IMG/VR virus record: IMGVR_UViG_3300012956_000012 | Span: 1-64,000 of that record | From: a virus | Taxonomy: Duplodnaviria > Caudoviricetes | Length of the DNA stretch: 64,000 bases | Strand: one strand, 5' to 3' | Notes under the pieces: model-generated | The model's database searches: none | The model's input: only the letters and a program-made list of their open reading frames with translations | What the model was told of the DNA's origin: nothing | In this document: piece by piece, positions 1-64,000 of the stretch | Layout: each line of letters starts with the position of its first letter | Position numbering within the stretch: the first letter of the stretch is position 1 | Translations under genes and position numbers: made by a program

Positions 1-17
1 AATTTTAAATTGACACT

Positions 18-242
18 ATGAAAAGTAAAGAGGCATTAAGACAATTAGAGTATCTTGAGTCTGAAATGAAATTGATCCAAGATAATATTGACAGGGTTAG
101 AGAGTTTGTGAAGAAAGAAGATGACGATAAATACAAACCTTACACAAGTCATGTATTTGGAGAATTAAAGCATAGACTGGTAGCTTTTAAGACCAGAGCT
201 ACGGTTATTAATAAATTATCAACAACAAATCTATTTAGATGA
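18..242 (+). CDS. hypothetical protein
   Basis: 74-aa ORF; ATGA overlap with the next gene. Confidence 0.6.
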   Translation: MKSKEALRQLEYLESEMKLIQDNIDRVREFVKKEDDDKYKPYTSHVFGELKHRLVAFKTRATVINKLSTTNLFR

Positions 243-1159
243 ATAACAGAGTAAAGACATTAAATGTCGAAAGATTTATGTTTTTTGACATTGAAACAGT
301 ACGTGGGAATAAAGAATTAGTTGAGGGCTCAAAGGAGTGCGAACTGTTTACTTATAAAAACAGAGACCGTGTTACCACAGAGGTGCCAGACTTTAAAACA
401 GCAAGTGAGTTGTATAATGACACTGCAGCTTTAAATCCTACCTTTGGAAAGATTGTTTGCATCTCAGTTGGATTTATAAGTGGCAGAACATTGCGAGTAA
501 AAGCTCTTACTGGTACAGAGGTTGAAATACTTACAGCTTTTTTAACTATCTTACCAAAGTTTGAAGGGACCATTGGTTATAATCAATTGAGATTTGATTT
601 ACCTTATATTAGGATCCGGGCCTATGCAAACGGTATTGGAGACTTATTTCCAGACAAATATAGTGATTCAGATTGTAAACCATGGGATTTAACTGCGACT
701 CACGTTGATTTGATGGATGTGACTAAAGGCTCCAGCTACCTTAATATCTCACTAGACGAAGCTTGCTACCTTTTCGGAATTCAAAGCCCAAAGAATGACA
801 TCTCTGGATCTCAAGTATCAGAAGTATTCTACTCTGAAGGTGTTGAGCGAGTAGCTGCATATTGCAACAAAGATATTGTAGCCACAGCTGAGTTATTCTT
901 CAAACTATCTGGACGACATGAAGAAATGTTTAACGACGTAATTATCGTAGGGCCAGAGCCTCAGAAAAGTGTTTTTGAGCAGCTAAAAGAATCTGGTTCC
1001 ATTACAAAAGATCTATCAGAAAAACTTTTAGCACATGCAAAAGGTTTGTTGAAAAAAGATAAAACTAAGTTTGTAAATCTAGTAAAAGCTTCTTTAGGTA
1101 AAGACTCATTCTCAGTAGAGGAAGAAGAAGTATTCACAGCTATTCTTTCTAAGAAATGA
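239..1159 (+). CDS. DnaQ/PolB-type 3'-5' exonuclease (RNase H-like fold)
   Basis: ExoI FFDIETV, ExoII YNQLRFDLPYI, ExoIII YCNKDI. Confidence 0.8.
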   Translation: MNNRVKTLNVERFMFFDIETVRGNKELVEGSKECELFTYKNRDRVTTEVPDFKTASELYNDTAALNPTFGKIVCISVGFISGRTLRVKALTGTEVEILTAFLTILPKFEGTIGYNQLRFDLPYIRIRAYANGIGDLFPDKYSDSDCKPWDLTATHVDLMDVTKGSSYLNISLDEACYLFGIQSPKNDISGSQVSEVFYSEGVERVAAYCNKDIVATAELFFKLSGRHEEMFNDVIIVGPEPQKSVFEQLKESGSITKDLSEKLLAHAKGLLKKDKTKFVNLVKASLGKDSFSVEEEEVFTAILSKK

Positions 1160-1839
1160 TAGCATTAGATATCGATCTTCCAAGAAAAGATGATAACGGG
1201 ATTAATTACATCTCTTATAGTCAATACACTTCTTTTAAAAGTGAATCTGGATTTAATACCGGTCTACCTGGTTATCAGGAGTACATTCGATCTTATTTTC
1301 TAGGAGAGCGTTTTCCTGATGCTGGATGGGCTCAATTCGGTAAAGATGTAGAAGATTACATTTGTGAGCGAAAGTCTGGGGAAACGTTCTCACAACGCGA
1401 AAGAGATGTACTTGAGAAGGTGGAACCATTAGGTAGCTTTCAGATTGAAGTTAAACTGTGGCTGGCTTCAAACCTTTACTTACTTGGTTACATTGATGAT
1501 GCTACACATGATTTGATGAAAATAAGGGATTACAAGACCGGTAGTGATAATAGCTTACAGAAGTACACAAAACCGGATTACGAGCAGCTGGACTTCTATT
1601 CTATGTGGGTGAAACAAGAGACGGGCAGACTTCCAAATGAGCTAGAGGTTTGTGGAATTGAAAGAAAAGGAAATGTGTTTGGGCTTACTGATCGAAGAGA
1701 TTTACTTACTGTAGGGGAAAAAGTAACCTATATTCCACGGGAGACTTCTGAGGAAAGATGTGAGAAAGTAAAAAACAACTTGCTAAAAGTGGTCTTTGAA
1801 ATTTCAGATTACTACAAAATATTTAAAAAATACGGGTGA
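1156..1839 (+). CDS. PD-(D/E)XK nuclease (RecB/Cas4-like exonuclease)
   Basis: ISYSQ N-terminal motif, GYIDD, IRDYKTG, QLDFY. Confidence 0.8.
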   Translation: MIALDIDLPRKDDNGINYISYSQYTSFKSESGFNTGLPGYQEYIRSYFLGERFPDAGWAQFGKDVEDYICERKSGETFSQRERDVLEKVEPLGSFQIEVKLWLASNLYLLGYIDDATHDLMKIRDYKTGSDNSLQKYTKPDYEQLDFYSMWVKQETGRLPNELEVCGIERKGNVFGLTDRRDLLTVGEKVTYIPRETSEERCEKVKNNLLKVVFEISDYYKIFKKYG

Positions 1840-2294
1840 TGGGGTTAAGGAAAACTGAACGGAAGTTAAAAGCTGAACTTAGTAGGTATGGCACTCTCAT
1901 ATATGAGAAAGATCGTGAAATACGTCGTGTAGAAGAGGAGCTGTACTGTTGGGATCGTCTATTTGTAAGAAACTCTGAGGAGGTCTACAGGAATTTAATA
2001 AAAACATTTGAAGCTGATAAAAAGGATATAGATAAAGAAGCTGACGTAGTAAGGGCTGAACTAAAAACAGTGCAAGATAAGATTGAAAAGAGATTAAAAG
2101 TAATCAGACCAATCTTAACCTTTTTGGCAGTAATTGTTATGATATTCTTTCAGGTAGGTTTCTGGTGGATGATGAGTACAGAAAGGTTAGGTATCGATGA
2201 AGACTCAGCTCCTGGGGCAGCTTTCTTCTGGATAGCTATGACTGGAATACTAGCAGCCGCTATTGGTGAGGCAAGGGATTATAAAAAACGATGA
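1836..2294 (+). CDS. hypothetical membrane protein
   Basis: coiled-coil N-terminus plus two C-terminal hydrophobic segments. Confidence 0.6.
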   Translation: MMGLRKTERKLKAELSRYGTLIYEKDREIRRVEEELYCWDRLFVRNSEEVYRNLIKTFEADKKDIDKEADVVRAELKTVQDKIEKRLKVIRPILTFLAVIVMIFFQVGFWWMMSTERLGIDEDSAPGAAFFWIAMTGILAAAIGEARDYKKR

Positions 2295-2295
2295 G

Positions 2296-2631
2296 ATGGA
2301 ATATACAAGAGAAAAATTAATTGAAATTTGTGAACGAGCAATCGTAAACATAGATGCTTGGGGTAACAGAGACACTGATGAGTCACAAAAATGCGTTGGG
2401 GTATGTTGGGCCTACTTAAAATCTGGGTGTGAGTTTGAAGTAATGACTAAATCTGAGCACGCACTTGATTTTTGTGTAACTGATGATAGAACTATTTGGA
2501 TTAAGTTTTACATAAAAGATTTTAACTGGTTTGAGATGTGTAATGAAGGTGATCTGTTAAATGAGTCTGAACTATACTACTTACCAACAGAACAGCGATT
2601 AAACAGATTTAGAAACGAAGATTGGTACTGA
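2296..2631 (+). CDS. hypothetical protein
   Basis: ORF in operon; ATG 2296 preferred over the overlapping upstream start. Confidence 0.6.
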   Translation: MEYTREKLIEICERAIVNIDAWGNRDTDESQKCVGVCWAYLKSGCEFEVMTKSEHALDFCVTDDRTIWIKFYIKDFNWFEMCNEGDLLNESELYYLPTEQRLNRFRNEDWY

Positions 2632-2744
2632 TGAGAAACATTAAAACAATTTGTAGAAAAGAGTTCTTTCTACACAGAAAACGCTTAAAAGCAAGAAAAG
2701 TAAATACTAACAGAGTAATTTTAGGAGATGATGAACAATATTGA
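2631..2744 (+). CDS. small hypothetical protein (37 aa, not in ORF track)
   Basis: MRNIKTICRKEFFLHRKRLKARKVNTNRVILGDDEQY; TGATG overlap with the upstream stop; fills the gap before thyA. Confidence 0.35.
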   Translation: MRNIKTICRKEFFLHRKRLKARKVNTNRVILGDDEQY

Positions 2745-3759
2745 AACTCAGTATTTAGCTTTACTGAAAGATGTTCTAGAAAATGGCCATAAGAAACATG
2801 ATAGGACTTTAACAGGAACCATATCTAAATTTGGGGCTTTTTTAGAACACGACATGTCACTGGGCTTTCCGGCTTTAACTACAAAGAAACTAGCTTGGAA
2901 GCAAGTTGTAACAGAGTTAGCATGGTTTATAAGTGGCAATACAAATATCTCTTGGTTAATTGAAAACGATTGTAACATCTGGAATGGAGATGCATTCAAA
3001 CATTACCTTCGACAAACTAAAGACTTTAAAGGTGATTGGCCAACTACGCAGGAGGCTTTTATCGATAAGGTAAAAACAGATAAACGTTTCGCTAAAAGAT
3101 GGGCTAATCTTGGACCTATTTATGGAAAGAAATGGACAAACTTTAGAGGTAAAAATCAAGTTCAGGCTATATTAAATCTACTTAAAAATGATCCTGATTC
3201 AAGGCGTATGCTTGTGTCTGCTTGGGATCCATCTGATGTAGAAGATGCAGCACTACCTCCGTGTCACTATGCTTGGCAAGTTTGGACTAGAAGGTTGAGC
3301 TTAGATGAAAGGTTAGATTACTGTAAAAAGAATAATATTAGTTTAGAGATTTCTGAAGCAGGTTTAGAAAATGTCTTTGATGATATGAGAGCTTGTGGTG
3401 TACCAGAGAGAGCTATTTCACTCCACTTTAATATGAGAAGTAATGATTTGTTTTTAGGAGCCCCGTTTAACATTGCATCCTATGCAGTACTCCTTTGTGT
3501 TTTAGGATCAGCGGTAAAAATGATTCCTGAAAAACTATCCTGCGCTATTGGAGATGCTCACATATACAGTAATCATGTAGATCAAGTAGAGGAGCAATTA
3601 AGTAGAACTCAAAGATCGCTACCTGATCTTAAGATGTATGTAACTGGAAAAGAATTTTTAGAGTATCCTAAGCTGTGTACATCCGGTAATAGCTTTAGAA
3701 ACTTTGAGTTGACTAATTACAACCCGTGGCCAACTATTAAAGCTCCATTAAGTAATTAG
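2728..3759 (+). CDS. thyA: thymidylate synthase ThyA
   Basis: DRTLTGT, LGPIYG, DSRR, ALPPCH (catalytic Cys), MRSNDLFLGAPFN, GDAHIYSNH. Confidence 0.97.
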   Translation: MMNNIETQYLALLKDVLENGHKKHDRTLTGTISKFGAFLEHDMSLGFPALTTKKLAWKQVVTELAWFISGNTNISWLIENDCNIWNGDAFKHYLRQTKDFKGDWPTTQEAFIDKVKTDKRFAKRWANLGPIYGKKWTNFRGKNQVQAILNLLKNDPDSRRMLVSAWDPSDVEDAALPPCHYAWQVWTRRLSLDERLDYCKKNNISLEISEAGLENVFDDMRACGVPERAISLHFNMRSNDLFLGAPFNIASYAVLLCVLGSAVKMIPEKLSCAIGDAHIYSNHVDQVEEQLSRTQRSLPDLKMYVTGKEFLEYPKLCTSGNSFRNFELTNYNPWPTIKAPLSN

Positions 3760-3760
3760 T

Positions 3761-3811
3761 GTTAACGAAAGTTAAAGATAAATTTACAAAGAGAAAAAGT
3801 TGGTATATTTG
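3761..3811 (+). promoter_or_regulatory. putative promoter: GTTAA-N5-GTTAA box plus Bacteroidota -7 element TATATTTG
   Basis: gttaac 3761, gttaaa 3771, tatatttg 3804-3811; same layout at 10251, 19772, 25173. Confidence 0.65.
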
Positions 3812-3819
3812 TAGAATAT

Positions 3820-4188
3820 ATGAAATCATTTCACAGATTAGAAAAAGACGTAGGAAATGCTGTGTTAGCAAAATACAACAACAAATGTACCAATTGTGAT
3901 TCTAAAAATAACCTTTGCGTGCATCATATAATTAGAATGAAACCGGATGATGAAAATTATAATGATATTGAAAATCTCACTGTTTTATGTAGGTCTTGTC
4001 ATTTGGCTCATCATAGGAAAGAAGGAGATGTTGTACCAAATAATTTACCTCCAGCAGGAAATCCTTATGGAAGAAGAGGCAAGAGGCCACCCATAAGATG
4101 CACTGAAGATGGCTGTGAAAATTGGCAACATGGTAGATCTCTTTGTAAAAAACACTATGAATATAAAAGAAGAAGAGGTTTACTGTAG
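3820..4188 (+). CDS. free-standing HNH endonuclease with C-terminal Zn finger
   Basis: CTNC...VHHI...NDIENLTVLCRSCHLAHH; C-terminal CTEDGC...LCKKHY. Confidence 0.88.
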   Translation: MKSFHRLEKDVGNAVLAKYNNKCTNCDSKNNLCVHHIIRMKPDDENYNDIENLTVLCRSCHLAHHRKEGDVVPNNLPPAGNPYGRRGKRPPIRCTEDGCENWQHGRSLCKKHYEYKRRRGLL

Positions 4189-4197
4189 TAATAACAA

Positions 4198-4218
4198 GTT
4201 CGAGTCCACCCACAACAA
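4198..4218 (+). pseudogene. possible tRNA 3'-end remnant
   Basis: GTTCGAGTCC T-loop consensus; the 5' T-stem partner and 5' half are absent. Confidence 0.25.
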
Positions 4219-4251
4219 CTAAAATAAGTAACAAATAAAAACCAAATAAAG

Positions 4252-4782
4252 ATGAACAACAACTGGTTCGAAGTAAAAGTAAAATATACAAAGCAATTAG
4301 ACAATGGTACGTTTAAACGTGTGTCTGAACCGTATTTAATTAGTGCAATGTCTTTCTCCGATGCGGAGAGCAGAGCTTATGAAGAAGTAGGTTCCTTTGT
4401 ACGAGGAGAGTTTGTAATCACAGCTATCAAGCGTGAAAACATTCACGATATCTTCCAATATGAAGACGCTGACGTGTGGTACAAAACAACTATCGCATTC
4501 CAATCAGAAAGTGATGAAAGCGAAAAAAGCAAAGTTGTTAAGCAAACATTATTGACGACAGCTCATTCTGTAAAACAAGCTACAGAACGCATTAATGAAA
4601 GCTTATCTGGAATGATGTTGGATTACACAATTAAAGGTACTGTAGAGTCGGCTTTAGTAGATGTATTCCCTTTCAATAGTAACGAGGAAGCAGCTGGCGT
4701 AACATTCTCCGCTTCTTATACAGAGGGAGTACCTGGTTTCTTTGCAACACAGGCTGATAAGATTTTAGAAGATAATGAATAA
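4252..4782 (+). CDS. DUF4494-family protein
   Basis: WFEVKVKY...VSEPYLISAMSFSDAESR pattern typical of Bacteroidota DUF4494. Confidence 0.8.
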   Translation: MNNNWFEVKVKYTKQLDNGTFKRVSEPYLISAMSFSDAESRAYEEVGSFVRGEFVITAIKRENIHDIFQYEDADVWYKTTIAFQSESDESEKSKVVKQTLLTTAHSVKQATERINESLSGMMLDYTIKGTVESALVDVFPFNSNEEAAGVTFSASYTEGVPGFFATQADKILEDNE

Positions 4783-4795
4783 CAATATTAATTAC

Positions 4796-4819
4796 AGCCC
4801 TCAGTGATGGGGGCTTTTT
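4796..4819 (+). terminator. intrinsic terminator
   Basis: agccctc-agtgat-gggggct followed by a T run. Confidence 0.6.
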
Positions 4820-4832
4820 AAAACTTTTTAGT

Positions 4833-5105
4833 ATGAGTGATTCTAACACTTTTAAGTATAATGGGGAACCAATTACTTTCACGGACTTTCAAAAGGTATT
4901 AGAAACCATGAGAGACTTTGATTTTAGCCGAAGAACTAGAAAGCAATCAAGAATTGAAGTTAATTTGAAATACTTGAATGACAAACAAAAAGAGTTAGGA
5001 AAACCTATACCTTTAGAATTACTGGCAATTGCTTTTAGTGATCAACCAATTGGGCATAAACTTATGGAAGAATTTAGACAAAATTACGCAGAATGGAAAA
5101 AATAG
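4833..5105 (+). CDS. hypothetical protein
   Basis: 90-aa ORF in operon. Confidence 0.6.
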   Translation: MSDSNTFKYNGEPITFTDFQKVLETMRDFDFSRRTRKQSRIEVNLKYLNDKQKELGKPIPLELLAIAFSDQPIGHKLMEEFRQNYAEWKK

Positions 5106-5905
5106 ACTTCACAACAAAAGAAATTAGCTCGTCAGCGTTAAAGTCAGCTAAGAAATCTACCAGAGACTTACTTTGGTACTACAATAAACCAAAAACTAGT
5201 GGATCACACTTCGACTTTGGTTCGGCGATTGAGCTCTACCTACTAGATAAAGCTGAATTTGCAGAGAAGGTAATTATCTTTGATGAAAGTAAAAGACCTT
5301 TTCCAGATAAGAATTATCAAACCAAAGCTAATAAGGAATGGAGAGATAAATTCTACGCTGACAATAGTGGTAAGGATAAGTACATTATTTCAAAATCTGG
5401 TTCAGAAAGTTTTGATGTAATTAAACAAATCGCTGAGTTAGTTGACATGCATCCGGCTGCTGATTTACTTTATGCTGATGGTAATGATTATCAAGAAGAG
5501 TTTCGTTGGATTTGTCCTATCTCAGGTTTGAAAAGATACTGTAGAACAGACTTATCTAATCCAGCTACAAAGACTATCATTGATATTAAAACGTATTCAG
5601 ATGAGAACTTTGAAAGAGCCTGTGTTAAACAGGACCATTTTTTACAAGCTTTTGATCAAATTCAAGGGGCGGTTCAATCTGGTTACATGGAAAATGTGGA
5701 ATACTATTATTGGTTTGCGATTAGTAAGTCAGAACCATATTTTGTAGACTTCTATTCATATCCGGTTGGCGAGGATCTAAAAGTAGAGGAGATTCATAAC
5801 TCTACAATGCACCGGTTGAAAGTTGACTTAGCTGGTGATCCATATTCAATTCCTTTTCATAGAACAGAAATCGATAGAATTAAAATTCCAAATTACTATA
5901 AATAA
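5093..5905 (+). CDS. PD-(D/E)XK nuclease-like protein (RecE/ExoVIII, DUF3799-like)
   Basis: ISSSALK, FDFGSA, YCRTDL...IIDIKT, FLQAF. Confidence 0.7.
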   Translation: MEKIDFTTKEISSSALKSAKKSTRDLLWYYNKPKTSGSHFDFGSAIELYLLDKAEFAEKVIIFDESKRPFPDKNYQTKANKEWRDKFYADNSGKDKYIISKSGSESFDVIKQIAELVDMHPAADLLYADGNDYQEEFRWICPISGLKRYCRTDLSNPATKTIIDIKTYSDENFERACVKQDHFLQAFDQIQGAVQSGYMENVEYYYWFAISKSEPYFVDFYSYPVGEDLKVEEIHNSTMHRLKVDLAGDPYSIPFHRTEIDRIKIPNYYK

Positions 5906-6270
5906 TGAATTTAGCAGAAGAAATAAATGTATTAAGAGACATCTGTTACAAGGAGTCTTACAACGGAGGGTGGCACACAAACCCAGATGGAAGTTTAAAA
6001 GATCGAAATAAAGCTGAAATGCTGTGTTTGATCCATAGTGAGATATCAGAAGCTATGGAAGGAGAACGAAAAAATCTTATGGACACTCACCTAACAGATA
6101 GGCCAATGGCTGAGGTAGAAATGGCAGACGCTGTGATCCGAATCATGGACTACTGTGGTAGATGGGGGTACGATATTGGAAATGCTATTGTAGCTAAAAT
6201 AGAGTACAACCGGACTAGAGCTGATCACAGAGAAGAGAATAGAAACTCTGAACACGGTAAGAAATTCTAA
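5905..6270 (+). CDS. MazG-like NTP pyrophosphohydrolase
   Basis: LIHSEISEAMEG...EMADAVIRIMD...KIEYNRTR. Confidence 0.82.
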   Translation: MNLAEEINVLRDICYKESYNGGWHTNPDGSLKDRNKAEMLCLIHSEISEAMEGERKNLMDTHLTDRPMAEVEMADAVIRIMDYCGRWGYDIGNAIVAKIEYNRTRADHREENRNSEHGKKF

Positions 6271-6278
6271 ATAAAATT

Positions 6279-6349
6279 ACTCTCACAGGATAAATAGTTA
6301 TTAATTTAAAACGTTAATTATTGTTTAAAATGATTGAACCTGTGAGAGT
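6279..6349. repeat. 11-bp perfect inverted repeat around a 49-nt AT-rich spacer
   Basis: actctcacagg (6279-6289) / cctgtgagagt (6339-6349). Confidence 0.8.
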
Positions 6350-6367
6350 TTTACTTAACTTTACAAC

Positions 6368-6556
6368 ATGAGTAATAATTCGACAAGAGGCACATCGTAC
6401 AGCCTTTCAGCAATACTAGGGATAGTATTTGTAGTATTAAAATTGACAGGTAACATTGATTGGTCCTGGTGGTGGGTAACTTCACCTTTTTGGTTAGTCC
6501 CTGCTATAATTATTTCACTTTGGCTTTTAGCCGTAATTTTAGATAAGATATGGTAA
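6368..6556 (+). CDS. small membrane protein
   Basis: LKLTGNIDWSWWWVTSPFW motif common in phage membrane proteins; two hydrophobic segments. Confidence 0.75.
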   Translation: MSNNSTRGTSYSLSAILGIVFVVLKLTGNIDWSWWWVTSPFWLVPAIIISLWLLAVILDKIW

Positions 6557-7647
6557 ATGAATTAGTAAAGGTTAATCCGGAAGAATACGGATTACAAGTA
6601 GATCAAGCAACTCCACTCCAAAAAGGATTGGAGCAAATTGTTGCAGAACGAGACATTTTAGCTAAGCGTTATGCTGAGGTTATTCAAATGGAAATTACTC
6701 CAGAGAATATCAAGGTGTTTAAGGAGCTTCGTTTGAAGATTAGAGATAACAGAACCAAAGGTTTAGAGCCATGGCACAAAGCTCAGAAGGCGTTTTTCCT
6801 TGCTGGTGGACGATACGTTGATGCTTTGAAAAATGTAAATAGCGTTGAAAACGAACGTATGGAAGCTAATCTTGAGGAGAATGAAAAGTTCTTTGAGAAA
6901 GAAGAAGCTAAACGCGTGGCAGCTTTAGATGTTGAACGTCGAGATATGTGTGCTAAGTATGATGCTACTGCAGAAGGAATTGATTTAGGAAGCATGGATC
7001 AAGACTTATTTGAGGCTTTGTTGATCAAATATCAAAGAGATTATGATGCTGCTCAAGAAGCTATTAAACAAGCAGAAAAAGAGCGATTGCTTGCAGAAGC
7101 TAAAGCTAAATTAAAAGAAGAACGTCGTGAAGAATTACTTCCTTTATGGAACCATTTATCTGAGGACTTTAAGAATACATTCGCGGACATAACTGATAAA
7201 GAGTTCAAGACTGCGGTTAAAACAGCTAAGTCGGTCCAATTAGAGTACGAGCTACAACAAGAGAAGCTCCGTAAGGAAAAAGAAGAAGCAGAGGCGAAAG
7301 TAAAAGAACTTCAAGCTAAAGAGGCTAAAATGGCTGCCAGAAGAACTTCTTTGCAAGGTTACATTTCTTTTATTAGGGATTATGATCATGTGATCAATCT
7401 TCCGGACAAGGAGTTCGATGCAGAATTAAAGTTGCTAAATTCGCAGTGGTTGGCTCAACAATCTTTTGAGGCAGCTGAACGAGCTAAACAAGAAGAATTA
7501 GAAAAGTCTAGCGATAAGGTAAAAATTCAAACTTGGATTAATGCTATGACTTTATATCGAGCTCCTGTTGATAACGCTGTCACAAAAGACATCATAGAAA
7601 AGTTTAAAGGTTTCAAAGCCTGGGCATTGGAACAGACAAATAAATAG
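6550..7647 (+). CDS. coiled-coil hypothetical protein
   Basis: E/K/A-rich heptad-like sequence, 365 aa. Confidence 0.7.
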   Translation: MVNELVKVNPEEYGLQVDQATPLQKGLEQIVAERDILAKRYAEVIQMEITPENIKVFKELRLKIRDNRTKGLEPWHKAQKAFFLAGGRYVDALKNVNSVENERMEANLEENEKFFEKEEAKRVAALDVERRDMCAKYDATAEGIDLGSMDQDLFEALLIKYQRDYDAAQEAIKQAEKERLLAEAKAKLKEERREELLPLWNHLSEDFKNTFADITDKEFKTAVKTAKSVQLEYELQQEKLRKEKEEAEAKVKELQAKEAKMAARRTSLQGYISFIRDYDHVINLPDKEFDAELKLLNSQWLAQQSFEAAERAKQEELEKSSDKVKIQTWINAMTLYRAPVDNAVTKDIIEKFKGFKAWALEQTNK

Positions 7648-7710
7648 TAAAATATTTATTTCATAAACTAATTTGGAAAACAAATCTACTACTACTACTT
7701 TTGTTTCCAT

Positions 7711-7749
7711 AGCTCGTCCGGGAAACTAATCCTGTGACGAGCTTTTTTT
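7711..7749 (+). terminator. intrinsic terminator / possible attenuator upstream of nrdJ
   Basis: agctcgtc...gacgagct stem followed by a T run. Confidence 0.65.
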
Positions 7750-7775
7750 ACCTTAAAATTTTACAAATAAATACA

Positions 7776-9638
7776 ATGCAATTAGACAAAAAAATCTTAA
7801 GCGACATTACAGTACACATGAAGTACGCCAAATTCTTACCAGAGAAACAAAGACGAGAAACATGGGAAGAATTAGTAGATAGGAATATGCAAATGCATAT
7901 TAGAAAATTCCCACAATTAAAAGAAGAAATCGAGAGTGTTTACACAGAGTTTGTAATCCCGAAAAAAGTCTTACCTTCTATGAGAAGTTTACAGTTTGGA
8001 GGTAAAGCTATTGAAGTAAATAATGCCAGACTTTTCAACTGCTCGTATTTGCCAGTAGACAGCATTTATGCCTTTTCTGAAACTATGTTTTTACTCTTAG
8101 GTGGAAGTGGTGTTGGATACTCTGTTCAGAATCATCATGTGGATAAATTGCCTGAAATTAGGAAGCCAAACTATAATCGTAAGAAACGCTTCTTAGTTAC
8201 TGATGATATTATGGGGTGGGCAGACGCTATTAAAGCTTTATTCAAATCTTATACAGGTAAAACATCTTCACATTTAGAGTTTGATCTACGAGATATCCGA
8301 GAGAAAGGTGCTACATTAGTTACAGCTGGGGGTAAAGCTCCAGGCCCAGAACCTCTACGAGTTGTATTGACTCAGATTGAAGGCATTCTTCGTAGTAAAA
8401 AAGATGGAGAAAAACTTTCAGACATTGAGTGCCATGATATTTTGTGCCATATTGCTGATTCAGTTCTTTCAGGTGGTATTAGGAGAAGTGCAATGATCAG
8501 TTTATTTGACGTAGACAGTAACGCTATGATCAACTGTAAGTCTGGGAACTGGTGGGAAACAAATCCACAAAGAGGGAGAGCTAACAACTCTGCAGTTATC
8601 CTACGTCATAAAATTACAAAACCAGCTTTTGACAAACTTTGGGAGAGAGTCGAAGCATCTGGAAGTGGAGAGCCGGGTTTATACTTTACAAACGATAAGG
8701 ACTGGGGAACCAACCCTTGCGTAGAAATTGGATTACGTCCAAATCAATTCTGTAACTTAGTTGAGATTAACGCATCGGATATTCAAGATCAAGAAGACTT
8801 TAATGCTAGATGTAGGGCTGGATCATTTATTGGTACCTTACAGGCATCATATACTGATTTTCATTATCTAAGAGATGTATGGAGAAAAAACACAGAGAAG
8901 GATGCCTTGTTGGGAGTATCTATGACTGGTATTGCTTCTGGTAGTGTCATGAGTTTAGATTTTGTAGAAGGTACTGAAAATGTCAAAGAGGAGAATGAAA
9001 GAGTCGCTAGTATCATAGGTGTCAATTTTGCAGCTAGGTATACGTGTGTTAAACCAGCAGGGACCACTTCCTTAGTGGTTGGGTCTTCATCTGGGATTCA
9101 TGCTTGGCATAATGATTATTATGTTCGTAGACTTCGTGTAAACAAGAATGAGGCTATTTATTCTTATTTGTCTATCTTTCATAATGATATTTTAGAGGAC
9201 GAATTTTTTAGTCCAGATACTACAGCTATCATTACCATTCCGCAGAAAGCACCAGATAATGCGATTACAAGGCATGAGTCTCCTATTGATCTTCTAGAGC
9301 GAGTGAAAACTATTTCTAAAAACTGGATTCAACCTGGACATATTAAAGGGCAGAATAGCCATAATGTAAGTTGCACAGTGACAGTTAAAGATGGTGAATG
9401 GAAAGAAGTTGGAGAGTGGATGTGGGATAACCGTGAATATTATAATGGTCTGTCTGTACTACCTTTTGACGGAGGTTCCTATAAGCAAACACCTTTTGAA
9501 GACTGTACAGAAGAAGATTATAACAGAATGAGTAAGTCCCTAACAGAAGTAGATTTATCAAAAGTTGTGGAAATGTCTGACAATACTGATTTGAAAGATC
9601 AAGCGGCATGTGCAGGGGGGTCTTGCCAAATTATATAA
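7776..9638 (+). CDS. nrdJ: class II (adenosylcobalamin-dependent) ribonucleotide reductase
   Basis: LFNC, IRRSAMI, TNPCVEI (thiyl-radical Cys), VKPAGTTS, C-terminal CAGGSC; no ATP cone and no adjacent beta subunit; ATG 7776 preferred. Confidence 0.88.
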   Translation: MQLDKKILSDITVHMKYAKFLPEKQRRETWEELVDRNMQMHIRKFPQLKEEIESVYTEFVIPKKVLPSMRSLQFGGKAIEVNNARLFNCSYLPVDSIYAFSETMFLLLGGSGVGYSVQNHHVDKLPEIRKPNYNRKKRFLVTDDIMGWADAIKALFKSYTGKTSSHLEFDLRDIREKGATLVTAGGKAPGPEPLRVVLTQIEGILRSKKDGEKLSDIECHDILCHIADSVLSGGIRRSAMISLFDVDSNAMINCKSGNWWETNPQRGRANNSAVILRHKITKPAFDKLWERVEASGSGEPGLYFTNDKDWGTNPCVEIGLRPNQFCNLVEINASDIQDQEDFNARCRAGSFIGTLQASYTDFHYLRDVWRKNTEKDALLGVSMTGIASGSVMSLDFVEGTENVKEENERVASIIGVNFAARYTCVKPAGTTSLVVGSSSGIHAWHNDYYVRRLRVNKNEAIYSYLSIFHNDILEDEFFSPDTTAIITIPQKAPDNAITRHESPIDLLERVKTISKNWIQPGHIKGQNSHNVSCTVTVKDGEWKEVGEWMWDNREYYNGLSVLPFDGGSYKQTPFEDCTEEDYNRMSKSLTEVDLSKVVEMSDNTDLKDQAACAGGSCQII

Positions 9639-9701
9639 ATATGTATACATACTTAGGCATTGAGTGTTGGATTTACACTCTTCATATAAAACAAAAGAAA
9701 G

Positions 9702-9872
9702 ATGAATAGACAAATTTTACTAGGTATCTTATCGATACTATTTACAGGGTTTTTATTTGGGTCTGGTATTTATGGCCTTATTAGTTGGGATAGAACCATT
9801 ATGACTTGGTTGTGGACTATTGGTACCGGGATTGCTTTCGGAGCTAACTTCTTCTTAGTATGGAGGCGATAG
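9702..9872 (+). CDS. small membrane protein (56 aa, not in ORF track)
   Basis: MNRQILLGILSILFTGFLFGSGIYGLISWDRTIMTWLWTIGTGIAFGANFFLVWRR; two hydrophobic helices. Confidence 0.6.
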   Translation: MNRQILLGILSILFTGFLFGSGIYGLISWDRTIMTWLWTIGTGIAFGANFFLVWRR

Positions 9873-10255
9873 TTCAAATCTTTATTGGAGGAGTTTTTGC
9901 TTGTTTAGCTGGCGCCTCTAAAGGAGTAAAGGATAAGTTGCAGTTTCATTTCTTCAGCTCTATATTTGTTGATTGGGACCATACTTTTTGGAATCCAGAG
10001 ATAAGTTGGCGACGCAAGTATAAGAACGGAATTGATCCAACGCCAAGGTTCTTTGGTTCCACAACAATATTTGTCGCCTTTACAGATGGTTGGCATTTAT
10101 TTCAAATGTTAGAGACTGTATTTACACTACTTGCATTTACATTTGCACTCCATGGCCTACCAGATTTATATGAGGTTCTTATAACCGCAATAGCAGTAGT
10201 TACAGCAAAGAACATACTATTTCAATTCACATTTAAAGAGTTACTCACTCGTTAA
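9860..10255 (+). CDS. hypothetical membrane protein
   Basis: hydrophobic segments; FFGSTTIFVAFTDGWHLF motif. Confidence 0.7.
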   Translation: MEAIVQIFIGGVFACLAGASKGVKDKLQFHFFSSIFVDWDHTFWNPEISWRRKYKNGIDPTPRFFGSTTIFVAFTDGWHLFQMLETVFTLLAFTFALHGLPDLYEVLITAIAVVTAKNILFQFTFKELLTR

Positions 10256-10301
10256 AGAAAGTTAAAGGCTCCTTCGGGAGTCTTTTTTATTTGTACCTTT
10301 G
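10251..10301 (+). promoter_or_regulatory. putative promoter: GTTAA-N5-GTTAA box plus TACCTTTG
   Basis: gttaaa 10251 and 10261; tacctttg 10294-10301. Confidence 0.65.
10265..10288 (+). terminator. intrinsic terminator with UUCG loop
   Basis: aaggctcc-ttcg-ggagtctt plus T run. Confidence 0.8.
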
Positions 10302-10326
10302 CCTATATAACTTAAAAACAAAAAGT

Positions 10327-10605
10327 ATGGTCGGGCATGTTAAATTAACATTCTGCCCTAAAGCAAAAAAGTACACTTATAGTAGTGAAGCAAAGGCATT
10401 AAAATTTGTGGAATCTAGAAGTGACCTTCAACGGGCTTATTACTGTCCACACTGTGATGGTTATCATGTAACCTCACAAAAACTAGAAGATACAATTCGC
10501 TTTGGAGGTATGGATGATGAGGAATTAAAAAATTTAGAACAACCAGAAGAGATAACTCTTGATCTGGTAGCAGAAAGGTTAAAACAATTAAAAGGTAAAT
10601 TATGA
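10327..10605 (+). CDS. hypothetical Zn-finger protein
   Basis: RAYYCPHCDGYHVT; ATG 10327 lies downstream of the promoter. Confidence 0.65.
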   Translation: MVGHVKLTFCPKAKKYTYSSEAKALKFVESRSDLQRAYYCPHCDGYHVTSQKLEDTIRFGGMDDEELKNLEQPEEITLDLVAERLKQLKGKL

Positions 10606-11408
10606 AAATAGGTTACAAAGGTATGAAGTCAGATATGACTTGCCGAGGGATTAAATTTGAAGTGGGTAAAACTTACTACATTGATAAAGATAAAAAAGTT
10701 AGGGAACGTTCAAACCCGATCGACTATAATAGACCAAACGAAAGGCTTAAGCTGTGTACGAATGATGTAATTCATTACTGTAACAATTTAAAGGATGTTC
10801 AATCATACTATAATTTAAACGACGAAAGACACAGATTCTTTGTGGTTCAAATTCTTGGAGAGTTTATAGATGGGGAAGATGGTAAAAGTGGTACTGACTG
10901 TATAAAAATTCTTAGAGAATTGTCTAGAGAAGAGGTGGAAACAGGTTTTATAGACAAGCTGAGAGATGACCTTGATGACTCTTTAAAGTTGAGCGACCTA
11001 AGAGCTATGCAAGAAAAGTTTCCTATGATCATTATTGGTGGAAGTTTAAGTCTATACTTAAGAGGGTATTGGTTAGAAAGGTTTAGAGCTTGTAATTCAG
11101 ATTTTGATATAATTTCACCTTATTGGGTAGATTTAACTGAGTACAAAGATATTGTCGATACCGAAGATGAAAAGAATTCTGGTAACGATTTCGATGATAC
11201 TTTTAGCTTTAGAGGTAAGAAAATAGATTTACGCATTTCTCCGCATGAAAGGTATGAGATAATTACTTATAGGGGTCATCAGTATAAAGTTGGAAGTTTT
11301 ATTAATGTAATTGAAGCCAAGGCTAGATACGCACTTCAAAAAGGTGGTTCAAAACACTTGAATGATTTAACAGAATTGATGTCTAAAAACAAATTGGAAT
11401 GGATTTGA
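10602..11408 (+). CDS. two-domain protein: phage YKG...CR...FEVGKTY domain fused to a nucleotidyltransferase-like domain
   Basis: N-term GYKGMKSDMTCRGIKFEVGKTY...IHYC; C-term IIIGGSLSLYLRG...SDFDII...IDL (pol-beta NTase GS/DxD/D pattern). Confidence 0.6.
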   Translation: MKIGYKGMKSDMTCRGIKFEVGKTYYIDKDKKVRERSNPIDYNRPNERLKLCTNDVIHYCNNLKDVQSYYNLNDERHRFFVVQILGEFIDGEDGKSGTDCIKILRELSREEVETGFIDKLRDDLDDSLKLSDLRAMQEKFPMIIIGGSLSLYLRGYWLERFRACNSDFDIISPYWVDLTEYKDIVDTEDEKNSGNDFDDTFSFRGKKIDLRISPHERYEIITYRGHQYKVGSFINVIEAKARYALQKGGSKHLNDLTELMSKNKLEWI

Positions 11409-12289
11409 ATATAATTAGAGATGATTCTTACAAATACGGTGTACTTCCAAACACTCTAATTTTAGATGACTGTTTGAAGGTTCTACCTTATATACCAGAT
11501 AAAAGTCAGAATCTTATTTTGGCTGACTTACCTTATGGGACAACCAACTGCAAGTGGGATGAAGTGTTGCCAATGCACGATCACTACTACTTTAATAGGG
11601 TGGTAATTGGCTTAGACGATGCAACCCCCAGACAGTTATACGAGATGGGAGATCCCTATAAGTTTATACGTCACGGGCTGTGGTCACACTACAAACGAAT
11701 ATTAAAGCCGGGAGGTGTAGTATTACTATATGCTCAAACACCATTTGATAAGGTTTTAGGTGCCAGTAATCTAGAGATGCTAAAGTATGAATGGATTTGG
11801 GAGAAGACACAAGCAACCGGTCACTTCAATGCTAAGAAAATGCCTATGAAAGCTCATGAGAATATCTTGGTGTTTTATAATAAATTACCTACGTATAACC
11901 CACAGAAGACAGAGGGGCATGATCCTGTAAACTCTTATACAAAAAGAGCAGAAGTAGTAAATAAAACCAACATCTATGGTAAGGTAACTAAGGATGTGTC
12001 CGGAGGAGGTAATACAGATAGATACCCAAGAAGCGTTTTGCAGTTTCCATCGGACAAACAGAAGAATAAATTGGACGGAACTTTATGGGATACTCAAAAA
12101 CCATACGCTTTGAACAAATACTTTATTGAAACTTATACAAATCCAGGAGACTCAGTTTTTACCAATGTAGCTGGATCAGGTTCAGAAATACTTCCTTGTG
12201 TTGAATTAGGAAGAACTTTTATTGGTATAGAGGAATTAGAGCAGCCATTTGATATAATGGTTAAACGATTTAAAAACAAATTGGAATGG
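11384..12289 (+). repeat. 19-bp perfect direct repeat flanking the methyltransferase gene
   Basis: taaaaacaaattggaatgg at 11384-11402 and 12271-12289. Confidence 0.9.
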
Positions 12290-12295
12290 CAATAA
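11399..12295 (+). CDS. DNA amino-methyltransferase (N6A/N4C, beta class)
   Basis: ILADLPYG (motif IV), YEWIWEK, HENILVF, TQKP, TNVAGSGS (motif I-like), FIGIE. Confidence 0.9.
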   Translation: MDLNIIRDDSYKYGVLPNTLILDDCLKVLPYIPDKSQNLILADLPYGTTNCKWDEVLPMHDHYYFNRVVIGLDDATPRQLYEMGDPYKFIRHGLWSHYKRILKPGGVVLLYAQTPFDKVLGASNLEMLKYEWIWEKTQATGHFNAKKMPMKAHENILVFYNKLPTYNPQKTEGHDPVNSYTKRAEVVNKTNIYGKVTKDVSGGGNTDRYPRSVLQFPSDKQKNKLDGTLWDTQKPYALNKYFIETYTNPGDSVFTNVAGSGSEILPCVELGRTFIGIEELEQPFDIMVKRFKNKLEWQ

Positions 12296-12753
12296 TTAAA
12301 ACGATCAAGGGAGACTTGATCAAACTTTTTAAAGAGGGTGAATTTACAGCAATTGCACATGGCGCAAATTGTTTTTCTACCATGGGCAGTGGTATTGCAG
12401 CTCAGATTAAACAACACTTTCCAGAGGCTTATAAGGCTGATAAGAGTTGCACACAAAAGCCTTTTAGTAAACTTGGTGGTTATACATCAGCTAATACTCA
12501 ATGGGGTGAAGTTATTAATTTGTATACTCAGTTTGAACCAGGCAGGAATTTTGAATATACGGCTTTACAATGTGCCTTAATGGATCTTGAGTTTGATAGA
12601 GAATTTGGAGACACTTTTACTAAAGGATTGAAGGAACCAATTGGTATACCTCTGATCGGCGCTGGTATTGGTGGTGGAAATTGGGATGTAATTAAAAACA
12701 TCTTTGAGATGAGTAGTTTAAACTTTATAGTTGTAGAATGGGAAAAGTGTTAG
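12286..12753 (+). CDS. macrodomain (ADP-ribose binding/hydrolase) protein
   Basis: IKGDL, IAHGANCFSTMGSGIA, INLYTQ, PLIGAGIGGGNW. Confidence 0.9.
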   Translation: MAIIKTIKGDLIKLFKEGEFTAIAHGANCFSTMGSGIAAQIKQHFPEAYKADKSCTQKPFSKLGGYTSANTQWGEVINLYTQFEPGRNFEYTALQCALMDLEFDREFGDTFTKGLKEPIGIPLIGAGIGGGNWDVIKNIFEMSSLNFIVVEWEKC

Positions 12754-13370
12754 TAGCTTGTGAAGAAAGCCAAGCAATAACAATAGAATTGAGAAAATTA
12801 GGTGTAGAAGCTTACAGTTGTGATCTACTACCTTGCTCTGGGGGGCATCCTGAATGGCATATTCAAGGTGACGCAATTATAGAAGCCTATAGTGGAAAAT
12901 ATGTTGCAATGATAGCTCACCCAACCTGTACGTTTATTACTAACAGTGGAGTATGCTGGCTTTACAATAAAGATGGGAGTAGGAATGAAGAAAGGTGGAA
13001 TAACTTAAAAGAAGCGTGTATCTTTTTTAAAAAGCTTTTAGATGCTCCTATGAAAATGAAAGTTATTGAGAACCCGATACCTCATAAATATGCGTTGGAA
13101 CTGATTGGAAGAAAATATGACCAATTGATACAACCATACATGTTTGGCGAACCTGAAAGTAAAGCTACTTGCTTGTGGATTGAGGGTCTACCAAAGTTGC
13201 AAGAGACAAACAATGTAAAGCACATTTGGAAATCACTTCCAAAAAATCAGGCACAGAGGCTGCATTACTTACCTCCGGGTCCAGAGAGAGCAAAGTTAAG
13301 AAGTAAAACTTTCAAAGGAATTGCTAAAGCTGTTGCAGAACAGTGGGGTGATATTTTTAAACAGCTATAG
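12738..13370 (+). CDS. divergent DNA cytosine-C5 methyltransferase-like protein
   Basis: KVLVACEESQ, AYSCDL, IAHPTCT (PC-like), IENP, KATCLW, RSKTFKGIAKAVAEQW. Confidence 0.7.
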   Translation: MGKVLVACEESQAITIELRKLGVEAYSCDLLPCSGGHPEWHIQGDAIIEAYSGKYVAMIAHPTCTFITNSGVCWLYNKDGSRNEERWNNLKEACIFFKKLLDAPMKMKVIENPIPHKYALELIGRKYDQLIQPYMFGEPESKATCLWIEGLPKLQETNNVKHIWKSLPKNQAQRLHYLPPGPERAKLRSKTFKGIAKAVAEQWGDIFKQL

Positions 13371-13388
13371 ATTTAATGATTCAAAAAT

Positions 13389-13688
13389 ATGGGAAATTAT
13401 TTTAAAAGGGAAAAGGTATCGTCTTATTCACTAGCTAGTGAGTTAGCTTATAGAATTAAGAGCACAGATTGTTTAAGTCCTGACTTTATATGTGATATTC
13501 TTGATAACTACGAGATATCAGAAGTAAAGGTTAAAAAGGTAGGATGGATTAGATTCACATCACCACTTGCATTGATTGTTATGATTGTGCTTATTATCTT
13601 AATGCCTTTAAAATATATTATTACTGGTAACGGTGGTTGGAATTTTAAAATACTGTCTAACTGGTTTAGAGCAGTAAAACTTATGTGA
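13389..13688 (+). CDS. hypothetical membrane protein
   Basis: one hydrophobic helix. Confidence 0.6.
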   Translation: MGNYFKREKVSSYSLASELAYRIKSTDCLSPDFICDILDNYEISEVKVKKVGWIRFTSPLALIVMIVLIILMPLKYIITGNGGWNFKILSNWFRAVKLM

Positions 13689-13709
13689 TGGACATATAAA
13701 ATTTGAAAG

Positions 13710-14039
13710 ATGATTTATATTTTAGAAAGAGTTTTGGTAGATGAGTGGACTTGGAATACTATTACTACTACACATGTATTTGAAGTACCTGATGATATAA
13801 ATGTTGAAGAGGAGTATAGGGACCATATATTAGCGGTTGCTAATTCAGTGTCGGCGGTTATTAATCCGCATTGGTATAACTTAATGGATCATGAGAATCA
13901 TCACCCACATTTGAGTGAAGAAGAATACGAATCTTTAAGTCAATCTTGGACTGAAGAATTGAGAGTTAACTCTAAATTTTCACTCTTAAAATCAATTGGC
14001 CGAGAACTTGATTTTAAAAAATTAAGTGAGGAAATGTAG
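13710..14039 (+). CDS. hypothetical protein
   Basis: 109-aa ORF in operon. Confidence 0.6.
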   Translation: MIYILERVLVDEWTWNTITTTHVFEVPDDINVEEEYRDHILAVANSVSAVINPHWYNLMDHENHHPHLSEEEYESLSQSWTEELRVNSKFSLLKSIGRELDFKKLSEEM

Positions 14040-14061
14040 TATTCATTCGAAAAAGTGTTAT

Positions 14062-14532
14062 ATGAAGAAGGAATTTTTTGAAAAATTTACTAGTGATATT
14101 AACATAACTGATGGCCTTTTAAGCTTATTAATAGGAGACTTTCTAGGAAGTGGTGTTTACCGTGATGTGTATGTTAACGCTTTAAACGAAAAGCAAGTCC
14201 TTAAAATAGCAAAAGATGGTCATGGTGTCGTTGCCAATGCAAAGGAGTTTGATCTGTGGCGTGAAGTGTCTGGGTTTAAAGGAGAATTACAATGGGTAAA
14301 AGATTGGTTTTGTCCTGTGGTTTCAATGAGTGATAATGGAGCAGTGTTGATCATGGAAAGAACGCTTGAAAGATCAACAAGAAAGTTACCTGATGAAATT
14401 CCTAGTTTTATGTTTGACACGCACGTAGGAAACTTTGGCTGGATAGGTAGTAAGTTTGTATGCCATGATTATGCAGCTATACCTTTCTTCCGAGATACAG
14501 TTAAAAAGAAAATGAAAAAATCTTATTTTTAA
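14062..14532 (+). CDS. minimal protein-kinase-like protein
   Basis: LGSGVYRDVY (Gly loop), VLKIA (Lys), NAKE, DTHVGNFG (catalytic loop), HDYA (DFG-like). Confidence 0.72.
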   Translation: MKKEFFEKFTSDINITDGLLSLLIGDFLGSGVYRDVYVNALNEKQVLKIAKDGHGVVANAKEFDLWREVSGFKGELQWVKDWFCPVVSMSDNGAVLIMERTLERSTRKLPDEIPSFMFDTHVGNFGWIGSKFVCHDYAAIPFFRDTVKKKMKKSYF

Positions 14533-14535
14533 GCT

Positions 14536-14949
14536 ATGATATACGGAGTAAAAGAGTACACAGAAAAAAGGAAATTCCTTAATATAGAGAAAATGTCAGA
14601 GGTGGAAAAGTCATTGTATAAATCTCTTGCAAAATTAAAATCCCCTTATTTTGACTGTTTTCTCCCTTTCAGTGACGATATTTATGATACGATAGATGTT
14701 TTAGTTAAAAACACTAAGCTCGAAATAGGAACAGAAATTAAGGTGGAGAGATGGGACGGTAATGGTAATCCTGTATTTGTTAAAATTATTGATATTAAAG
14801 GGGATTTTATCCAATTTGATAAGGGATATTGTAAGTATGGTAACGATATTATTTGGGAAGAAAAAGGTAAGAAGGGAGACAGGTATTGGCAAAATGGCCA
14901 TAATAATATTGATTGGGATAAGTATTACATAGAGATAGATGAAATCTAA
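14536..14949 (+). CDS. hypothetical protein
   Basis: 137-aa ORF in operon. Confidence 0.6.
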   Translation: MIYGVKEYTEKRKFLNIEKMSEVEKSLYKSLAKLKSPYFDCFLPFSDDIYDTIDVLVKNTKLEIGTEIKVERWDGNGNPVFVKIIDIKGDFIQFDKGYCKYGNDIIWEEKGKKGDRYWQNGHNNIDWDKYYIEIDEI

Positions 14950-15478
14950 AAAACTGCCTTGTGAACTCTGCGGTAAAGAGGTTCCAATGCGATCAACAAT
15001 AAAAACTGGTGAAAATAAGGGTAAGAAAGCTTGTCCTTATTGTGCTTCTAAGAACTCAGAAAAGAAAGTCTATAAGTTCAAAGCAAAGAAACGTACAGAA
15101 AAGACTGCAGCTAAAAGATCAGAAGAACGTAAAGACTTTCCAAGATTTTTTGAGGAGTCTATCTCAGAACTCCAATCTGATCCGTTTTGCCAAAACTGTG
15201 GTTGTAAAATAAACTCTAATTATAATCCAAGTTGGAATATAGCTCATATACTGAGTAAAAGAACATATAAGTCTGTATCCACTCACAAGGACAACAAGCT
15301 ATTCTTATGCTCGTCAAAGGACATTGGCGGCAATAACTGTCATGACAAATTTGATAGTGGCTTAGAGGTAAGAAAATCAATGCCGGTGTTTGAGCTTGCT
15401 TTGCAAAAGTTTGTTAAATTTAAAGACGAATGCTTGGAGCGAGGGAAAGAATTCTATATCTTTGAAGAAAATATTTAA
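14939..15478 (+). CDS. Zn-finger / HNH-like nuclease (NinG/Ref-like)
   Basis: CELC...CPYC; CQNC...IAHILSK...DNKLFLC...CHDKFD. Confidence 0.6.
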   Translation: MKSKKLPCELCGKEVPMRSTIKTGENKGKKACPYCASKNSEKKVYKFKAKKRTEKTAAKRSEERKDFPRFFEESISELQSDPFCQNCGCKINSNYNPSWNIAHILSKRTYKSVSTHKDNKLFLCSSKDIGGNNCHDKFDSGLEVRKSMPVFELALQKFVKFKDECLERGKEFYIFEENI

Positions 15479-15489
15479 AACAAAATAAT

Positions 15490-15807
15490 ATGTGGGAACT
15501 AGGTGGAGTTTTATTTTTAATAGGTGGAGTACTTATGCTGGCTGGGGTTGTTGCGTTTTTCTGTGAAGAAGAACATCTTCTTGTACTAACAGTGATAGGT
15601 GTAGTTTTGATTTGTGTTGGTGGTGCGATTAGAGATGCCAAGTATAGATCAACTCCAGTTGGAAAGGAACAAATACGTAATACTGAGTTGAAGAGACAAA
15701 TCGAGGATAGACTTGAAAATCAGGAAGCTTATAAGAATAGAAAAATTTACTTGAAAAAGCTTAAGGAAGAGAATAAGAAATTAGAAGATAGTTTAAAACG
15801 ATTGTAA
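15490..15807 (+). CDS. hypothetical membrane protein
   Basis: two N-terminal hydrophobic helices plus a charged coiled coil. Confidence 0.65.
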   Translation: MWELGGVLFLIGGVLMLAGVVAFFCEEEHLLVLTVIGVVLICVGGAIRDAKYRSTPVGKEQIRNTELKRQIEDRLENQEAYKNRKIYLKKLKEENKKLEDSLKRL

Positions 15808-15808
15808 T

Positions 15809-16033
15809 ATGAAATATGTTTACACAGTAACACTAGAACTAAAAACTCCTTGGTGGCTTAAACTATTTAGGTTTTTAAGGTTGGCTAAGAAAATGGAAAC
15901 TTTTGATTTAACTTTTAACGATAAATGGTGTCATGTGGGTGAGACGCTTAAAGCATCTCTGATAAATGATCAAGTGTTAGTTTTAAGTGTAAGGGAACAT
16001 AAAAATCAGTGTAGATGTTCACCTGGTTGTTAA
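15809..16033 (+). CDS. hypothetical protein
   Basis: ORF in operon. Confidence 0.55.
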   Translation: MKYVYTVTLELKTPWWLKLFRFLRLAKKMETFDLTFNDKWCHVGETLKASLINDQVLVLSVREHKNQCRCSPGC

Positions 16034-16209
16034 AGCCTTTTGAATACATTCTATTTTGGCTATCTGGTGAGTCAGATAGTCTTATTTCAGAAGAAGGTTG
16101 GGAGATACTTAGGGATCCAGTAAAGAAAGTTAGATTAAGAGAAATGATTGATAATTACCATAAGACTGGTATTTGGGATTTTAAAATTTTAGAAGATGAT
16201 GGAAAATAA
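16015..16209 (+). CDS. hypothetical protein
   Basis: ORF in operon. Confidence 0.55.
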   Translation: MFTWLLKPFEYILFWLSGESDSLISEEGWEILRDPVKKVRLREMIDNYHKTGIWDFKILEDDGK

Positions 16210-17311
16210 CAATTCAGTGTGCTTTGTTGCACGAGTAGAGAAGATAGAACCAATTAATGGGGCCGACTTAATTGTATTAGCTACAATCGGTGGTTGGAGT
16301 TGTGTAGTTAAAAAAGATGCTCATGTTATCGGCGAAAGAGTTATTGTAGCGACTAATGACGCTGTGATACCAGAAAACTTTTCCGCCGAGCTTGGTGTAA
16401 CATCATACCTAAGAAATGGTACTAGAGTTAGAACAGTGAAATTAAAAGGTGTATACTCTGAGTGTCTTATCTTACCTATTGATTACGCACCACATAAAAA
16501 GTCTTATGAAGGTGCAGACTTGATGGACGATCTTGGTATCTACAAATACGAACCACCAGTTAAACAAATTCAACTATCGTCAGGAAAGGTTGTGAAATAC
16601 AAAGAGAATTCAAACTTTCCAGTGTACTACAAGTTCCCAAACCTAAAGAATGTTTCTGGTATGTTCACAACAGAAGATGTGGTACAAATAACTAGAAAAA
16701 TTCATGGCACTAATAGCCGATACGGTATTGTTAAGAAACAAAAACTAACACTACTTGATCGAGTTAAAAAGTTCTTTGGAAATAAGTGGGTGGATTTTGA
16801 GTACGTATATGGATCACATAATGTAGAGAAAGGTTCAGACTCGCAAGGATTTTACTCAACTGATGTCTGGAGAGAAGTAGCAGACAAATACAACATCAAG
16901 GAACGTCTGTGGATGCACTTCAAGTCACTTACAAAGACCCCAGATAAAAGTTTCATTATCTACGGTGAAATATTTGGACCTGGTATTCAAAAGAATTATG
17001 ATTATGGTTTAGATGAAATTAAGTTTTGTATGTTCGATGTAGTTGTAGATGATACTTACTTAAAACCATTGTATACTGAATACACGGCCTATGACTTATC
17101 TCTAGATCATGTTGAAATTTTAGCAGAAGACTCTTGGTCCCAAGAACTTCAGGATAAGTTTACTTTTAACAACTTTATTGATGGTACAAAAATTCCACAC
17201 GAAGGTATTGTGATTAAGGATCTTGATGGAAATCGTAAGAAAGTAGCTAAGGTAATTAATCCAGACTACTTGATTTATGCAGAGAAAAAGGACGTAGGAG
17301 ATTCTCATTAA
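16196..17311 (+). CDS. ATP-dependent RNA ligase (DRB0094/Rnl5-like)
   Basis: N-terminal OB-like domain (IEPINGAD...GVYSECLI); motif I RKIHGTN, YGEIFGPGIQKN, EGIVIK, KVINPDYL. Confidence 0.88.
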   Translation: MMENNNSVCFVARVEKIEPINGADLIVLATIGGWSCVVKKDAHVIGERVIVATNDAVIPENFSAELGVTSYLRNGTRVRTVKLKGVYSECLILPIDYAPHKKSYEGADLMDDLGIYKYEPPVKQIQLSSGKVVKYKENSNFPVYYKFPNLKNVSGMFTTEDVVQITRKIHGTNSRYGIVKKQKLTLLDRVKKFFGNKWVDFEYVYGSHNVEKGSDSQGFYSTDVWREVADKYNIKERLWMHFKSLTKTPDKSFIIYGEIFGPGIQKNYDYGLDEIKFCMFDVVVDDTYLKPLYTEYTAYDLSLDHVEILAEDSWSQELQDKFTFNNFIDGTKIPHEGIVIKDLDGNRKKVAKVINPDYLIYAEKKDVGDSH

Positions 17312-17320
17312 AATATAGGT

Positions 17321-17932
17321 ATGTACATTAATTTTAATTTAGCTGCTGAAAGAGGGTTTACACCTTCTCAAGTATTAGCTTTACAGGCTATAAAGCAGAA
17401 CAGGAACGAAGATACTTCAGGGGTTATAGAAACTTTGTTGGGATTGGATACTAAGTTTTTTGAGGATGCTGGATTAGTATCTTTTATTAAGGGTAGTAAG
17501 AAAGATTCTATTTATAAACTTATTAGGTTATCTAGTAAAGGGACCAAATATTTAGATGAATTAACTACGCCGGAGGTTACTGAGAATGACCTACGAATGT
17601 TTGATTACTTGTGTCACATGTACTTAAATGCTGATGACGCTGAGGGACGAACGCTTGGAAACTTAAAGTTGGGCCGTATTTACTGTGCACAATTTAGACA
17701 ACTTATGGGACTTACTTCCCATGAAATGTATTGGCTATGTGATTTGTTTATTTATAATTACAAATACACTAAAGTATTGGAGTTTATCTTCTTTACACCA
17801 AAGGCCAACCACTACGGGAAGTTCAAAAACAATTTAGAATCGAGTAAATTATACCAGTTCTACCAAAGTAATAAAACTATTGTAGAAGCTTATTGGAAGG
17901 AGAAAATTAAAGATGATACTGAGAACAGATAA
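17321..17932 (+). CDS. hypothetical protein, possible winged-helix replication factor
   Basis: wHTH-like RLSSKGTKYL segment; two genes upstream of dnaB. Confidence 0.5.
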   Translation: MYINFNLAAERGFTPSQVLALQAIKQNRNEDTSGVIETLLGLDTKFFEDAGLVSFIKGSKKDSIYKLIRLSSKGTKYLDELTTPEVTENDLRMFDYLCHMYLNADDAEGRTLGNLKLGRIYCAQFRQLMGLTSHEMYWLCDLFIYNYKYTKVLEFIFFTPKANHYGKFKNNLESSKLYQFYQSNKTIVEAYWKEKIKDDTENR

Positions 17933-18692
17933 AACAGATCCGTATTACAAAGGTGTTAAACTAGGTAGGGATTTTGAAAAATTCCCCATAGTTCCAATAA
18001 AAGTTGTTAAATACCCTTACTTTATTGTAGGCATAGATGGCCTTAGTATTGCAATTAAACCAGAATTTGAAAACGTAGGTACACTTTACACTAATTATCC
18101 TAAACATTGGATTACTCCAGAAGACTTACAAGCTGCAATGGAATTCACAGATTATGTGGAGGCTACTGGTGGTAACTACTTTAACGTAATAAACGACCTT
18201 TTATCCACAGAGTATGTGAATCTCCTTTCTACAGGTATGCTGTATGAATGGATTCCAGAAGCAAGCGGCTTAATTTTAAAAGATGTGAAGCTACTTAAAA
18301 ATTGGTTATTTAAAACTGGTGAAGATTCTTTGAATACTGTAAGGAGATACCTTGCTCGTAAGGGTGTGGAGACGGATGACTTCCAGCGTGGAGGGTTTAC
18401 TTTTAAATACTCAAGACCTGGTAATACCAACCTTTCTGATATTTTGCCAAAAGGTTTTATTGAATTAAACATTATGCAAGCCCAAGGTTACTTCGTTGGT
18501 GAATGGAAGATGGAGCCAGAAACAAGTGGTAGACGAGTACTTACAAAAACTGGGTGGAAAGGTGTTAAGAATTTTGTAGCTAAGTATCCTCCAGAAAGTT
18601 TTAGTGTAACTTATAATGGAGTTAAGTACGAGATTGAGGATAACGCTGAATTATTTAAAAAACTATTTGAGAAGGACTTTAATGGACAATAG
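17913..18692 (+). CDS. hypothetical protein
   Basis: 259-aa ORF overlapping both neighbours. Confidence 0.65.
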   Translation: MILRTDKTDPYYKGVKLGRDFEKFPIVPIKVVKYPYFIVGIDGLSIAIKPEFENVGTLYTNYPKHWITPEDLQAAMEFTDYVEATGGNYFNVINDLLSTEYVNLLSTGMLYEWIPEASGLILKDVKLLKNWLFKTGEDSLNTVRRYLARKGVETDDFQRGGFTFKYSRPGNTNLSDILPKGFIELNIMQAQGYFVGEWKMEPETSGRRVLTKTGWKGVKNFVAKYPPESFSVTYNGVKYEIEDNAELFKKLFEKDFNGQ

Positions 18693-19776
18693 AATACAAA
18701 AAGTAAGTGCTGCAGCTACAGAGGCTTTCACTGAGTTGAAACAGATTCAAACTGGTGAAAAACCTCTTGTTAAAACAGGTACTCAGATGATTGATTGCCA
18801 TATTGGTGGTTTGTTACCTTCTGATGTTGTTGTTATTGCTGGAGCTCCTAGTAGTGGAAAGAGTGAGACCTTGTACGGAATGCTGGACCAAATGTTAGAT
18901 ACTAATTTGAACCCTACGGCGGGTAAGTATGTTAGCCTAGAGTTCTCATTTGAGATGAAGTTCCTGAACAAAATTCTTAGAAAAACACATTCATTGCTAG
19001 GCTTGAAGAAGAGTGAGATACTCTTTTCAACATTTGAAGGCCAAAATAGAGAAAAAGTTGCTGAATATTTTAATGACTTGCAGGACGATCGTAGGTATGT
19101 TTGCCAATCTCCAGTGTCAAGTGATGAGTTCTATACCATGGCTAGGCAGTTTTGTCTAGAACATGCAGATAAGGAAGCTATTTTACTAAGTGTCGATCAC
19201 CTTTTACTTTTCTCCGGATCTGATAAACAATTGGTTCTTGAAAAAGTTTGTGAAGCTGTGAACTTACTAAAGATCGAATTCAAGAACGTATACTTCTTTT
19301 TGCTGAGTCAGTTGAATAGGACCAGCCAGTTACTTCCAAAAGATAAGGATAACAGTATGATGCCAAACAATTCTATGCTATTTGGTAGCTCATTCGTAGA
19401 GCACTTGGCAAACTATATTGTCATCATTACAAATCCTTTTTTGGCTGGTATCACTCAATACTTAAAGGTGAACAACACTCGTTACCAGTGGTTAGAATCT
19501 TTTTATGGTGATAGAGATGGTAAGGGTAGAGTGTCTTTTAAGACTTTGGGTAATCTATTTTACTTTGTTACTAAGATGCGTGAGTCTGATAACTCTTATA
19601 AGAATTTGTTTATAAAGGCTATGGATCTTACTGAAGAACAGAAAGAACGAATGGAAGCTGCAGTGGAAGCACCAGCAGAGCCAACTAGTATGCCAGTATT
19701 TGATTCCATTAAAGGCTTTAACACTGACGCTTTGCAAAACAATCAAGGTGTTGATTTTAATGATCCTTTTAGTTAA
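18682..19776 (+). CDS. dnaB: DnaB-like (SF4) replicative helicase
   Basis: Walker A AGAPSSGKS, FSFEM, Walker B LLSVDHL, LSQLNR; ATG 18682 preferred. Confidence 0.85.
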   Translation: MDNRIQKVSAAATEAFTELKQIQTGEKPLVKTGTQMIDCHIGGLLPSDVVVIAGAPSSGKSETLYGMLDQMLDTNLNPTAGKYVSLEFSFEMKFLNKILRKTHSLLGLKKSEILFSTFEGQNREKVAEYFNDLQDDRRYVCQSPVSSDEFYTMARQFCLEHADKEAILLSVDHLLLFSGSDKQLVLEKVCEAVNLLKIEFKNVYFFLLSQLNRTSQLLPKDKDNSMMPNNSMLFGSSFVEHLANYIVIITNPFLAGITQYLKVNNTRYQWLESFYGDRDGKGRVSFKTLGNLFYFVTKMRESDNSYKNLFIKAMDLTEEQKERMEAAVEAPAEPTSMPVFDSIKGFNTDALQNNQGVDFNDPFS

Positions 19777-19821
19777 CAGACGTTAAAAGTTATAAAATAT
19801 CATATTTTCTTATTAATTTTG
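19772..19821 (+). promoter_or_regulatory. putative promoter: GTTAA-N5-GTTAA box plus TAATTTTG
   Basis: gttaac 19772, gttaaa 19782, taattttg 19814-19821. Confidence 0.6.
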
Positions 19822-19825
19822 AATT

Positions 19826-20077
19826 ATGAGAAAGGTAACGATACAAATAGAAGACGACGAGGTACCTATGGACATGGCCGTTAAGGTAGTTACTGAGGTT
19901 CTTAAATTAGGTAAAATAGAACTTAATTGTAAAGGGTATCCAAAATACAGGAGTACAACTGTATTTAAAAATGGAGTTAGAGTTGTGAATGCAAGCACTA
20001 ATTCAGCACATACAGAACATTTTAAAGTTGATAAATATGTCTTGGACAAAAACAAACAAAGTAAGAGTAAAGTATAA
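19826..20077 (+). CDS. hypothetical protein
   Basis: ORF after the promoter. Confidence 0.55.
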   Translation: MRKVTIQIEDDEVPMDMAVKVVTEVLKLGKIELNCKGYPKYRSTTVFKNGVRVVNASTNSAHTEHFKVDKYVLDKNKQSKSKV

Positions 20078-20519
20078 TATTCCTATAGCAGAGGACACTT
20101 GGTGGGAAAAAGGTACAGAAACAGATGTAGAGTATTTTACCAAGGGTGTGGATTTTTCAGAAGTACTTGAAGACTTGTATGAACACAGTTCTTGTGAAGG
20201 TGACTACAAAGCTTTAGGAGACACAGTGTACAGAGTTCTGTATAAAGATACATGGATTGTAAAATCTGTACGGTTTACAGAGGATCACTTAGATCCAACA
20301 AAAGAGGTATTCCCTACTCATGAATTAGCAGGTGCTAGATGTAGGGAAATTATTGACAGTAGGAGAGTATTAAATACTAGTTCAGCTATCAATACTTATT
20401 TAAACACTATTGATATATTAAGCTCTAAAGAAGTTAGTAAAACACCTTTTGGAGAGTTAGTGCGTGATATGGATGCTATAAAAGCCTGTGTAAAGGATCT
20501 AAAGAGGTTGTTGCAATGA
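20037..20519 (+). CDS. hypothetical protein
   Basis: ORF in operon; ATG 20037 preferred. Confidence 0.6.
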   Translation: MSWTKTNKVRVKYNIPIAEDTWWEKGTETDVEYFTKGVDFSEVLEDLYEHSSCEGDYKALGDTVYRVLYKDTWIVKSVRFTEDHLDPTKEVFPTHELAGARCREIIDSRRVLNTSSAINTYLNTIDILSSKEVSKTPFGELVRDMDAIKACVKDLKRLLQ

Positions 20520-20845
20520 TAGCTGCTCCACTACAGAAGGTATATTGCCATAATTGCTTGAAAGAGGTGCTTTTCAAAGGTTTTGATTGCAGCTGCGAGG
20601 GTAGAAAAAAAGCTTTGGTGTTTAATGGTCAGTATGTTGATTACTCTAATATTCATTTTAAGCTTGAAGCTGGTAATCCTACTCTTTTTGATTTTCATGT
20701 AACTATAGATGATCTAATAAGAGGTCAAAAAATTAAAGCTACATTTCAGGAGTATATTCCATTCACAGCTATTGAAAACTTAAATAAGTGTAAATTAATA
20801 ACAGTAAACCCAAATATAAGATATGAAAATAAGGTGGGAGAATAG
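20516..20845 (+). CDS. hypothetical protein (Cys motif)
   Basis: CHNC...CSC. Confidence 0.55.
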   Translation: MIAAPLQKVYCHNCLKEVLFKGFDCSCEGRKKALVFNGQYVDYSNIHFKLEAGNPTLFDFHVTIDDLIRGQKIKATFQEYIPFTAIENLNKCKLITVNPNIRYENKVGE

Positions 20846-21146
20846 GTACTCAGATACCTCAGAAAACGATGACAGAGGTAGGTGGGCTAGAATAGCTTGG
20901 ATTGGAAAGTTTAGGTGGACAAAAGGAAAACGTCAAAAGACAGTTTTTGAATTAGCCTGGGTAGAGAAATTAGTAGTAAGTAAGGCATCTGGAAATATGT
21001 ATTCGATTAGATATAAGTTTCCTGATCAAGGTGTATACTTAGCAAAGTCAGAACAAGAAGCCAAGTTAGAGGTAGAGAGAGCTTGGAGAATTTTTAAACA
21101 AGAAACCTCTTGGTGGAGAGGGATTTTAAACAAAATATCAAGATAA
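20823..21146 (+). CDS. hypothetical protein (Trp-rich, basic)
   Basis: ORF in operon. Confidence 0.55.
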   Translation: MKIRWENRYSDTSENDDRGRWARIAWIGKFRWTKGKRQKTVFELAWVEKLVVSKASGNMYSIRYKFPDQGVYLAKSEQEAKLEVERAWRIFKQETSWWRGILNKISR

Positions 21147-21159
21147 TTGCAGTTTTATT

Positions 21160-21750
21160 ATGAAAGTATTTGAAACAGTTTTTAATAGAGACAATTTTTG
21201 GGAGTTCACAGCTGATGAATTCCTAGTGCATCCAGAGTTAGTTGCAGAACATTTTGAAATTAAGTTGGAGGATATTAAGAGTATATCTGAAGAGAAGGAC
21301 AAACCATTACGTAACCAGTTGAAACGAGACATCTTGCCGGCGGCTAATTTCTACGAGGATTCTATTTTTACAATTGACATTGATAACATTTACAATGATC
21401 AGGTTAAGAAAACTAAGATCGTAAATAAGCTTAAGAAGCTAGATGATTGTTTTGCAGTTAAGGAATCCGTGAGTGGTGGATTATCAGCTTTCTTTAAGTT
21501 TGAGTGCACACCAGCTGAGTTTCCTTTTGTGTATTACAAAAAGTACTTAGAGCTCACTTTGTTGCTTGCAGTGAATATCGATTTCCTTCCGGACATTGGT
21601 AGGTTAAGATACCTTTCTTTAGGTGAGGTATTCCATTACAATCCTAACAGTGAGGTGTTAACTGAAATGATTGAAGTAGATGTGCTTCCTGTGATCAATG
21701 CAAATGTATCTGTTGAAGAGGGGAGGAGAGTGATTTATGGTAGTAGGTAA
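21160..21750 (+). CDS. BT4734/VirE N-terminal-like (AEP superfamily) protein
   Basis: LKRDILPA, FTIDIDN (DxD), SVSGGLSAFF, DIGRLRYLS. Confidence 0.6.
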   Translation: MKVFETVFNRDNFWEFTADEFLVHPELVAEHFEIKLEDIKSISEEKDKPLRNQLKRDILPAANFYEDSIFTIDIDNIYNDQVKKTKIVNKLKKLDDCFAVKESVSGGLSAFFKFECTPAEFPFVYYKKYLELTLLLAVNIDFLPDIGRLRYLSLGEVFHYNPNSEVLTEMIEVDVLPVINANVSVEEGRRVIYGSR

Positions 21751-21961
21751 GATACTTGGCCGAGTAATATTGTTTACTCCAATGTTAATTGTAGCCTTAT
21801 ACGCAGCTCTAAGATCAACAGTCAAATTTATGTGGTTATTTATTGCGTATGGTGGTGAAACGATTGTCTACGAGAAAGATACTAAAGTTTCTATGATTGA
21901 CATCCATGAACAATTGAAAAAGATGTTAACAGAAATTAACGAAAAGCCTGCAGAGATGTAG
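21737..21961 (+). CDS. hypothetical membrane protein
   Basis: hydrophobic N-terminal half. Confidence 0.55.
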   Translation: MVVGKILGRVILFTPMLIVALYAALRSTVKFMWLFIAYGGETIVYEKDTKVSMIDIHEQLKKMLTEINEKPAEM

Positions 21962-21980
21962 GCTTTTTTGTTTAACTTTG
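21925..21980 (+). promoter_or_regulatory. putative promoter (variant box gttaac-N4-attaac plus TAACTTTG)
   Basis: gttaac 21925, attaac 21935, taactttg 21973-21980; spacing 38 rather than 32-33. Confidence 0.45.
21942..21969 (+). terminator. intrinsic terminator
   Basis: aaaagcctgca-gaga-tgtaggctttt plus T run. Confidence 0.75.
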
Positions 21981-22010
21981 TAAAATAGATAAAGTACTTA
22001 ACAAAAAACA

Positions 22011-22220
22011 TTGAAGATGAATTACGAGGTAAATTATATTGATTGGATTCAATGCGGAATTGATGAAACAGAATTAGAGGTTGACAACATCAATATCTTT
22101 GGAAAGTTTTCAGATGCTAAAAAAGAATTAATTCGAAGAGCTGTTTCTAATAGGAATGAGGTAGCTGAAAGAGTTAATGAAATACGATTACTAACAAAAA
22201 ATGATTTTGGAGTAAAATAA
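22011..22220 (+). CDS. hypothetical protein
   Basis: ORF after the promoter. Confidence 0.55.
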   Translation: MKMNYEVNYIDWIQCGIDETELEVDNINIFGKFSDAKKELIRRAVSNRNEVAERVNEIRLLTKNDFGVK

Positions 22221-22238
22221 CGAATTTAATCCGTATAA

Positions 22239-22490
22239 GTGATGGGGATAAGGTTAAGAGTAAAGAACGGCCGGTACGAGTTACTAGATGATTCTGGTAA
22301 AGAGTTTAAAGATGCTAAGTTATCCATGAAGAATTGTCTTGAAATGGACGGTTTTGATGATGTAGATGAATGGGATGTAGAAATCGAATTAGAACCTTAT
22401 GGTGATTTTGTGGATGATGGAAATACTCATGTTATTTCTGTAAGGCCGAAGTTGGATCCAGATGGTTGTGTAATACTTAGAAGGATATGA
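22239..22490 (+). CDS. hypothetical protein (paralog of 27771-28373)
   Basis: KLSMKNC, EWDVEIE, RPKLDPDGCVIL. Confidence 0.7.
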   Translation: MMGIRLRVKNGRYELLDDSGKEFKDAKLSMKNCLEMDGFDDVDEWDVEIELEPYGDFVDDGNTHVISVRPKLDPDGCVILRRI

Positions 22491-22657
22491 AGACAGGAGT
22501 ACAGATTAGAGAAGAGAATGAAAGAATGCGAGAAGCTTTAGCTGAGGTTAGAGAGTTTCTAAATCACATACAACCAAAGGTAGGTCATTATGCCTTTATG
22601 GAGATTAGTGACATAGTTGATCATGCTTTAGGTATCGATGATGGTGAAACCTTTTAA
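22487..22657 (+). CDS. small hypothetical protein (56 aa, not in ORF track)
   Basis: MKTGVQIREENERMREALAEVREFL...; ATGA overlap with the upstream gene. Confidence 0.5.
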   Translation: MKTGVQIREENERMREALAEVREFLNHIQPKVGHYAFMEISDIVDHALGIDDGETF

Positions 22658-23012
22658 AGTAATCATAGCTGGTGGGCGAGATTTTGACAACTATGATCTT
22701 TTGAAAACTAGCTGTGATAATATTCTTAAATGGAAAAAGGAAGTTCAAATAGTTAGTGGTCGGGCTGTTGGTGCTGATGCACTTGGTGAAAGATACGCTA
22801 TTGAAAAGGGATTTGTTATTAAGATATTTCCTGCTGATTGGTTTAGCCATGGTAGAGCTGCCGGACCAATGCGTAACCAGGAGATGGCAGATTACGCTGA
22901 TGCATTGATAGCTTTCTGGGATGGAAAAAGTACTGGTACGGCGGATATGATTAGACGTGCTGAAAATAATAAGTTGAATATAAGAATTATAAGGTATGAA
23001 AAAGTATTGTGA
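22638..23012 (+). CDS. SLOG-family (YspA/DUF2493-like) protein
   Basis: KVIIAGGRDF, IVSGRAVGADALGE, AGPMRNQEM, IAFWDGKSTGT. Confidence 0.88.
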   Translation: MMVKPFKVIIAGGRDFDNYDLLKTSCDNILKWKKEVQIVSGRAVGADALGERYAIEKGFVIKIFPADWFSHGRAAGPMRNQEMADYADALIAFWDGKSTGTADMIRRAENNKLNIRIIRYEKVL

Positions 23013-23175
23013 AAACTGCAGTAAGGAGGTGGACAGTGAGGATGTTATAAGTACACTTCCTTGGGAATACAGAACTGTACGTATTACAGAAGCATTGAAT
23101 AACATTATTAGAAACTTAGGAACCATTCCTATCGAGGAACTTGAAAAACTGGGGAATACTTATGGAACTAGATAA
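22996..23175 (+). CDS. small hypothetical protein (59 aa, not in ORF track)
   Basis: MKKYCENCSKEV...; fills the gap before the polymerase. Confidence 0.5.
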   Translation: MKKYCENCSKEVDSEDVISTLPWEYRTVRITEALNNIIRNLGTIPIEELEKLGNTYGTR

Positions 23176-25171
23176 TGTATATGTAGCCGATATAGAAACT
23201 AAAGGCATGTTGGAAGACTTGCATGGGTCTGATGATTTTCATGTCTTATCTGTAGGTTGGAAGGTCGAAAATAAGTGGAGAGTAAAATCTACAAATAGTT
23301 TAGAGGCTATACAGAAGGTTTTTTGTAACAGCTCAAATGTTATTGTCATGCATAATGGTTATCGATACGATGTACCAGCCTTGGAAAAAATGTTTGGCTT
23401 TAAGGTAACTGCTACTATTATAGACTCTTTACCTTTAGCTTGGTACTTACATCCGGGTAGGTTAAGATATGGTTTAGAAGTGTATGGGGAAGAGTATGGA
23501 ATAAAGAAACCAGAGATTACAGATTGGTCCAATCTAACGTATGAAGAGTACTGTCATCGATGTGAAGAAGATGTCAAGATTAACATCTCATTATGGGAAG
23601 ATCTTTTAAAAAAACTTAATAGATTATACACTTCAAATCCAGAAGATAGGCTTCGTATTATCCGTTTTCTTAACTTCAATATGATTCTTGCACATAAGCA
23701 GGAAATAGAAGGTATTGCTGTAGATACTGAAAAACTCTTTAGCAATATAAAGCACTTTTCAGAACTGAAACAAGATAAGATAAGTCAGCTGACAGAAGCT
23801 ATGCCTAAAGTGCCTATAAAGAAAGTGCTAACATATCCTAAAAAAGGCTTGTATAAGAAAGATGGTTCCCTATCAGTTGCTGGTAAGAAGTATCTAGATA
23901 TAGTAGTAGCTTGTGGACTTCCTGTTGAGTATACAGGGCCTATTGAAGTAATAACTGGACTTGAAGATGCTAATCCTAACTCAGTTGATCAGAAGAAAAA
24001 ATGGTTGTACTCGCTAGGTTGGATTCCAGAAACTTTTAAACACAACCGTAATAAAGAGACTGGTGAGGTTAAAGTAGTTGAACAGATAATGACAGAAGAA
24101 AAAATGCTATGTCCTAGCGTTTTGAAACTTTTAGATAAGGAGCCGGCTATTGAAGCCTTAGATGGATTAACTGTACTTACACATAGGTTAGGTATTTTAA
24201 AAGGTTTTGAGAAAGGTATAAACGATAAAGGTAAAATACATCAGGGTCTATCTTCTTTGGCTGTTACTCTTCGTTGGATGCATAAATACATTGTTAACTT
24301 ACCTCGCTATACTGGTACGGGTGATATTAGGGATGGAAGATGGATTAGAGAGTGCCTTGTTCCGGGGGAAGGAAACATTATTGTACAAAGTGATTTAAGT
24401 GGTATTGAGTCTAGAACCTCAGATCATTATACTTTCCATATAAATCCAGAAAGGATAAAAAAGACAAAGGAAAAATATTATGATACTCACACTGAAATTT
24501 CAGTTACAGCTAATTTGATGACTGTAGATGAAGAGATTTGGTTTAAGTACGAAAAGGAAATGGCAGATGGTAATACAAGTGTTACTCCTGAAACTTTTGG
24601 AACTCCGGGTGAGCAGTTTTATGAGTTATGTAAGCTTGAAGGAGCAGCTAAGAAAGATAAAATGAATCAGCTAAAGGTCTCAAGATCAAAGGGTAAGACA
24701 ACAAATTACGCCTCGCTTTATCTCGTAGGTGCTGAAACTTTGGCTAGAAACTTAGAAATTACTAAGTCTGAGGCTCAAAAATTGATAGATGCTTATTGGG
24801 AAGTTAACTTCGCTGTAAAGGTAGCCTCTGAGAATTTTAACATAGTTCAAGTAGAAGGAGAAAATTGGGTGTTCAATCCCATCTCAAGGTTTTGGATGCA
24901 TTGTAGAGATACCAGAAATGTGTTCTCCGTAGTTAATCAATCTAGCGCTGTATTCTGTTTCAACGTTTGGGTAATGAATTGTACCTCTCAAGGTATCTGG
25001 CCAGTAACACAAAGTCATGACGATCAACTTTACGTTGTGCCAGAACACTTAGGGCAAGAGACAGTTGAAAAAATAAATAGAGCAATGGAGATGACAAATG
25101 CACAACTTAAATTGAATGTAGAATTAGCTTGTGAGACTCAAACAGGCTATACAGTAGCAGAAACACATTAG
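23162..25171 (+). CDS. polA: family A DNA polymerase with 3'-5' exonuclease domain
   Basis: VADIET, HNGYRYD, RCEEDV; motif A QSDLSGIESR, motif B RSKGKTTNYASLY, motif C SHDD; ATG 23162 preferred. Confidence 0.92.
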   Translation: MELDNVYVADIETKGMLEDLHGSDDFHVLSVGWKVENKWRVKSTNSLEAIQKVFCNSSNVIVMHNGYRYDVPALEKMFGFKVTATIIDSLPLAWYLHPGRLRYGLEVYGEEYGIKKPEITDWSNLTYEEYCHRCEEDVKINISLWEDLLKKLNRLYTSNPEDRLRIIRFLNFNMILAHKQEIEGIAVDTEKLFSNIKHFSELKQDKISQLTEAMPKVPIKKVLTYPKKGLYKKDGSLSVAGKKYLDIVVACGLPVEYTGPIEVITGLEDANPNSVDQKKKWLYSLGWIPETFKHNRNKETGEVKVVEQIMTEEKMLCPSVLKLLDKEPAIEALDGLTVLTHRLGILKGFEKGINDKGKIHQGLSSLAVTLRWMHKYIVNLPRYTGTGDIRDGRWIRECLVPGEGNIIVQSDLSGIESRTSDHYTFHINPERIKKTKEKYYDTHTEISVTANLMTVDEEIWFKYEKEMADGNTSVTPETFGTPGEQFYELCKLEGAAKKDKMNQLKVSRSKGKTTNYASLYLVGAETLARNLEITKSEAQKLIDAYWEVNFAVKVASENFNIVQVEGENWVFNPISRFWMHCRDTRNVFSVVNQSSAVFCFNVWVMNCTSQGIWPVTQSHDDQLYVVPEHLGQETVEKINRAMEMTNAQLKLNVELACETQTGYTVAETH

Positions 25172-25172
25172 T

Positions 25173-25222
25173 GTTAAAGGATGTTAAAGAAAAATGAGGT
25201 TGTTTTATTATTTGTACATTTG
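25173..25222 (+). promoter_or_regulatory. putative promoter: GTTAA-N5-GTTAA box plus TACATTTG
   Basis: gttaaa 25173 and 25183; tacatttg 25215-25222. Confidence 0.65.
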
Positions 25223-25225
25223 TGT

Positions 25226-25609
25226 ATGAGAAAGTTGATTTTAATAATTGTTATTCTTCTATGTAGCTTAGGGTTATATGGACAGAAGGTGGAAGTTATA
25301 GGTACACATGTGGCCTTTAATTTTAATAGTGAAGGATGGTCTGATTTTAAAGAGTGTTTAGTACCTATTGTTTTTTATGAAGATGTTGTTTTGATTAAAT
25401 CAGAGGAACCAATATCTTTCCGGGTTTTTAAAAAGGAACCAAGTTATATTGATGGGGGAAAGCAGGAGGTGATGATCTTACACTCCAAAGATAATGTTGG
25501 AGAAGTTTGTGAGATTTGGGTTGTTAAAGATGTGGATGATGATACTCATGGCAACGTGTTTATCTTCTATCCTTTTGTTTCAGTTGGCTATAGAGTTGAG
25601 TTTTTATGA
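25226..25609 (+). CDS. putative secreted/periplasmic protein
   Basis: signal-peptide-like MRKLILIIVILLCSLGLYG-Q. Confidence 0.65.
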   Translation: MRKLILIIVILLCSLGLYGQKVEVIGTHVAFNFNSEGWSDFKECLVPIVFYEDVVLIKSEEPISFRVFKKEPSYIDGGKQEVMILHSKDNVGEVCEIWVVKDVDDDTHGNVFIFYPFVSVGYRVEFL

Positions 25610-26583
25610 GTAATCTAGTAGAAGCAGCTAAAGAACTTTTAAGTAAGGGGTATTCGGTTATTCCGGTTAATAGTAACAAATTACCAGCTATGGATGGTTG
25701 GGGGATCTATCAAGCTAAGGCTATGGATATCTCGCAAGCTGAACGCTTTTTTAAAAATGCATCTGGTATTGCAATGTTAATGGGCGGTAGTAAATCTTTG
25801 ACTGGATTAGACTTTGACTTGAAATACTCCCTAACATCTGATTTTTACGATCGGTTTAAAGCTTTGATTCCAGTTTCTATCTTGGAGAAGATGTTTGTGC
25901 AAAGTACACGTAATGGTGGCTTTCACTGGGTGTGGAGTTGTCCAGAAAGAGTTGAAGGAAATCAGAAGTTAGCTCAACGATTAACTACTCCAGAAGAAAA
26001 GCATGAGGTTTATATTCAAGCGTTTCAAGATGTTAATACTCGTCCAAATGCTGTGAAGATTGCTTCAAATCACAAGGTAAAAGTTTTGGTTGAAACTCGT
26101 GGAGAAGGTGGGTATATTTTGGTTACACCTACACCTGGTTATACGTATGTGTACGGTAAGATAAATACTTTGACAGCTGCAGAACATGATTTGATCTTAG
26201 AAACAGCTAGACAGTTTAATGAGTACTTCGAGCCGATTAAAAACTTACGTATGTACGATAAATCTGAAAATGGGGTGAATCCATTTGAAGAGTTCAAAGA
26301 ACGTGGTGATACTGTTAAACTGCTACTGGAGAATGGTTGGACGATCACTTCAGAGAATAAGTACAATATTCGGTTTAGAAGACCGGGTTCAGAGGCTTCT
26401 CCATCTTCAGCAATGTACGATGTGGCTTCTAAAGTTTTGAATGTATTTAGTACAAGTACACAGTTTGATGTAAACAGGGGATATTCTCCGGCAAGTGTGT
26501 TTATCGAGTTAGAAGCAGATGGTGATCCTTCGTTGGCTTATCAGAAGCTTTGTGAATTGGGTTATAATGTAAAAGTAGAATAA
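25606..26583 (+). CDS. bifunctional primase-polymerase (Prim-Pol, AEP) domain protein
   Basis: GYSVIPV, GLDFDLK, QSTRNGGFHW, ETRGEGGYILVTP. Confidence 0.88.
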   Translation: MSNLVEAAKELLSKGYSVIPVNSNKLPAMDGWGIYQAKAMDISQAERFFKNASGIAMLMGGSKSLTGLDFDLKYSLTSDFYDRFKALIPVSILEKMFVQSTRNGGFHWVWSCPERVEGNQKLAQRLTTPEEKHEVYIQAFQDVNTRPNAVKIASNHKVKVLVETRGEGGYILVTPTPGYTYVYGKINTLTAAEHDLILETARQFNEYFEPIKNLRMYDKSENGVNPFEEFKERGDTVKLLLENGWTITSENKYNIRFRRPGSEASPSSAMYDVASKVLNVFSTSTQFDVNRGYSPASVFIELEADGDPSLAYQKLCELGYNVKVE

Positions 26584-26584
26584 A

Positions 26585-26608
26585 ATGGAAACAAAATTTG
26601 TACCGTAA
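26585..26608 (+). pseudogene. orphaned 5' end (METKFVP*) of the gene at 27305-27796
   Basis: ATG 1 nt after the prim-pol stop; peptide aligns with MESLFCP-YEQ after the GIY-YIG gene. Confidence 0.55.
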
Positions 26609-26625
26609 TTTTGTATATTAGTAAT

Positions 26626-27330
26626 ATGAAAACATATATTTATATACTACAAGACCCAAGAAATAATTTAGTAAAATATGTTGGTAAATCCAATAATCCA
26701 CGTAGAAGATATACTTCTCACCTAGTTTATACTCCAAAAAATAAAAGTCATTGCCATAGATGGATCCAAAGTCTTAAGAAAAAAGGATTAAAGCCTATTA
26801 TGACAGTTATTGATGAGATAACTGGAGATTGGGAATGGCTAGAGCAATACTGGATTGAACAATTTAAACATTGGGGATTTGTATTAACGAATCATACAAA
26901 AGGAGGTGAAGGTACTTATGGTGCAGGTCAATGGAATAATGTATCTGTAACAGCTTTTACAAAAGAAGGTGTAATAATTAAATCTTTTGAGTCACAAAAA
27001 CAGTGTGCTCAATATTTTAACACTACACAAAGCAATGTCAAAGCTGTAGTTACAGGTAAAAACATTCTACTATTAAAAAAATATCAAATAAAATTTGGTA
27101 TTCTAAAAGAAAACATTAATCCTGCACCAAAATATAAACCTTATGAGTGGAGTAATAAACCTGATACTCATTGGTTATCTAAACAAATAAAATGTGTTGA
27201 AGATGATTTAGTTTTTAACTCTCAGACAGATGCAGCTAAACATTACAACATACTAGTAACAACAATTAATAACATTATAAATGGAAGAAGTAAAAAAACA
27301 AGGGGTGGAAAGTCTTTTCTGCCCTTATGA
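26626..27330 (+). mobile_element. free-standing GIY-YIG homing endonuclease with NUMOD1-like C-terminal repeats
   Basis: YIYIL...KYVGKSNNPRRRY..H, EQYWI, LTNHTKGG; two FxSQxxxAxxxN HTH repeats; more AT-rich than neighbours. Confidence 0.85.
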
Positions 27331-27796
27331 ACAAGCTTTAAAACTAAAAGCTATCGGATTTAATGAACTTTGTTTTAACAGGTTCTATACAAAACCTAAA
27401 AGTAAAATGTTTGGAGTTGATGAGAAAGGTAGGCATTATCCAATGAAAAATACTCCTAAAAAGTTATACACAACTGGGGAGCATTTTACTCTTAATTATT
27501 CTACTGTAATAGCAGCACCACTCTATCAACAAGCTTTTAGATGGTTTAGAGAGAAGTATAGTTGGCAACATTCAATAGAACCAACTAAGGACCAACATTG
27601 TTTTGAACTCGGATATAATTACTGGATTTGGAATCATATAACTGGTGAAGAACATCATACAATGCCAAAAAATAGACCAAGTGGTGATTGGGAATATGAA
27701 ACCTACGAAAAAGCAGAACTAGCTTGCTTAGACAGACTAATTGAAATAGTAGAATCTAAAATTAAAAATAATGAGAGCAACATTACAAAAAACTGA
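27305..27796 (+). CDS. hypothetical phage protein
   Basis: PYEQALKLKAIGF...APLYQQAFRWFREKY...TYEKAELACL; start either GTG 27305 or ATG 27281, both inside the GIY-YIG gene. Confidence 0.7.
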   Translation: MESLFCPYEQALKLKAIGFNELCFNRFYTKPKSKMFGVDEKGRHYPMKNTPKKLYTTGEHFTLNYSTVIAAPLYQQAFRWFREKYSWQHSIEPTKDQHCFELGYNYWIWNHITGEEHHTMPKNRPSGDWEYETYEKAELACLDRLIEIVESKIKNNESNITKN

Positions 27797-28373
27797 AAAC
27801 GGTTACGGATTAAAAGAGATGGTGGCTTTTGTATCAAGTGTACGTCCTGAACATAAACATCATAAACTATCTCTAAAAAACTGTAAAACTATTGAATTTG
27901 GATATGATTTGGATGAGTTATTTGAATCAGTTCCAAGAAATCTTACTGATGAAGACGATAAATGGAAAATTAGAGCAGGTTTTATAACAGGTTTCCAAAA
28001 AGCCCTTGAAATTCTTGGCGATAAAAAATTTACTAAAGATGATGTTATGCTTGCATGGGACGCTGGAGTAATGTCAAATTCAATCTGCACAACTACATAC
28101 CTTGGATTAAAAAGGGATGAGCAATTGAAAAGACATAGAGAGTCGTACCAATCGGACTTAATGCAAACATCACTACAACAAACTGAGTGGTCAGTAGAAG
28201 TTGAGATGGAAAATGATATTAATCAATGTGATGGTTGTAAAGCTGGTCATGAATTGGATGGCTATCTTCATATTGATCCAAAAACAGGTTCTCGCTATAT
28301 GGGCTGTCAAAAGGATAAATACCAGAGGCCAAAATTAGACGCAGATGGTTGCCTTATTTTAAAACATGTATAA
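27771..28373 (+). CDS. hypothetical protein (paralog of 22239-22490)
   Basis: KLSLKNC, EWSVEVE, RPKLDADGCLIL. Confidence 0.7.
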   Translation: MRATLQKTENGYGLKEMVAFVSSVRPEHKHHKLSLKNCKTIEFGYDLDELFESVPRNLTDEDDKWKIRAGFITGFQKALEILGDKKFTKDDVMLAWDAGVMSNSICTTTYLGLKRDEQLKRHRESYQSDLMQTSLQQTEWSVEVEMENDINQCDGCKAGHELDGYLHIDPKTGSRYMGCQKDKYQRPKLDADGCLILKHV

Positions 28374-28647
28374 TATGGAATATCCAAAAAGCATTTACTT
28401 AACTAAGGTAGCTTCTTTGTATACCTACATCCCAGATGAGTTTCAAAAATATCCTAGTGGGTTTGAAATCTTAGGTTTTATGTGGGAACATACTCTTCCC
28501 GAAAAAGGCTCACCTTTCTACTTATACAGTGATAAAAAGACTCCTTTCTTTAGAACTAGTGTTGTTACAGAGATTATGGAGAGTGATGATCAACACATTG
28601 TATTTAAAACGCTTAACAGCATATACGAAATAACATGGAAGAACTAG
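28366..28647 (+). CDS. hypothetical protein
   Basis: FRTSVVTEI...FKTLNSIYEI motif seen in phage proteins. Confidence 0.65.
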   Translation: MYNMEYPKSIYLTKVASLYTYIPDEFQKYPSGFEILGFMWEHTLPEKGSPFYLYSDKKTPFFRTSVVTEIMESDDQHIVFKTLNSIYEITWKN

Positions 28648-29195
28648 AAGATAACGTGTTACTCTTTATTGATTCAATTAAAATTCCACAAGAAAGGAAT
28701 TTGAAAATTGTAAAGGAGAGTGATTGGACTGTTAAAGCAGAGATGTCAGAGAAAGAAGAATTATATAAGGTTCACCGATTCTTTGTTGATAGGGCTGTAG
28801 ATAATGCTACAACGCTTTACAACATGTGTAATGGAGATACACGTAATAAATCTGTTAAAGAGGTCTTAGAAACGCTATCAGCGATTTTTAATCTACAATC
28901 AGAACGTGTTGAAAAGTACATTAATGATAATGATTGGTCTATTGACTTAGTTGAAACTGGAAAAGTTTCTGATGCTATGTTGGTAGAAGGAGAATTTCAA
29001 TCCGGGATGTTGAAGGATATAAATACTTCAAGAGCTAAAATGCAAAAGGTTAATATTGGAGATAACATTAAGAGTGTGAATGTTCCTATATTTGGTGATC
29101 AGCCAGTACCATTAATTATGCGGCAAGCTATTGAAAAGAAGTTTCCCGAAATAAAGGAGTATATTAACCAGAGAATGGAAGCCGCTAAGAAATGA
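28635..29195 (+). CDS. hypothetical protein
   Basis: 186-aa ORF in operon. Confidence 0.65.
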   Translation: MEELEDNVLLFIDSIKIPQERNLKIVKESDWTVKAEMSEKEELYKVHRFFVDRAVDNATTLYNMCNGDTRNKSVKEVLETLSAIFNLQSERVEKYINDNDWSIDLVETGKVSDAMLVEGEFQSGMLKDINTSRAKMQKVNIGDNIKSVNVPIFGDQPVPLIMRQAIEKKFPEIKEYINQRMEAAKK

Positions 29196-30586
29196 AATGG
29201 ACCCTCTATAAAGATCAAGAAGACTGTGTTAACAGATGTATGGATTACATTAATAGTTATGACAAGTCTCCTGCAATAGCTGTTCTTCCGACAGGAAGTG
29301 GAAAAAGCTTGATAGTGAGTGAAATTGCTGAACGAATTGGCGGAGGACTTTTGGTTCTACACTTATCATCAGACTTACTTTCTCAAAACCTAGAGAAGCT
29401 TCAAAACTTAAATTGCGAGGCTACTGTGTATTCTGCTGGGCTTGGTAGTAGAGTTATTTCTAAGCTTACGTATGCTACCTTAAAATCAGTCAAGGATTTA
29501 GGAAAAGAGATGAGAGCAGCTGGTATAAAAGCTGTGATTATAGATGAGTGTGATCGTAATTTTAGTCCGAAGAAAGGCTCTCTCTTTATGAAGTTCATTG
29601 ATGACCTAAAGCCTAGTTCCGTTATTGGATTTACAGCTACTCCTTGGTACTTACGTTCTAACCAAGCTATGACTTATCTTGAGTTCATGACTTCTGGTTA
29701 TGGGGCCTACTTTAAAAAGGTTTTGTATGTAAGTCAGATTCAAACATTAGTTGAAGCTGGGAGATGGACGCCTTGTGATTACGAGCTATATGAAATTAGC
29801 ACAGAGGGTTTAGTGGTTAATACAAACGGTAGTGATTACACTCAGGAATCAATATTACAATCCAATGAAACTCAGGGTATTAATAGAGCTATGTCTATCC
29901 GTATCCAAGAACTTTTGCGGGATGGTTATACAAGTATACTTGTGTTTGTTGATTGTATTGAAAATGTTAAAAGATTCGATGCTTGGCTGGATTGTTCTGC
30001 GGCATTAACTGATGAAACCTCTGCAAAGGATCGTAAAAAAATTGTGGCGAATTTTAAATCTGGAAAAACAAAAGTGTTGTTTAACTACGGAATGTTAGGT
30101 ATTGGATTTGACTATCCAGGTTTACAAGTTGTTATGATGGGTAGGCCAACTATGAGTTTATCTTTGTTATCTCAAATTTACGGTAGAGGTGTTCGTACTC
30201 ATCCAGATAAAAAGGTATTTAAGTTTATCGACTTTGGTGGTAATGTAACTAGATTCGGAAGACTTGAGAATATTCGTATAGAATATGTGGAAGGAATTGG
30301 TTGGTCTATGTTACAAGGAAATCACGTTTTATCCGGAGTACCTATTGGATCTAAGTGGACTGTAGAAGAAGTTAGAACAATTAAAAAAACCTCCCGTAAT
30401 AAGGAGGTTATTAATCCAAAAATAACTTTCTGGTTTGGTAAACATAAAGGTAAGCACTTAAATAAGGTACCTGTTTACTACTTAAAATGGTGGTTAGAAA
30501 AAATATCTGAGGAACCTATGACAGCTCAAGAACGAGAGTTGTTTGATGAAGTCAATAAGGTGATGCGGAATAAAGTATTGTTTTAA
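29192..30586 (+). CDS. superfamily 2 helicase (RadD/UvsW-like) with C-terminal FGKHKG domain
   Basis: LPTGSGKS, IIDECD, GFTATP, GFDYP, QIYGRGVR; C-term FWFGKHKG...VPVYYLKW. Confidence 0.9.
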   Translation: MKWTLYKDQEDCVNRCMDYINSYDKSPAIAVLPTGSGKSLIVSEIAERIGGGLLVLHLSSDLLSQNLEKLQNLNCEATVYSAGLGSRVISKLTYATLKSVKDLGKEMRAAGIKAVIIDECDRNFSPKKGSLFMKFIDDLKPSSVIGFTATPWYLRSNQAMTYLEFMTSGYGAYFKKVLYVSQIQTLVEAGRWTPCDYELYEISTEGLVVNTNGSDYTQESILQSNETQGINRAMSIRIQELLRDGYTSILVFVDCIENVKRFDAWLDCSAALTDETSAKDRKKIVANFKSGKTKVLFNYGMLGIGFDYPGLQVVMMGRPTMSLSLLSQIYGRGVRTHPDKKVFKFIDFGGNVTRFGRLENIRIEYVEGIGWSMLQGNHVLSGVPIGSKWTVEEVRTIKKTSRNKEVINPKITFWFGKHKGKHLNKVPVYYLKWWLEKISEEPMTAQERELFDEVNKVMRNKVLF

Positions 30587-30609
30587 GGGAGGATTTACCT
30601 CCCTTTTTT
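30585..30609. terminator. terminator at the convergence of the two arms
   Basis: aagggagg-attta-cctccctt plus T run between convergent stop codons. Confidence 0.8.
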
Positions 30610-31150
30610 ATGCCTCTATTTCTTCGTAAGTGATGGTGATATTTAATGTTCCAACACCTTGTGTAAAATCTTCTCCTTGGTAAGTAGAGAGTATAATTCC
30701 TTCTCCTAATGTGTTAGAGCTGGAGCTTATAGCTTCTTCTGCAGCATTCACAAACAAATTGAACTGTGATAAAACTGCAACTCTATTTCCAACTGAAACT
30801 AGTGCCATATCAACCAAACTATCAACAGCTCCTTGAATAGATAAGTAGTCTGGGCCTGTAGGTGTTAAGAATTTCTCTGAGCAGTTTGCCTTGATAATTA
30901 TCTTTTCAACAATAATAAAATGTCCTGGTACACCTGGTAATAATTCCACACCCACACTTCCAAGAGTAGCCATATCAGTCTCGTTCAAAGTTATGGCTGC
31001 AGTTTTGTACGGTGATGTTGGCTGTACTGGTGTTTGATTGTTCAATTCATCAATAAGTTTATTGATCTCGTGAACTTGCACATTCCTAAAATCCCCTTCC
31101 TTCTTTTCAAACTGACTTGGATACGGTCTTAACTTTAATTTGTTTAACAT
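30608..31150 (-). CDS. hypothetical protein, probably virion-associated
   Basis: last gene of the structural arm; beta-rich C-terminal domain. Confidence 0.6.
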   Translation of the reverse strand: MLNKLKLRPYPSQFEKKEGDFRNVQVHEINKLIDELNNQTPVQPTSPYKTAAITLNETDMATLGSVGVELLPGVPGHFIIVEKIIIKANCSEKFLTPTGPDYLSIQGAVDSLVDMALVSVGNRVAVLSQFNLFVNAAEEAISSSSNTLGEGIILSTYQGEDFTQGVGTLNITITYEEIEA

Positions 31151-31305
31151 TTCTTACCTCCTTTTCGCATCATAGTTTTATACTCAGACTTTCTCTCACT
31201 TTTGGACTCACTTTTTTCGTGTTTTGCCATTGCTTTTTTAGAAGAGTAAGTTTCTCCTGTCTTTTTCTCTGTGATCGGTTTTTTCTTTGTAGCTTTCTTT
31301 TTCAT
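31144..31305 (-). CDS. small highly basic protein (53 aa, not in ORF track)
   Basis: MKKKATKKKPITEKKTGETYSSKKAMAKHEKSESKSERKSEYKTMMRKGGKKC; fills the gap between two - strand genes. Confidence 0.7.
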   Translation of the reverse strand: MKKKATKKKPITEKKTGETYSSKKAMAKHEKSESKSERKSEYKTMMRKGGKKC

Positions 31306-31322
31306 CTTTTAGTTATTAATTG

Positions 31323-34300
31323 TTAGTCTTCCTTTTTCTCTTCACCTAAATTAAACAAGGTGTTGTCGTTAAAGTGGCGGAAAGAATCCACTTGCTCTTG
31401 AAGATCCATTAATTGATTAGCTCTTTTTGCCGGTGTTGCTTTTGCTAGTTGTTCCCAGAATCCTACTTTAGGGTTTTCTGTTGTAGCTATATCGTAGAGT
31501 TTGAACGGGTTCAACTTTTCATAAGTAGATAATGCTGGGAAAGGGGATTTTACACCATCAATTACAGAACCAGGTATACCAAATGCTGTAGATGATGCAA
31601 ACTCTGAAATAGTTCTTAAATAGATCAATTGCGACATATTTTCAAATACAGTATCATCATCATCATCAGCTGCAAATATCAATTCACCTAAAGCTAATGC
31701 TGCAGCTAGTATTATAACCTCTGTTAAGTTCCTTTTCATGTTTGCCTCTGCAAAACCTCCTTGCTCCATTGACCATCTCCATACAGCTCTTGGATTTAAA
31801 GCTTTTAGCTTTAACTCGTTAATAGCTCTACCAAATGTCCTGTAGTGTCCTTCTTCCATTGTACCAGTAGCTACATTGAAGTGTTGCTTTTTAAACTTCT
31901 TTGTGAGATTAATTAACAACCATCCTCTGTGCATTAGTAATGGGTTAAATATGATATCTCTCTGTGCCGCAACTTGGTCAATATTACTTAGTACGCCATC
32001 AGCATTCTGGATCACTTGTCTTGCTTTTGCTGAAGCTCTTTCAACAATACGATCGAACTCCGCTTGTGAACTACCTGCAAAAAGTTCTTTAAATTTACTA
32101 TTGTAAGTAACTTTGTCCGCCGTTATATTTAGATAATCGTAGAACGAGTTCTTTTCTAGTTTATTCCAAGCAGCTTCTATTTCACTTTTAGTTATAGAAG
32201 GGCTGTTTATTTTACTATGCTTAACAAACTCTGTATAAGATCTAAAAGATCCATCGGTATTTAATCTGTAGTCAGTAAGAATTGCAAGTATAATTTTTGG
32301 ACCTACAGGTTGGTTGGCTGCTTTTGATCCTAAGAAAGGTAATTTGTTTATTACTCGTGCACCTCTTCCAAATGAAGACTCTTTAACTCGTCCTTCAACA
32401 TCTTCTATACCAAAAAACTCTACTATCTGATTTAATTCACTTGTCTTATTTACTTTACCCATTTCAGCTAGATACTTAGCAGAATGTTTTCTAAGTAAAC
32501 TGTTTGATCTATTAGCAGAGGATTTATGATAATAATCTCCAGCAAATCTATCTACAACGTTAGATATTATACCAGTGGTTGCAGATGTCAAGTCTACAAA
32601 TGGGTTGAATGCTAGATTAGAGAATCTAGCCCACGCTTGTGCTCCCATACCTAACTTAGTTAAATCCACCTGCTTGCCAAATATCTCAACTTCAAAATGT
32701 CTTGACTGTTGTATACCATACAACTGGTAGTCTAAATATTCTTTAATTTTTAAATAGTAATTTGAAACCGATCCTTCTTTTAGAATACGGTTGCGTCTTT
32801 GAAAACCTCCATTACTGATAAATTGCTGGTTAGCTACCTTGTACTCCAAAGCTTTTAAAGTTCTTTCTGCTTTTCCTCTTTCTGTGTATAATACAGACTG
32901 TTTTAAATCAATCAATGCTGCTGCAACAGTGTTATCGGTTAACATCGAAGGATCTTCTACTTTACTTTGGAAGTATTTAGGTATAATCTTAGCATCAATA
33001 GTGGAACCAATCTTATTCAAATCTTGATTATCAATTAGCTCGCCATACGCTTTTTCATCTTTTCTGTTTTGGAACAAGTCTTTAACACTATCTTTAAACT
33101 TAGAAACATCTTTCCAGTTAGAGGCTCTAGCAAATTTTTCAAATTTTGATGCTGTCATTTGAACAGCTAAAAATTCGCTTTGATTTCCTGTGTCTCCATG
33201 GTTTTCAATTACTTGCTTCTTAGCCTCTACAAGCAATGTCAGTAATCGATATTCTTCTTGATTTTGAGATGGAGACATTTGAGTCAAATCCATAGTTGGA
33301 TTTTTCAACCAAGTTTCCATGTCAATGCCATACCTTTTGAAGAAATCTTTGTTTATGTACTTCGATACATTAGGTTTTTCATAGTATCCTCCAGGCATAA
33401 ACAAAGGGTTGTTTAAATCCTCACCAGAAGTATCTTCCACCCAAGTGTAGTCTGGAACTATTTCCATATACTCTAAAGCTGGATATGCTTTCTGAAGCTC
33501 TGCTTTTTTGTTTTTATCAAGTACCTCAGAAACCTTTAATGATCCGTTTTTGAAGGCTTCCATAACTTGTTCGTAACCATTTGGCTCGTAACGTTGGAAG
33601 TAACTAGCTACATTTCTCTTAGCAAATTCCGTTTTTAATACCTCTACTTTTGTAGCAGTATCCATTGTATCATTAATCTTACCCTCTGCTTTCATATCAG
33701 AAATAAACCTTTCGTGAGAAAGTTTTACATAAGACGATTTATTAGATACGATATCTCTTACCTTGGAAGCAAAACTAAGTACCTTACCCTTATTCGCTTC
33801 AGTCATGTGACTTAGAGCGAAGTCGTATTCAGATAGCGGAGAATCTTTAGCTAATTTAATAAAATCTTCGTTTACTTGCTTTCTTGTAGTAGATACTCCA
33901 ACTTCTTTGAAGAACGATTGAGGTACATCTAATTCAGCATTTAAAACTGAAATACGGGAATCAATTTCTCGAAGTTTATCCTGAATTGGTCCGGGCATAT
34001 TTATCACATCAGTCTCTAAAGGGTTACCTATCTTTCTATTTTGACGTAGAATAGCCTTCTTCGATCTCTGTAAGCTTTTATACTCGTCTAAGACATCTTG
34101 TTTTCTATCTCTGTTATTTGTATCTGGAAGAGAGTTTATGTATTCTTGAGCTACTACGTCAAATGATTGGTAGGAACCAATATTGCTGTAGTAAGAGTCA
34201 TTAAGGGTGATTGTAGCATTAGATGATATCCAATCAAAGGCTCCTCCTGACTCTTCTTGTAGACGTACTTCTTCTTTGAAAGCATCATTAGGATCACTAG

Positions 34301-37079
34301 TTTTACTCTTTTCTTTCAATTCTTTTCTATAAAGCATAGAGAGGTTAAAAGAGTCTAGTGCAACTCTGGATTCCTCTGGTAGGTCTTCAATATTGTATCC
34401 ATTCTCCAAGACAACTAAGTCTCCAGGAAAAGTAAACTCACTATCAATGTAGAATAGTTTATCCTGCTCTTCTTGTGTTAGCTGTGACAATTTAACTTGT
34501 CTAAGTCCTTCCTTTATATTACCAAATTGATCTACAACAGATAATGCTGCAGCTTTTGATCGCTTAGCTGCTGCTAACATTATTTTATCACCTTCTGAAA
34601 GCTTACTTTTGTCTATAGTTCCATTTTTATTTAACGCTCCCGCTTGCTTTAAAATGTCATAAACATTTGAGTTTGCGTTAGAAATGTACTCTTGTGTTGC
34701 TAGACTTACTCCAGCTGTAGTAAATCGCTCTTTTCTTTTTTCGTAATATTCTGGTTTGAATCGAAGTTCGCTATTATTCTCTTTCCACACCTTCATTTCC
34801 TTATTGTATTCGGAAATTAACTTTTCATCTTTTAGAACTTGAGCTGGTGTGAATTTTTCTAATAATTGCTTTACTTGTAAAGTGTCTTTACTAGTTAATT
34901 GAGTTACTATCTCAACTTGTCTGTTAAATTTATCGTTATCGTACCCATCCTGATCAATAGGAGACCAGTAGTAGAATGTTCCTTTTCCGTTCTTCTCTTG
35001 TCTTACTGTTTTTTGGTACTTATCTAGGCCTTGACTATAAATTTCTTCTAAAAAAGGGTCCGAGAATTTTTTAAAGGTGGAGTTTACTCTCTGCCCCATG
35101 TCACTTACTACTCTGGCAATCATTTGCACAACAGGGTTTTGCATTTGAGACATAAGCCCAAGCGCACTTCCTAAAACAGTTGTATCTCTGATGTTTCCTT
35201 CAATCTGAGACTTTACAGTTTCGATCTCCTTGTCAGTCATGTTAGATGTATCGAACTGTCTCTCAAATTCTTTCTGAACAGTATTTTCAAAATCCTGATT
35301 CATCCTAGGTTGGATATAAGATTTTGACTTTTCAATACTATCTATGGTTTCAACAAGTGAGTCAATTAAAGGTTTATTAGTACTTGTTTTAGCCAATTTA
35401 ACTAACCTGAGCTTCATATCATTTAACCCAGGAAGGATATTGTTTGTAAGGGTATCGTACCTCTTAGCATCCATTGTACTGATAGGTTCATTGTTTGCCT
35501 CAATCTTATCTAGGTTTGCAGCTAGCACCTTATACTGGCTATCAGCAATACTGGCAATAGTATTCACAGAACTTAGGATGGAGATTTCATCCATATTTTC
35601 TGAAATACGTTCTAACTCTGATTTATTTGGTACCTGTTGTTTTAAAACTCTTCGGTACATATCTTGTATCTGACTTGCTACAACTCTTAAGTTACTCTCG
35701 ATAGTTTTTGCATCGTTAGGCATTGCATTGTAGTAGAAGTTTGCCGAGGAAGTTTCCTTGTTAAACTTGGCCATATTCGCCCCCATAACAGCTTCTGCAA
35801 TTTGAGAGTTCAATCTGTCTAAAGATTTTCTATGGTGTGGTTTAAGAGCATCAGTAATTGTTGTCTTGAAATAGTTGAATATCTCAAGCAACTTATCAAT
35901 TAGTGATAATCTCTCTTCAGATTGATTAGCTGTATCAAAATTGGTTTTAAATTCTTTTGCTAATATCTTACCTAAGACTTCTTTTCTTACTTGATCTTCT
36001 AATTCTAAACCTTCATAGAATGGTGCGTACTTCTCTTTATAGTATGCAGCGTACTGACCATATTCTGGGGTCATGTGCACAGTAGCTAGGGCGCCGGAGA
36101 TAGAGTTCTGATCATTGTAAAACTCAATAGCTATGTGAGCTACCTCTTCAGATAGATCTTCAATAGTTACTTTACCTTCAGCAAAGGCTACCACACGGTT
36201 AACCATGTCAGATATAGCTTGGATATCCGGATCCTTACCGTATTTTGTATTGTAATTTTTTCTGTATTCTTCCAGTGTTGTAGGTGTAAATCCAAGAGTA
36301 GTTAAGAAGCTATTCAAACTTCTTAAAATGCTTTTTGCCTTTTGAGTTGTTTCAGAAAATGATGCTTCTTGAGTTACATCGTACTTCTTGTTTGCCGTTA
36401 AATAGCGGACCACTAAATCTACTTGGTTTTTATAAGTGTTGTCATTTAACTTGCTTGGAATATCTTGGATCAAAAATACATCTTGTTCCTTTTCTTTTTC
36501 AGCTACAACTAAGTCTGATTGGAACTCAACTTCTAAAGTCCCGTCTTTATTCACAGTAGTATACACTCCGAGATCTACTAAAGCATTTGCCCTTACCATC
36601 TGAGCAGTTACTTTCTTCGTTTCAGTGAAAGACCCCTTACCTTGAAATCTAGTAACACCATCTTCACCTAAAACTCTATCAGCAGACAATACTCCCTCTC
36701 GAACTCCATCTGTCAAGAAAGTAACTCTTTCACTAGAAGCTGTGTCAAACTTTGCGATAGGTGTGAATTCTCCATCAGTAGTTTTAAATCCCATAGCAGC
36801 TTGGCCATCAAGATCTGAAATTATTAAAGACTCTAGTGTTTCAAATTCCTTACCGCCTGGTGCTTTGTAGAACAACTTTGGTTCCCCTGTTTCATATTTT
36901 TGAAGGTCTTGTTTCTCAAACTTATCTGAGTATGCATTTGCCATTAATCTTAATGATGTGTCTGCATCACCTAAATAGATATTACTATGGATAGCCTTAA
37001 ACAACTCTGAAGGTTTACCCTCTGGAGTTGTTACTTTTACTACATTACCTTCTGCGTTTCTTTGTATTAAACAGTTCAT
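31323..37079 (-). CDS. giant virion (putative ejection) protein with a degenerate zincin-like motif
   Basis: 1918 aa; SEEVAHIA...EVLGK; hydrophobic helix plus poly-D near the C-terminus; structural-arm context. Confidence 0.7.
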   Translation of the reverse strand: MNCLIQRNAEGNVVKVTTPEGKPSELFKAIHSNIYLGDADTSLRLMANAYSDKFEKQDLQKYETGEPKLFYKAPGGKEFETLESLIISDLDGQAAMGFKTTDGEFTPIAKFDTASSERVTFLTDGVREGVLSADRVLGEDGVTRFQGKGSFTETKKVTAQMVRANALVDLGVYTTVNKDGTLEVEFQSDLVVAEKEKEQDVFLIQDIPSKLNDNTYKNQVDLVVRYLTANKKYDVTQEASFSETTQKAKSILRSLNSFLTTLGFTPTTLEEYRKNYNTKYGKDPDIQAISDMVNRVVAFAEGKVTIEDLSEEVAHIAIEFYNDQNSISGALATVHMTPEYGQYAAYYKEKYAPFYEGLELEDQVRKEVLGKILAKEFKTNFDTANQSEERLSLIDKLLEIFNYFKTTITDALKPHHRKSLDRLNSQIAEAVMGANMAKFNKETSSANFYYNAMPNDAKTIESNLRVVASQIQDMYRRVLKQQVPNKSELERISENMDEISILSSVNTIASIADSQYKVLAANLDKIEANNEPISTMDAKRYDTLTNNILPGLNDMKLRLVKLAKTSTNKPLIDSLVETIDSIEKSKSYIQPRMNQDFENTVQKEFERQFDTSNMTDKEIETVKSQIEGNIRDTTVLGSALGLMSQMQNPVVQMIARVVSDMGQRVNSTFKKFSDPFLEEIYSQGLDKYQKTVRQEKNGKGTFYYWSPIDQDGYDNDKFNRQVEIVTQLTSKDTLQVKQLLEKFTPAQVLKDEKLISEYNKEMKVWKENNSELRFKPEYYEKRKERFTTAGVSLATQEYISNANSNVYDILKQAGALNKNGTIDKSKLSEGDKIMLAAAKRSKAAALSVVDQFGNIKEGLRQVKLSQLTQEEQDKLFYIDSEFTFPGDLVVLENGYNIEDLPEESRVALDSFNLSMLYRKELKEKSKTSDPNDAFKEEVRLQEESGGAFDWISSNATITLNDSYYSNIGSYQSFDVVAQEYINSLPDTNNRDRKQDVLDEYKSLQRSKKAILRQNRKIGNPLETDVINMPGPIQDKLREIDSRISVLNAELDVPQSFFKEVGVSTTRKQVNEDFIKLAKDSPLSEYDFALSHMTEANKGKVLSFASKVRDIVSNKSSYVKLSHERFISDMKAEGKINDTMDTATKVEVLKTEFAKRNVASYFQRYEPNGYEQVMEAFKNGSLKVSEVLDKNKKAELQKAYPALEYMEIVPDYTWVEDTSGEDLNNPLFMPGGYYEKPNVSKYINKDFFKRYGIDMETWLKNPTMDLTQMSPSQNQEEYRLLTLLVEAKKQVIENHGDTGNQSEFLAVQMTASKFEKFARASNWKDVSKFKDSVKDLFQNRKDEKAYGELIDNQDLNKIGSTIDAKIIPKYFQSKVEDPSMLTDNTVAAALIDLKQSVLYTERGKAERTLKALEYKVANQQFISNGGFQRRNRILKEGSVSNYYLKIKEYLDYQLYGIQQSRHFEVEIFGKQVDLTKLGMGAQAWARFSNLAFNPFVDLTSATTGIISNVVDRFAGDYYHKSSANRSNSLLRKHSAKYLAEMGKVNKTSELNQIVEFFGIEDVEGRVKESSFGRGARVINKLPFLGSKAANQPVGPKIILAILTDYRLNTDGSFRSYTEFVKHSKINSPSITKSEIEAAWNKLEKNSFYDYLNITADKVTYNSKFKELFAGSSQAEFDRIVERASAKARQVIQNADGVLSNIDQVAAQRDIIFNPLLMHRGWLLINLTKKFKKQHFNVATGTMEEGHYRTFGRAINELKLKALNPRAVWRWSMEQGGFAEANMKRNLTEVIILAAALALGELIFAADDDDDTVFENMSQLIYLRTISEFASSTAFGIPGSVIDGVKSPFPALSTYEKLNPFKLYDIATTENPKVGFWEQLAKATPAKRANQLMDLQEQVDSFRHFNDNTLFNLGEEKKED

Positions 37080-37447
37080 TAAAAGTTCATTAGTTGTTCA
37101 AAAGTTCTTCTGTTTGTGATCCTTACTTTGTCCCCCACCTTAGAGTTGGTTATGTCGATAGCTCCTATTGGATTTCCATCTACTCTTTTGATGCAGTATA
37201 AGAACCATCCAGACTCAGCTATTTTTTCACAATTTACAATTTTGTATTTTGTTTTAAGCATACCTGTCTGAATAATCTCTCCAGGACTAAGCCTTTCTTT
37301 TATGCCAATAAAAGCTCTTTTACCAGGCTTTGTCATTTCGTCAGTTACTGTTGTCCAAGCAACTCTTACTGATGAAAAGAGGGATAGATCGTTCAAAGAC
37401 ATGTCTACTCCCTCTAGTCTAAAATCTCTTGGATCATCCACAGGCAT
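37079..37447 (-). CDS. hypothetical protein
   Basis: 122-aa ORF overlapping both giant neighbours. Confidence 0.6.
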   Translation of the reverse strand: MPVDDPRDFRLEGVDMSLNDLSLFSSVRVAWTTVTDEMTKPGKRAFIGIKERLSPGEIIQTGMLKTKYKIVNCEKIAESGWFLYCIKRVDGNPIGAIDITNSKVGDKVRITNRRTFEQLMNF

Positions 37448-40400
37448 TCATTTTTTCTTGAATATTGTCTTTTTCAGAGTACGAATCTACAAATATTAGA
37501 TTAGAATCCAAAATAGATTGTACATTACTTATTTTTTTGCCGAAGTCATCTCGAAGCATACTTGTCGTAACTCTGTTTAGAATATCTTGAGTTGTAAGTT
37601 GAGAGGCTTGTTCTGAAGTCATTCCTTTAAAGCCAAGTTGATTTGCAATCCAACTTGAAAACTCTTTTATGAAAGCTTTTACTTTTTCAATAAAAGATGT
37701 AGCTTCTTTCTCATTCATACCCATTTCCTTTGTAAAGGACTCTAAGTACTGCTCAGCATTGGCGCCAAGTAGGTTAGCTTCTAACTCCTCTTTCATTCTA
37801 GAGATATAGCCCTCTCTTGATTCACCTTGTCTTGGGTTGTACGCTTCTGAAGTTAAATCAGCTTGTGGTGATATGCCTTGTTGGAATCTCATTCGAAGTC
37901 TGTCTGCCACAGGTACGTCAGTATAAGATTCGATAAGAGACTTAGATTGTTGCTCTTCTGTCATGCCAAATCTTTTAGCCACTGCTCTCGCTGTAACCTC
38001 TCCAGCAACTTTTCTGTAAGTATCTACAAGCCAAAAGCTCTCTTGCATGTCTGAAGATAAAAAGATATTAACTGTGTCTAGTAAATAAATATCCTCTGGA
38101 TCGATTGTTTTTTCTTTAGCTTCTGCTATTTTCGATATTGCGGAAAATTTAGTATCTTCTTCTCCAATTCCTGCAAGCTTAAATCCGGCTTGTAATACGC
38201 CAGAAGGTGAAGATCCCTGTACGTAACCTTCCTCCCTTTGTATATGATGAAGGAATTCATGCGCAAGGTTTGCTCCTGCGTTAGCTCCGTTGATATTTTC
38301 ATATCCTCTATCTTGGGGAGTGTCATATCTTTCTTTTGTAGATTTTTGACCTCTTGCATCCAAGTATATAATGGATTCAGCTCGGTTATATCCATTAACT
38401 CCCGACCTGTTAAATTGTACATTAACATCTCCATACGCTTGTGTAAGTTTCGTATCTTCAACTATTTCAGATAACTTATAATTTTCTCCTAAGTTAACAC
38501 TTTTTACTTTAAATTGCAAATCTGGAATTTCCATTACCCAGTTTCCATCTAGCCTTTCCCATCCAGTTGCCTCTTTTATTTTAAGTGGAGTTATTCTTTG
38601 TACTTCCAATTTTTTAGCTAAGGCTAGGTTGTTCAGCTCTTGCTCAGTTTCTGGTATACTTAAAATACCCTTTTCACCTATAATTTGAAAAGACTCATTT
38701 CTTCTTGATCTACTTATAACTAATTGGTCCTCTAGCGGTATCCCCTCCTGTTCAGCTAAAGCTTCTTTTACTTCGCTTATAGTTACTCCGTCTAGTGTAC
38801 CACCATTGTTCAATTTTAAGTATGCTAATTCAATAGCTCTAGCTTCTACCTCTCCATAGAGCATCTCATAAGCTAACTGTGCTGCAGTGGAGTTACCATT
38901 TAATAGACCATCTACAACTACTTTTGCTGCCTGTAGAACTTTTACGTCTTCAGTCGTTAAATCTTCTTTTAATTTTTCATCTATTTTTTTAATCACTGTC
39001 GGTGATATACTAGCTCTTTCTCCAATCAATTCTGCTGCTCTTCTAACTACTGTGTAAGGGTCGCCTCCAGTTGGAAGTAGCTCTATTTCTTGGATGATGT
39101 GGGCAATCTCGTGAACGTATGATGCGACAATGCTGTCTTCCAGTGTAATTTCATTATAGGTTCTTCCAATTCCTCCAAGGTATATTCCTCTATAGGCTTC
39201 GAGAGCTCTAGCTTCATTGATCCATATTTTCGCTCCATCCTTAAAAGATGCTCTTGCAAATTGCCCTTCATCCAATCCGTACTCATGTTCTACTTTTATA
39301 TTTTTTAGTTCTGGGTAATACTTAAATAAAATGTTGTCTTCTAAAACTTCACCTAATGTGGTTTCTGTACCTACTTGGGGAAATGTATTGTTTTTAAATT
39401 TTAACTGTTTTAATACGTTTGCGTCAAAGTATGTCCATTTTCCTTTGTACTCTGACCAACCTGTTATCACTTCTACTGCTGATTTGTCTGTACCTTCTTC
39501 TAATAATTTTTTAGCTTGTTGTAATTTATTATAAGCTTCTTCATCTCTTTGGGCCCCTTGTTCACCTATAATTTGAAAAGATTCACTTCCAGAGAAGTCT
39601 AAATTATTGCTTTTGCCAAGGAAGTCGTCAAACTTTTTACTGAACACCTCTTCATTAAAACCTTCAGATACTAGTTGGTCCATTTTATCAAGCAATGTTT
39701 TTGCATCGGTATCTCCATTCGCAGCAGCTTTTTTAACTACTGGTTTGTAGAGGTGCCATAGCTCGTGTATTAACGTGTTTGAATTTAATACGTCCTCTGC
39801 CAGATAGATTTGATCTGTTGCTGGATCGTAGAAACCATATACTGTTTCTCCTTTTTTGAAGAATTGTACTCTCTCTTCAATGGTAATTGCATTCCCATCA
39901 AATACTACGTAGTTGAAACCTTGTTTTTCAGCGTTTGCTTCGTCAATAGAGAGTAAGTTGTCTTTATATTTTACACCGTCTATACCTGCCCTTAGTAAGA
40001 ACAAAGAGGCATCCTTATCCGACTCTAATATCTTTTTTATCTTCTTGTACGTAGATGCTCCGTCATTGATTGGTCCGAACTGTGTTCGTCTTGCTTCTTC
40101 TACACTTGTGCCGTCTCCTTCTATGGCTCTCCTAATAAGAGGGCTATAATCATCAAATTTGGATCTTAAGCCCTCTTTGTCAATATTCTCTAATATTTTA
40201 TTCGCATTTTCTTCGCTTAGCTTGGCATCCCACTCTAGCCAAGAATAGTCTCCTGGCTGTTTTCCTTTGTGTAGGGATACTTTGTATAAGTAATTCTTTG
40301 CGTAGTTTTTAGCGATATCCTCTAACTCAGTGAAGTATAACCCCCACCCATAATTCTGCCTACCTTTTCCTGTACCCATAGCCTCCGTTGTAAATGAAGC

Positions 40401-42653
40401 TATATCATAAGGAGACCCATGGTATGCTTCAACCATAGCTTGGATAGAATCATACCCCCTCTTCTGAAGCTCCTCTTGTACCTGTTCTGGTGTAAGGATG
40501 TTTACATTAATACCTAGATTTTTCTCCATGTATTGCGAAATCATTCTTACCTGGTCTCTTCTTTGAGTTGTAGTTGGTTTGAATGGTTCTTTTATAGAGT
40601 CTACTTTTTCCTGTACTTTTTCTGAAGTAGTTGTATCCAGGCCAAAGTTTACCGCGGACATGAAATCTTTAGCTTGTCTTGCATCAAACTTCACGTCCGT
40701 TTTTGAGTTGTAGTAAGTCGTATTGTTTTCTGTGTCTACCTGAACAAAAAGTTGTCTGTTACCCTCTACAATTACTTTTTTGTAAAGCATGTTGTTCAAC
40801 TTTTTATAAGTTCCAGCAGTATTGCTTGTTAAAATAAAAGGTCCTTCTACAAGTATGTCTGCAGTAAATGGTTGAGCCTCCTCTGGAAAATTCTGGAAGA
40901 AAGTGTCTTCGTCTAAAATAGTGCTTGAAGGTTCAGAGAGTAGATAATCCATTCCAGACTCTCTTTTCAATCTGATATAATCCTTCAATTCGGTACTCAT
41001 TTCAATATCGTCAATTGAGTCGATAGTACCTTTAATAGAGATGTCAGAGTCAGTGATCCTGAATTTAGACAAAGTTGTTCTATAAACTTCTGAGTCAGCT
41101 AATTTCTCTCGTAAAATATAGTTGTAGAAATCCTCTACAAATCTTGATTGTAGATAGTCCTTATCCGTAGTAATAGAGTTTAACTGCAACACAGCATCTT
41201 TTTTGGATGCCTTATAAATTGGTTTGTGTTCAAACACTACCTGATTTAAAGATACTTCCTCGTTTGCCTCTACTTGTAATCCTATATTTCTACTATTTAC
41301 AAATACAGCTAGTTCTTTTAATACAGCCTCTTTATTATTGATATCAGAGTTGATCTTAACCGGTGAGTTACCTTTCATCACTTGATCGTAAAGGTACTCA
41401 TACATTTGGTCTACTTGACCTCTTTGTACTTTGTGGTAAAGTTTCTCCCCGACTTTAATCAATCCATGCTCTGAGAAAAGCTCGTTGTCAGTTAAATTTG
41501 TGTCTAAGTTTACAATAGTTAGGTTACTGTAAACATCATCTAACAATTCGTATGTTACTGGACTTTGATCAGACTTCAATACTTTATCCGAAAACTGAGT
41601 TGCAAACTCTTGGATATTCGTATCTGTTGGGTCTTTTACTACCTTTGATAAACCTACTAGTAAATCAATAACACCTTGCTTGTCGTTGGACAAATCAGAT
41701 ATTCCAATTACATCTACATTGATAGAAACAAAATCACTTTCAATTTCTTTTAGTACAGTCTTAATTTGTGGTTGCATAGCTGACCAAATATTATCATCTA
41801 TGGAAACCAAATATTCTAGCTCAGCATCTATTATTGCCGGGTTTATGTTAACGCTTACAGTGTTCTTTAAAGTTGTGTAGTAAGTGTTGTCTCCTGTCGA
41901 TAGCTTGTTTCCTAAAAAGGAAACTACTGGCACCTTTTTCAGGGATTGAATTCTATCTGTAACTTTTTTCCTGAATGCCTGGCTTGAGAAGAAACTTTCT
42001 GAAAATTCTCTGAAAGAAGATTCGTTTACTGCTTCGTCTAGCGTCATTCCTTTTGCTAAATTATCAAATAATTCTTGATCAACTTCTTTTTCCGAAGCTT
42101 TAGTAAAGGAACCAAATATTGTCTTGTTCTCGCTATCCTTGTAGTAAACCTTTCCTGTCTCAGGCTCAACTGTGATATCCTCCTTTGTAAGGTGCGATTC
42201 TATCTTACTGATGATGTTTATTAAAGATTGTGGCTCCAATTCAAAAGCCTCCTCTTGCGAGTATAATCCAGACGCCACAGCTCTAGGTACACTTATCTCA
42301 AAAAAGCCGTCTGGTTTGAATACAGCATTCATTACCCCACTTAGTTTTGATAATGTTTCAATACCATTTCGTTTCATAAACTCTTTAACTTCGAAGGTCT
42401 CTCTTGTAGAAAGCCTTTCCATTACAGGTGTCGTATAAAACTTAAACACATCTGCCAAAGTAGCGTCTGACTGACTTTTTCCAGTTGCAGTTTCAAACTC
42501 TGGTAAGTAAGAAGAAGCCCATAAATTAAGGGCCTCTTCCTGACTTTGTGTATATCTTAGTGCGTCAGCATACAATTTGTTAACTGTTCCGTCTTCGTTT
42601 GTTACAATCTTATCTCCAGATGGAGTGATTGTTATTTTGCATTTTAATCCCAT
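37434..42653 (-). CDS. polyvalent virion protein: ADP-ribosyltransferase-like domain, three HExxH metallopeptidase domains, two LPD23-like domains
   Basis: AYHGSP...YGWGLYFT...GIDGVKY...NYVVFD; IHELWH, VHEIAH, AHEFLH; two ESFQIIGE...TGW...GxW modules; ATG 42653 overlaps the upstream TGA. Confidence 0.78.
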   Translation of the reverse strand: MGLKCKITITPSGDKIVTNEDGTVNKLYADALRYTQSQEEALNLWASSYLPEFETATGKSQSDATLADVFKFYTTPVMERLSTRETFEVKEFMKRNGIETLSKLSGVMNAVFKPDGFFEISVPRAVASGLYSQEEAFELEPQSLINIISKIESHLTKEDITVEPETGKVYYKDSENKTIFGSFTKASEKEVDQELFDNLAKGMTLDEAVNESSFREFSESFFSSQAFRKKVTDRIQSLKKVPVVSFLGNKLSTGDNTYYTTLKNTVSVNINPAIIDAELEYLVSIDDNIWSAMQPQIKTVLKEIESDFVSINVDVIGISDLSNDKQGVIDLLVGLSKVVKDPTDTNIQEFATQFSDKVLKSDQSPVTYELLDDVYSNLTIVNLDTNLTDNELFSEHGLIKVGEKLYHKVQRGQVDQMYEYLYDQVMKGNSPVKINSDINNKEAVLKELAVFVNSRNIGLQVEANEEVSLNQVVFEHKPIYKASKKDAVLQLNSITTDKDYLQSRFVEDFYNYILREKLADSEVYRTTLSKFRITDSDISIKGTIDSIDDIEMSTELKDYIRLKRESGMDYLLSEPSSTILDEDTFFQNFPEEAQPFTADILVEGPFILTSNTAGTYKKLNNMLYKKVIVEGNRQLFVQVDTENNTTYYNSKTDVKFDARQAKDFMSAVNFGLDTTTSEKVQEKVDSIKEPFKPTTTQRRDQVRMISQYMEKNLGINVNILTPEQVQEELQKRGYDSIQAMVEAYHGSPYDIASFTTEAMGTGKGRQNYGWGLYFTELEDIAKNYAKNYLYKVSLHKGKQPGDYSWLEWDAKLSEENANKILENIDKEGLRSKFDDYSPLIRRAIEGDGTSVEEARRTQFGPINDGASTYKKIKKILESDKDASLFLLRAGIDGVKYKDNLLSIDEANAEKQGFNYVVFDGNAITIEERVQFFKKGETVYGFYDPATDQIYLAEDVLNSNTLIHELWHLYKPVVKKAAANGDTDAKTLLDKMDQLVSEGFNEEVFSKKFDDFLGKSNNLDFSGSESFQIIGEQGAQRDEEAYNKLQQAKKLLEEGTDKSAVEVITGWSEYKGKWTYFDANVLKQLKFKNNTFPQVGTETTLGEVLEDNILFKYYPELKNIKVEHEYGLDEGQFARASFKDGAKIWINEARALEAYRGIYLGGIGRTYNEITLEDSIVASYVHEIAHIIQEIELLPTGGDPYTVVRRAAELIGERASISPTVIKKIDEKLKEDLTTEDVKVLQAAKVVVDGLLNGNSTAAQLAYEMLYGEVEARAIELAYLKLNNGGTLDGVTISEVKEALAEQEGIPLEDQLVISRSRRNESFQIIGEKGILSIPETEQELNNLALAKKLEVQRITPLKIKEATGWERLDGNWVMEIPDLQFKVKSVNLGENYKLSEIVEDTKLTQAYGDVNVQFNRSGVNGYNRAESIIYLDARGQKSTKERYDTPQDRGYENINGANAGANLAHEFLHHIQREEGYVQGSSPSGVLQAGFKLAGIGEEDTKFSAISKIAEAKEKTIDPEDIYLLDTVNIFLSSDMQESFWLVDTYRKVAGEVTARAVAKRFGMTEEQQSKSLIESYTDVPVADRLRMRFQQGISPQADLTSEAYNPRQGESREGYISRMKEELEANLLGANAEQYLESFTKEMGMNEKEATSFIEKVKAFIKEFSSWIANQLGFKGMTSEQASQLTTQDILNRVTTSMLRDDFGKKISNVQSILDSNLIFVDSYSEKDNIQEKMNACG
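38673..39581. repeat. 21-bp perfect direct repeat marking the starts of two tandem protein modules
   Basis: ttcacctataatttgaaaaga at 38673-38693 and 39561-39581 (888 bp apart, in frame). Confidence 0.9.
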
Positions 42654-45600
42654 CAACAGTTTTTGTTACGTTCTTCTTCTGCTTTTAGTTCGGCATCTCT
42701 TGCCTCTTGGTACTTAGCCATCATCTCATCCATTTGAGGTTTTGTAAGTGGCTCTGATTTTGCACCAGATACTTCTACCTCTAAGTCTTTCAAATTGAAT
42801 TGAATCTTAGGTGAGTGGAATGGCCTGCTCAAATTGATATCTATTGTTGCCTGTTCTTTTAAGATATCTTTGATGTTTACTTTCCCATCTAACCAACTAT
42901 CAAGGTTGTAAAAGTACGAAATAGAATTCAACTGTGCAAGTTTCTTATTGAAAAACTCAGTATTTAAGTTTGATCCCCCGATGATTACAAAGGAATCTCC
43001 AGGTTTTTTAATGTCAATACCTTTGCTTGCCATATATCTGTTTAGCGCAATTACCTTGTCTGTTTCAGTAGCATTTGACTTAAAAATATCTTTAAATTCT
43101 TGATGGTCTGTTTTTTCAGTTTCATTTACTTTTACTGGGTAAGCTACTCTTTTTTTACCTACTTGTATTACAACAAATGCAACTCTCGATTTATCAGCTC
43201 TATCTATGTATTTCTGTAAGAATGTTGTGTCTAGCCCTTTTACTCCTGATCTAGTCTTATATCCTCCATTCTCAACAAATCCAATATCCTTTACTTTTTT
43301 GACATCTTGATCTGTGAATGATCTACTTTCTATTGCTACGGAATTGTCTTCAGTTTTAACCATATTATAATTAGGGTGTCCTAAAAATATTTTAGTTACT
43401 GTTACCTCTAATCCAGTGTCAATTACCTTCCCAGACAACATGTCGTCAAGTGTACTTGGATCTCCAAAAACTTGATCTCTTAGTGTAGTGAACTTCTCAT
43501 CTTCTTTAGTTCGGCCACCTGCCTTTCTTTTTTGTTTCAAAACTCCACAGAAAGCTCCTTCTTTATTTCTTAACCGGATTACTCCTTCTTTTTGAAGCCT
43601 TTCAATCACTAGGTCTTGTGGTGTTTCTGCTAAAATCCTTTTATTATAAGGATCGTTAGGGTCTACTTCTAAAGACAGTTTCTCTTTTTCTTGAGTGTTG
43701 TATGCTGCATTAACATCCATGTGCTCAGCGAAATCTTGAGCAAAAGGACTTTTTAACGGTTCAGAAGTTGTCTCAGTATGTTTTTCTATGAAACTATAAT
43801 TAGTCGTTAAATTTTTATTGGTAGGAAGTATTGATAAGTTAGTGGCATTATTAATTCTTGTTAGCAATGTAGGGTCTTCCTTATCATTAAGAAGTATATT
43901 GTTTGTTTCTTCTTGAACTTCAAAGGGGATATCCATACCTAACTCATCAATGAAATCTTCTGGTGAAATTCCTGAAATCTCGATAAGCCCCTTTTTATTC
44001 CTAGCAACAGTTACTGAATCATAAATCTGCGCTTTGTCATAATGTACTCTACCAACTTTATCTCCAAAATCAACACCCTCAATAATCTCTTGACTGGTTT
44101 GATTAGCTACAACTTGTACTTCTTCTACATCGATAGATTCTAGCATAGCTTTCTGTCTAAGCAAGTCACTTAGTCTTAATCCTTCTGCTACTGTCCCTGT
44201 TACAAAAAGCCATTGATCAATTTCATCCTCAAGAGTGTCTTTCTCTGCTTGTTCAGCTTCTGATAAACCTTCTTCCTCATCTTTGATCAATAGTTCGTTT
44301 AATCGAACATACTCTGGGGAATCTATAATTTTAAGGTTTTCAACTGCGGTAGTTAGTTCTTTTTCTAACTCTGCAATCCTATCGTCTATTTCTTGGCTTG
44401 ACTGATCGCTATTGCTATCATCTGCTTTTTGCTGCGTGGTTTCCCGTTCGATCCCCTTTCCTTCCCCTTCTTCTTGTTGTCTTTCGACAATTCCCTGAGG
44501 TTGTACTGAATCGCCTGGTTCACGGCCTTCTTGCTCTTGTTTTTGCTTTTCTTCAATGGCATTTTTCTTCGCTTTGAGTTCTTTTATCTTTTCATTGATA
44601 GATGTCACTTTTCTTGAGGTAGCAACATCTCCTCTTAAATATTCTACTTGGTTTAATATCGATGCAATAGCCTTATCAATAGCTTCAACATTATCTAAAT
44701 CTTCTGCCTTTATATTTAAAGACTCTTTTAAACGAACAGTATCTCCTTCCAAAGGATCATTTGACTGTTCCACTTGAGAGTTAAGTTCGATTACTGTTTC
44801 AGTTGCTTCTTTTACTTCTTTGTTTAACTGCTCAACATTTAAAAGCATTCTCAACAAAGTGTCAATTTTATGCTTCTCCCTTTCAGAAAGTTGGTCAGAA
44901 TTTTTTAATTTAGATTCAATCTCCAAATCAATAGCTTCTTGTCCTCGTATACCTGGAACTTTCAAGGCTATGTCCATAAACTTGTTGTTCTCCTTAATAG
45001 CTTTTCTAAGTTCAGATGTCATTTCATAAGGAGTCCCAATAATCATATTCAAGAGTCCCTTACCTTTTTTAGTTGAGAAGAAGTCTGTACTCGCTATGTC
45101 TCTTACTAGGTTAGAAGTTTCTCGGTGGAAGTCAGAATACTTTTTAAATCTTTCTACCATGTCCTCAATGGAGTCTGCATCAAAACTTCTTCCATTTCTT
45201 CTAAGTGCTGCTACGTAATCTTCTAACTTATCTATTTCAGAGATAGCTCCCATTACATCAGGAGTTGTTTGGAAGATACTTTCTGTTGGATTTACAGTGC
45301 TTGTTTTATAATCGGCTCCTAGTGTTTGTTCAATTTGTTCTTTCTCTTTTTCTAGTTGAGTAATTTGTTGTTGAACCAATACTAGTTTCTCTGCTGTCAT
45401 TTGCTGGCGGCGTCTTGCGGTCTCTGGTTTTAAGTTTCGCTTACCTTCTACCTGCACTTGAGATGCTTGCATACCATAAGATACAGCTCGCTCTCTTAGA
45501 TCGTTTAATCTTTTTTCCTTATTCTTTAAATCACTTAGTAATGTTTTTTGACTTGCTTTTAGAGAGTTGACAAACTCCATGTGATCGAAAAGTCCTGTAG

Positions 45601-47644
45601 ATCCTACCATGGTTTCAATCTCTGATGCCAATTTTCTAGCATTGCTTAAAGCACTTTGACCAGTGTGTAAACTCGTTATTAAAGCGTCTTCAACTTCAAT
45701 AGTATTACCAATAGGCATTTTTAGATTTCTTCCTACATTTAAAGCCTCTACAGTTGCCTTAGCTTTTTGGTAGTTTTCTAAATTTCTAGAGAACTGTTCT
45801 TTTAGATTTGATTTATATGCGTTAACATTATCCCCTAATAAATCCAGAGCTGCAGCATCAAGCTGCATGTGATCTATAATAGCATTATAATCTTCCTTAA
45901 TTTGTCCACTTGTTTTTAGATGAGATTGGCTTTTGATGAACTCGACATCCATCATCGAATCATTAATAGAAGTGTCAGATCCATTTTCAATACCTTGTTC
46001 TATCTGATTTCTAAACGCTCTGACAGAAGAGGCTCTATTCATGTTTCGAAGTGTATTAACTCCTCTGTTGACTTCCTCCACTTTAGATTGCAAAGAAGCT
46101 TGGGCTGCTTTTCTAGAGTTTTTACCAATAAACCCTAAACCTCTCTCCTGAACGGATCCAACTCCCCAACCAATTAACATACCAATACCCATTTCCTTCC
46201 AGCCCTCTTTGGTTCCATATTGTTCGGACAACGCTTGAGTAAAGCTTGAAAAGAGTGATAGTGAGGAGTCATTGTTTGGATCGTATTTTGCATTAAGGTA
46301 ATTCTGCATAGTCTTTCCTGCTACACCTTGCATACCTTCTTCATAGATACCCTCTACTGAAGCCTTGCCTAAAGTCTTGTAAATGTTTCCAGTAAATCTT
46401 TGAGCTCTTGATGCTTCTTTTACAGCCAATGTTCCTATCTCGTCTCCTGACTCTAATCCTAGCCCAATTACTTTATTCAACCTGTTTGTGGTAGACTTTG
46501 TAATGTTTTGCATTGAACTTGCAAAAGGATTTTTAACATTAAAAGCCTTTCCAAACATAGCTGCATTGGATACAGAGAGGATTGCCATATTAGCAGCAAA
46601 CACTCCATTTGCAGCTCCAGTAGCTTCTTGTAAGAACTTAGAGTATTCCTCATCAGTTGGCTGCCTACCATTCTTTTCCTCGAACGATTCTAAATATGTT
46701 GATACAGCGTCTTTAAAGTTATGCCTAGCTTCCATTCCAGCTTCAAATCCGGATGTTCTTGCTAAGAATAATCCGGTGTCAACAGCAGAGCCTGCAGTAG
46801 TTAAATAACGAGCTTTATTCAGTGATTTTATTAAATCAACACTTCCTTCGAATTTTTCTAAATCTTTTGCTTTGTCTAAAATTTTACCTGTACTTACAAC
46901 TGTCTTAGGTGCTCCAAAGAAAGTTTTACCTTTTGACATGTAATTAGTAGGGTCAAGAATCTCCTCTGCTCCTTCTTTTGCAGCTGTTTTTAAAAAAGAC
47001 TTGGCACCAGCTTTAAAGCTTAATTTAGCTGCTGATCCTGCAAATGTTGCTCCACCAGTTAAAAATCCTAAACCTATCTCTGGAAGTAATGCACCTCCAA
47101 CGAAAGCTAGAGCTCCTGCAGCGTCATTGGCCCAAAAGTTAGCTGTACCTAAAGATGATAAAAACCCTTTAGACTTCTGTTCATCTGAATAGTAGTTTGG
47201 AAGCTTGTAGTCTAATTGTTTATTCCAATCATCTAACTTATTTGAGAAGTCATTGTTCCAGTAACCCTCCCATGATCCTTCTTTAATTGCATTGATTGCA
47301 CCATATACAGTTCCTACTGTTGCATCAAGTACGTAGTTTCCAGTTTTTCTAGCGTTTTTTAACAGACCATTAGTCCACTGATCTAAAGCTGATTGTTGCT
47401 TAGCTAATCGATCTTCATTGCCTACAGCTCCTAAGTAGTTTTCGAATTTTGCAACATAAGTTCCATCAGATAGCCTATCGTATATAGCACTAGTTGGTAC
47501 ATCATACTCAACCGGTTTCAACTCATTTTTCGTAGTTGAAAACTTAATTGGGCCTTTAAAAGAATCTAAAGGATTTGCGTTAGGGTTTTTCACTTCCTGT
47601 CCAGATACTCTGGCAAGAATTGAATCAAAACTTTCTAATGACAT
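42653..47644 (-). CDS. giant virion (putative ejection/channel) protein
   Basis: 1663 aa; Gly/Ala-rich hydrophobic N-terminal segments, EGIYEEGMQ motif, long coiled coils. Confidence 0.7.
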   Translation of the reverse strand: MSLESFDSILARVSGQEVKNPNANPLDSFKGPIKFSTTKNELKPVEYDVPTSAIYDRLSDGTYVAKFENYLGAVGNEDRLAKQQSALDQWTNGLLKNARKTGNYVLDATVGTVYGAINAIKEGSWEGYWNNDFSNKLDDWNKQLDYKLPNYYSDEQKSKGFLSSLGTANFWANDAAGALAFVGGALLPEIGLGFLTGGATFAGSAAKLSFKAGAKSFLKTAAKEGAEEILDPTNYMSKGKTFFGAPKTVVSTGKILDKAKDLEKFEGSVDLIKSLNKARYLTTAGSAVDTGLFLARTSGFEAGMEARHNFKDAVSTYLESFEEKNGRQPTDEEYSKFLQEATGAANGVFAANMAILSVSNAAMFGKAFNVKNPFASSMQNITKSTTNRLNKVIGLGLESGDEIGTLAVKEASRAQRFTGNIYKTLGKASVEGIYEEGMQGVAGKTMQNYLNAKYDPNNDSSLSLFSSFTQALSEQYGTKEGWKEMGIGMLIGWGVGSVQERGLGFIGKNSRKAAQASLQSKVEEVNRGVNTLRNMNRASSVRAFRNQIEQGIENGSDTSINDSMMDVEFIKSQSHLKTSGQIKEDYNAIIDHMQLDAAALDLLGDNVNAYKSNLKEQFSRNLENYQKAKATVEALNVGRNLKMPIGNTIEVEDALITSLHTGQSALSNARKLASEIETMVGSTGLFDHMEFVNSLKASQKTLLSDLKNKEKRLNDLRERAVSYGMQASQVQVEGKRNLKPETARRRQQMTAEKLVLVQQQITQLEKEKEQIEQTLGADYKTSTVNPTESIFQTTPDVMGAISEIDKLEDYVAALRRNGRSFDADSIEDMVERFKKYSDFHRETSNLVRDIASTDFFSTKKGKGLLNMIIGTPYEMTSELRKAIKENNKFMDIALKVPGIRGQEAIDLEIESKLKNSDQLSEREKHKIDTLLRMLLNVEQLNKEVKEATETVIELNSQVEQSNDPLEGDTVRLKESLNIKAEDLDNVEAIDKAIASILNQVEYLRGDVATSRKVTSINEKIKELKAKKNAIEEKQKQEQEGREPGDSVQPQGIVERQQEEGEGKGIERETTQQKADDSNSDQSSQEIDDRIAELEKELTTAVENLKIIDSPEYVRLNELLIKDEEEGLSEAEQAEKDTLEDEIDQWLFVTGTVAEGLRLSDLLRQKAMLESIDVEEVQVVANQTSQEIIEGVDFGDKVGRVHYDKAQIYDSVTVARNKKGLIEISGISPEDFIDELGMDIPFEVQEETNNILLNDKEDPTLLTRINNATNLSILPTNKNLTTNYSFIEKHTETTSEPLKSPFAQDFAEHMDVNAAYNTQEKEKLSLEVDPNDPYNKRILAETPQDLVIERLQKEGVIRLRNKEGAFCGVLKQKRKAGGRTKEDEKFTTLRDQVFGDPSTLDDMLSGKVIDTGLEVTVTKIFLGHPNYNMVKTEDNSVAIESRSFTDQDVKKVKDIGFVENGGYKTRSGVKGLDTTFLQKYIDRADKSRVAFVVIQVGKKRVAYPVKVNETEKTDHQEFKDIFKSNATETDKVIALNRYMASKGIDIKKPGDSFVIIGGSNLNTEFFNKKLAQLNSISYFYNLDSWLDGKVNIKDILKEQATIDINLSRPFHSPKIQFNLKDLEVEVSGAKSEPLTKPQMDEMMAKYQEARDAELKAEEERNKNC

Positions 47645-50600
47645 TATTCGTATGTTTTTAATGATTGTGTGTTAACAAACACTTCTATCTCTTCAGCTAC
47701 AAATTCGGAGAATGTTCTCTGATTGTACAACTGTGAATTCATTTTCATTTCTTCAACCTCTTCATCAGACAGTTCTTGTGTGTTTAAAGGTGTGCTGAAC
47801 ACTCTGTTACCGTCCATAAATATCGAGTGGTTCCACTGTGTACCATCTGATTCTAATTTGAAAGTGTAAGCACCTTTCTCAGCTCCATTGTACAAAGAAT
47901 CTACGGTTCTTGCTAAATCTGGGCTTATATTTGCTGCGTAGTTTATTACATCATTCTTAACCATGAAAGGTAAGTCTGTTCCGAATACGGTTTGAGACGT
48001 TTCTCTGAGTCTTCTAAACCTGCCAGCTCCGTTAGCAGCATCTGAGTCTCTAAGCGCCTTAACACTTGCATCTCCAAGGTCAACAGTTGGGGCATAGTCG
48101 CCGTAGATAGCATTGTAATCTGATCGTTTACCACTTCCCATATTGACTCCTGACTCTTTAAGTTGTTCCTCTGTTAGACTTCCTAACGGTTTCGAAACAA
48201 AGTATCCAGTCTTGCTGTCCTTCTTTTTATACGAAGCTAAATATGTACCTTTTGGAGCTCCGGTAGCTGGATCTAGTACTGGTATCAAATCTATAACTCC
48301 TATCTTATCATCAGATATTCCTAATTGTCTTTTTAGTGCACTCAGCATTTCTGGCGTTTTTTCCTCTGAAAATACGTGAGTTACTTTAGATGGATTTAAG
48401 TTAAGAGCTTCATATTCCTTATCTATACTTAATTTTACTTTATCAATACTCGTACTGATGTCAGCTTGCAACCCTGTATTAAAGGTTTTATCCCAATTCA
48501 TGGCACTGTCACTCCACTCTAAATCTGCTCTGTTGAAGTCTGATAAGTAATAATCTGAGGAAGCTATTGGATCTTCATACCCTGTGAAAGGTATTCGCTC
48601 TCTTTGTGTTCTTACACCAACTTTTCTATTGTAATTTTTTATAGCCCATTGTAGTTTCTTATCTGCCTCTTTATTTCCAGACTTAGCTTCAGAAGCCAGA
48701 GACACTAAATCTCCCAAGCCATCTGGTAACTGGTCTGTTAAACCTCTCCCTTGTAAGTCTAGTCCTTTATTGAATAAGAAACTTAAATTGTCGGGGGTCA
48801 TTTGAGATACAGGTACTTGTGTAGTACCTGCTTCGCTGTCTTGTGCGGTGATCTTATATTCCTCATACCAATTAGAAGACATCATGTCTCTTCCAGAGGA
48901 AGTCTTCTGTCTAAAGTCTTTGTCAATTTTTGAGTAAATAAGTTGTCTGTCGGACTTACTAATCTCTGGATCTGCTAGAAGATGTCTGTGCGAATACCAA
49001 TCTAAAGTAGCTTTTTCAGACTCAGTTAACTTCCTCTCTTTAGAAGCTCTCGTTAAGTTTGCATAGTAGTTTCCAGCGGCTTTATTTACTTTTTCTACTT
49101 TGAATCCTCCTTTTCCATCGACTACTAATTTTTCCTGATAGTTAGGAAGAGAGTTTGGGTCGATATCACCACCTTTAGATAAAACTGTACCTAGTTTGAA
49201 TTGTGATTTCTGAACCAAATTATCTATGGTTTTATAATAGGCTTTCTTTGCGCCGCTATCTCTAAGTACATTTGTATTAAACTCATCAACAGCTTTTGAG
49301 ACATACTTGTTTGTAAAGTCTAAAGTGACTTCACGTCCATTTGAAAGTTTAACTTTTACCTTATCTCTGCCAGCCGATCCTTTTTTAAGTTCAGCTACTA
49401 AGCCTGGATCAGAAAGATCGTTCTCTGTAATACCTTGTCCTGACAATACGTTTGCCATTCCTTTAATAGACTCTTCCTGTTTCCTAGCAATCATTGCCGA
49501 GGCACCTTCTACTGGTTTATCTCCATATACAGTAGCCTCAGTCTTCTTCCTATCTGGAGTTTCATCTGCCGGAAGAATTTCTCCGTTAGGCCCTAGTTTT
49601 GCACCTCTACTTTTAGCTTGAGCTTTTGCCAAGTCTAGCTCGTATTTTTTCTCGTTAAGTGCTAATTGCTTATCTGCTCTTGTGCTATTATGTACTGCAA
49701 GTTCATAGTTTCTTGTTGCAGTGTCCAAATCATTTACCTCACTTTTTACAAAACGTGATTCATAAGAGTATGCATTTAAGTAATTTTCTTTGAATCTGTT
49801 GGTGTAAAGCGTCGTATAGGCTGCCTCTTTACCAATATTATCGTAAGAGCTTGATTTTAACATTCCCATTTCAGCCTCAAAACCTTTGATCAACTGATCA
49901 TACTCAGCCTTTTTAGATGCATCTGTGGTAGCTGCACGAAGAGATTTGTATTTATTTACAGCTTCTTGTCTTTGAGACACTTTTTGATCAATAGTAGAGT
50001 TGTATGTTTCTCTTACCGCTTCATCTGGTGCTTGGCTGTACAATCCCCAAGCATTTATTTTAAGTTGCTCTCTAGCTTTCTGATCTAACATTCCTTCTAA
50101 GGCCGCTTCAACTTTCGCTCTTGGTATTGTCTCGTAGGTATCTTTTGTTCTGAATACTCCATTACCCTCACCATCTACTTGATAAGTCCATTGCATTTTA
50201 TCAGCAATTTGGGGTAATTTGTCAGATACAAGTTTTTCAACGTTGATGTACTCTTTGAACCCACCACCGCCTTTGTACCTAGCACCAACTTCTTGAGAAT
50301 TTCTCCAACCTTCAGATGCCTGCATTGAGTACGCATGATTTATCTCAGAATATTTTTCTGGCTCTTTGGTTCTCTTTTCGTCCCACTCTTTTTGCTCAGT
50401 CCTAAATACTCTTGTAGACATAACAGCGTTCTTCACGTTGTCATCTACAATTTGGTTTAAGTTTCTTTGAACTACATTTAAAAGGCCCGGATCAGACAGG
50501 TCTGCATTTGCATATTTATTGGTAACCTGTGTAATAAGATCAATTCTGTTTTCTAAGTAGTCTCTATCTACATCTTTGTAGACATCAAGCTCTTCAAAAT

Positions 50601-50739
50601 TATCTATAACAGATTGGAGACGCTGCCTGTTTGTGTCTAGGTTTCCTTGCTTGTACTGTAATACATTGGATATTAGACTGAAGTCAGGAGTGTAAAGAGG
50701 TACCTGATTATAGTTATGTAGTATTCCGTATGAATTCAT
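47644..50739 (-). CDS. large virion cargo/ejection protein
   Basis: 1031 aa; YTPDFSLISNVLQYKQ N-terminus resembles crAss-like cargo proteins; context. Confidence 0.6.
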   Translation of the reverse strand: MNSYGILHNYNQVPLYTPDFSLISNVLQYKQGNLDTNRQRLQSVIDNFEELDVYKDVDRDYLENRIDLITQVTNKYANADLSDPGLLNVVQRNLNQIVDDNVKNAVMSTRVFRTEQKEWDEKRTKEPEKYSEINHAYSMQASEGWRNSQEVGARYKGGGGFKEYINVEKLVSDKLPQIADKMQWTYQVDGEGNGVFRTKDTYETIPRAKVEAALEGMLDQKAREQLKINAWGLYSQAPDEAVRETYNSTIDQKVSQRQEAVNKYKSLRAATTDASKKAEYDQLIKGFEAEMGMLKSSSYDNIGKEAAYTTLYTNRFKENYLNAYSYESRFVKSEVNDLDTATRNYELAVHNSTRADKQLALNEKKYELDLAKAQAKSRGAKLGPNGEILPADETPDRKKTEATVYGDKPVEGASAMIARKQEESIKGMANVLSGQGITENDLSDPGLVAELKKGSAGRDKVKVKLSNGREVTLDFTNKYVSKAVDEFNTNVLRDSGAKKAYYKTIDNLVQKSQFKLGTVLSKGGDIDPNSLPNYQEKLVVDGKGGFKVEKVNKAAGNYYANLTRASKERKLTESEKATLDWYSHRHLLADPEISKSDRQLIYSKIDKDFRQKTSSGRDMMSSNWYEEYKITAQDSEAGTTQVPVSQMTPDNLSFLFNKGLDLQGRGLTDQLPDGLGDLVSLASEAKSGNKEADKKLQWAIKNYNRKVGVRTQRERIPFTGYEDPIASSDYYLSDFNRADLEWSDSAMNWDKTFNTGLQADISTSIDKVKLSIDKEYEALNLNPSKVTHVFSEEKTPEMLSALKRQLGISDDKIGVIDLIPVLDPATGAPKGTYLASYKKKDSKTGYFVSKPLGSLTEEQLKESGVNMGSGKRSDYNAIYGDYAPTVDLGDASVKALRDSDAANGAGRFRRLRETSQTVFGTDLPFMVKNDVINYAANISPDLARTVDSLYNGAEKGAYTFKLESDGTQWNHSIFMDGNRVFSTPLNTQELSDEEVEEMKMNSQLYNQRTFSEFVAEEIEVFVNTQSLKTYE

Positions 50740-50754
50740 ATTCTGATAATGAAC

Positions 50755-50767
50755 TGTAAAATTAGTG
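50755..50767 (-). promoter_or_regulatory. candidate late promoter CACTAATTTTACA
   Basis: identical 13-mer at 55249-55261; both lie 12-15 nt upstream of a start codon. Confidence 0.55.
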
Positions 50768-50809
50768 AAAATATTTTAATTGACCAAAATAAATTGCGTA
50801 TAATATTAG

Positions 50810-50833
50810 AAAAGCTCCACTTAATGTGGAGCT
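50810..50833 (-). terminator. intrinsic terminator
   Basis: agctccac-ttaat-gtggagct stem; T run on the - strand. Confidence 0.7.
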
Positions 50834-51032
50834 AATTTACTTTTCGCCAATACTCTGGATAATTTTCGATGTCTTCTGGTTTCAACTTTTTGAAATCAGG
50901 GTCTTTAATGTTTTTCGCCATTATATACCCTATAGTTGTTCCACCTGTGGCTTTCAACTCTAAGGCTAGTGTGCCTAACTCTGGTGAACCTGGGTACTCT
51001 CTCATTAGTTTGTACTTTTTTAGTATTGTCAT
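50832..51032 (-). CDS. small hypothetical protein
   Basis: YKLMREYPGSPELG...IENYPEYW. Confidence 0.65.
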   Translation of the reverse strand: MTILKKYKLMREYPGSPELGTLALELKATGGTTIGYIMAKNIKDPDFKKLKPEDIENYPEYWRKVN

Positions 51033-53128
51033 GGTGTTGTGTTTAAAGCTCTCATTGCTGCTAAGTAGTCTACTCTATCCTCAGTCCCTCTTTGCGTATT
51101 CAATTGGTAGTTATAACTAGGGGTATAGTCTACACCGGTACCCATGAAATTGAGTTGATAGTCTGGAAACATTGAGTTGAGTAAATTTAACTGCTGTTGG
51201 TTTTTGAAGTTATTTAAAGCTACTGTTTGGTTTCTGTCAAACCAGTTGCGTAATTCTTCTTCTGCCAATGCTCTTCCTCTTAAAGCTCTTTGCTCATAGT
51301 TCAATGCATTCTGACCTGCAGCTATGTTTTCTCTATCTGCCTGACCAATATTAAATAGCTCAGCTTGAGATTGATTTTGAGCATTTATTACATTGGTTTG
51401 AGTAGCTGCTTGATTTGTAGCTGTTTGTGATGTTGCCAATAATCCAGCTAATGCTGCGGCTCTTTGAGAATCCGGTAAGCCTTCTAGTTGACTCTGAACA
51501 AACTGCCTAGAATCTGCTATCTGCTGAATATTTTGATCAATACCTATTTTAATAGGGTCTATTCTTCCAAACCTATTTTCAACCTTTAACTGAGCTTCTA
51601 GTGCTGATGGTGGTAAAGAGCTTTGGTCTGGCATGTAGAACATACGTGGACCTTTTGGACTAGCCTTATAGTCAGCAGCGTAATCAGTGAAATCTTGGTT
51701 TGGCTCTTCTACTGGAGGCGCTTTTTGAGGAGCTGGCTTTCCATTTAAGTTGTATGTATTTAAAGCATAATCTGAATCTTGCCCTTTAAATTTTCTAACA
51801 TCTGCAATTCTCTCCTGAGTAGTTGGATCTAATGTAGCTAGTGTCTCGTCATCAATCTGATTTAAGGTGAAGATACCTTTTTTACCAAGCATGTCCATCT
51901 CTTCTGGAGTTACTACATCTAAGGCTGCAGCAAAACGTCCTGATGTAAAGTTACCCATCTTGGAGTCGTAAGCTCTTACCTTATCTTCCATTGAAGCACC
52001 TTTACCTAAATTGTCTCCAGAGAATGTTTCTTTCTTTTTGTAGTCATTAGCCCATTGGATAGCTTCCTCAGAGAACTTACCTGGATTTTTAGTGATGTCG
52101 TCTGAGATTGATCTCATACGTTTGTCAGCTCTTTGTTGGAAGTTGTATACCTCTTTAATCTTTTCATTAAAAGGTAGTTTCTTTTTCCATTTTACTTCAC
52201 CCTGTTTTAATGCCTCTACATCAACATAGGAACCAAATACTTGGTCGTCGGCAATAATGTCTGGGAAGTTCCTGTATAGGTTTAGAATAATTTCTTCGTT
52301 ACTTTTTTCTACACCATAATTTTTTTCGTTAGCCCTTTGATGTTCTCTTTTGAATACCTCTTCATCAGAGAATACATTTTCTCTTTTTGATAGATTGTAT
52401 TTTGTCCCCCCATCTTGATACCTTGGCATTGATCCTGTATTTACAAGCGCCATTGCATCTTCTTCTGATAGTCCATATTTCGCAGCAACTTTTTTAAACC
52501 CTTCCATAGACACCCCACCGTTTTTATAGTTAGGATTACTGTCGCCTTTAGGTTTGGCTGTTTCCTGCATGTCAAAAACTCGATCGAAAAACTCAGCTCT
52601 CATGGCCTCCTTCTCTTTCTTTTTCTGCTCTATGTCAAATATTTTCTTGGATAAATACTCTTTATTAACTCTTAGAGTTTCTTCTGGTATTTTCTTATCC
52701 AACATACTTTTCATTTTGTTGAATAAATCCTCTTGTTCCTCATTGAGCTTTTTAAGCCCAATCTTTGCAGAGTATTTGTCAATAGCTTGCGCGTAAGATG
52801 TTTTAGTAGTTACGTCAATATCGAAAATCTTTTTAAGCCTTTTTGCTTGATCAGCTTTTAAAGTTAAGGTCTTCGAAATTATTTTGGTACCGTCAGGAAT
52901 AGCCATATCAGCCCCGCCTTTCTCATGAGAGTTTCCAACTACTTTTTGAATATCTCCTTCTGGAAACTGTAAATACTCGTCACCTTCTAATTCAGCATTA
53001 GGTACAATTCCAGAATTCTCTTTTAGCCCTTGAATATATTCTCCAGTTAAAAGTTTTTCAATTGGCACTTCAGGATTTTCTTTCTTCCTGTCTACCATTT
53101 TTATTTTATTGATATCAAACTCTTGCAT
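51029..53128 (-). CDS. crAss-like virion cargo protein
   Basis: NAELEGDEY...GNSHEKGG...PDGTKIIS N-terminal domain; YKNGG and YQDGG motifs; Q/A-rich C-terminus. Confidence 0.65.
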   Translation of the reverse strand: MQEFDINKIKMVDRKKENPEVPIEKLLTGEYIQGLKENSGIVPNAELEGDEYLQFPEGDIQKVVGNSHEKGGADMAIPDGTKIISKTLTLKADQAKRLKKIFDIDVTTKTSYAQAIDKYSAKIGLKKLNEEQEDLFNKMKSMLDKKIPEETLRVNKEYLSKKIFDIEQKKKEKEAMRAEFFDRVFDMQETAKPKGDSNPNYKNGGVSMEGFKKVAAKYGLSEEDAMALVNTGSMPRYQDGGTKYNLSKRENVFSDEEVFKREHQRANEKNYGVEKSNEEIILNLYRNFPDIIADDQVFGSYVDVEALKQGEVKWKKKLPFNEKIKEVYNFQQRADKRMRSISDDITKNPGKFSEEAIQWANDYKKKETFSGDNLGKGASMEDKVRAYDSKMGNFTSGRFAAALDVVTPEEMDMLGKKGIFTLNQIDDETLATLDPTTQERIADVRKFKGQDSDYALNTYNLNGKPAPQKAPPVEEPNQDFTDYAADYKASPKGPRMFYMPDQSSLPPSALEAQLKVENRFGRIDPIKIGIDQNIQQIADSRQFVQSQLEGLPDSQRAAALAGLLATSQTATNQAATQTNVINAQNQSQAELFNIGQADRENIAAGQNALNYEQRALRGRALAEEELRNWFDRNQTVALNNFKNQQQLNLLNSMFPDYQLNFMGTGVDYTPSYNYQLNTQRGTEDRVDYLAAMRALNTTP

Positions 53129-55236
53129 TAGATATAAAGTTTTCCGTTTTCAATTTTTCTTATAACTCCTTTGACAATTTCTCCGTCGTATTCGAATTCA
53201 ACCTCGTCTCCAATCTTCTTGCCGTTAAAAGTTCCACCATCTTGGAATTTCTTCTCATAAGCTCTTGTGCTGTAGATTGGAAAATATTCGTCAGCCCCTA
53301 ATTTAGGATCAACATACATTTGGAAAAATTCTTTGTTGAACTTTTCATCAACAAATACAGGCTTACCATTAATTAGGTATGGTGTTGGTCCTTGGTACCC
53401 TTCTGGTGTCTCCATTACTGTGTATTGGTCTTTCCCATAAGTACCTACTCCAGGTATAGTGATACTCTCCCCAACCATTCTTGGATACCCATGCCCTTTT
53501 ATAGGTCGTAGTTTATCTAAGCTTAAAGGTTCTCCCTTTTTATCAGTCATTGGATTTTGGATCAACAGCTGTAATGCTTGCTCGTTTATCTGTTCCTTTG
53601 TAAGAGGTTGTACTTGTTGAGTTCCACCATCTTGGAAGGATGCTGATACTCGTCCCCTTTGTTGTAACATCTTATTTTTTAGAGCTACTTGGTCTAGGTA
53701 TTGCATTAATTGTCTATCTTCTTGTCCCGGTGATCCATACTCTTCTATTGGTAATGGTCTACCAGTGTTGGCGTCTAAATACCTTCCAACTTTAGGTGTA
53801 GTTGGTTGTGGAGTTTGTGATTGACTAGTTGTTGCTGTCGGCTCATTGAATTCAAAGAAATACGCACTTGGTGATACACTTGATTGATACACAGCTTTTG
53901 GTAATAACCCATTGGGATTTGGTCCATACAAGTCTGGGTTTGAATTTTTATCTACAAGTTGCCTAGTGTTGTATGGAGAATTAAATCCTTTTAAATTTTC
54001 CTTGTAAGCTTTAAGTTGCTCTTCGTATTTTGCATTCGCAGTGCCACCATCTTGATAGGCTGGTGTTTCATCTACATAAGATGCTCCTGGAAAAGTATAG
54101 TTCTGTCCCGGCTGCATCATAATTGGATCACCTACATTAGGTGTAGCCATTACAGGAAAGTCTACACCTTCCATTGTAATGTTATTTGACGGTATCCTGT
54201 AGTCACCTTTCCCATCCCACATACCTCTAGAACTTATTACAGGCCCATCTTGACCTTGTTGGAATGTTCCTCCATATTGATGTGTTGGAATTTCTCCTGA
54301 GGAGTTGTCATTGGATGTTTGAGATACCGGATTATACTGGCGTTTTCTTTGTTGTTTATTGTAGTAATCATTTACATACTGATTTCTCTTTTGATACCCA
54401 ATTCCTGCTGCTACATTTCTTGCGATATCAAATAGAGCTGCTCCTCCTGCTGCTACCATGGTTGCTCCTCTACCTCTTGTACCTGGTTGTGATCCTATAG
54501 CGTTTCCTAGCATATAAAGTTCAGAACTCAAGTCACTACCTGCAAAGTTTATTGGAGGAAGGTTTCCCCAAATATTTCCTTGTTGGTTTTGTTGTCCACT
54601 TTGATCTAAAGTGTTACCGTCTTGTATGGAACCATCTTCTGTTCCGGCTGGTCCATTTGTTACTTGTAACTCTAGTTGGTTAGCTTGATCTCTAGAAATC
54701 TGTCCACTTTTGTACATAGCATCAATCTCTTCGTAGGAGTTAGGTAACCTTCCTAGAGATGATGTTACAGATAGCTCTTGCTGGTTTTGCTGCGTAGGCA
54801 ATCCTTGAGTAAAATCTTGAGGCTGTTGTGTAGATGGTCCCATAGGAATTTCTTGATTTACAAGAAACTCGCTGTTTGGGTCAATACTAGGTTGTTGAAA
54901 CTGTAGTTGAGGGTAGTTAGGTATGTAGTCCTGAAAATCTGGTTGTAATCCAGTAGGTTCCTTGAAAGCTAATGTTTGGCTTAATGGTTGTTGCTGACTA
55001 TAAGTTGGTACTCTGCCTCTACCTGTTGCTGCTGGATTTTGAATGTTAGAATTTCTAGGCACTCCAAAACCTTGATTTAGATACTCTCCCAAAGGTCGTA
55101 AAGCATCATTTACTCGTTTCTTCTCTTGGGATTCTTTATATACAGCTCTTTGTAAAACTTCTTTAGTACCTATTTGTCCAGTTACAGTATCTCTGTATAA
55201 AGTTCCCATTACTTGAACTATTCTAGGATCTGGCAT
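53128..55236 (-). CDS. virion cargo protein with repeated (Y/F)QDGG motifs
   Basis: Q/P-rich low complexity; HQYGG, YQDGG and two FQDGG motifs. Confidence 0.6.
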   Translation of the reverse strand: MPDPRIVQVMGTLYRDTVTGQIGTKEVLQRAVYKESQEKKRVNDALRPLGEYLNQGFGVPRNSNIQNPAATGRGRVPTYSQQQPLSQTLAFKEPTGLQPDFQDYIPNYPQLQFQQPSIDPNSEFLVNQEIPMGPSTQQPQDFTQGLPTQQNQQELSVTSSLGRLPNSYEEIDAMYKSGQISRDQANQLELQVTNGPAGTEDGSIQDGNTLDQSGQQNQQGNIWGNLPPINFAGSDLSSELYMLGNAIGSQPGTRGRGATMVAAGGAALFDIARNVAAGIGYQKRNQYVNDYYNKQQRKRQYNPVSQTSNDNSSGEIPTHQYGGTFQQGQDGPVISSRGMWDGKGDYRIPSNNITMEGVDFPVMATPNVGDPIMMQPGQNYTFPGASYVDETPAYQDGGTANAKYEEQLKAYKENLKGFNSPYNTRQLVDKNSNPDLYGPNPNGLLPKAVYQSSVSPSAYFFEFNEPTATTSQSQTPQPTTPKVGRYLDANTGRPLPIEEYGSPGQEDRQLMQYLDQVALKNKMLQQRGRVSASFQDGGTQQVQPLTKEQINEQALQLLIQNPMTDKKGEPLSLDKLRPIKGHGYPRMVGESITIPGVGTYGKDQYTVMETPEGYQGPTPYLINGKPVFVDEKFNKEFFQMYVDPKLGADEYFPIYSTRAYEKKFQDGGTFNGKKIGDEVEFEYDGEIVKGVIRKIENGKLYI
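53230..53637. repeat. 18-bp perfect direct repeat encoding FQDGGT
   Basis: agttccaccatcttggaa at 53230-53247 and 53620-53637; degenerate copies near 54040 and 52403. Confidence 0.85.
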
Positions 55237-55248
55237 ATCTTAAATTTT

Positions 55249-55261
55249 TGTAAAATTAGTG
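55249..55261 (-). promoter_or_regulatory. candidate late promoter CACTAATTTTACA
   Basis: identical 13-mer at 50755-50767. Confidence 0.55.
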
Positions 55262-55304
55262 TTTTGTAATTTTTTGTAAAAATATCTACTACTACTGCTC
55301 AGAA

Positions 55305-56189
55305 TTATTGTTGACCAGTAGTGAAAAGACTATCAAGTTGTGGCAACTCATTTTGAACAGGTATCTCTGTCATGTATGAACTGTAAGCTTCTTCATCAGA
55401 CATTGTTTGAACATCCTCTTGAGGTTTAGCTACAACAGGTGTTGACATAGCTAGTGCATACTGTTCCAAGTATTGTTGCTTAGCTGTTTTTACTTCCTCT
55501 ATTTCAGACCTTGCTTGTGATGTTTCTCCTTTGCTTTCTTTGATAGCTTCTTTTTCTATATCGTATGTGAAGTTTGTGTATGTAGGGTTAAAATCTCCAG
55601 ACTCTATCGAAAATTTTGCTATGAAATCTTCGTTGGGATTTTCTACATCCTCAACAGTATCTTGACTTGGAGTGTAGTTTGACGGCTTAGCTGAAAAACT
55701 AGACCCCATCATACTTAAAACAGAACCAATTTTTTTATCGTAGTCAGGAGCTGTTGCATAGCCTTGACCTCTCCCTTTTTCCGGATTATACTGCCAGATG
55801 CTGTACAATGCTTCTGATACATTACTTGCATTTTGGTATTTTGATCCCCATTTTTTAACTCTGTCTTGTAATGCTGTATCTAAGTTGTTGTAAGACTTGA
55901 ACTTAGATTTTGTTGTGTAGTAAGAGTTGTTTGAAGCTTCCTTTGTAGTTGCTACATTACCAGCCTCATTTTTCCCAGCCTTTTGTCCAAAGTAGTTATA
56001 AGTTGCTGGCACATGTTTGAACCAGCCTGTTTCCAAGGCTGCTTGTGCTACGGTTAATTCTGGGAATTTATCTCCCGCTTTAGCTGCTGCTATATAGACA
56101 GATTTTGCAATGTTCCATTGAGTATCGGAAACCCCCTTCGGTTTAGAAAGGGGGATATCTGTTGTTGGTTGTAAATCTTTAGCTCTCAT
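55305..56189 (-). CDS. GH73/FlgJ-like glucosaminidase (virion-associated peptidoglycan hydrolase)
   Basis: VAQAALETGW (catalytic Glu), NYFGQK, GYATAPDY; acidic low-complexity tail. Confidence 0.85.
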   Translation of the reverse strand: MRAKDLQPTTDIPLSKPKGVSDTQWNIAKSVYIAAAKAGDKFPELTVAQAALETGWFKHVPATYNYFGQKAGKNEAGNVATTKEASNNSYYTTKSKFKSYNNLDTALQDRVKKWGSKYQNASNVSEALYSIWQYNPEKGRGQGYATAPDYDKKIGSVLSMMGSSFSAKPSNYTPSQDTVEDVENPNEDFIAKFSIESGDFNPTYTNFTYDIEKEAIKESKGETSQARSEIEEVKTAKQQYLEQYALAMSTPVVAKPQEDVQTMSDEEAYSSYMTEIPVQNELPQLDSLFTTGQQ

Positions 56190-59100
56190 TATTGATAAAA
56201 GTCTCTTGTATCTATTCCTAATCTGAATGCCATTCTGTACCTACTTTCCTTGTCTTGTACAAATCTTGTAAGGAAGTAATCACCACGTAATCTATCCTTA
56301 TAGTTGTTTCGGTAGTCTAGTAAGTCATTATCAAGTTCCTTTAACACTTGTGGACAGTCGTACTTCCATAAAGGTAGTCCAGATTTTTCTTTGCGAACAA
56401 TGTTGTAGAAGTAGTTGAAAGCGTATTTTCCATTCACTTCTGATTGCAAAACTTCTACACTGTCTATATTGTGTTTTGGGTACTGCATCATCTGATATGC
56501 ATTATTTTGTTCATGCGGTATCAAATCTATTCTTCCAGAGTTCTGATAATTGTTGTAAATATAAGCTTTATTAAATCCAATTCCAACAATGTCTGCAAAA
56601 TCATAACGATTATAGAACTTTTTAACTTCCATGAAGTATTCTATCGTATGTAATACAGAATCCGTTAAACTGCTTGGTTGAACAACTTCTAGAATCCATG
56701 GGTATCTTTTTCCGTAGAAAACTTGGTAAGAACTTATGAACGGGAAGTGGGACCAAAGTCCGAATTCTGTATCATCTTCTGAATAGTTTACTCCTGTTTG
56801 AAAGTAATCCGGGTACGATAAATAGTAACTTGGTTTGAAAGAGTAGTAAGAAATCCAACCTTCTTCTTGAGGATCGTACGCTACTGTGAAGGAACAGTCT
56901 GTAAAAAATTCAGCATCTGTTATTTCAACTTGATCTAAATCTATTCTTAACGTCTCATTTCCTTTTACAAACTGTAGCTTGCAATCTATTATTCCGGAGT
57001 AAGTATACCCATTTGATATGTACGCTGCTATCTGAGTTTCGTATCCAGTAGTTGAATAGAAGGCTCCGTTAGAATAACACACGTTTCCATTTGGCTTATA
57101 ATCCTTCTTAGTTAAGAACAATACTTTGTTTGTATTATCCCAGCCCATTGAGATACCGAACCATTTATACGGGTTGTCCACATTTATGTCAGGGAAGTAT
57201 TTTAGTATTTTGAACGGTAAGTGCTCCTTAAACCACTTTTCGAGTCCTGGTGTAATGTCTTTTAAGCTTGCAGCATTTGGTCCTAAATGAAAGATTTTAC
57301 CTCTTTTAGCATCTGCCCAGAAGTGTCCAAATTCACAGCTGATTTTTGCAGTGTGTTGTGATCCTGCATACCCTAGCTCTGTCTTGTTGAAGTTTATGTT
57401 TCTTCCTGTAAAAATAGCTCCAGTACCTAGTGCACTTTGCTCTGGTGCTACTCTATCTTTTAGTTGATCAATAGCTCCAAATACAGTAAATCCGTTTTCA
57501 AAGATTCCTAGAACTTGCTCCGACTCAATGCTGTCTAACAATGTTAACTTACCATAGTCACTTGGAAAGTTATAAAAATCTAATGGTTTGTACACCAACC
57601 AAGGATCTGTTAGATTTGACTCGGAGTTATCTTGTCTTGAGTAAATTACAGCGTTTTCTAAGTTGTTAAGTCCTTCCCACAAAGTTGTATCAAAGCTGTT
57701 AGGGAGTGTTGCATACGGATATTTTGAATGCCCGAACGAGTACACAAAATTGTAGAAATAAGTGTTTGGTTGTTTTATACTTATATTGGATTCCTGTGTG
57801 AACTCTATGATGTCAGATATGTTTGGGTAGAAGTTTTCAAATGCTTCTCGCTTTGCATACCTAAAGTTTACATTTATAGGGCTTTCGACTAAGAAGTATG
57901 GAATACCATAAGAGTACACATAAAACTTAGCTGGAGGTTTTACATAAAACCCAGAATCTGATCCTAAGTAGTCTAGATTATACTTTGACTTATTGTCTGG
58001 GAAAACAAAAGATGAAACATTAAATTCATCGTCATTGATTTCATAATCTAAGTAATACCTAGAATCTGTATACTCAGGATTTATGTTGAAATAATCTGAG
58101 TGCTTGTACGGAGTTAAAGGTGCTAATCCAAAAGCAGGTGTTGTAAAGAATGGTAACTTTCTTTTTAGAGCAAACCTTGAAATGAAAGTGTCCCCTCCAA
58201 AAATAGCGTTACATGTATTGTCTTCACTTAGCACTCCGCAGTAGTTTGTAAATACCCATTCAATAGAATTTATTGATCCGTATTGTTCTGGCAAATATTG
58301 TTTTAAAGCTACGTAAGGGGATGCGGCATGTCTTGTAAAAGCGGCACTTCTACCTACACCATCATAACGCATCCTGCTGGAATTTCCTCCTATATCGTAG
58401 TTGTAGTAAGACGCTGGATACTGTACGTTAAATCCTGTCCCACTTGTCAAGTACACTGAATCTTCTCTGTCAATGTTGTTGATGTTATAAGAAGCTCCCA
58501 ACACTTCATCCGATACAATCCAGTTACCAGCTTTTATATATTGTGATACTGTTAGTCCTCTGAGAGTGCTACCTGCTTCAGGGTTAGCTAAGAAGTTATT
58601 GTAGTGTCCTAAAGTTGCACTATAGTACGCAAAATTCTGTGGCTTACCAAGATCGCTGAATGTTTTTAACCATCTGTATCTATACTCTCCTACTTTAAAC
58701 AATCCTTGTGCGGTAATGACAATACCTGCCACTACTGCTATGATTATAGACGCAGCGGCTCCATACACAGTTCCAGCTGCAGTAGCGTTGATAGTGTAAT
58801 CAATTATCTGTAAGAATATTTCAAGACCTGCCTCTGTAGCTCCTAATGTGGTAGCTACATTGTATGCTTTCTTACCAAGAAGTACATAGGTAGGGTAATC
58901 CCAAACTTCGTCAAATATCGTCTGCGATTTTCCAAACTGATATCCTTCAATAGACATCTCTTTAGGTAACGTAGGTTTGTAAAAATGAGTGTCAGGTGAG
59001 TGGAAAGTGAATCGATTGTTTGAAGTACTTCCATAAGGATGTCCAACAACGTTTAATTCGTCAAGTCCTAATGAGTTTAGTGGGTAGTTTGGATACTGTA

Positions 59101-62100
59101 TTTGTTTCCCGTCTCCATCATCGTATTGATACATGTCAAACAAAAGCCCTTTTGCTAGTATAGACTTATCTACACTTCGATCGCCTCTGAATATTTCGTA
59201 CTTAGTAATTTTAAATCTCTCATCTACAGTTAACAGACCATTTGATACGGCAATGTCTAAGAATGCATTTATGATATCATTACTTAGAAAGAATCCGATA
59301 GGGTAAATAGTACTAGCTTTAAAGTCGCCTGGGTTATTCATACTCTCAGACATAAAAGGGATCACCTTATTATCTGGGAACTTGTAGTGTCTAATTGGCC
59401 TATCTTTAAAGTCTGCCTCTGCTGTTAAAACATAGTTTCCATTAGCATCTAAAACAGGTGCTGCACTTCCGCCTTGCACGTAATAATCTTCAAACTCATC
59501 TCTAAATTCTACTGGTACACTGTCTGGAGTTATCTTCAACCAAGATGAGTCGTATAAATCACTGTTGCATGGGTATTTCTGTAAAGATTCCCAATAACTA
59601 AATAGGCCATACTTATGAGGGACTGCAGAACAGTTTCCTAGATCAGGATAAGTGAATGTACATGTAGCGGTATATGTCTGCTTCTTTCCAAATTTTAAAT
59701 TTGTAAAATCAACCAGTGTGTTAAACAAACTTGGTTGGTAGTATAATGAAAAACACCCGCACGGTGGCTTCAATGTATATGAAGTGTCTGTTGATGCTAA
59801 AACTCTTGAATAAATACCAGAATCTATTGCTATGTATGCAGTTCCAGATGGAAAGTCAGTAGCAAGCAGTTCTACAAATTTTTGAGAATCATTTAGTGCA
59901 GCTACATTGGAAACTATCCGTCCATAAGCTGCGATATCAGAAGTAGCAGAACAGTCTGCAAAAGCAGATATTCTAACTGATGTTCCTGTGTTATCATCTG
60001 AGTTTACGCACAACACTGGGCTCATTTCCACTACAACTCTTTCATTACCATTGAAATCTACTTTATACCAAAGAGCGTTTGAATGCAACTTATTTGTATA
60101 ATTAGCACCAGTCATTGCTACTGTCAAAGAGGTCTGTAGTGTTGTGAATCCTCCAATCTCTCCCTTGTTTTGTAAAAAGTTGAAATTATCTATTTGAGGA
60201 TTTAGTATTAATTGAATGTCAGAAGCTACTGCACAACTTGTATTTGTTGGTACAACTGCACGTTCATAAACAATATCTCCAGGATTCATATAGTTGCTAA
60301 CAAAAGTTGCATCTACAACTGGGTTAAAAGTTTCATCCAACCTGAATGTATTACAAGAACTAGGTGCTTTGATCCTTTCGTACTCACTAAATACATACCA
60401 ATCTTTACTCTCTCCGATAGTTTCTGCCTCAATAGCAAACATTATCTCGGATGTTAACGCCGATGGCCCACAGTTGGTACCGAAAGTAGGTTCACAACTT
60501 TCTGTGTATTCTGATGGAACATCTATGACAGTCTGAATATCTACCCAAGCAGGATCCGTCGATGCTAGTATTTCAGCTTGATGTTCATTTACATACTGTA
60601 TAAATCCAATACCATCTGGTACTGTTACACTTCCAGATGCAACAGTGTCTAAAACAGTAATCACTCCGTCATTAGCTACCACACAAGATGATTCTACTTC
60701 TCTTTCCTCAGTTATTACAGTTATACCTGAGCCAGCTGGTATTTCACAATCTCCTTGTACAGAAGCTGTGTTTTCAAACTGCCATCTAAGAGTTCTATCA
60801 GATGACCCACATGCCGGTGAATTTGCATTTATAGAATCAACATTTAGATTATCTACTACTTCAATTTCTGATGCAAGTGGTGGTCTTGGTATAAAAGGAA
60901 ACAACGGTAGTTCATGCCCTCCTTGCATTTGAAACTTAATAGCCAGTGGTTCAACTTCATCTCGCATGTATGAAAGGAAGTTTGAGATATAAACTCCATT
61001 TTCATATAAGTTCTCTTTTGCTTGGTAGGTGCTCCACTTCACAGCCGATCCCATCAAGGAAACAACTGGTTGTAGGTTTATAGTCCTGACAGATTCTAAT
61101 CCATATTGAAATAAATATCCATTGGCAGATGTTAACCCCTTTGCTTTTGTATAAAAAGGTTTTCTACTGATGATAGACTGTACATCCGTCATCTGTTTGT
61201 CCACAAGGGAGTTTATAGTGATTGTTGTATTGTCGATAGGGTAGGTACCATATTTGTAATAGGTGACTGCAGAATCTAACCCGTTTCTGTATATCACATA
61301 TACTGTATAGTACTCGTAAGAATTATCCAATAGGGAGACTTCTACCTTAATAGCTTGATTTGTTTGGTAGTTTAAGTTAGTCTGATCAAGGATGTTATTA
61401 TTCTTATCGTGTACAGGTATAGGATTTGTAAGCGAATAGCAGTTGGAAATATTATCCCCAGCTGCATTGGAAAGCGCTACTGTTACCTCATACATACCTG
61501 CTCTTAAATTACCTCCGTTTTGGATTATAGTTGGATTAAGACATGGAATGTTATGCAATGGGAAGATACGAAGTTTATCACACTGCAAGCAAGTACTTGT
61601 CACACGATCATCACACTCATCAATAGTTTCATTGTAAATGTTTAAATGATCCAGCTGAACGTATCTCTGTGGGTTATTCCAGTCAGTGAAGTACATTACT
61701 GCACCTGTTCTTTCTTTTTTTATCTGAACATTTTTTTCAAATATCGGATAGTCAATTGAGAAGTTAAGGCACCCTGTACATGTATCTGTAAGCTCACAAT
61801 AATCTGTTAGTATTGTAAAATACTCACATATAGCCTCTTGAGGGAGATCCTCTAAAGGCGTCTCCAATATAACTGTTATGTTACAATTACAAGATTCTTC
61901 TACAGCTTGTAGATCAGTAATCCCGTTTAGGATGTTTATGTAACCAATCTCCGAACATCCTGTTGTAGGGTTAGTTAGGAAAAAATATGTTTTATAAGAA
62001 TTTAGGTCAAATTTATGACCTACTACTTTAAAGCCTGGTTTAAATCCAGTACACTTGACATTTGATGTTTGGTTAACCTTTGGTCCATCTTCGTGAGAAT

Positions 62101-62212
62101 CTCCTGATGCTGTATTTAAGGCGAATGTGTATTCGTCTTTGGTTAACTCAGATGCAGCCTTATCTCTCTGCATTCCTTTTCTTCCAGTAGATATGTCCTT
62201 TTTTAATGCCAC
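56189..62212 (-). CDS. tail muzzle/stabilisation protein (crAss-like)
   Basis: 2007 aa; GMQRD...YTFALN N-terminus, YFTDWNNPQRY, SYMRDEV, FGGDTFISRF, WISYYSFKP; follows the ring genes. Confidence 0.75.
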   Translation of the reverse strand: MALKKDISTGRKGMQRDKAASELTKDEYTFALNTASGDSHEDGPKVNQTSNVKCTGFKPGFKVVGHKFDLNSYKTYFFLTNPTTGCSEIGYINILNGITDLQAVEESCNCNITVILETPLEDLPQEAICEYFTILTDYCELTDTCTGCLNFSIDYPIFEKNVQIKKERTGAVMYFTDWNNPQRYVQLDHLNIYNETIDECDDRVTSTCLQCDKLRIFPLHNIPCLNPTIIQNGGNLRAGMYEVTVALSNAAGDNISNCYSLTNPIPVHDKNNNILDQTNLNYQTNQAIKVEVSLLDNSYEYYTVYVIYRNGLDSAVTYYKYGTYPIDNTTITINSLVDKQMTDVQSIISRKPFYTKAKGLTSANGYLFQYGLESVRTINLQPVVSLMGSAVKWSTYQAKENLYENGVYISNFLSYMRDEVEPLAIKFQMQGGHELPLFPFIPRPPLASEIEVVDNLNVDSINANSPACGSSDRTLRWQFENTASVQGDCEIPAGSGITVITEEREVESSCVVANDGVITVLDTVASGSVTVPDGIGFIQYVNEHQAEILASTDPAWVDIQTVIDVPSEYTESCEPTFGTNCGPSALTSEIMFAIEAETIGESKDWYVFSEYERIKAPSSCNTFRLDETFNPVVDATFVSNYMNPGDIVYERAVVPTNTSCAVASDIQLILNPQIDNFNFLQNKGEIGGFTTLQTSLTVAMTGANYTNKLHSNALWYKVDFNGNERVVVEMSPVLCVNSDDNTGTSVRISAFADCSATSDIAAYGRIVSNVAALNDSQKFVELLATDFPSGTAYIAIDSGIYSRVLASTDTSYTLKPPCGCFSLYYQPSLFNTLVDFTNLKFGKKQTYTATCTFTYPDLGNCSAVPHKYGLFSYWESLQKYPCNSDLYDSSWLKITPDSVPVEFRDEFEDYYVQGGSAAPVLDANGNYVLTAEADFKDRPIRHYKFPDNKVIPFMSESMNNPGDFKASTIYPIGFFLSNDIINAFLDIAVSNGLLTVDERFKITKYEIFRGDRSVDKSILAKGLLFDMYQYDDGDGKQIQYPNYPLNSLGLDELNVVGHPYGSTSNNRFTFHSPDTHFYKPTLPKEMSIEGYQFGKSQTIFDEVWDYPTYVLLGKKAYNVATTLGATEAGLEIFLQIIDYTINATAAGTVYGAAASIIIAVVAGIVITAQGLFKVGEYRYRWLKTFSDLGKPQNFAYYSATLGHYNNFLANPEAGSTLRGLTVSQYIKAGNWIVSDEVLGASYNINNIDREDSVYLTSGTGFNVQYPASYYNYDIGGNSSRMRYDGVGRSAAFTRHAASPYVALKQYLPEQYGSINSIEWVFTNYCGVLSEDNTCNAIFGGDTFISRFALKRKLPFFTTPAFGLAPLTPYKHSDYFNINPEYTDSRYYLDYEINDDEFNVSSFVFPDNKSKYNLDYLGSDSGFYVKPPAKFYVYSYGIPYFLVESPINVNFRYAKREAFENFYPNISDIIEFTQESNISIKQPNTYFYNFVYSFGHSKYPYATLPNSFDTTLWEGLNNLENAVIYSRQDNSESNLTDPWLVYKPLDFYNFPSDYGKLTLLDSIESEQVLGIFENGFTVFGAIDQLKDRVAPEQSALGTGAIFTGRNINFNKTELGYAGSQHTAKISCEFGHFWADAKRGKIFHLGPNAASLKDITPGLEKWFKEHLPFKILKYFPDINVDNPYKWFGISMGWDNTNKVLFLTKKDYKPNGNVCYSNGAFYSTTGYETQIAAYISNGYTYSGIIDCKLQFVKGNETLRIDLDQVEITDAEFFTDCSFTVAYDPQEEGWISYYSFKPSYYLSYPDYFQTGVNYSEDDTEFGLWSHFPFISSYQVFYGKRYPWILEVVQPSSLTDSVLHTIEYFMEVKKFYNRYDFADIVGIGFNKAYIYNNYQNSGRIDLIPHEQNNAYQMMQYPKHNIDSVEVLQSEVNGKYAFNYFYNIVRKEKSGLPLWKYDCPQVLKELDNDLLDYRNNYKDRLRGDYFLTRFVQDKESRYRMAFRLGIDTRDFYQ

Positions 62213-63060
62213 GGTACGATTATTTGATATTGTAAGCTTTCTAATCTATTTAGAGCTTTTACTTTATAAATGGAGCTAGGTGATAACATCTTCAACTCAT
62301 TTGAAGCATTGTCTCTAGCAGAAACCTCTTCTTGTTTGTAAACTGTGTATAAGGATGCTAATCCTGCCATAGCATCACTATTTGCAAGTAAATCTTCTGC
62401 ACACCTCCTTAATAGGTGGTACTCTAGATATGTTTCTAACTCTCCGTTGAATGTTTCTGGAATGTCTGGTTGACCATCCTCATCTGTAGGTAAGCCATAG
62501 TATTGAAGATAAATGTGGCCACTATTGAAGTTGGCTTGAATTTTACTGCCTATTATTGATATCTCATTAGGATTATCTTTTACGACTCTATTCCTACACC
62601 TTAGATGCATCTTAGATTTTTCAAAAGACCTCCCTAATTTAAGAAGTGTTGGGTTCTTGTATACGAATTGTGCTGACCCTCCATTAAAATACAGATTCTC
62701 TCTGATCACATTCTCTGTCTTACTTTGGCAGCAGGATTCACATTCATTCCAAGTTGAAGACTCTATGACTCTTTCTTTGTAAAAATAAGATGTTTGAAGT
62801 GCATCTATTTCCCCAGTATAGGTATAGGCATGTGGTTCACACAGTATAGCCATGTAGAGGCTAATAAAATTATCTGGTAGATATCCTATTCCGTCTACAA
62901 TTTCTACGGTGCCTTCTGTCATCGTTCCAATAGAGTTGCCAAATCTTTTTAAGGCTTTTAAAGCATCTCTCCTCATAGATATTTCATCTAGTAAACCTGC
63001 TTCATCATACTTTTTAAGTTTTGATTTTACCTCTAAAATCAACTCGTCTAATCTGCTCAT
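62203..63060 (-). CDS. tail ring / tubular protein (crAss-like)
   Basis: IQANFNSGHIYLQYYGLPTDEDGQPDIP motif; directly upstream of the muzzle gene. Confidence 0.7.
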   Translation of the reverse strand: MSRLDELILEVKSKLKKYDEAGLLDEISMRRDALKALKRFGNSIGTMTEGTVEIVDGIGYLPDNFISLYMAILCEPHAYTYTGEIDALQTSYFYKERVIESSTWNECESCCQSKTENVIRENLYFNGGSAQFVYKNPTLLKLGRSFEKSKMHLRCRNRVVKDNPNEISIIGSKIQANFNSGHIYLQYYGLPTDEDGQPDIPETFNGELETYLEYHLLRRCAEDLLANSDAMAGLASLYTVYKQEEVSARDNASNELKMLSPSSIYKVKALNRLESLQYQIIVPWH

Positions 63061-63518
63061 GATAAATATCTTTTGAAATCATAAAAGAATGTTTTATACT
63101 TCTTTCCTGATATTAATTTTTCAGATAAAGCCTTTTTCATAGGCTTTGTAAATTTCTTGTCCATTGTCCATAAGGATAACCAGGTATTTTTAACCGGCAT
63201 GAAGATAGGTGTGTACATCTTATTTCCAGTGTGATGGTTGTACTTTTTAACAGAACCATTTTTTGATGGCATTGTGTTTACAAGTGGTCTTGGTATCATC
63301 CATATAAAAAAGTATCCTAGTTTCTTCATGAACACTCCTCCAGGTCGATCGACAACTAGCTCTGATATTGCTTCACCTATTGCAGAAACTGCTTCACAAT
63401 ACCTATCTCTGTGTACAACTATATCTTTTCTCTCAACTTTTCTTTGACTGTAGTGTTCTCTATACTCTTTATATCCTTCTCTGCCTCCAGCGTTAAATAC
63501 ATTGTCTGCTAACCTCAT
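63057..63518 (-). CDS. IHF/HU-like DNA-binding protein (crAss-like)
   Basis: basic; GVFMKKLGYFFI...NHHT pattern; sits between ring genes as in crAss-like tail loci. Confidence 0.55.
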   Translation of the reverse strand: MRLADNVFNAGGREGYKEYREHYSQRKVERKDIVVHRDRYCEAVSAIGEAISELVVDRPGGVFMKKLGYFFIWMIPRPLVNTMPSKNGSVKKYNHHTGNKMYTPIFMPVKNTWLSLWTMDKKFTKPMKKALSEKLISGKKYKTFFYDFKRYLS

Positions 63519-64000
63519 TATTGAGTTGTTTGAGTTTTTTGATTTTCATCCATATTTGGATTCTCATCTGCTTGAGATGTTCTGTATATAGAAGCTACCT
63601 CTTGAATTGTATCTCTTATGACAGAATCTAGTAGACGATCTGAACAAACAAAATCAAGTTCTAGGTAGGATTTACAATTGTTGGAACTATTGTCCTTACA
63701 CCCACAAGCACTATCTACTTGCGACTTGTCTGTGGAAAACATTCTGATCTCTACTATCTCGTTCTTAGAATCTGGTAGATACAAGTATCCATCTTTTATA
63801 TAGTAATACTTTATCTTTTTTGAGTAGTGCTTTCTTTTCTTATTTATGGAGAATGTTCTAGGACTTACGTAAGTGTAAGATATGGAGCCATCTATATTTG
63901 TAACACTTAGAATTCCGGATCCATTTTTTCCAAAAAGTCCTTCTGGAATTTTTTCACACGACTTCATTAAATTTTCACATAATCTGAATTCAAATATATC
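63518..64000 (-). CDS. tail ring/adaptor protein, 5'-truncated by the window edge
   Basis: frame is open to the window end; YYYIKDGYLYLP and DENPNMDEN C-terminus. Confidence 0.6.
   Translation of the reverse strand, partial: DIFEFRLCENLMKSCEKIPEGLFGKNGSGILSVTNIDGSISYTYVSPRTFSINKKRKHYSKKIKYYYIKDGYLYLPDSKNEIVEIRMFSTDKSQVDSACGCKDNSSNNCKSYLELDFVCSDRLLDSVIRDTIQEVASIYRTSQADENPNMDENQKTQTTQ

Follow-up and report, generated by a model that had tools for sequence, protein, structure and literature searches.

Conserved terminal cysteines in three giant, otherwise cysteine-poor proteins of a crAss-like phage point to a probable end-to-end tether of its cargo

Among the phages of the human gut, crassviruses are the most abundant. 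The structure paper on crAss001 raised as an open question how several megadaltons of protein cargo are packed, how they pass a narrow tail, and how their order and proportion are set. A crAss-like phage sequence, the 64,000-nucleotide window analysed here (positions 1 to 64,000 of the IMG/VR record IMGVR_UViG_3300012956_000012), raises a related question. Three giant proteins, A, B and C, are almost devoid of cysteine; why, then, do they carry cysteines at their very ends? The features discussed are listed in Table 1.

Table 1. Position and basis of assignment of the features discussed, in coordinates of the window.
Feature	Coordinates	Strand	Basis
Protein C, last member, 1918 aa	31323..37079	-	Cys positions, BLAST
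N-terminal Cys domain of C (~110 aa)	36750..37079	-	AlphaFold2, VIA-align; own-record profile match E 2e-25
Small ORF of 122 aa with 2 internal Cys, lying between B and C and overlapping each of them	37079..37447	-	ORF
Protein B, middle member, 1739 aa from the ATG at 42653	37434..42653	-	Cys positions, Pfam
N-terminal Cys domain of B (~100 aa)	42354..42653	-	Alignments A1 and A4; own-record profile match E 5e-30
Protein A, first chain member, 1663 aa	42653..47644	-	Cys positions, BLAST
Cys-free protein just upstream of A, 1031 aa	47644..50739	-	Cys count, BLAST
Two Cys-free proteins, 699 and 702 aa	51029..55236	-	PHROG 36695 'virion structural protein'
Cys-free peptidoglycan hydrolase, glucosaminidase domain, 294 aa	55305..56189	-	Pfam PF01832, E 1.4e-14
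Cys-rich tail proteins, muzzle-like structural (2007 aa) and ring-like (285 aa)	56189..63060	-	PHROG, Pfam

An earlier note on this DNA had counted cysteines by hand. It described one at the C-terminus of A and one other, one at either end of B, a single one at residue 3 of C, none in the four proteins upstream and many in the muzzle and ring proteins; the computed positions agree with it on all these points. The cysteines of protein A are C1366 and, as its final residue, C1663 (codon 42656-42658); its N-terminus has none. Protein B has only C5 (42639-42641) and the penultimate C1738 (37440-37442), and protein C only C3 (37071-37073), with none at its C-terminus. No cysteine is present in the 2726 aa of the four upstream proteins, while the muzzle-like protein has 34 and the ring-like protein six. 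At a background frequency of 1.54%, taken from the remaining ORFs of the window, the 5320 aa of A, B and C would be expected to hold ~82 cysteines and hold five (Poisson P ~1e-28), and the upstream proteins ~42 and hold none (P ~7e-19). The count also reproduced the claim that four of the five cysteines lie near termini and pair in gene order; with random placement of five cysteines, at least four would fall within 6 residues of any terminus with a chance of ~1e-8. Very low cysteine content and terminal cysteines are combined in A, B and C only, as judged over the whole 105,974-bp record.

The cysteine suppression known from phage ejection proteins is thus found in A, B, C and the four upstream proteins. 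In gene order, A, B and C follow the muzzle, the ring and the Cys-free cargo genes, which is the arrangement of the Crassvirales cargo block. The muzzle and ring region matched PHROG 37948 (E 0) and PHROG 34036, with CrAss_Ring_1 (PF24228) just under the cut-off (E 7e-6). The 699- and 702-aa proteins are likely further cargo or ejection proteins. The 1031-aa protein weakly matched gp039 of phi4:1, which mass spectrometry has confirmed to be structural, and a Cys-free protein of ~950-1040 aa occupies the matching place in every related locus. A hydrophobic, Gly/Ala-rich segment is present at residues ~175-197 of A and a hydrophobic segment at residues ~1784-1806 of C. Neither Pfam nor PHROG gave a match for the small ORF between B and C; four related loci (L001, L002, L004 and L005) have an ORF of 126-135 aa at the matching place.

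Counterparts of these proteins are found in cultured phages. Protein A is homologous, through its N-terminal 450-490 aa, to crAss001 gp47 (BLASTP E 4e-23) and phi14:2 gp67 (E 2e-13), and C is homologous to crAss001 gp49 (E 6e-20) and phi14:2 gp65 (E 9e-7). In both phages the block gp47/gp50/gp49 or gp67/gp66/gp65 has the same place behind muzzle, ring and Cys-free cargo genes and the same terminal-cysteine rule. The closest cultured relatives are gp038, gp037 and gp035 of phi4:1 (Lightbulbvirus, 146 kb), which are structural proteins by mass spectrometry. Here A matched gp038 with 37% identity over 479 aa (E 2e-71) and C aligned with gp035 over the full length (E 2e-77), whereas gp037, with 517 aa, is barely related to B, and phi4:1 stands outside the Crassvirales classification. 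In phi4:1 the rule holds as well: gp038 ends on its sole cysteine, gp037 carries Cys4 as well as a penultimate cysteine, and gp035 has Cys3 only. In tblastn, C matched genes annotated as 'putative RNA-polymerase subunit' in many Crassvirales. The region matched no phage record in megablast, and a phmmer comparison of the three proteins with PDB sequences returned nothing meaningful. The crAss001 homologues were detected in virions by mass spectrometry (PMC10172136), and those of phi14:2 and phi4:1 are annotated in their records as virion proteins by the same method. A, B and C also resemble the N4-like ejection proteins (N4 gp50-52, DEV gp71-73), which are giant, carried in the virion, ejected and strongly depleted of cysteine, a suppression attributed to the passage through the periplasm (PMC11445570). 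Unlike A, B and C, these are essentially Cys-free and were not reported to have a conserved terminal cysteine (PMC11445570), and no homology of A, B or C to them was found. Taken together, A, B and C are probably Cys-suppressed cargo of a crAss-like phage, present in the particle and injected.

The middle protein differs in kind from its counterparts. In phi14:2 it is the virion RNA polymerase gp66 (PDB 6VR4), and the crAss001 middle protein is also an RNA polymerase. B had no BLAST match to gp66 or gp50. The motif D[FYW]DxD is absent from A, B and C and from all frames open for at least 200 aa in the 105,974-bp record, which is ~70% complete, and a two-barrel RNA polymerase with DFDxD was not found as the middle protein here. 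Instead, B matched domains known from polyvalent proteins, of the LPD and effector kinds: LPD23 scored 33.7 bits, above the Pfam cut-off of 27, and ART-PolyVal was weak (24 bits, below the cut-off of 31.2). B homologues carry PF18760 and PF18838, and of three HExxH motifs in B one is invariant in 25 homologues. By these domain matches, B is a polyvalent-type ART/LPD23/zincin protein and not an RNA polymerase. It shares LPD23, a weak ART-PolyVal match and zincin-like HExxH motifs with the polyvalent proteins of phages and conjugative elements; to our knowledge, the published description of that class includes neither an N-terminal Cys domain nor a C-end Cys tag. No loci related to B were found in viral contigs.

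A lack of conservation of the terminal cysteines in homologues had been named in the earlier note as what would refute its chain idea; the conservation proved overwhelming. Among 109 homologues of A, 108 have a cysteine 0-6 residues from the C-end, the first 10 residues are Cys-free in all 109, and in 105 the whole protein has just one cysteine; their 200,695 aa contain 112 cysteines, 108 of them terminal. C1366 is not conserved. The one A homologue without a terminal cysteine, P0126 (1351 aa), is ~300 aa below its shortest close relative; it is probably truncated, because it is short and stops 377 bases from the contig end. The 24 homologues of B (P0001-P0020 and P0022-P0025; 1039-3021 aa, identity down to 26%) all have Cys5 and a cysteine 0-2 residues from the C-end, and nearly all lack any other; in alignment A3, C5 and C1738 of B are invariant. 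The 25 homologues of C, collected with the body of the protein alone (residues 200-1918), all have a cysteine at residue 3-5 and none at the C-end.

The pattern of B and C at their N-termini, which the earlier note had seen as a few shared letters, turned out in the alignments to be a real homologous domain of ~100 aa, in which the cysteine is the sole invariant column (alignments A1 and A4). A profile of this domain found 613 representatives at E<=1e-3. In the best 150 of these, the domain starts at residue 1 in 149 and the cysteine lies at residue 3-6 in all 150, and the 116 of these 150 that have at least 500 aa span 160,325 aa and contain 219 cysteines, just 17 of them internal. In the AlphaFold2 model of the C domain (pLDDT 90, pTM 0.79), a beta-hairpin follows directly behind Cys3, and then helices. 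VIA-align superimposed the model on residues 2-95 of phi14:2 gp66 (6vr4_A) with Z 8.0, 81 residues being aligned at an rmsd of 2.8 A; the chain ranked second reached Z 2.3. Foldseek also ranked 6vr4_A first, but weakly (E 0.59), and gave no match at E<=0.001. The modelled N-domain of C thus appears to have the same fold and N-terminal position as residues 2-95 of 6VR4. The tails that carry the C-side cysteine are poorly conserved, mostly acidic or lysine-rich, and have no common feature besides that cysteine. Neither the N-terminal Cys domain nor the C-end Cys tag is represented in Pfam.

Across genomes, the cysteines follow a chain logic. The terminal-cysteine rule is kept across more than 250 homologues and in ~17 genomes, the latter all outside the Intestiviridae, the group that includes p-crAssphage (NC_024711, JQ995537). 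The first protein has a cysteine at its C-end only, a middle protein at both ends and the last protein at its N-end only, so that N-type and C-type ends are equal in number in every genome checked. This holds in chains of two proteins (L019, L020, cr118_1 and cr6_1), of three (the window, L001, L002, L004, L005, crAss001, cr128_1, phi14:2, phi4:1 and csAssE-Sib) and of four (L006 and L007). Exceptions to the purging of other cysteines are cr6_1 gp36, with 8 internal cysteines, and crAss001 gp50, with one internal cysteine and its C-side cysteine 8 residues from the end. The rule tracks the type of protein and does not require gene adjacency: crAss001 gp47 is encoded on the strand opposite to gp50 and gp49, and in L005, csAssE-Sib and L020 the chain genes are split by intervening genes. 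Since the genes can lie apart or on opposite strands, a polyprotein, read-through or frameshift artefact was rejected. The middle protein can be exchanged while both end tags are kept: in phi14:2 and in crAss001 an RNA polymerase takes this place, in the window a polyvalent protein of the ART/LPD23 kind, and in phi4:1 the 517-aa protein.

Gene fusions offer a natural experiment. In some crAss-like phages the cargo trio is a single polyprotein (bioRxiv 10.1101/2020.03.07.982082), and the fused polyproteins of Suoliviridae (cr118_1, 4946 aa; cr6_1 gp36, 4400 aa) have the same modules in the same order, with a peptide bond in place of the Cys pair of the window. The A+B fusion of cr118_1 has neither cysteine nor N-domain at its junction (residues ~1784-1871), while the fusion keeps its C-end cysteine and the following protein keeps Cys3 and the N-domain, as in the window. 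These fusions contain more internal cysteines than the proteins of the window, and cr6_1 reads TAG as an amino acid.

The conserved cysteine pattern probably points to an end-to-end tether, by disulfide, and that a C-end-to-N-end disulfide joins A, B and C into one cargo thread is to us a slightly better than even proposition. The chain idea of the earlier note has gained conservation, a chain logic and the loss of cysteine at a fusion junction; what we can only infer of it is the disulfide itself, its presence in virions, ordered ejection and reductive release. In the proposed sequence of events, the tail of one protein would dock non-covalently on the N-domain of the next while still in the reducing cytoplasm, the C-end cysteine of A facing Cys5 of B and the penultimate cysteine of B facing Cys3 of C. 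After release from the cell, oxidation would turn both pairs of thiols into disulfides, and wrong cross-links would be prevented by the want of other cysteines. With cross-links 0-8 residues from the chain ends, A, B and C would form a nearly linear thread of ~5300 residues, which might be packed at a fixed 1:1:1 ratio and pass portal and tail unfolded, as one chain. Once in the host cytoplasm, the three proteins would come apart by reduction of the links. Phages assemble in a reducing cytoplasm, and many crAss-like phages inhabit anoxic guts; oxidation of the thiols is therefore not guaranteed. The internal cysteines of cr6_1 gp36 and crAss001 gp50 also speak against the tether, as does the invariance of the cysteine alone. 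Recombinant gp66 by itself is an active polymerase (bioRxiv 10.1101/2020.03.07.982082), and a few residues at either terminus are not resolved in its crystal structure; the terminal cysteines are therefore dispensable for catalysis. A complex prediction for the C N-domain (A2, residues 1-130) with the B C-tail (A3, residues 1650-1739) gave an ipSAE of 0.01-0.02, with a partner pLDDT <50, values that speak neither for nor against binding. An analogy of mechanism is offered by IgM and IgA, in which a penultimate tailpiece cysteine on a flexible tail forms the inter-chain disulfide that sets the oligomer; sequence and setting are unrelated, and there the oxidation is catalysed in the ER.

The same cysteines might link the proteins otherwise, with B closed into a loop and A joined to C, with A-A and C-C dimers, or with a partner in the portal or inner capsid. 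We regard this as rather unlikely, although a B loop with an A-C link would likewise give N-type and C-type ends in equal number, the Cys-rich tail proteins are possible partners, and inter-protein disulfides do occur in the crAss001 tail, between tail hub and ring proteins (PMC10172136). Pairing of like ends, however, leaves both the balance of ends in chains of two, three and four proteins and the loss of cysteine and N-domain at the A+B junction unexplained, a B closed into a loop could pass the channel only as a doubled chain, and anchoring to a fixed part of the virion would hinder ejection. At the other extreme, the pattern might be a functionless by-product of chance, shared ancestry or the overlap of the A stop and B start, which share one base (TGATG). 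This reading is effectively refuted by the homologues, in which the cysteine occurs in varied sequence contexts, 0-8 residues from the end, is kept where the genes are non-adjacent or on opposite strands, and stays invariant while its neighbours diverge freely and the proteins are otherwise purged of cysteine; the low chance probability of the window alone speaks against it as well.

Two further readings give the cysteines a function other than forming disulfides. Thiolates are good metal ligands, and the terminal cysteines might bind a shared metal or cluster that bridges the termini non-covalently, or act as a cysteine switch on a latent zincin protease; the invariant HExxH of B and a zincin-like domain in phi14:2 gp65 (bioRxiv 10.1101/2020.03.07.982082) would fit. 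We consider this improbable. The alignments contain no second conserved ligand near either cysteine, the cysteine alone is invariant in the N-domain, the C-tails are otherwise dissimilar, and chains with 2, 4 or 6 terminal cysteines do not suit one fixed metal site. HExxH is moreover absent from many B-type proteins (gp66, gp50, gp037 of phi4:1 and, in L006 and L007, the short middle proteins), and the switch was rejected as a general explanation on this ground. The cysteine might also link nothing and serve as a self-processing nucleophile, as a redox sensor for unfolding or activation, or as a site of covalent modification. That it is the only invariant residue of a folded N-domain would be in keeping with this, as would the proposal that gp66 becomes active once its N-terminal part is refolded or cleaved (bioRxiv 10.1101/2020.03.07.982082). 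Such a role, to which we give the same small chance as to metal binding, leaves unexplained the complementary C-end cysteine on unrelated, poorly conserved tails, the logic of first, middle and last proteins, and the loss of cysteine at the fusion junction; Pfam and the fold search of the N-domain matched no known processing domain. A split intein or Hint domain was discarded, as the cysteine, at 3-6 residues from the N-end, leaves too little room for a C-intein and Pfam gave no Hint match; a lipoprotein cysteine was likewise discarded, no signal peptide or lipobox preceding it.

To return to the disulfide tether, the publications consulted on crAss001 and phi14:2 make no mention of the cysteines of these cargo proteins. 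In the literature we found no description of their terminal cysteines, in line with the earlier note, which knew of no such mechanism. An end-to-end cysteine tether of cargo proteins would be undescribed. It is tempting to speculate further, at somewhat less than even confidence, that the N-terminal Cys domain and the C-end Cys tail are modular plug-and-socket tags, by which any tagged protein could be joined post-translationally into a covalent thread for ordered injection and reductive release. Such a thread might reach ~8000 residues in the four-protein loci, starting with a membrane-active first protein and ending with the fixed last one. Interchangeable effectors (RNA polymerase, ADP-ribosyltransferases, proteases) would be loaded, counted, injected in a set order and freed by reduction. 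The domain, with its 613 representatives, would then be a sequence tag that marks injected proteins in metagenomes. If true, the tether would explain why the middle position accepts quite different effectors, and it would give a simple physical answer to the question raised by the crAss001 structure: the cargo would travel as one thread, and literally so where the genes are fused.

The minus-strand genes at 31323-64000 belong to a distant crAss-like phage and make up its tail and cargo module (see table). No close relative was found among deposited phages, and the record of 105,974 bp is about 70% complete. In the proposed end-to-end chain, the giant proteins A, B and C are the first, middle and last members; the stop codon of A and the start codon of B share one base (TGATG). 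The cysteine counts of the earlier note all proved correct on computation. A contains C1366 and C1663 (the last residue), B contains C5 and C1738 (the penultimate residue), and C3 is the sole cysteine of C. The four proteins upstream of A (1031, 699, 702 and 294 aa) contain none, while the muzzle-like and ring-like proteins contain 34 and 6, respectively. Against the background of 1.54% Cys in the other ORFs of the window, five cysteines were observed in A, B and C together vs about 82 expected; for the four upstream proteins the values are zero and about 42. Chance is excluded as the source of the terminal pattern: taking the five cysteines as given, P is about 1e-8 for at least four lying within six residues of a terminus. 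Nowhere else in the whole record does a very Cys-poor protein have a Cys at a terminus, and within the record the N-domain, a strictly N-terminal Cys domain of about 100 aa, is confined to B and C.

Genes of the tail and cargo module, in transcription order (all on the minus strand)
Feature	Length (aa)	Coordinates	Remarks
Ring-like protein	285		First in transcription order; CrAss_Ring_1 just under cut-off; PHROG structural family
Muzzle-like structural protein	2007		Cys-rich
Glucosaminidase	294		
Protein	702		
Protein	699		
Protein	1031		
Giant protein A	1663	42653-47644	
Giant protein B	1739 (from ATG)	37434-42653	
ORF	122	37079-37447	Between B and C; overlaps B end and C start
Giant protein C	1918	31323-37079	

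The earlier note proposed that these terminal cysteines pair head-to-tail, a claim that called for their conservation in homologues, and this was upheld for all three types. A-type homologues contain exactly one Cys in 105 of 109 cases (200,695 aa in all). A Cys lies 0-6 residues from the C-end in 108 of the 109 and is the last residue in 57; the one homologue that lacks it was probably cut short by the end of its contig, and none of the 109 has a Cys in its first ten residues. B has 37 homologues, among which P0001-P0020 and P0022-P0025 (1039-3021 aa, identity down to 26%) all possess Cys5 and a second Cys that is 0-2 residues away from the C-end, with no further Cys in nearly every case; C5 and C1738 of B are invariant in an alignment of 25 sequences. 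The C-type search used residues 200-1918 only as query, which kept the N-terminus from biasing the matches, and recovered a Cys at residue 3-5 in 25/25 homologues and near the C-end in 0/25. A profile built from residues 1-100 of B- and C-type proteins detected 613 representatives (E<=1e-3, clusters at 50% identity). In the best 150 of these the domain starts at residue 1 in 149, and a Cys is present at residue 3-6 in all. The 116 of these best 150 that are at least 500 aa long contain 219 Cys over 160,325 aa, of which just 17 are internal; 86 (604-3072 aa) have a C-end Cys and 30 have none, most of the latter being about 1900-1960 aa long and equal to the C type.

The same logic was observed in the neighbourhoods of nine metagenomic contigs and seven deposited phages. 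Wherever all members lie in the stretch read, the first protein has a C-end Cys only, every middle protein has one at both ends and the last has an N-end Cys only, thus the numbers of N-type and C-type ends are always equal. Chains comprise two proteins (related loci L019 and L020, phages cr118_1 and cr6_1), three (window, L001, L002, L004, L005, crAss001, cr128_1, phi14:2, phi4:1, csAssE-Sib) or four with two middle proteins (L006, L007); in L018 the first and middle proteins obey the rule, and the stretch read stops before the last. The rule applies irrespective of whether the genes are neighbours. crAss001 encodes gp47 (single Cys at -2, counted from the C-end) on the strand opposite to gp50 (Cys5 and a Cys at -8) and gp49 (single Cys5), and several genes separate the chain members in L005 and csAssE-Sib. 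The virion RNA polymerase that has been crystallised, gp66, occupies the middle place in phi14:2; it has Cys3 and a Cys in the penultimate position, and on either side are gp67 (single Cys as last residue) and gp65 (single Cys3). The C-type protein of csAssE-Sib (L013:30436-36838) is annotated as two overlapping ORFs of 281 aa (N-domain, Cys5) and 1885 aa, which points to a frameshift, an intervening element or an error in sequencing. L020 encodes a DUF723 protein (16339-17136, 265 aa, 8 Cys) between the A-type and last proteins; its start, MASNCRITRD, resembles that of the N-domain, and it may be a mobile endonuclease gene that has copied or split its target's 5' end.

Suoliviridae carry the first two chain proteins as one fusion. 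In the cr118_1 fusion (4946 aa) the gp47-like part ends near residue 1784 and the gp66-like part resumes near 1871, equivalent to gp66 residue 113. The junction has no Cys (the first of the protein is residue 2041) and no detectable N-domain; thus, where a peptide bond joins the two proteins, both the Cys pair and the docking domain are missing. A Cys at -3 remains in the fusion, as do Cys3 and the N-domain in the next protein. Under table 11 the giant genes of cr6_1 contain in-frame stops (57 in gp36, 29 in gp37), which suggests stop-codon reassignment; these were read as Q for BLAST comparison.

Judged by sequence similarity, A is orthologous to gp47/gp67/gp038 and C to gp49/gp65/gp035 of crAss001/phi14:2/phi4:1, all of which are virion proteins by mass spectrometry (crAss001: PMC10172136; others: record annotations). 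The middle protein varies between lineages. B carries LPD23 (residues 1039-1075), a weak ART-PolyVal match (743-803) and three HExxH motifs (963, 1181, 1465), the first invariant in 25 homologues, and looks like a multi-effector protein of the polyvalent type that combines several zincin-like modules; B is not the polymerase. No motif of the DFDxD type, which is catalytic in the crAss virion RNA polymerase, was found in A, B or C or in any record frame open for at least 200 aa. Either the lineage lacks the virion polymerase, or the gene for it is in the roughly 30% that the record does not cover, or the enzyme relies on a different motif. C has a hydrophobic segment near residues 1784-1806. 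A Gly/Ala-rich hydrophobic segment of A (near 175-197), in a stretch conserved with phi4:1 gp038 (about 165-215), may allow the first chain protein to insert into membranes. Neither Pfam nor PHROG matched the 122-aa ORF, whose two Cys are internal; ORFs of 126-135 aa occupy the equivalent place in L001 (sharing the start MPVDD), L002, L004 and L005. The 122-aa product could be a factor that assists assembly of C or of the B-C junction.

The N-domain of C is confidently predicted to fold (pLDDT 90), with a beta-hairpin beginning right after the Cys, and its model could be superposed on gp66 residues 2-95 in the crystal structure 6VR4 (Z 8.0, rmsd 2.8 Å, 81 residues); no other chain in the structure comparison came near that score. 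Conservation is low in the C-side tails, which are for the most part acidic or rich in lysine, with Asp or Asn often two residues ahead of the Cys in B-type proteins.

The simplest mechanism would be a disulfide joining the C-end of one protein to the N-end of the next. With links 0-8 residues from the ends, the product would topologically be almost a single polypeptide, and it might be threaded through portal and tail in the N-to-C direction, as proposed for crAss001 gp45 (PMC10172136). Since assembly takes place in the reducing cytoplasm, non-covalent docking would come first, followed by oxidation after release and reduction in the next host. We lean slightly towards this whole reading of a tethered cargo thread. 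[quoted passage not shown]

Other pairings, such as a loop within B or links to other virion parts, would also employ the terminal cysteines and fit less well, as does a terminal Cys in a non-linking role. A metal bridge or cysteine switch likewise fits less well; the alignments revealed no second conserved metal ligand near the N-side or C-side Cys. Cys suppression in ejected proteins is already known from N4-like phages, where it was attributed to passage through the periplasm (PMC11445570). What is new here, in contrast, is the retention of exactly those cysteines that face each other at the chain ends. In the crAss001-like phage cr128_1, a thioredoxin-like protein of 81 aa (L014:7059-7304) carries a WCGPC motif; it is noteworthy beside a proposed redox-controlled tether, and it may simply serve nucleotide metabolism.

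Literature searches and the crAss001 and phi14:2 papers yielded no mention of terminal cysteines in these proteins. This study adds a profile-based survey of the strictly N-terminal Cys domain, its structural match to the N-terminal domain in 6VR4, an unbiased test on C-type proteins and two-protein chains ending in a polyvalent protein. The window itself adds a lineage near Cellulophaga phage phi4:1 whose tagged middle cargo is not the polymerase.
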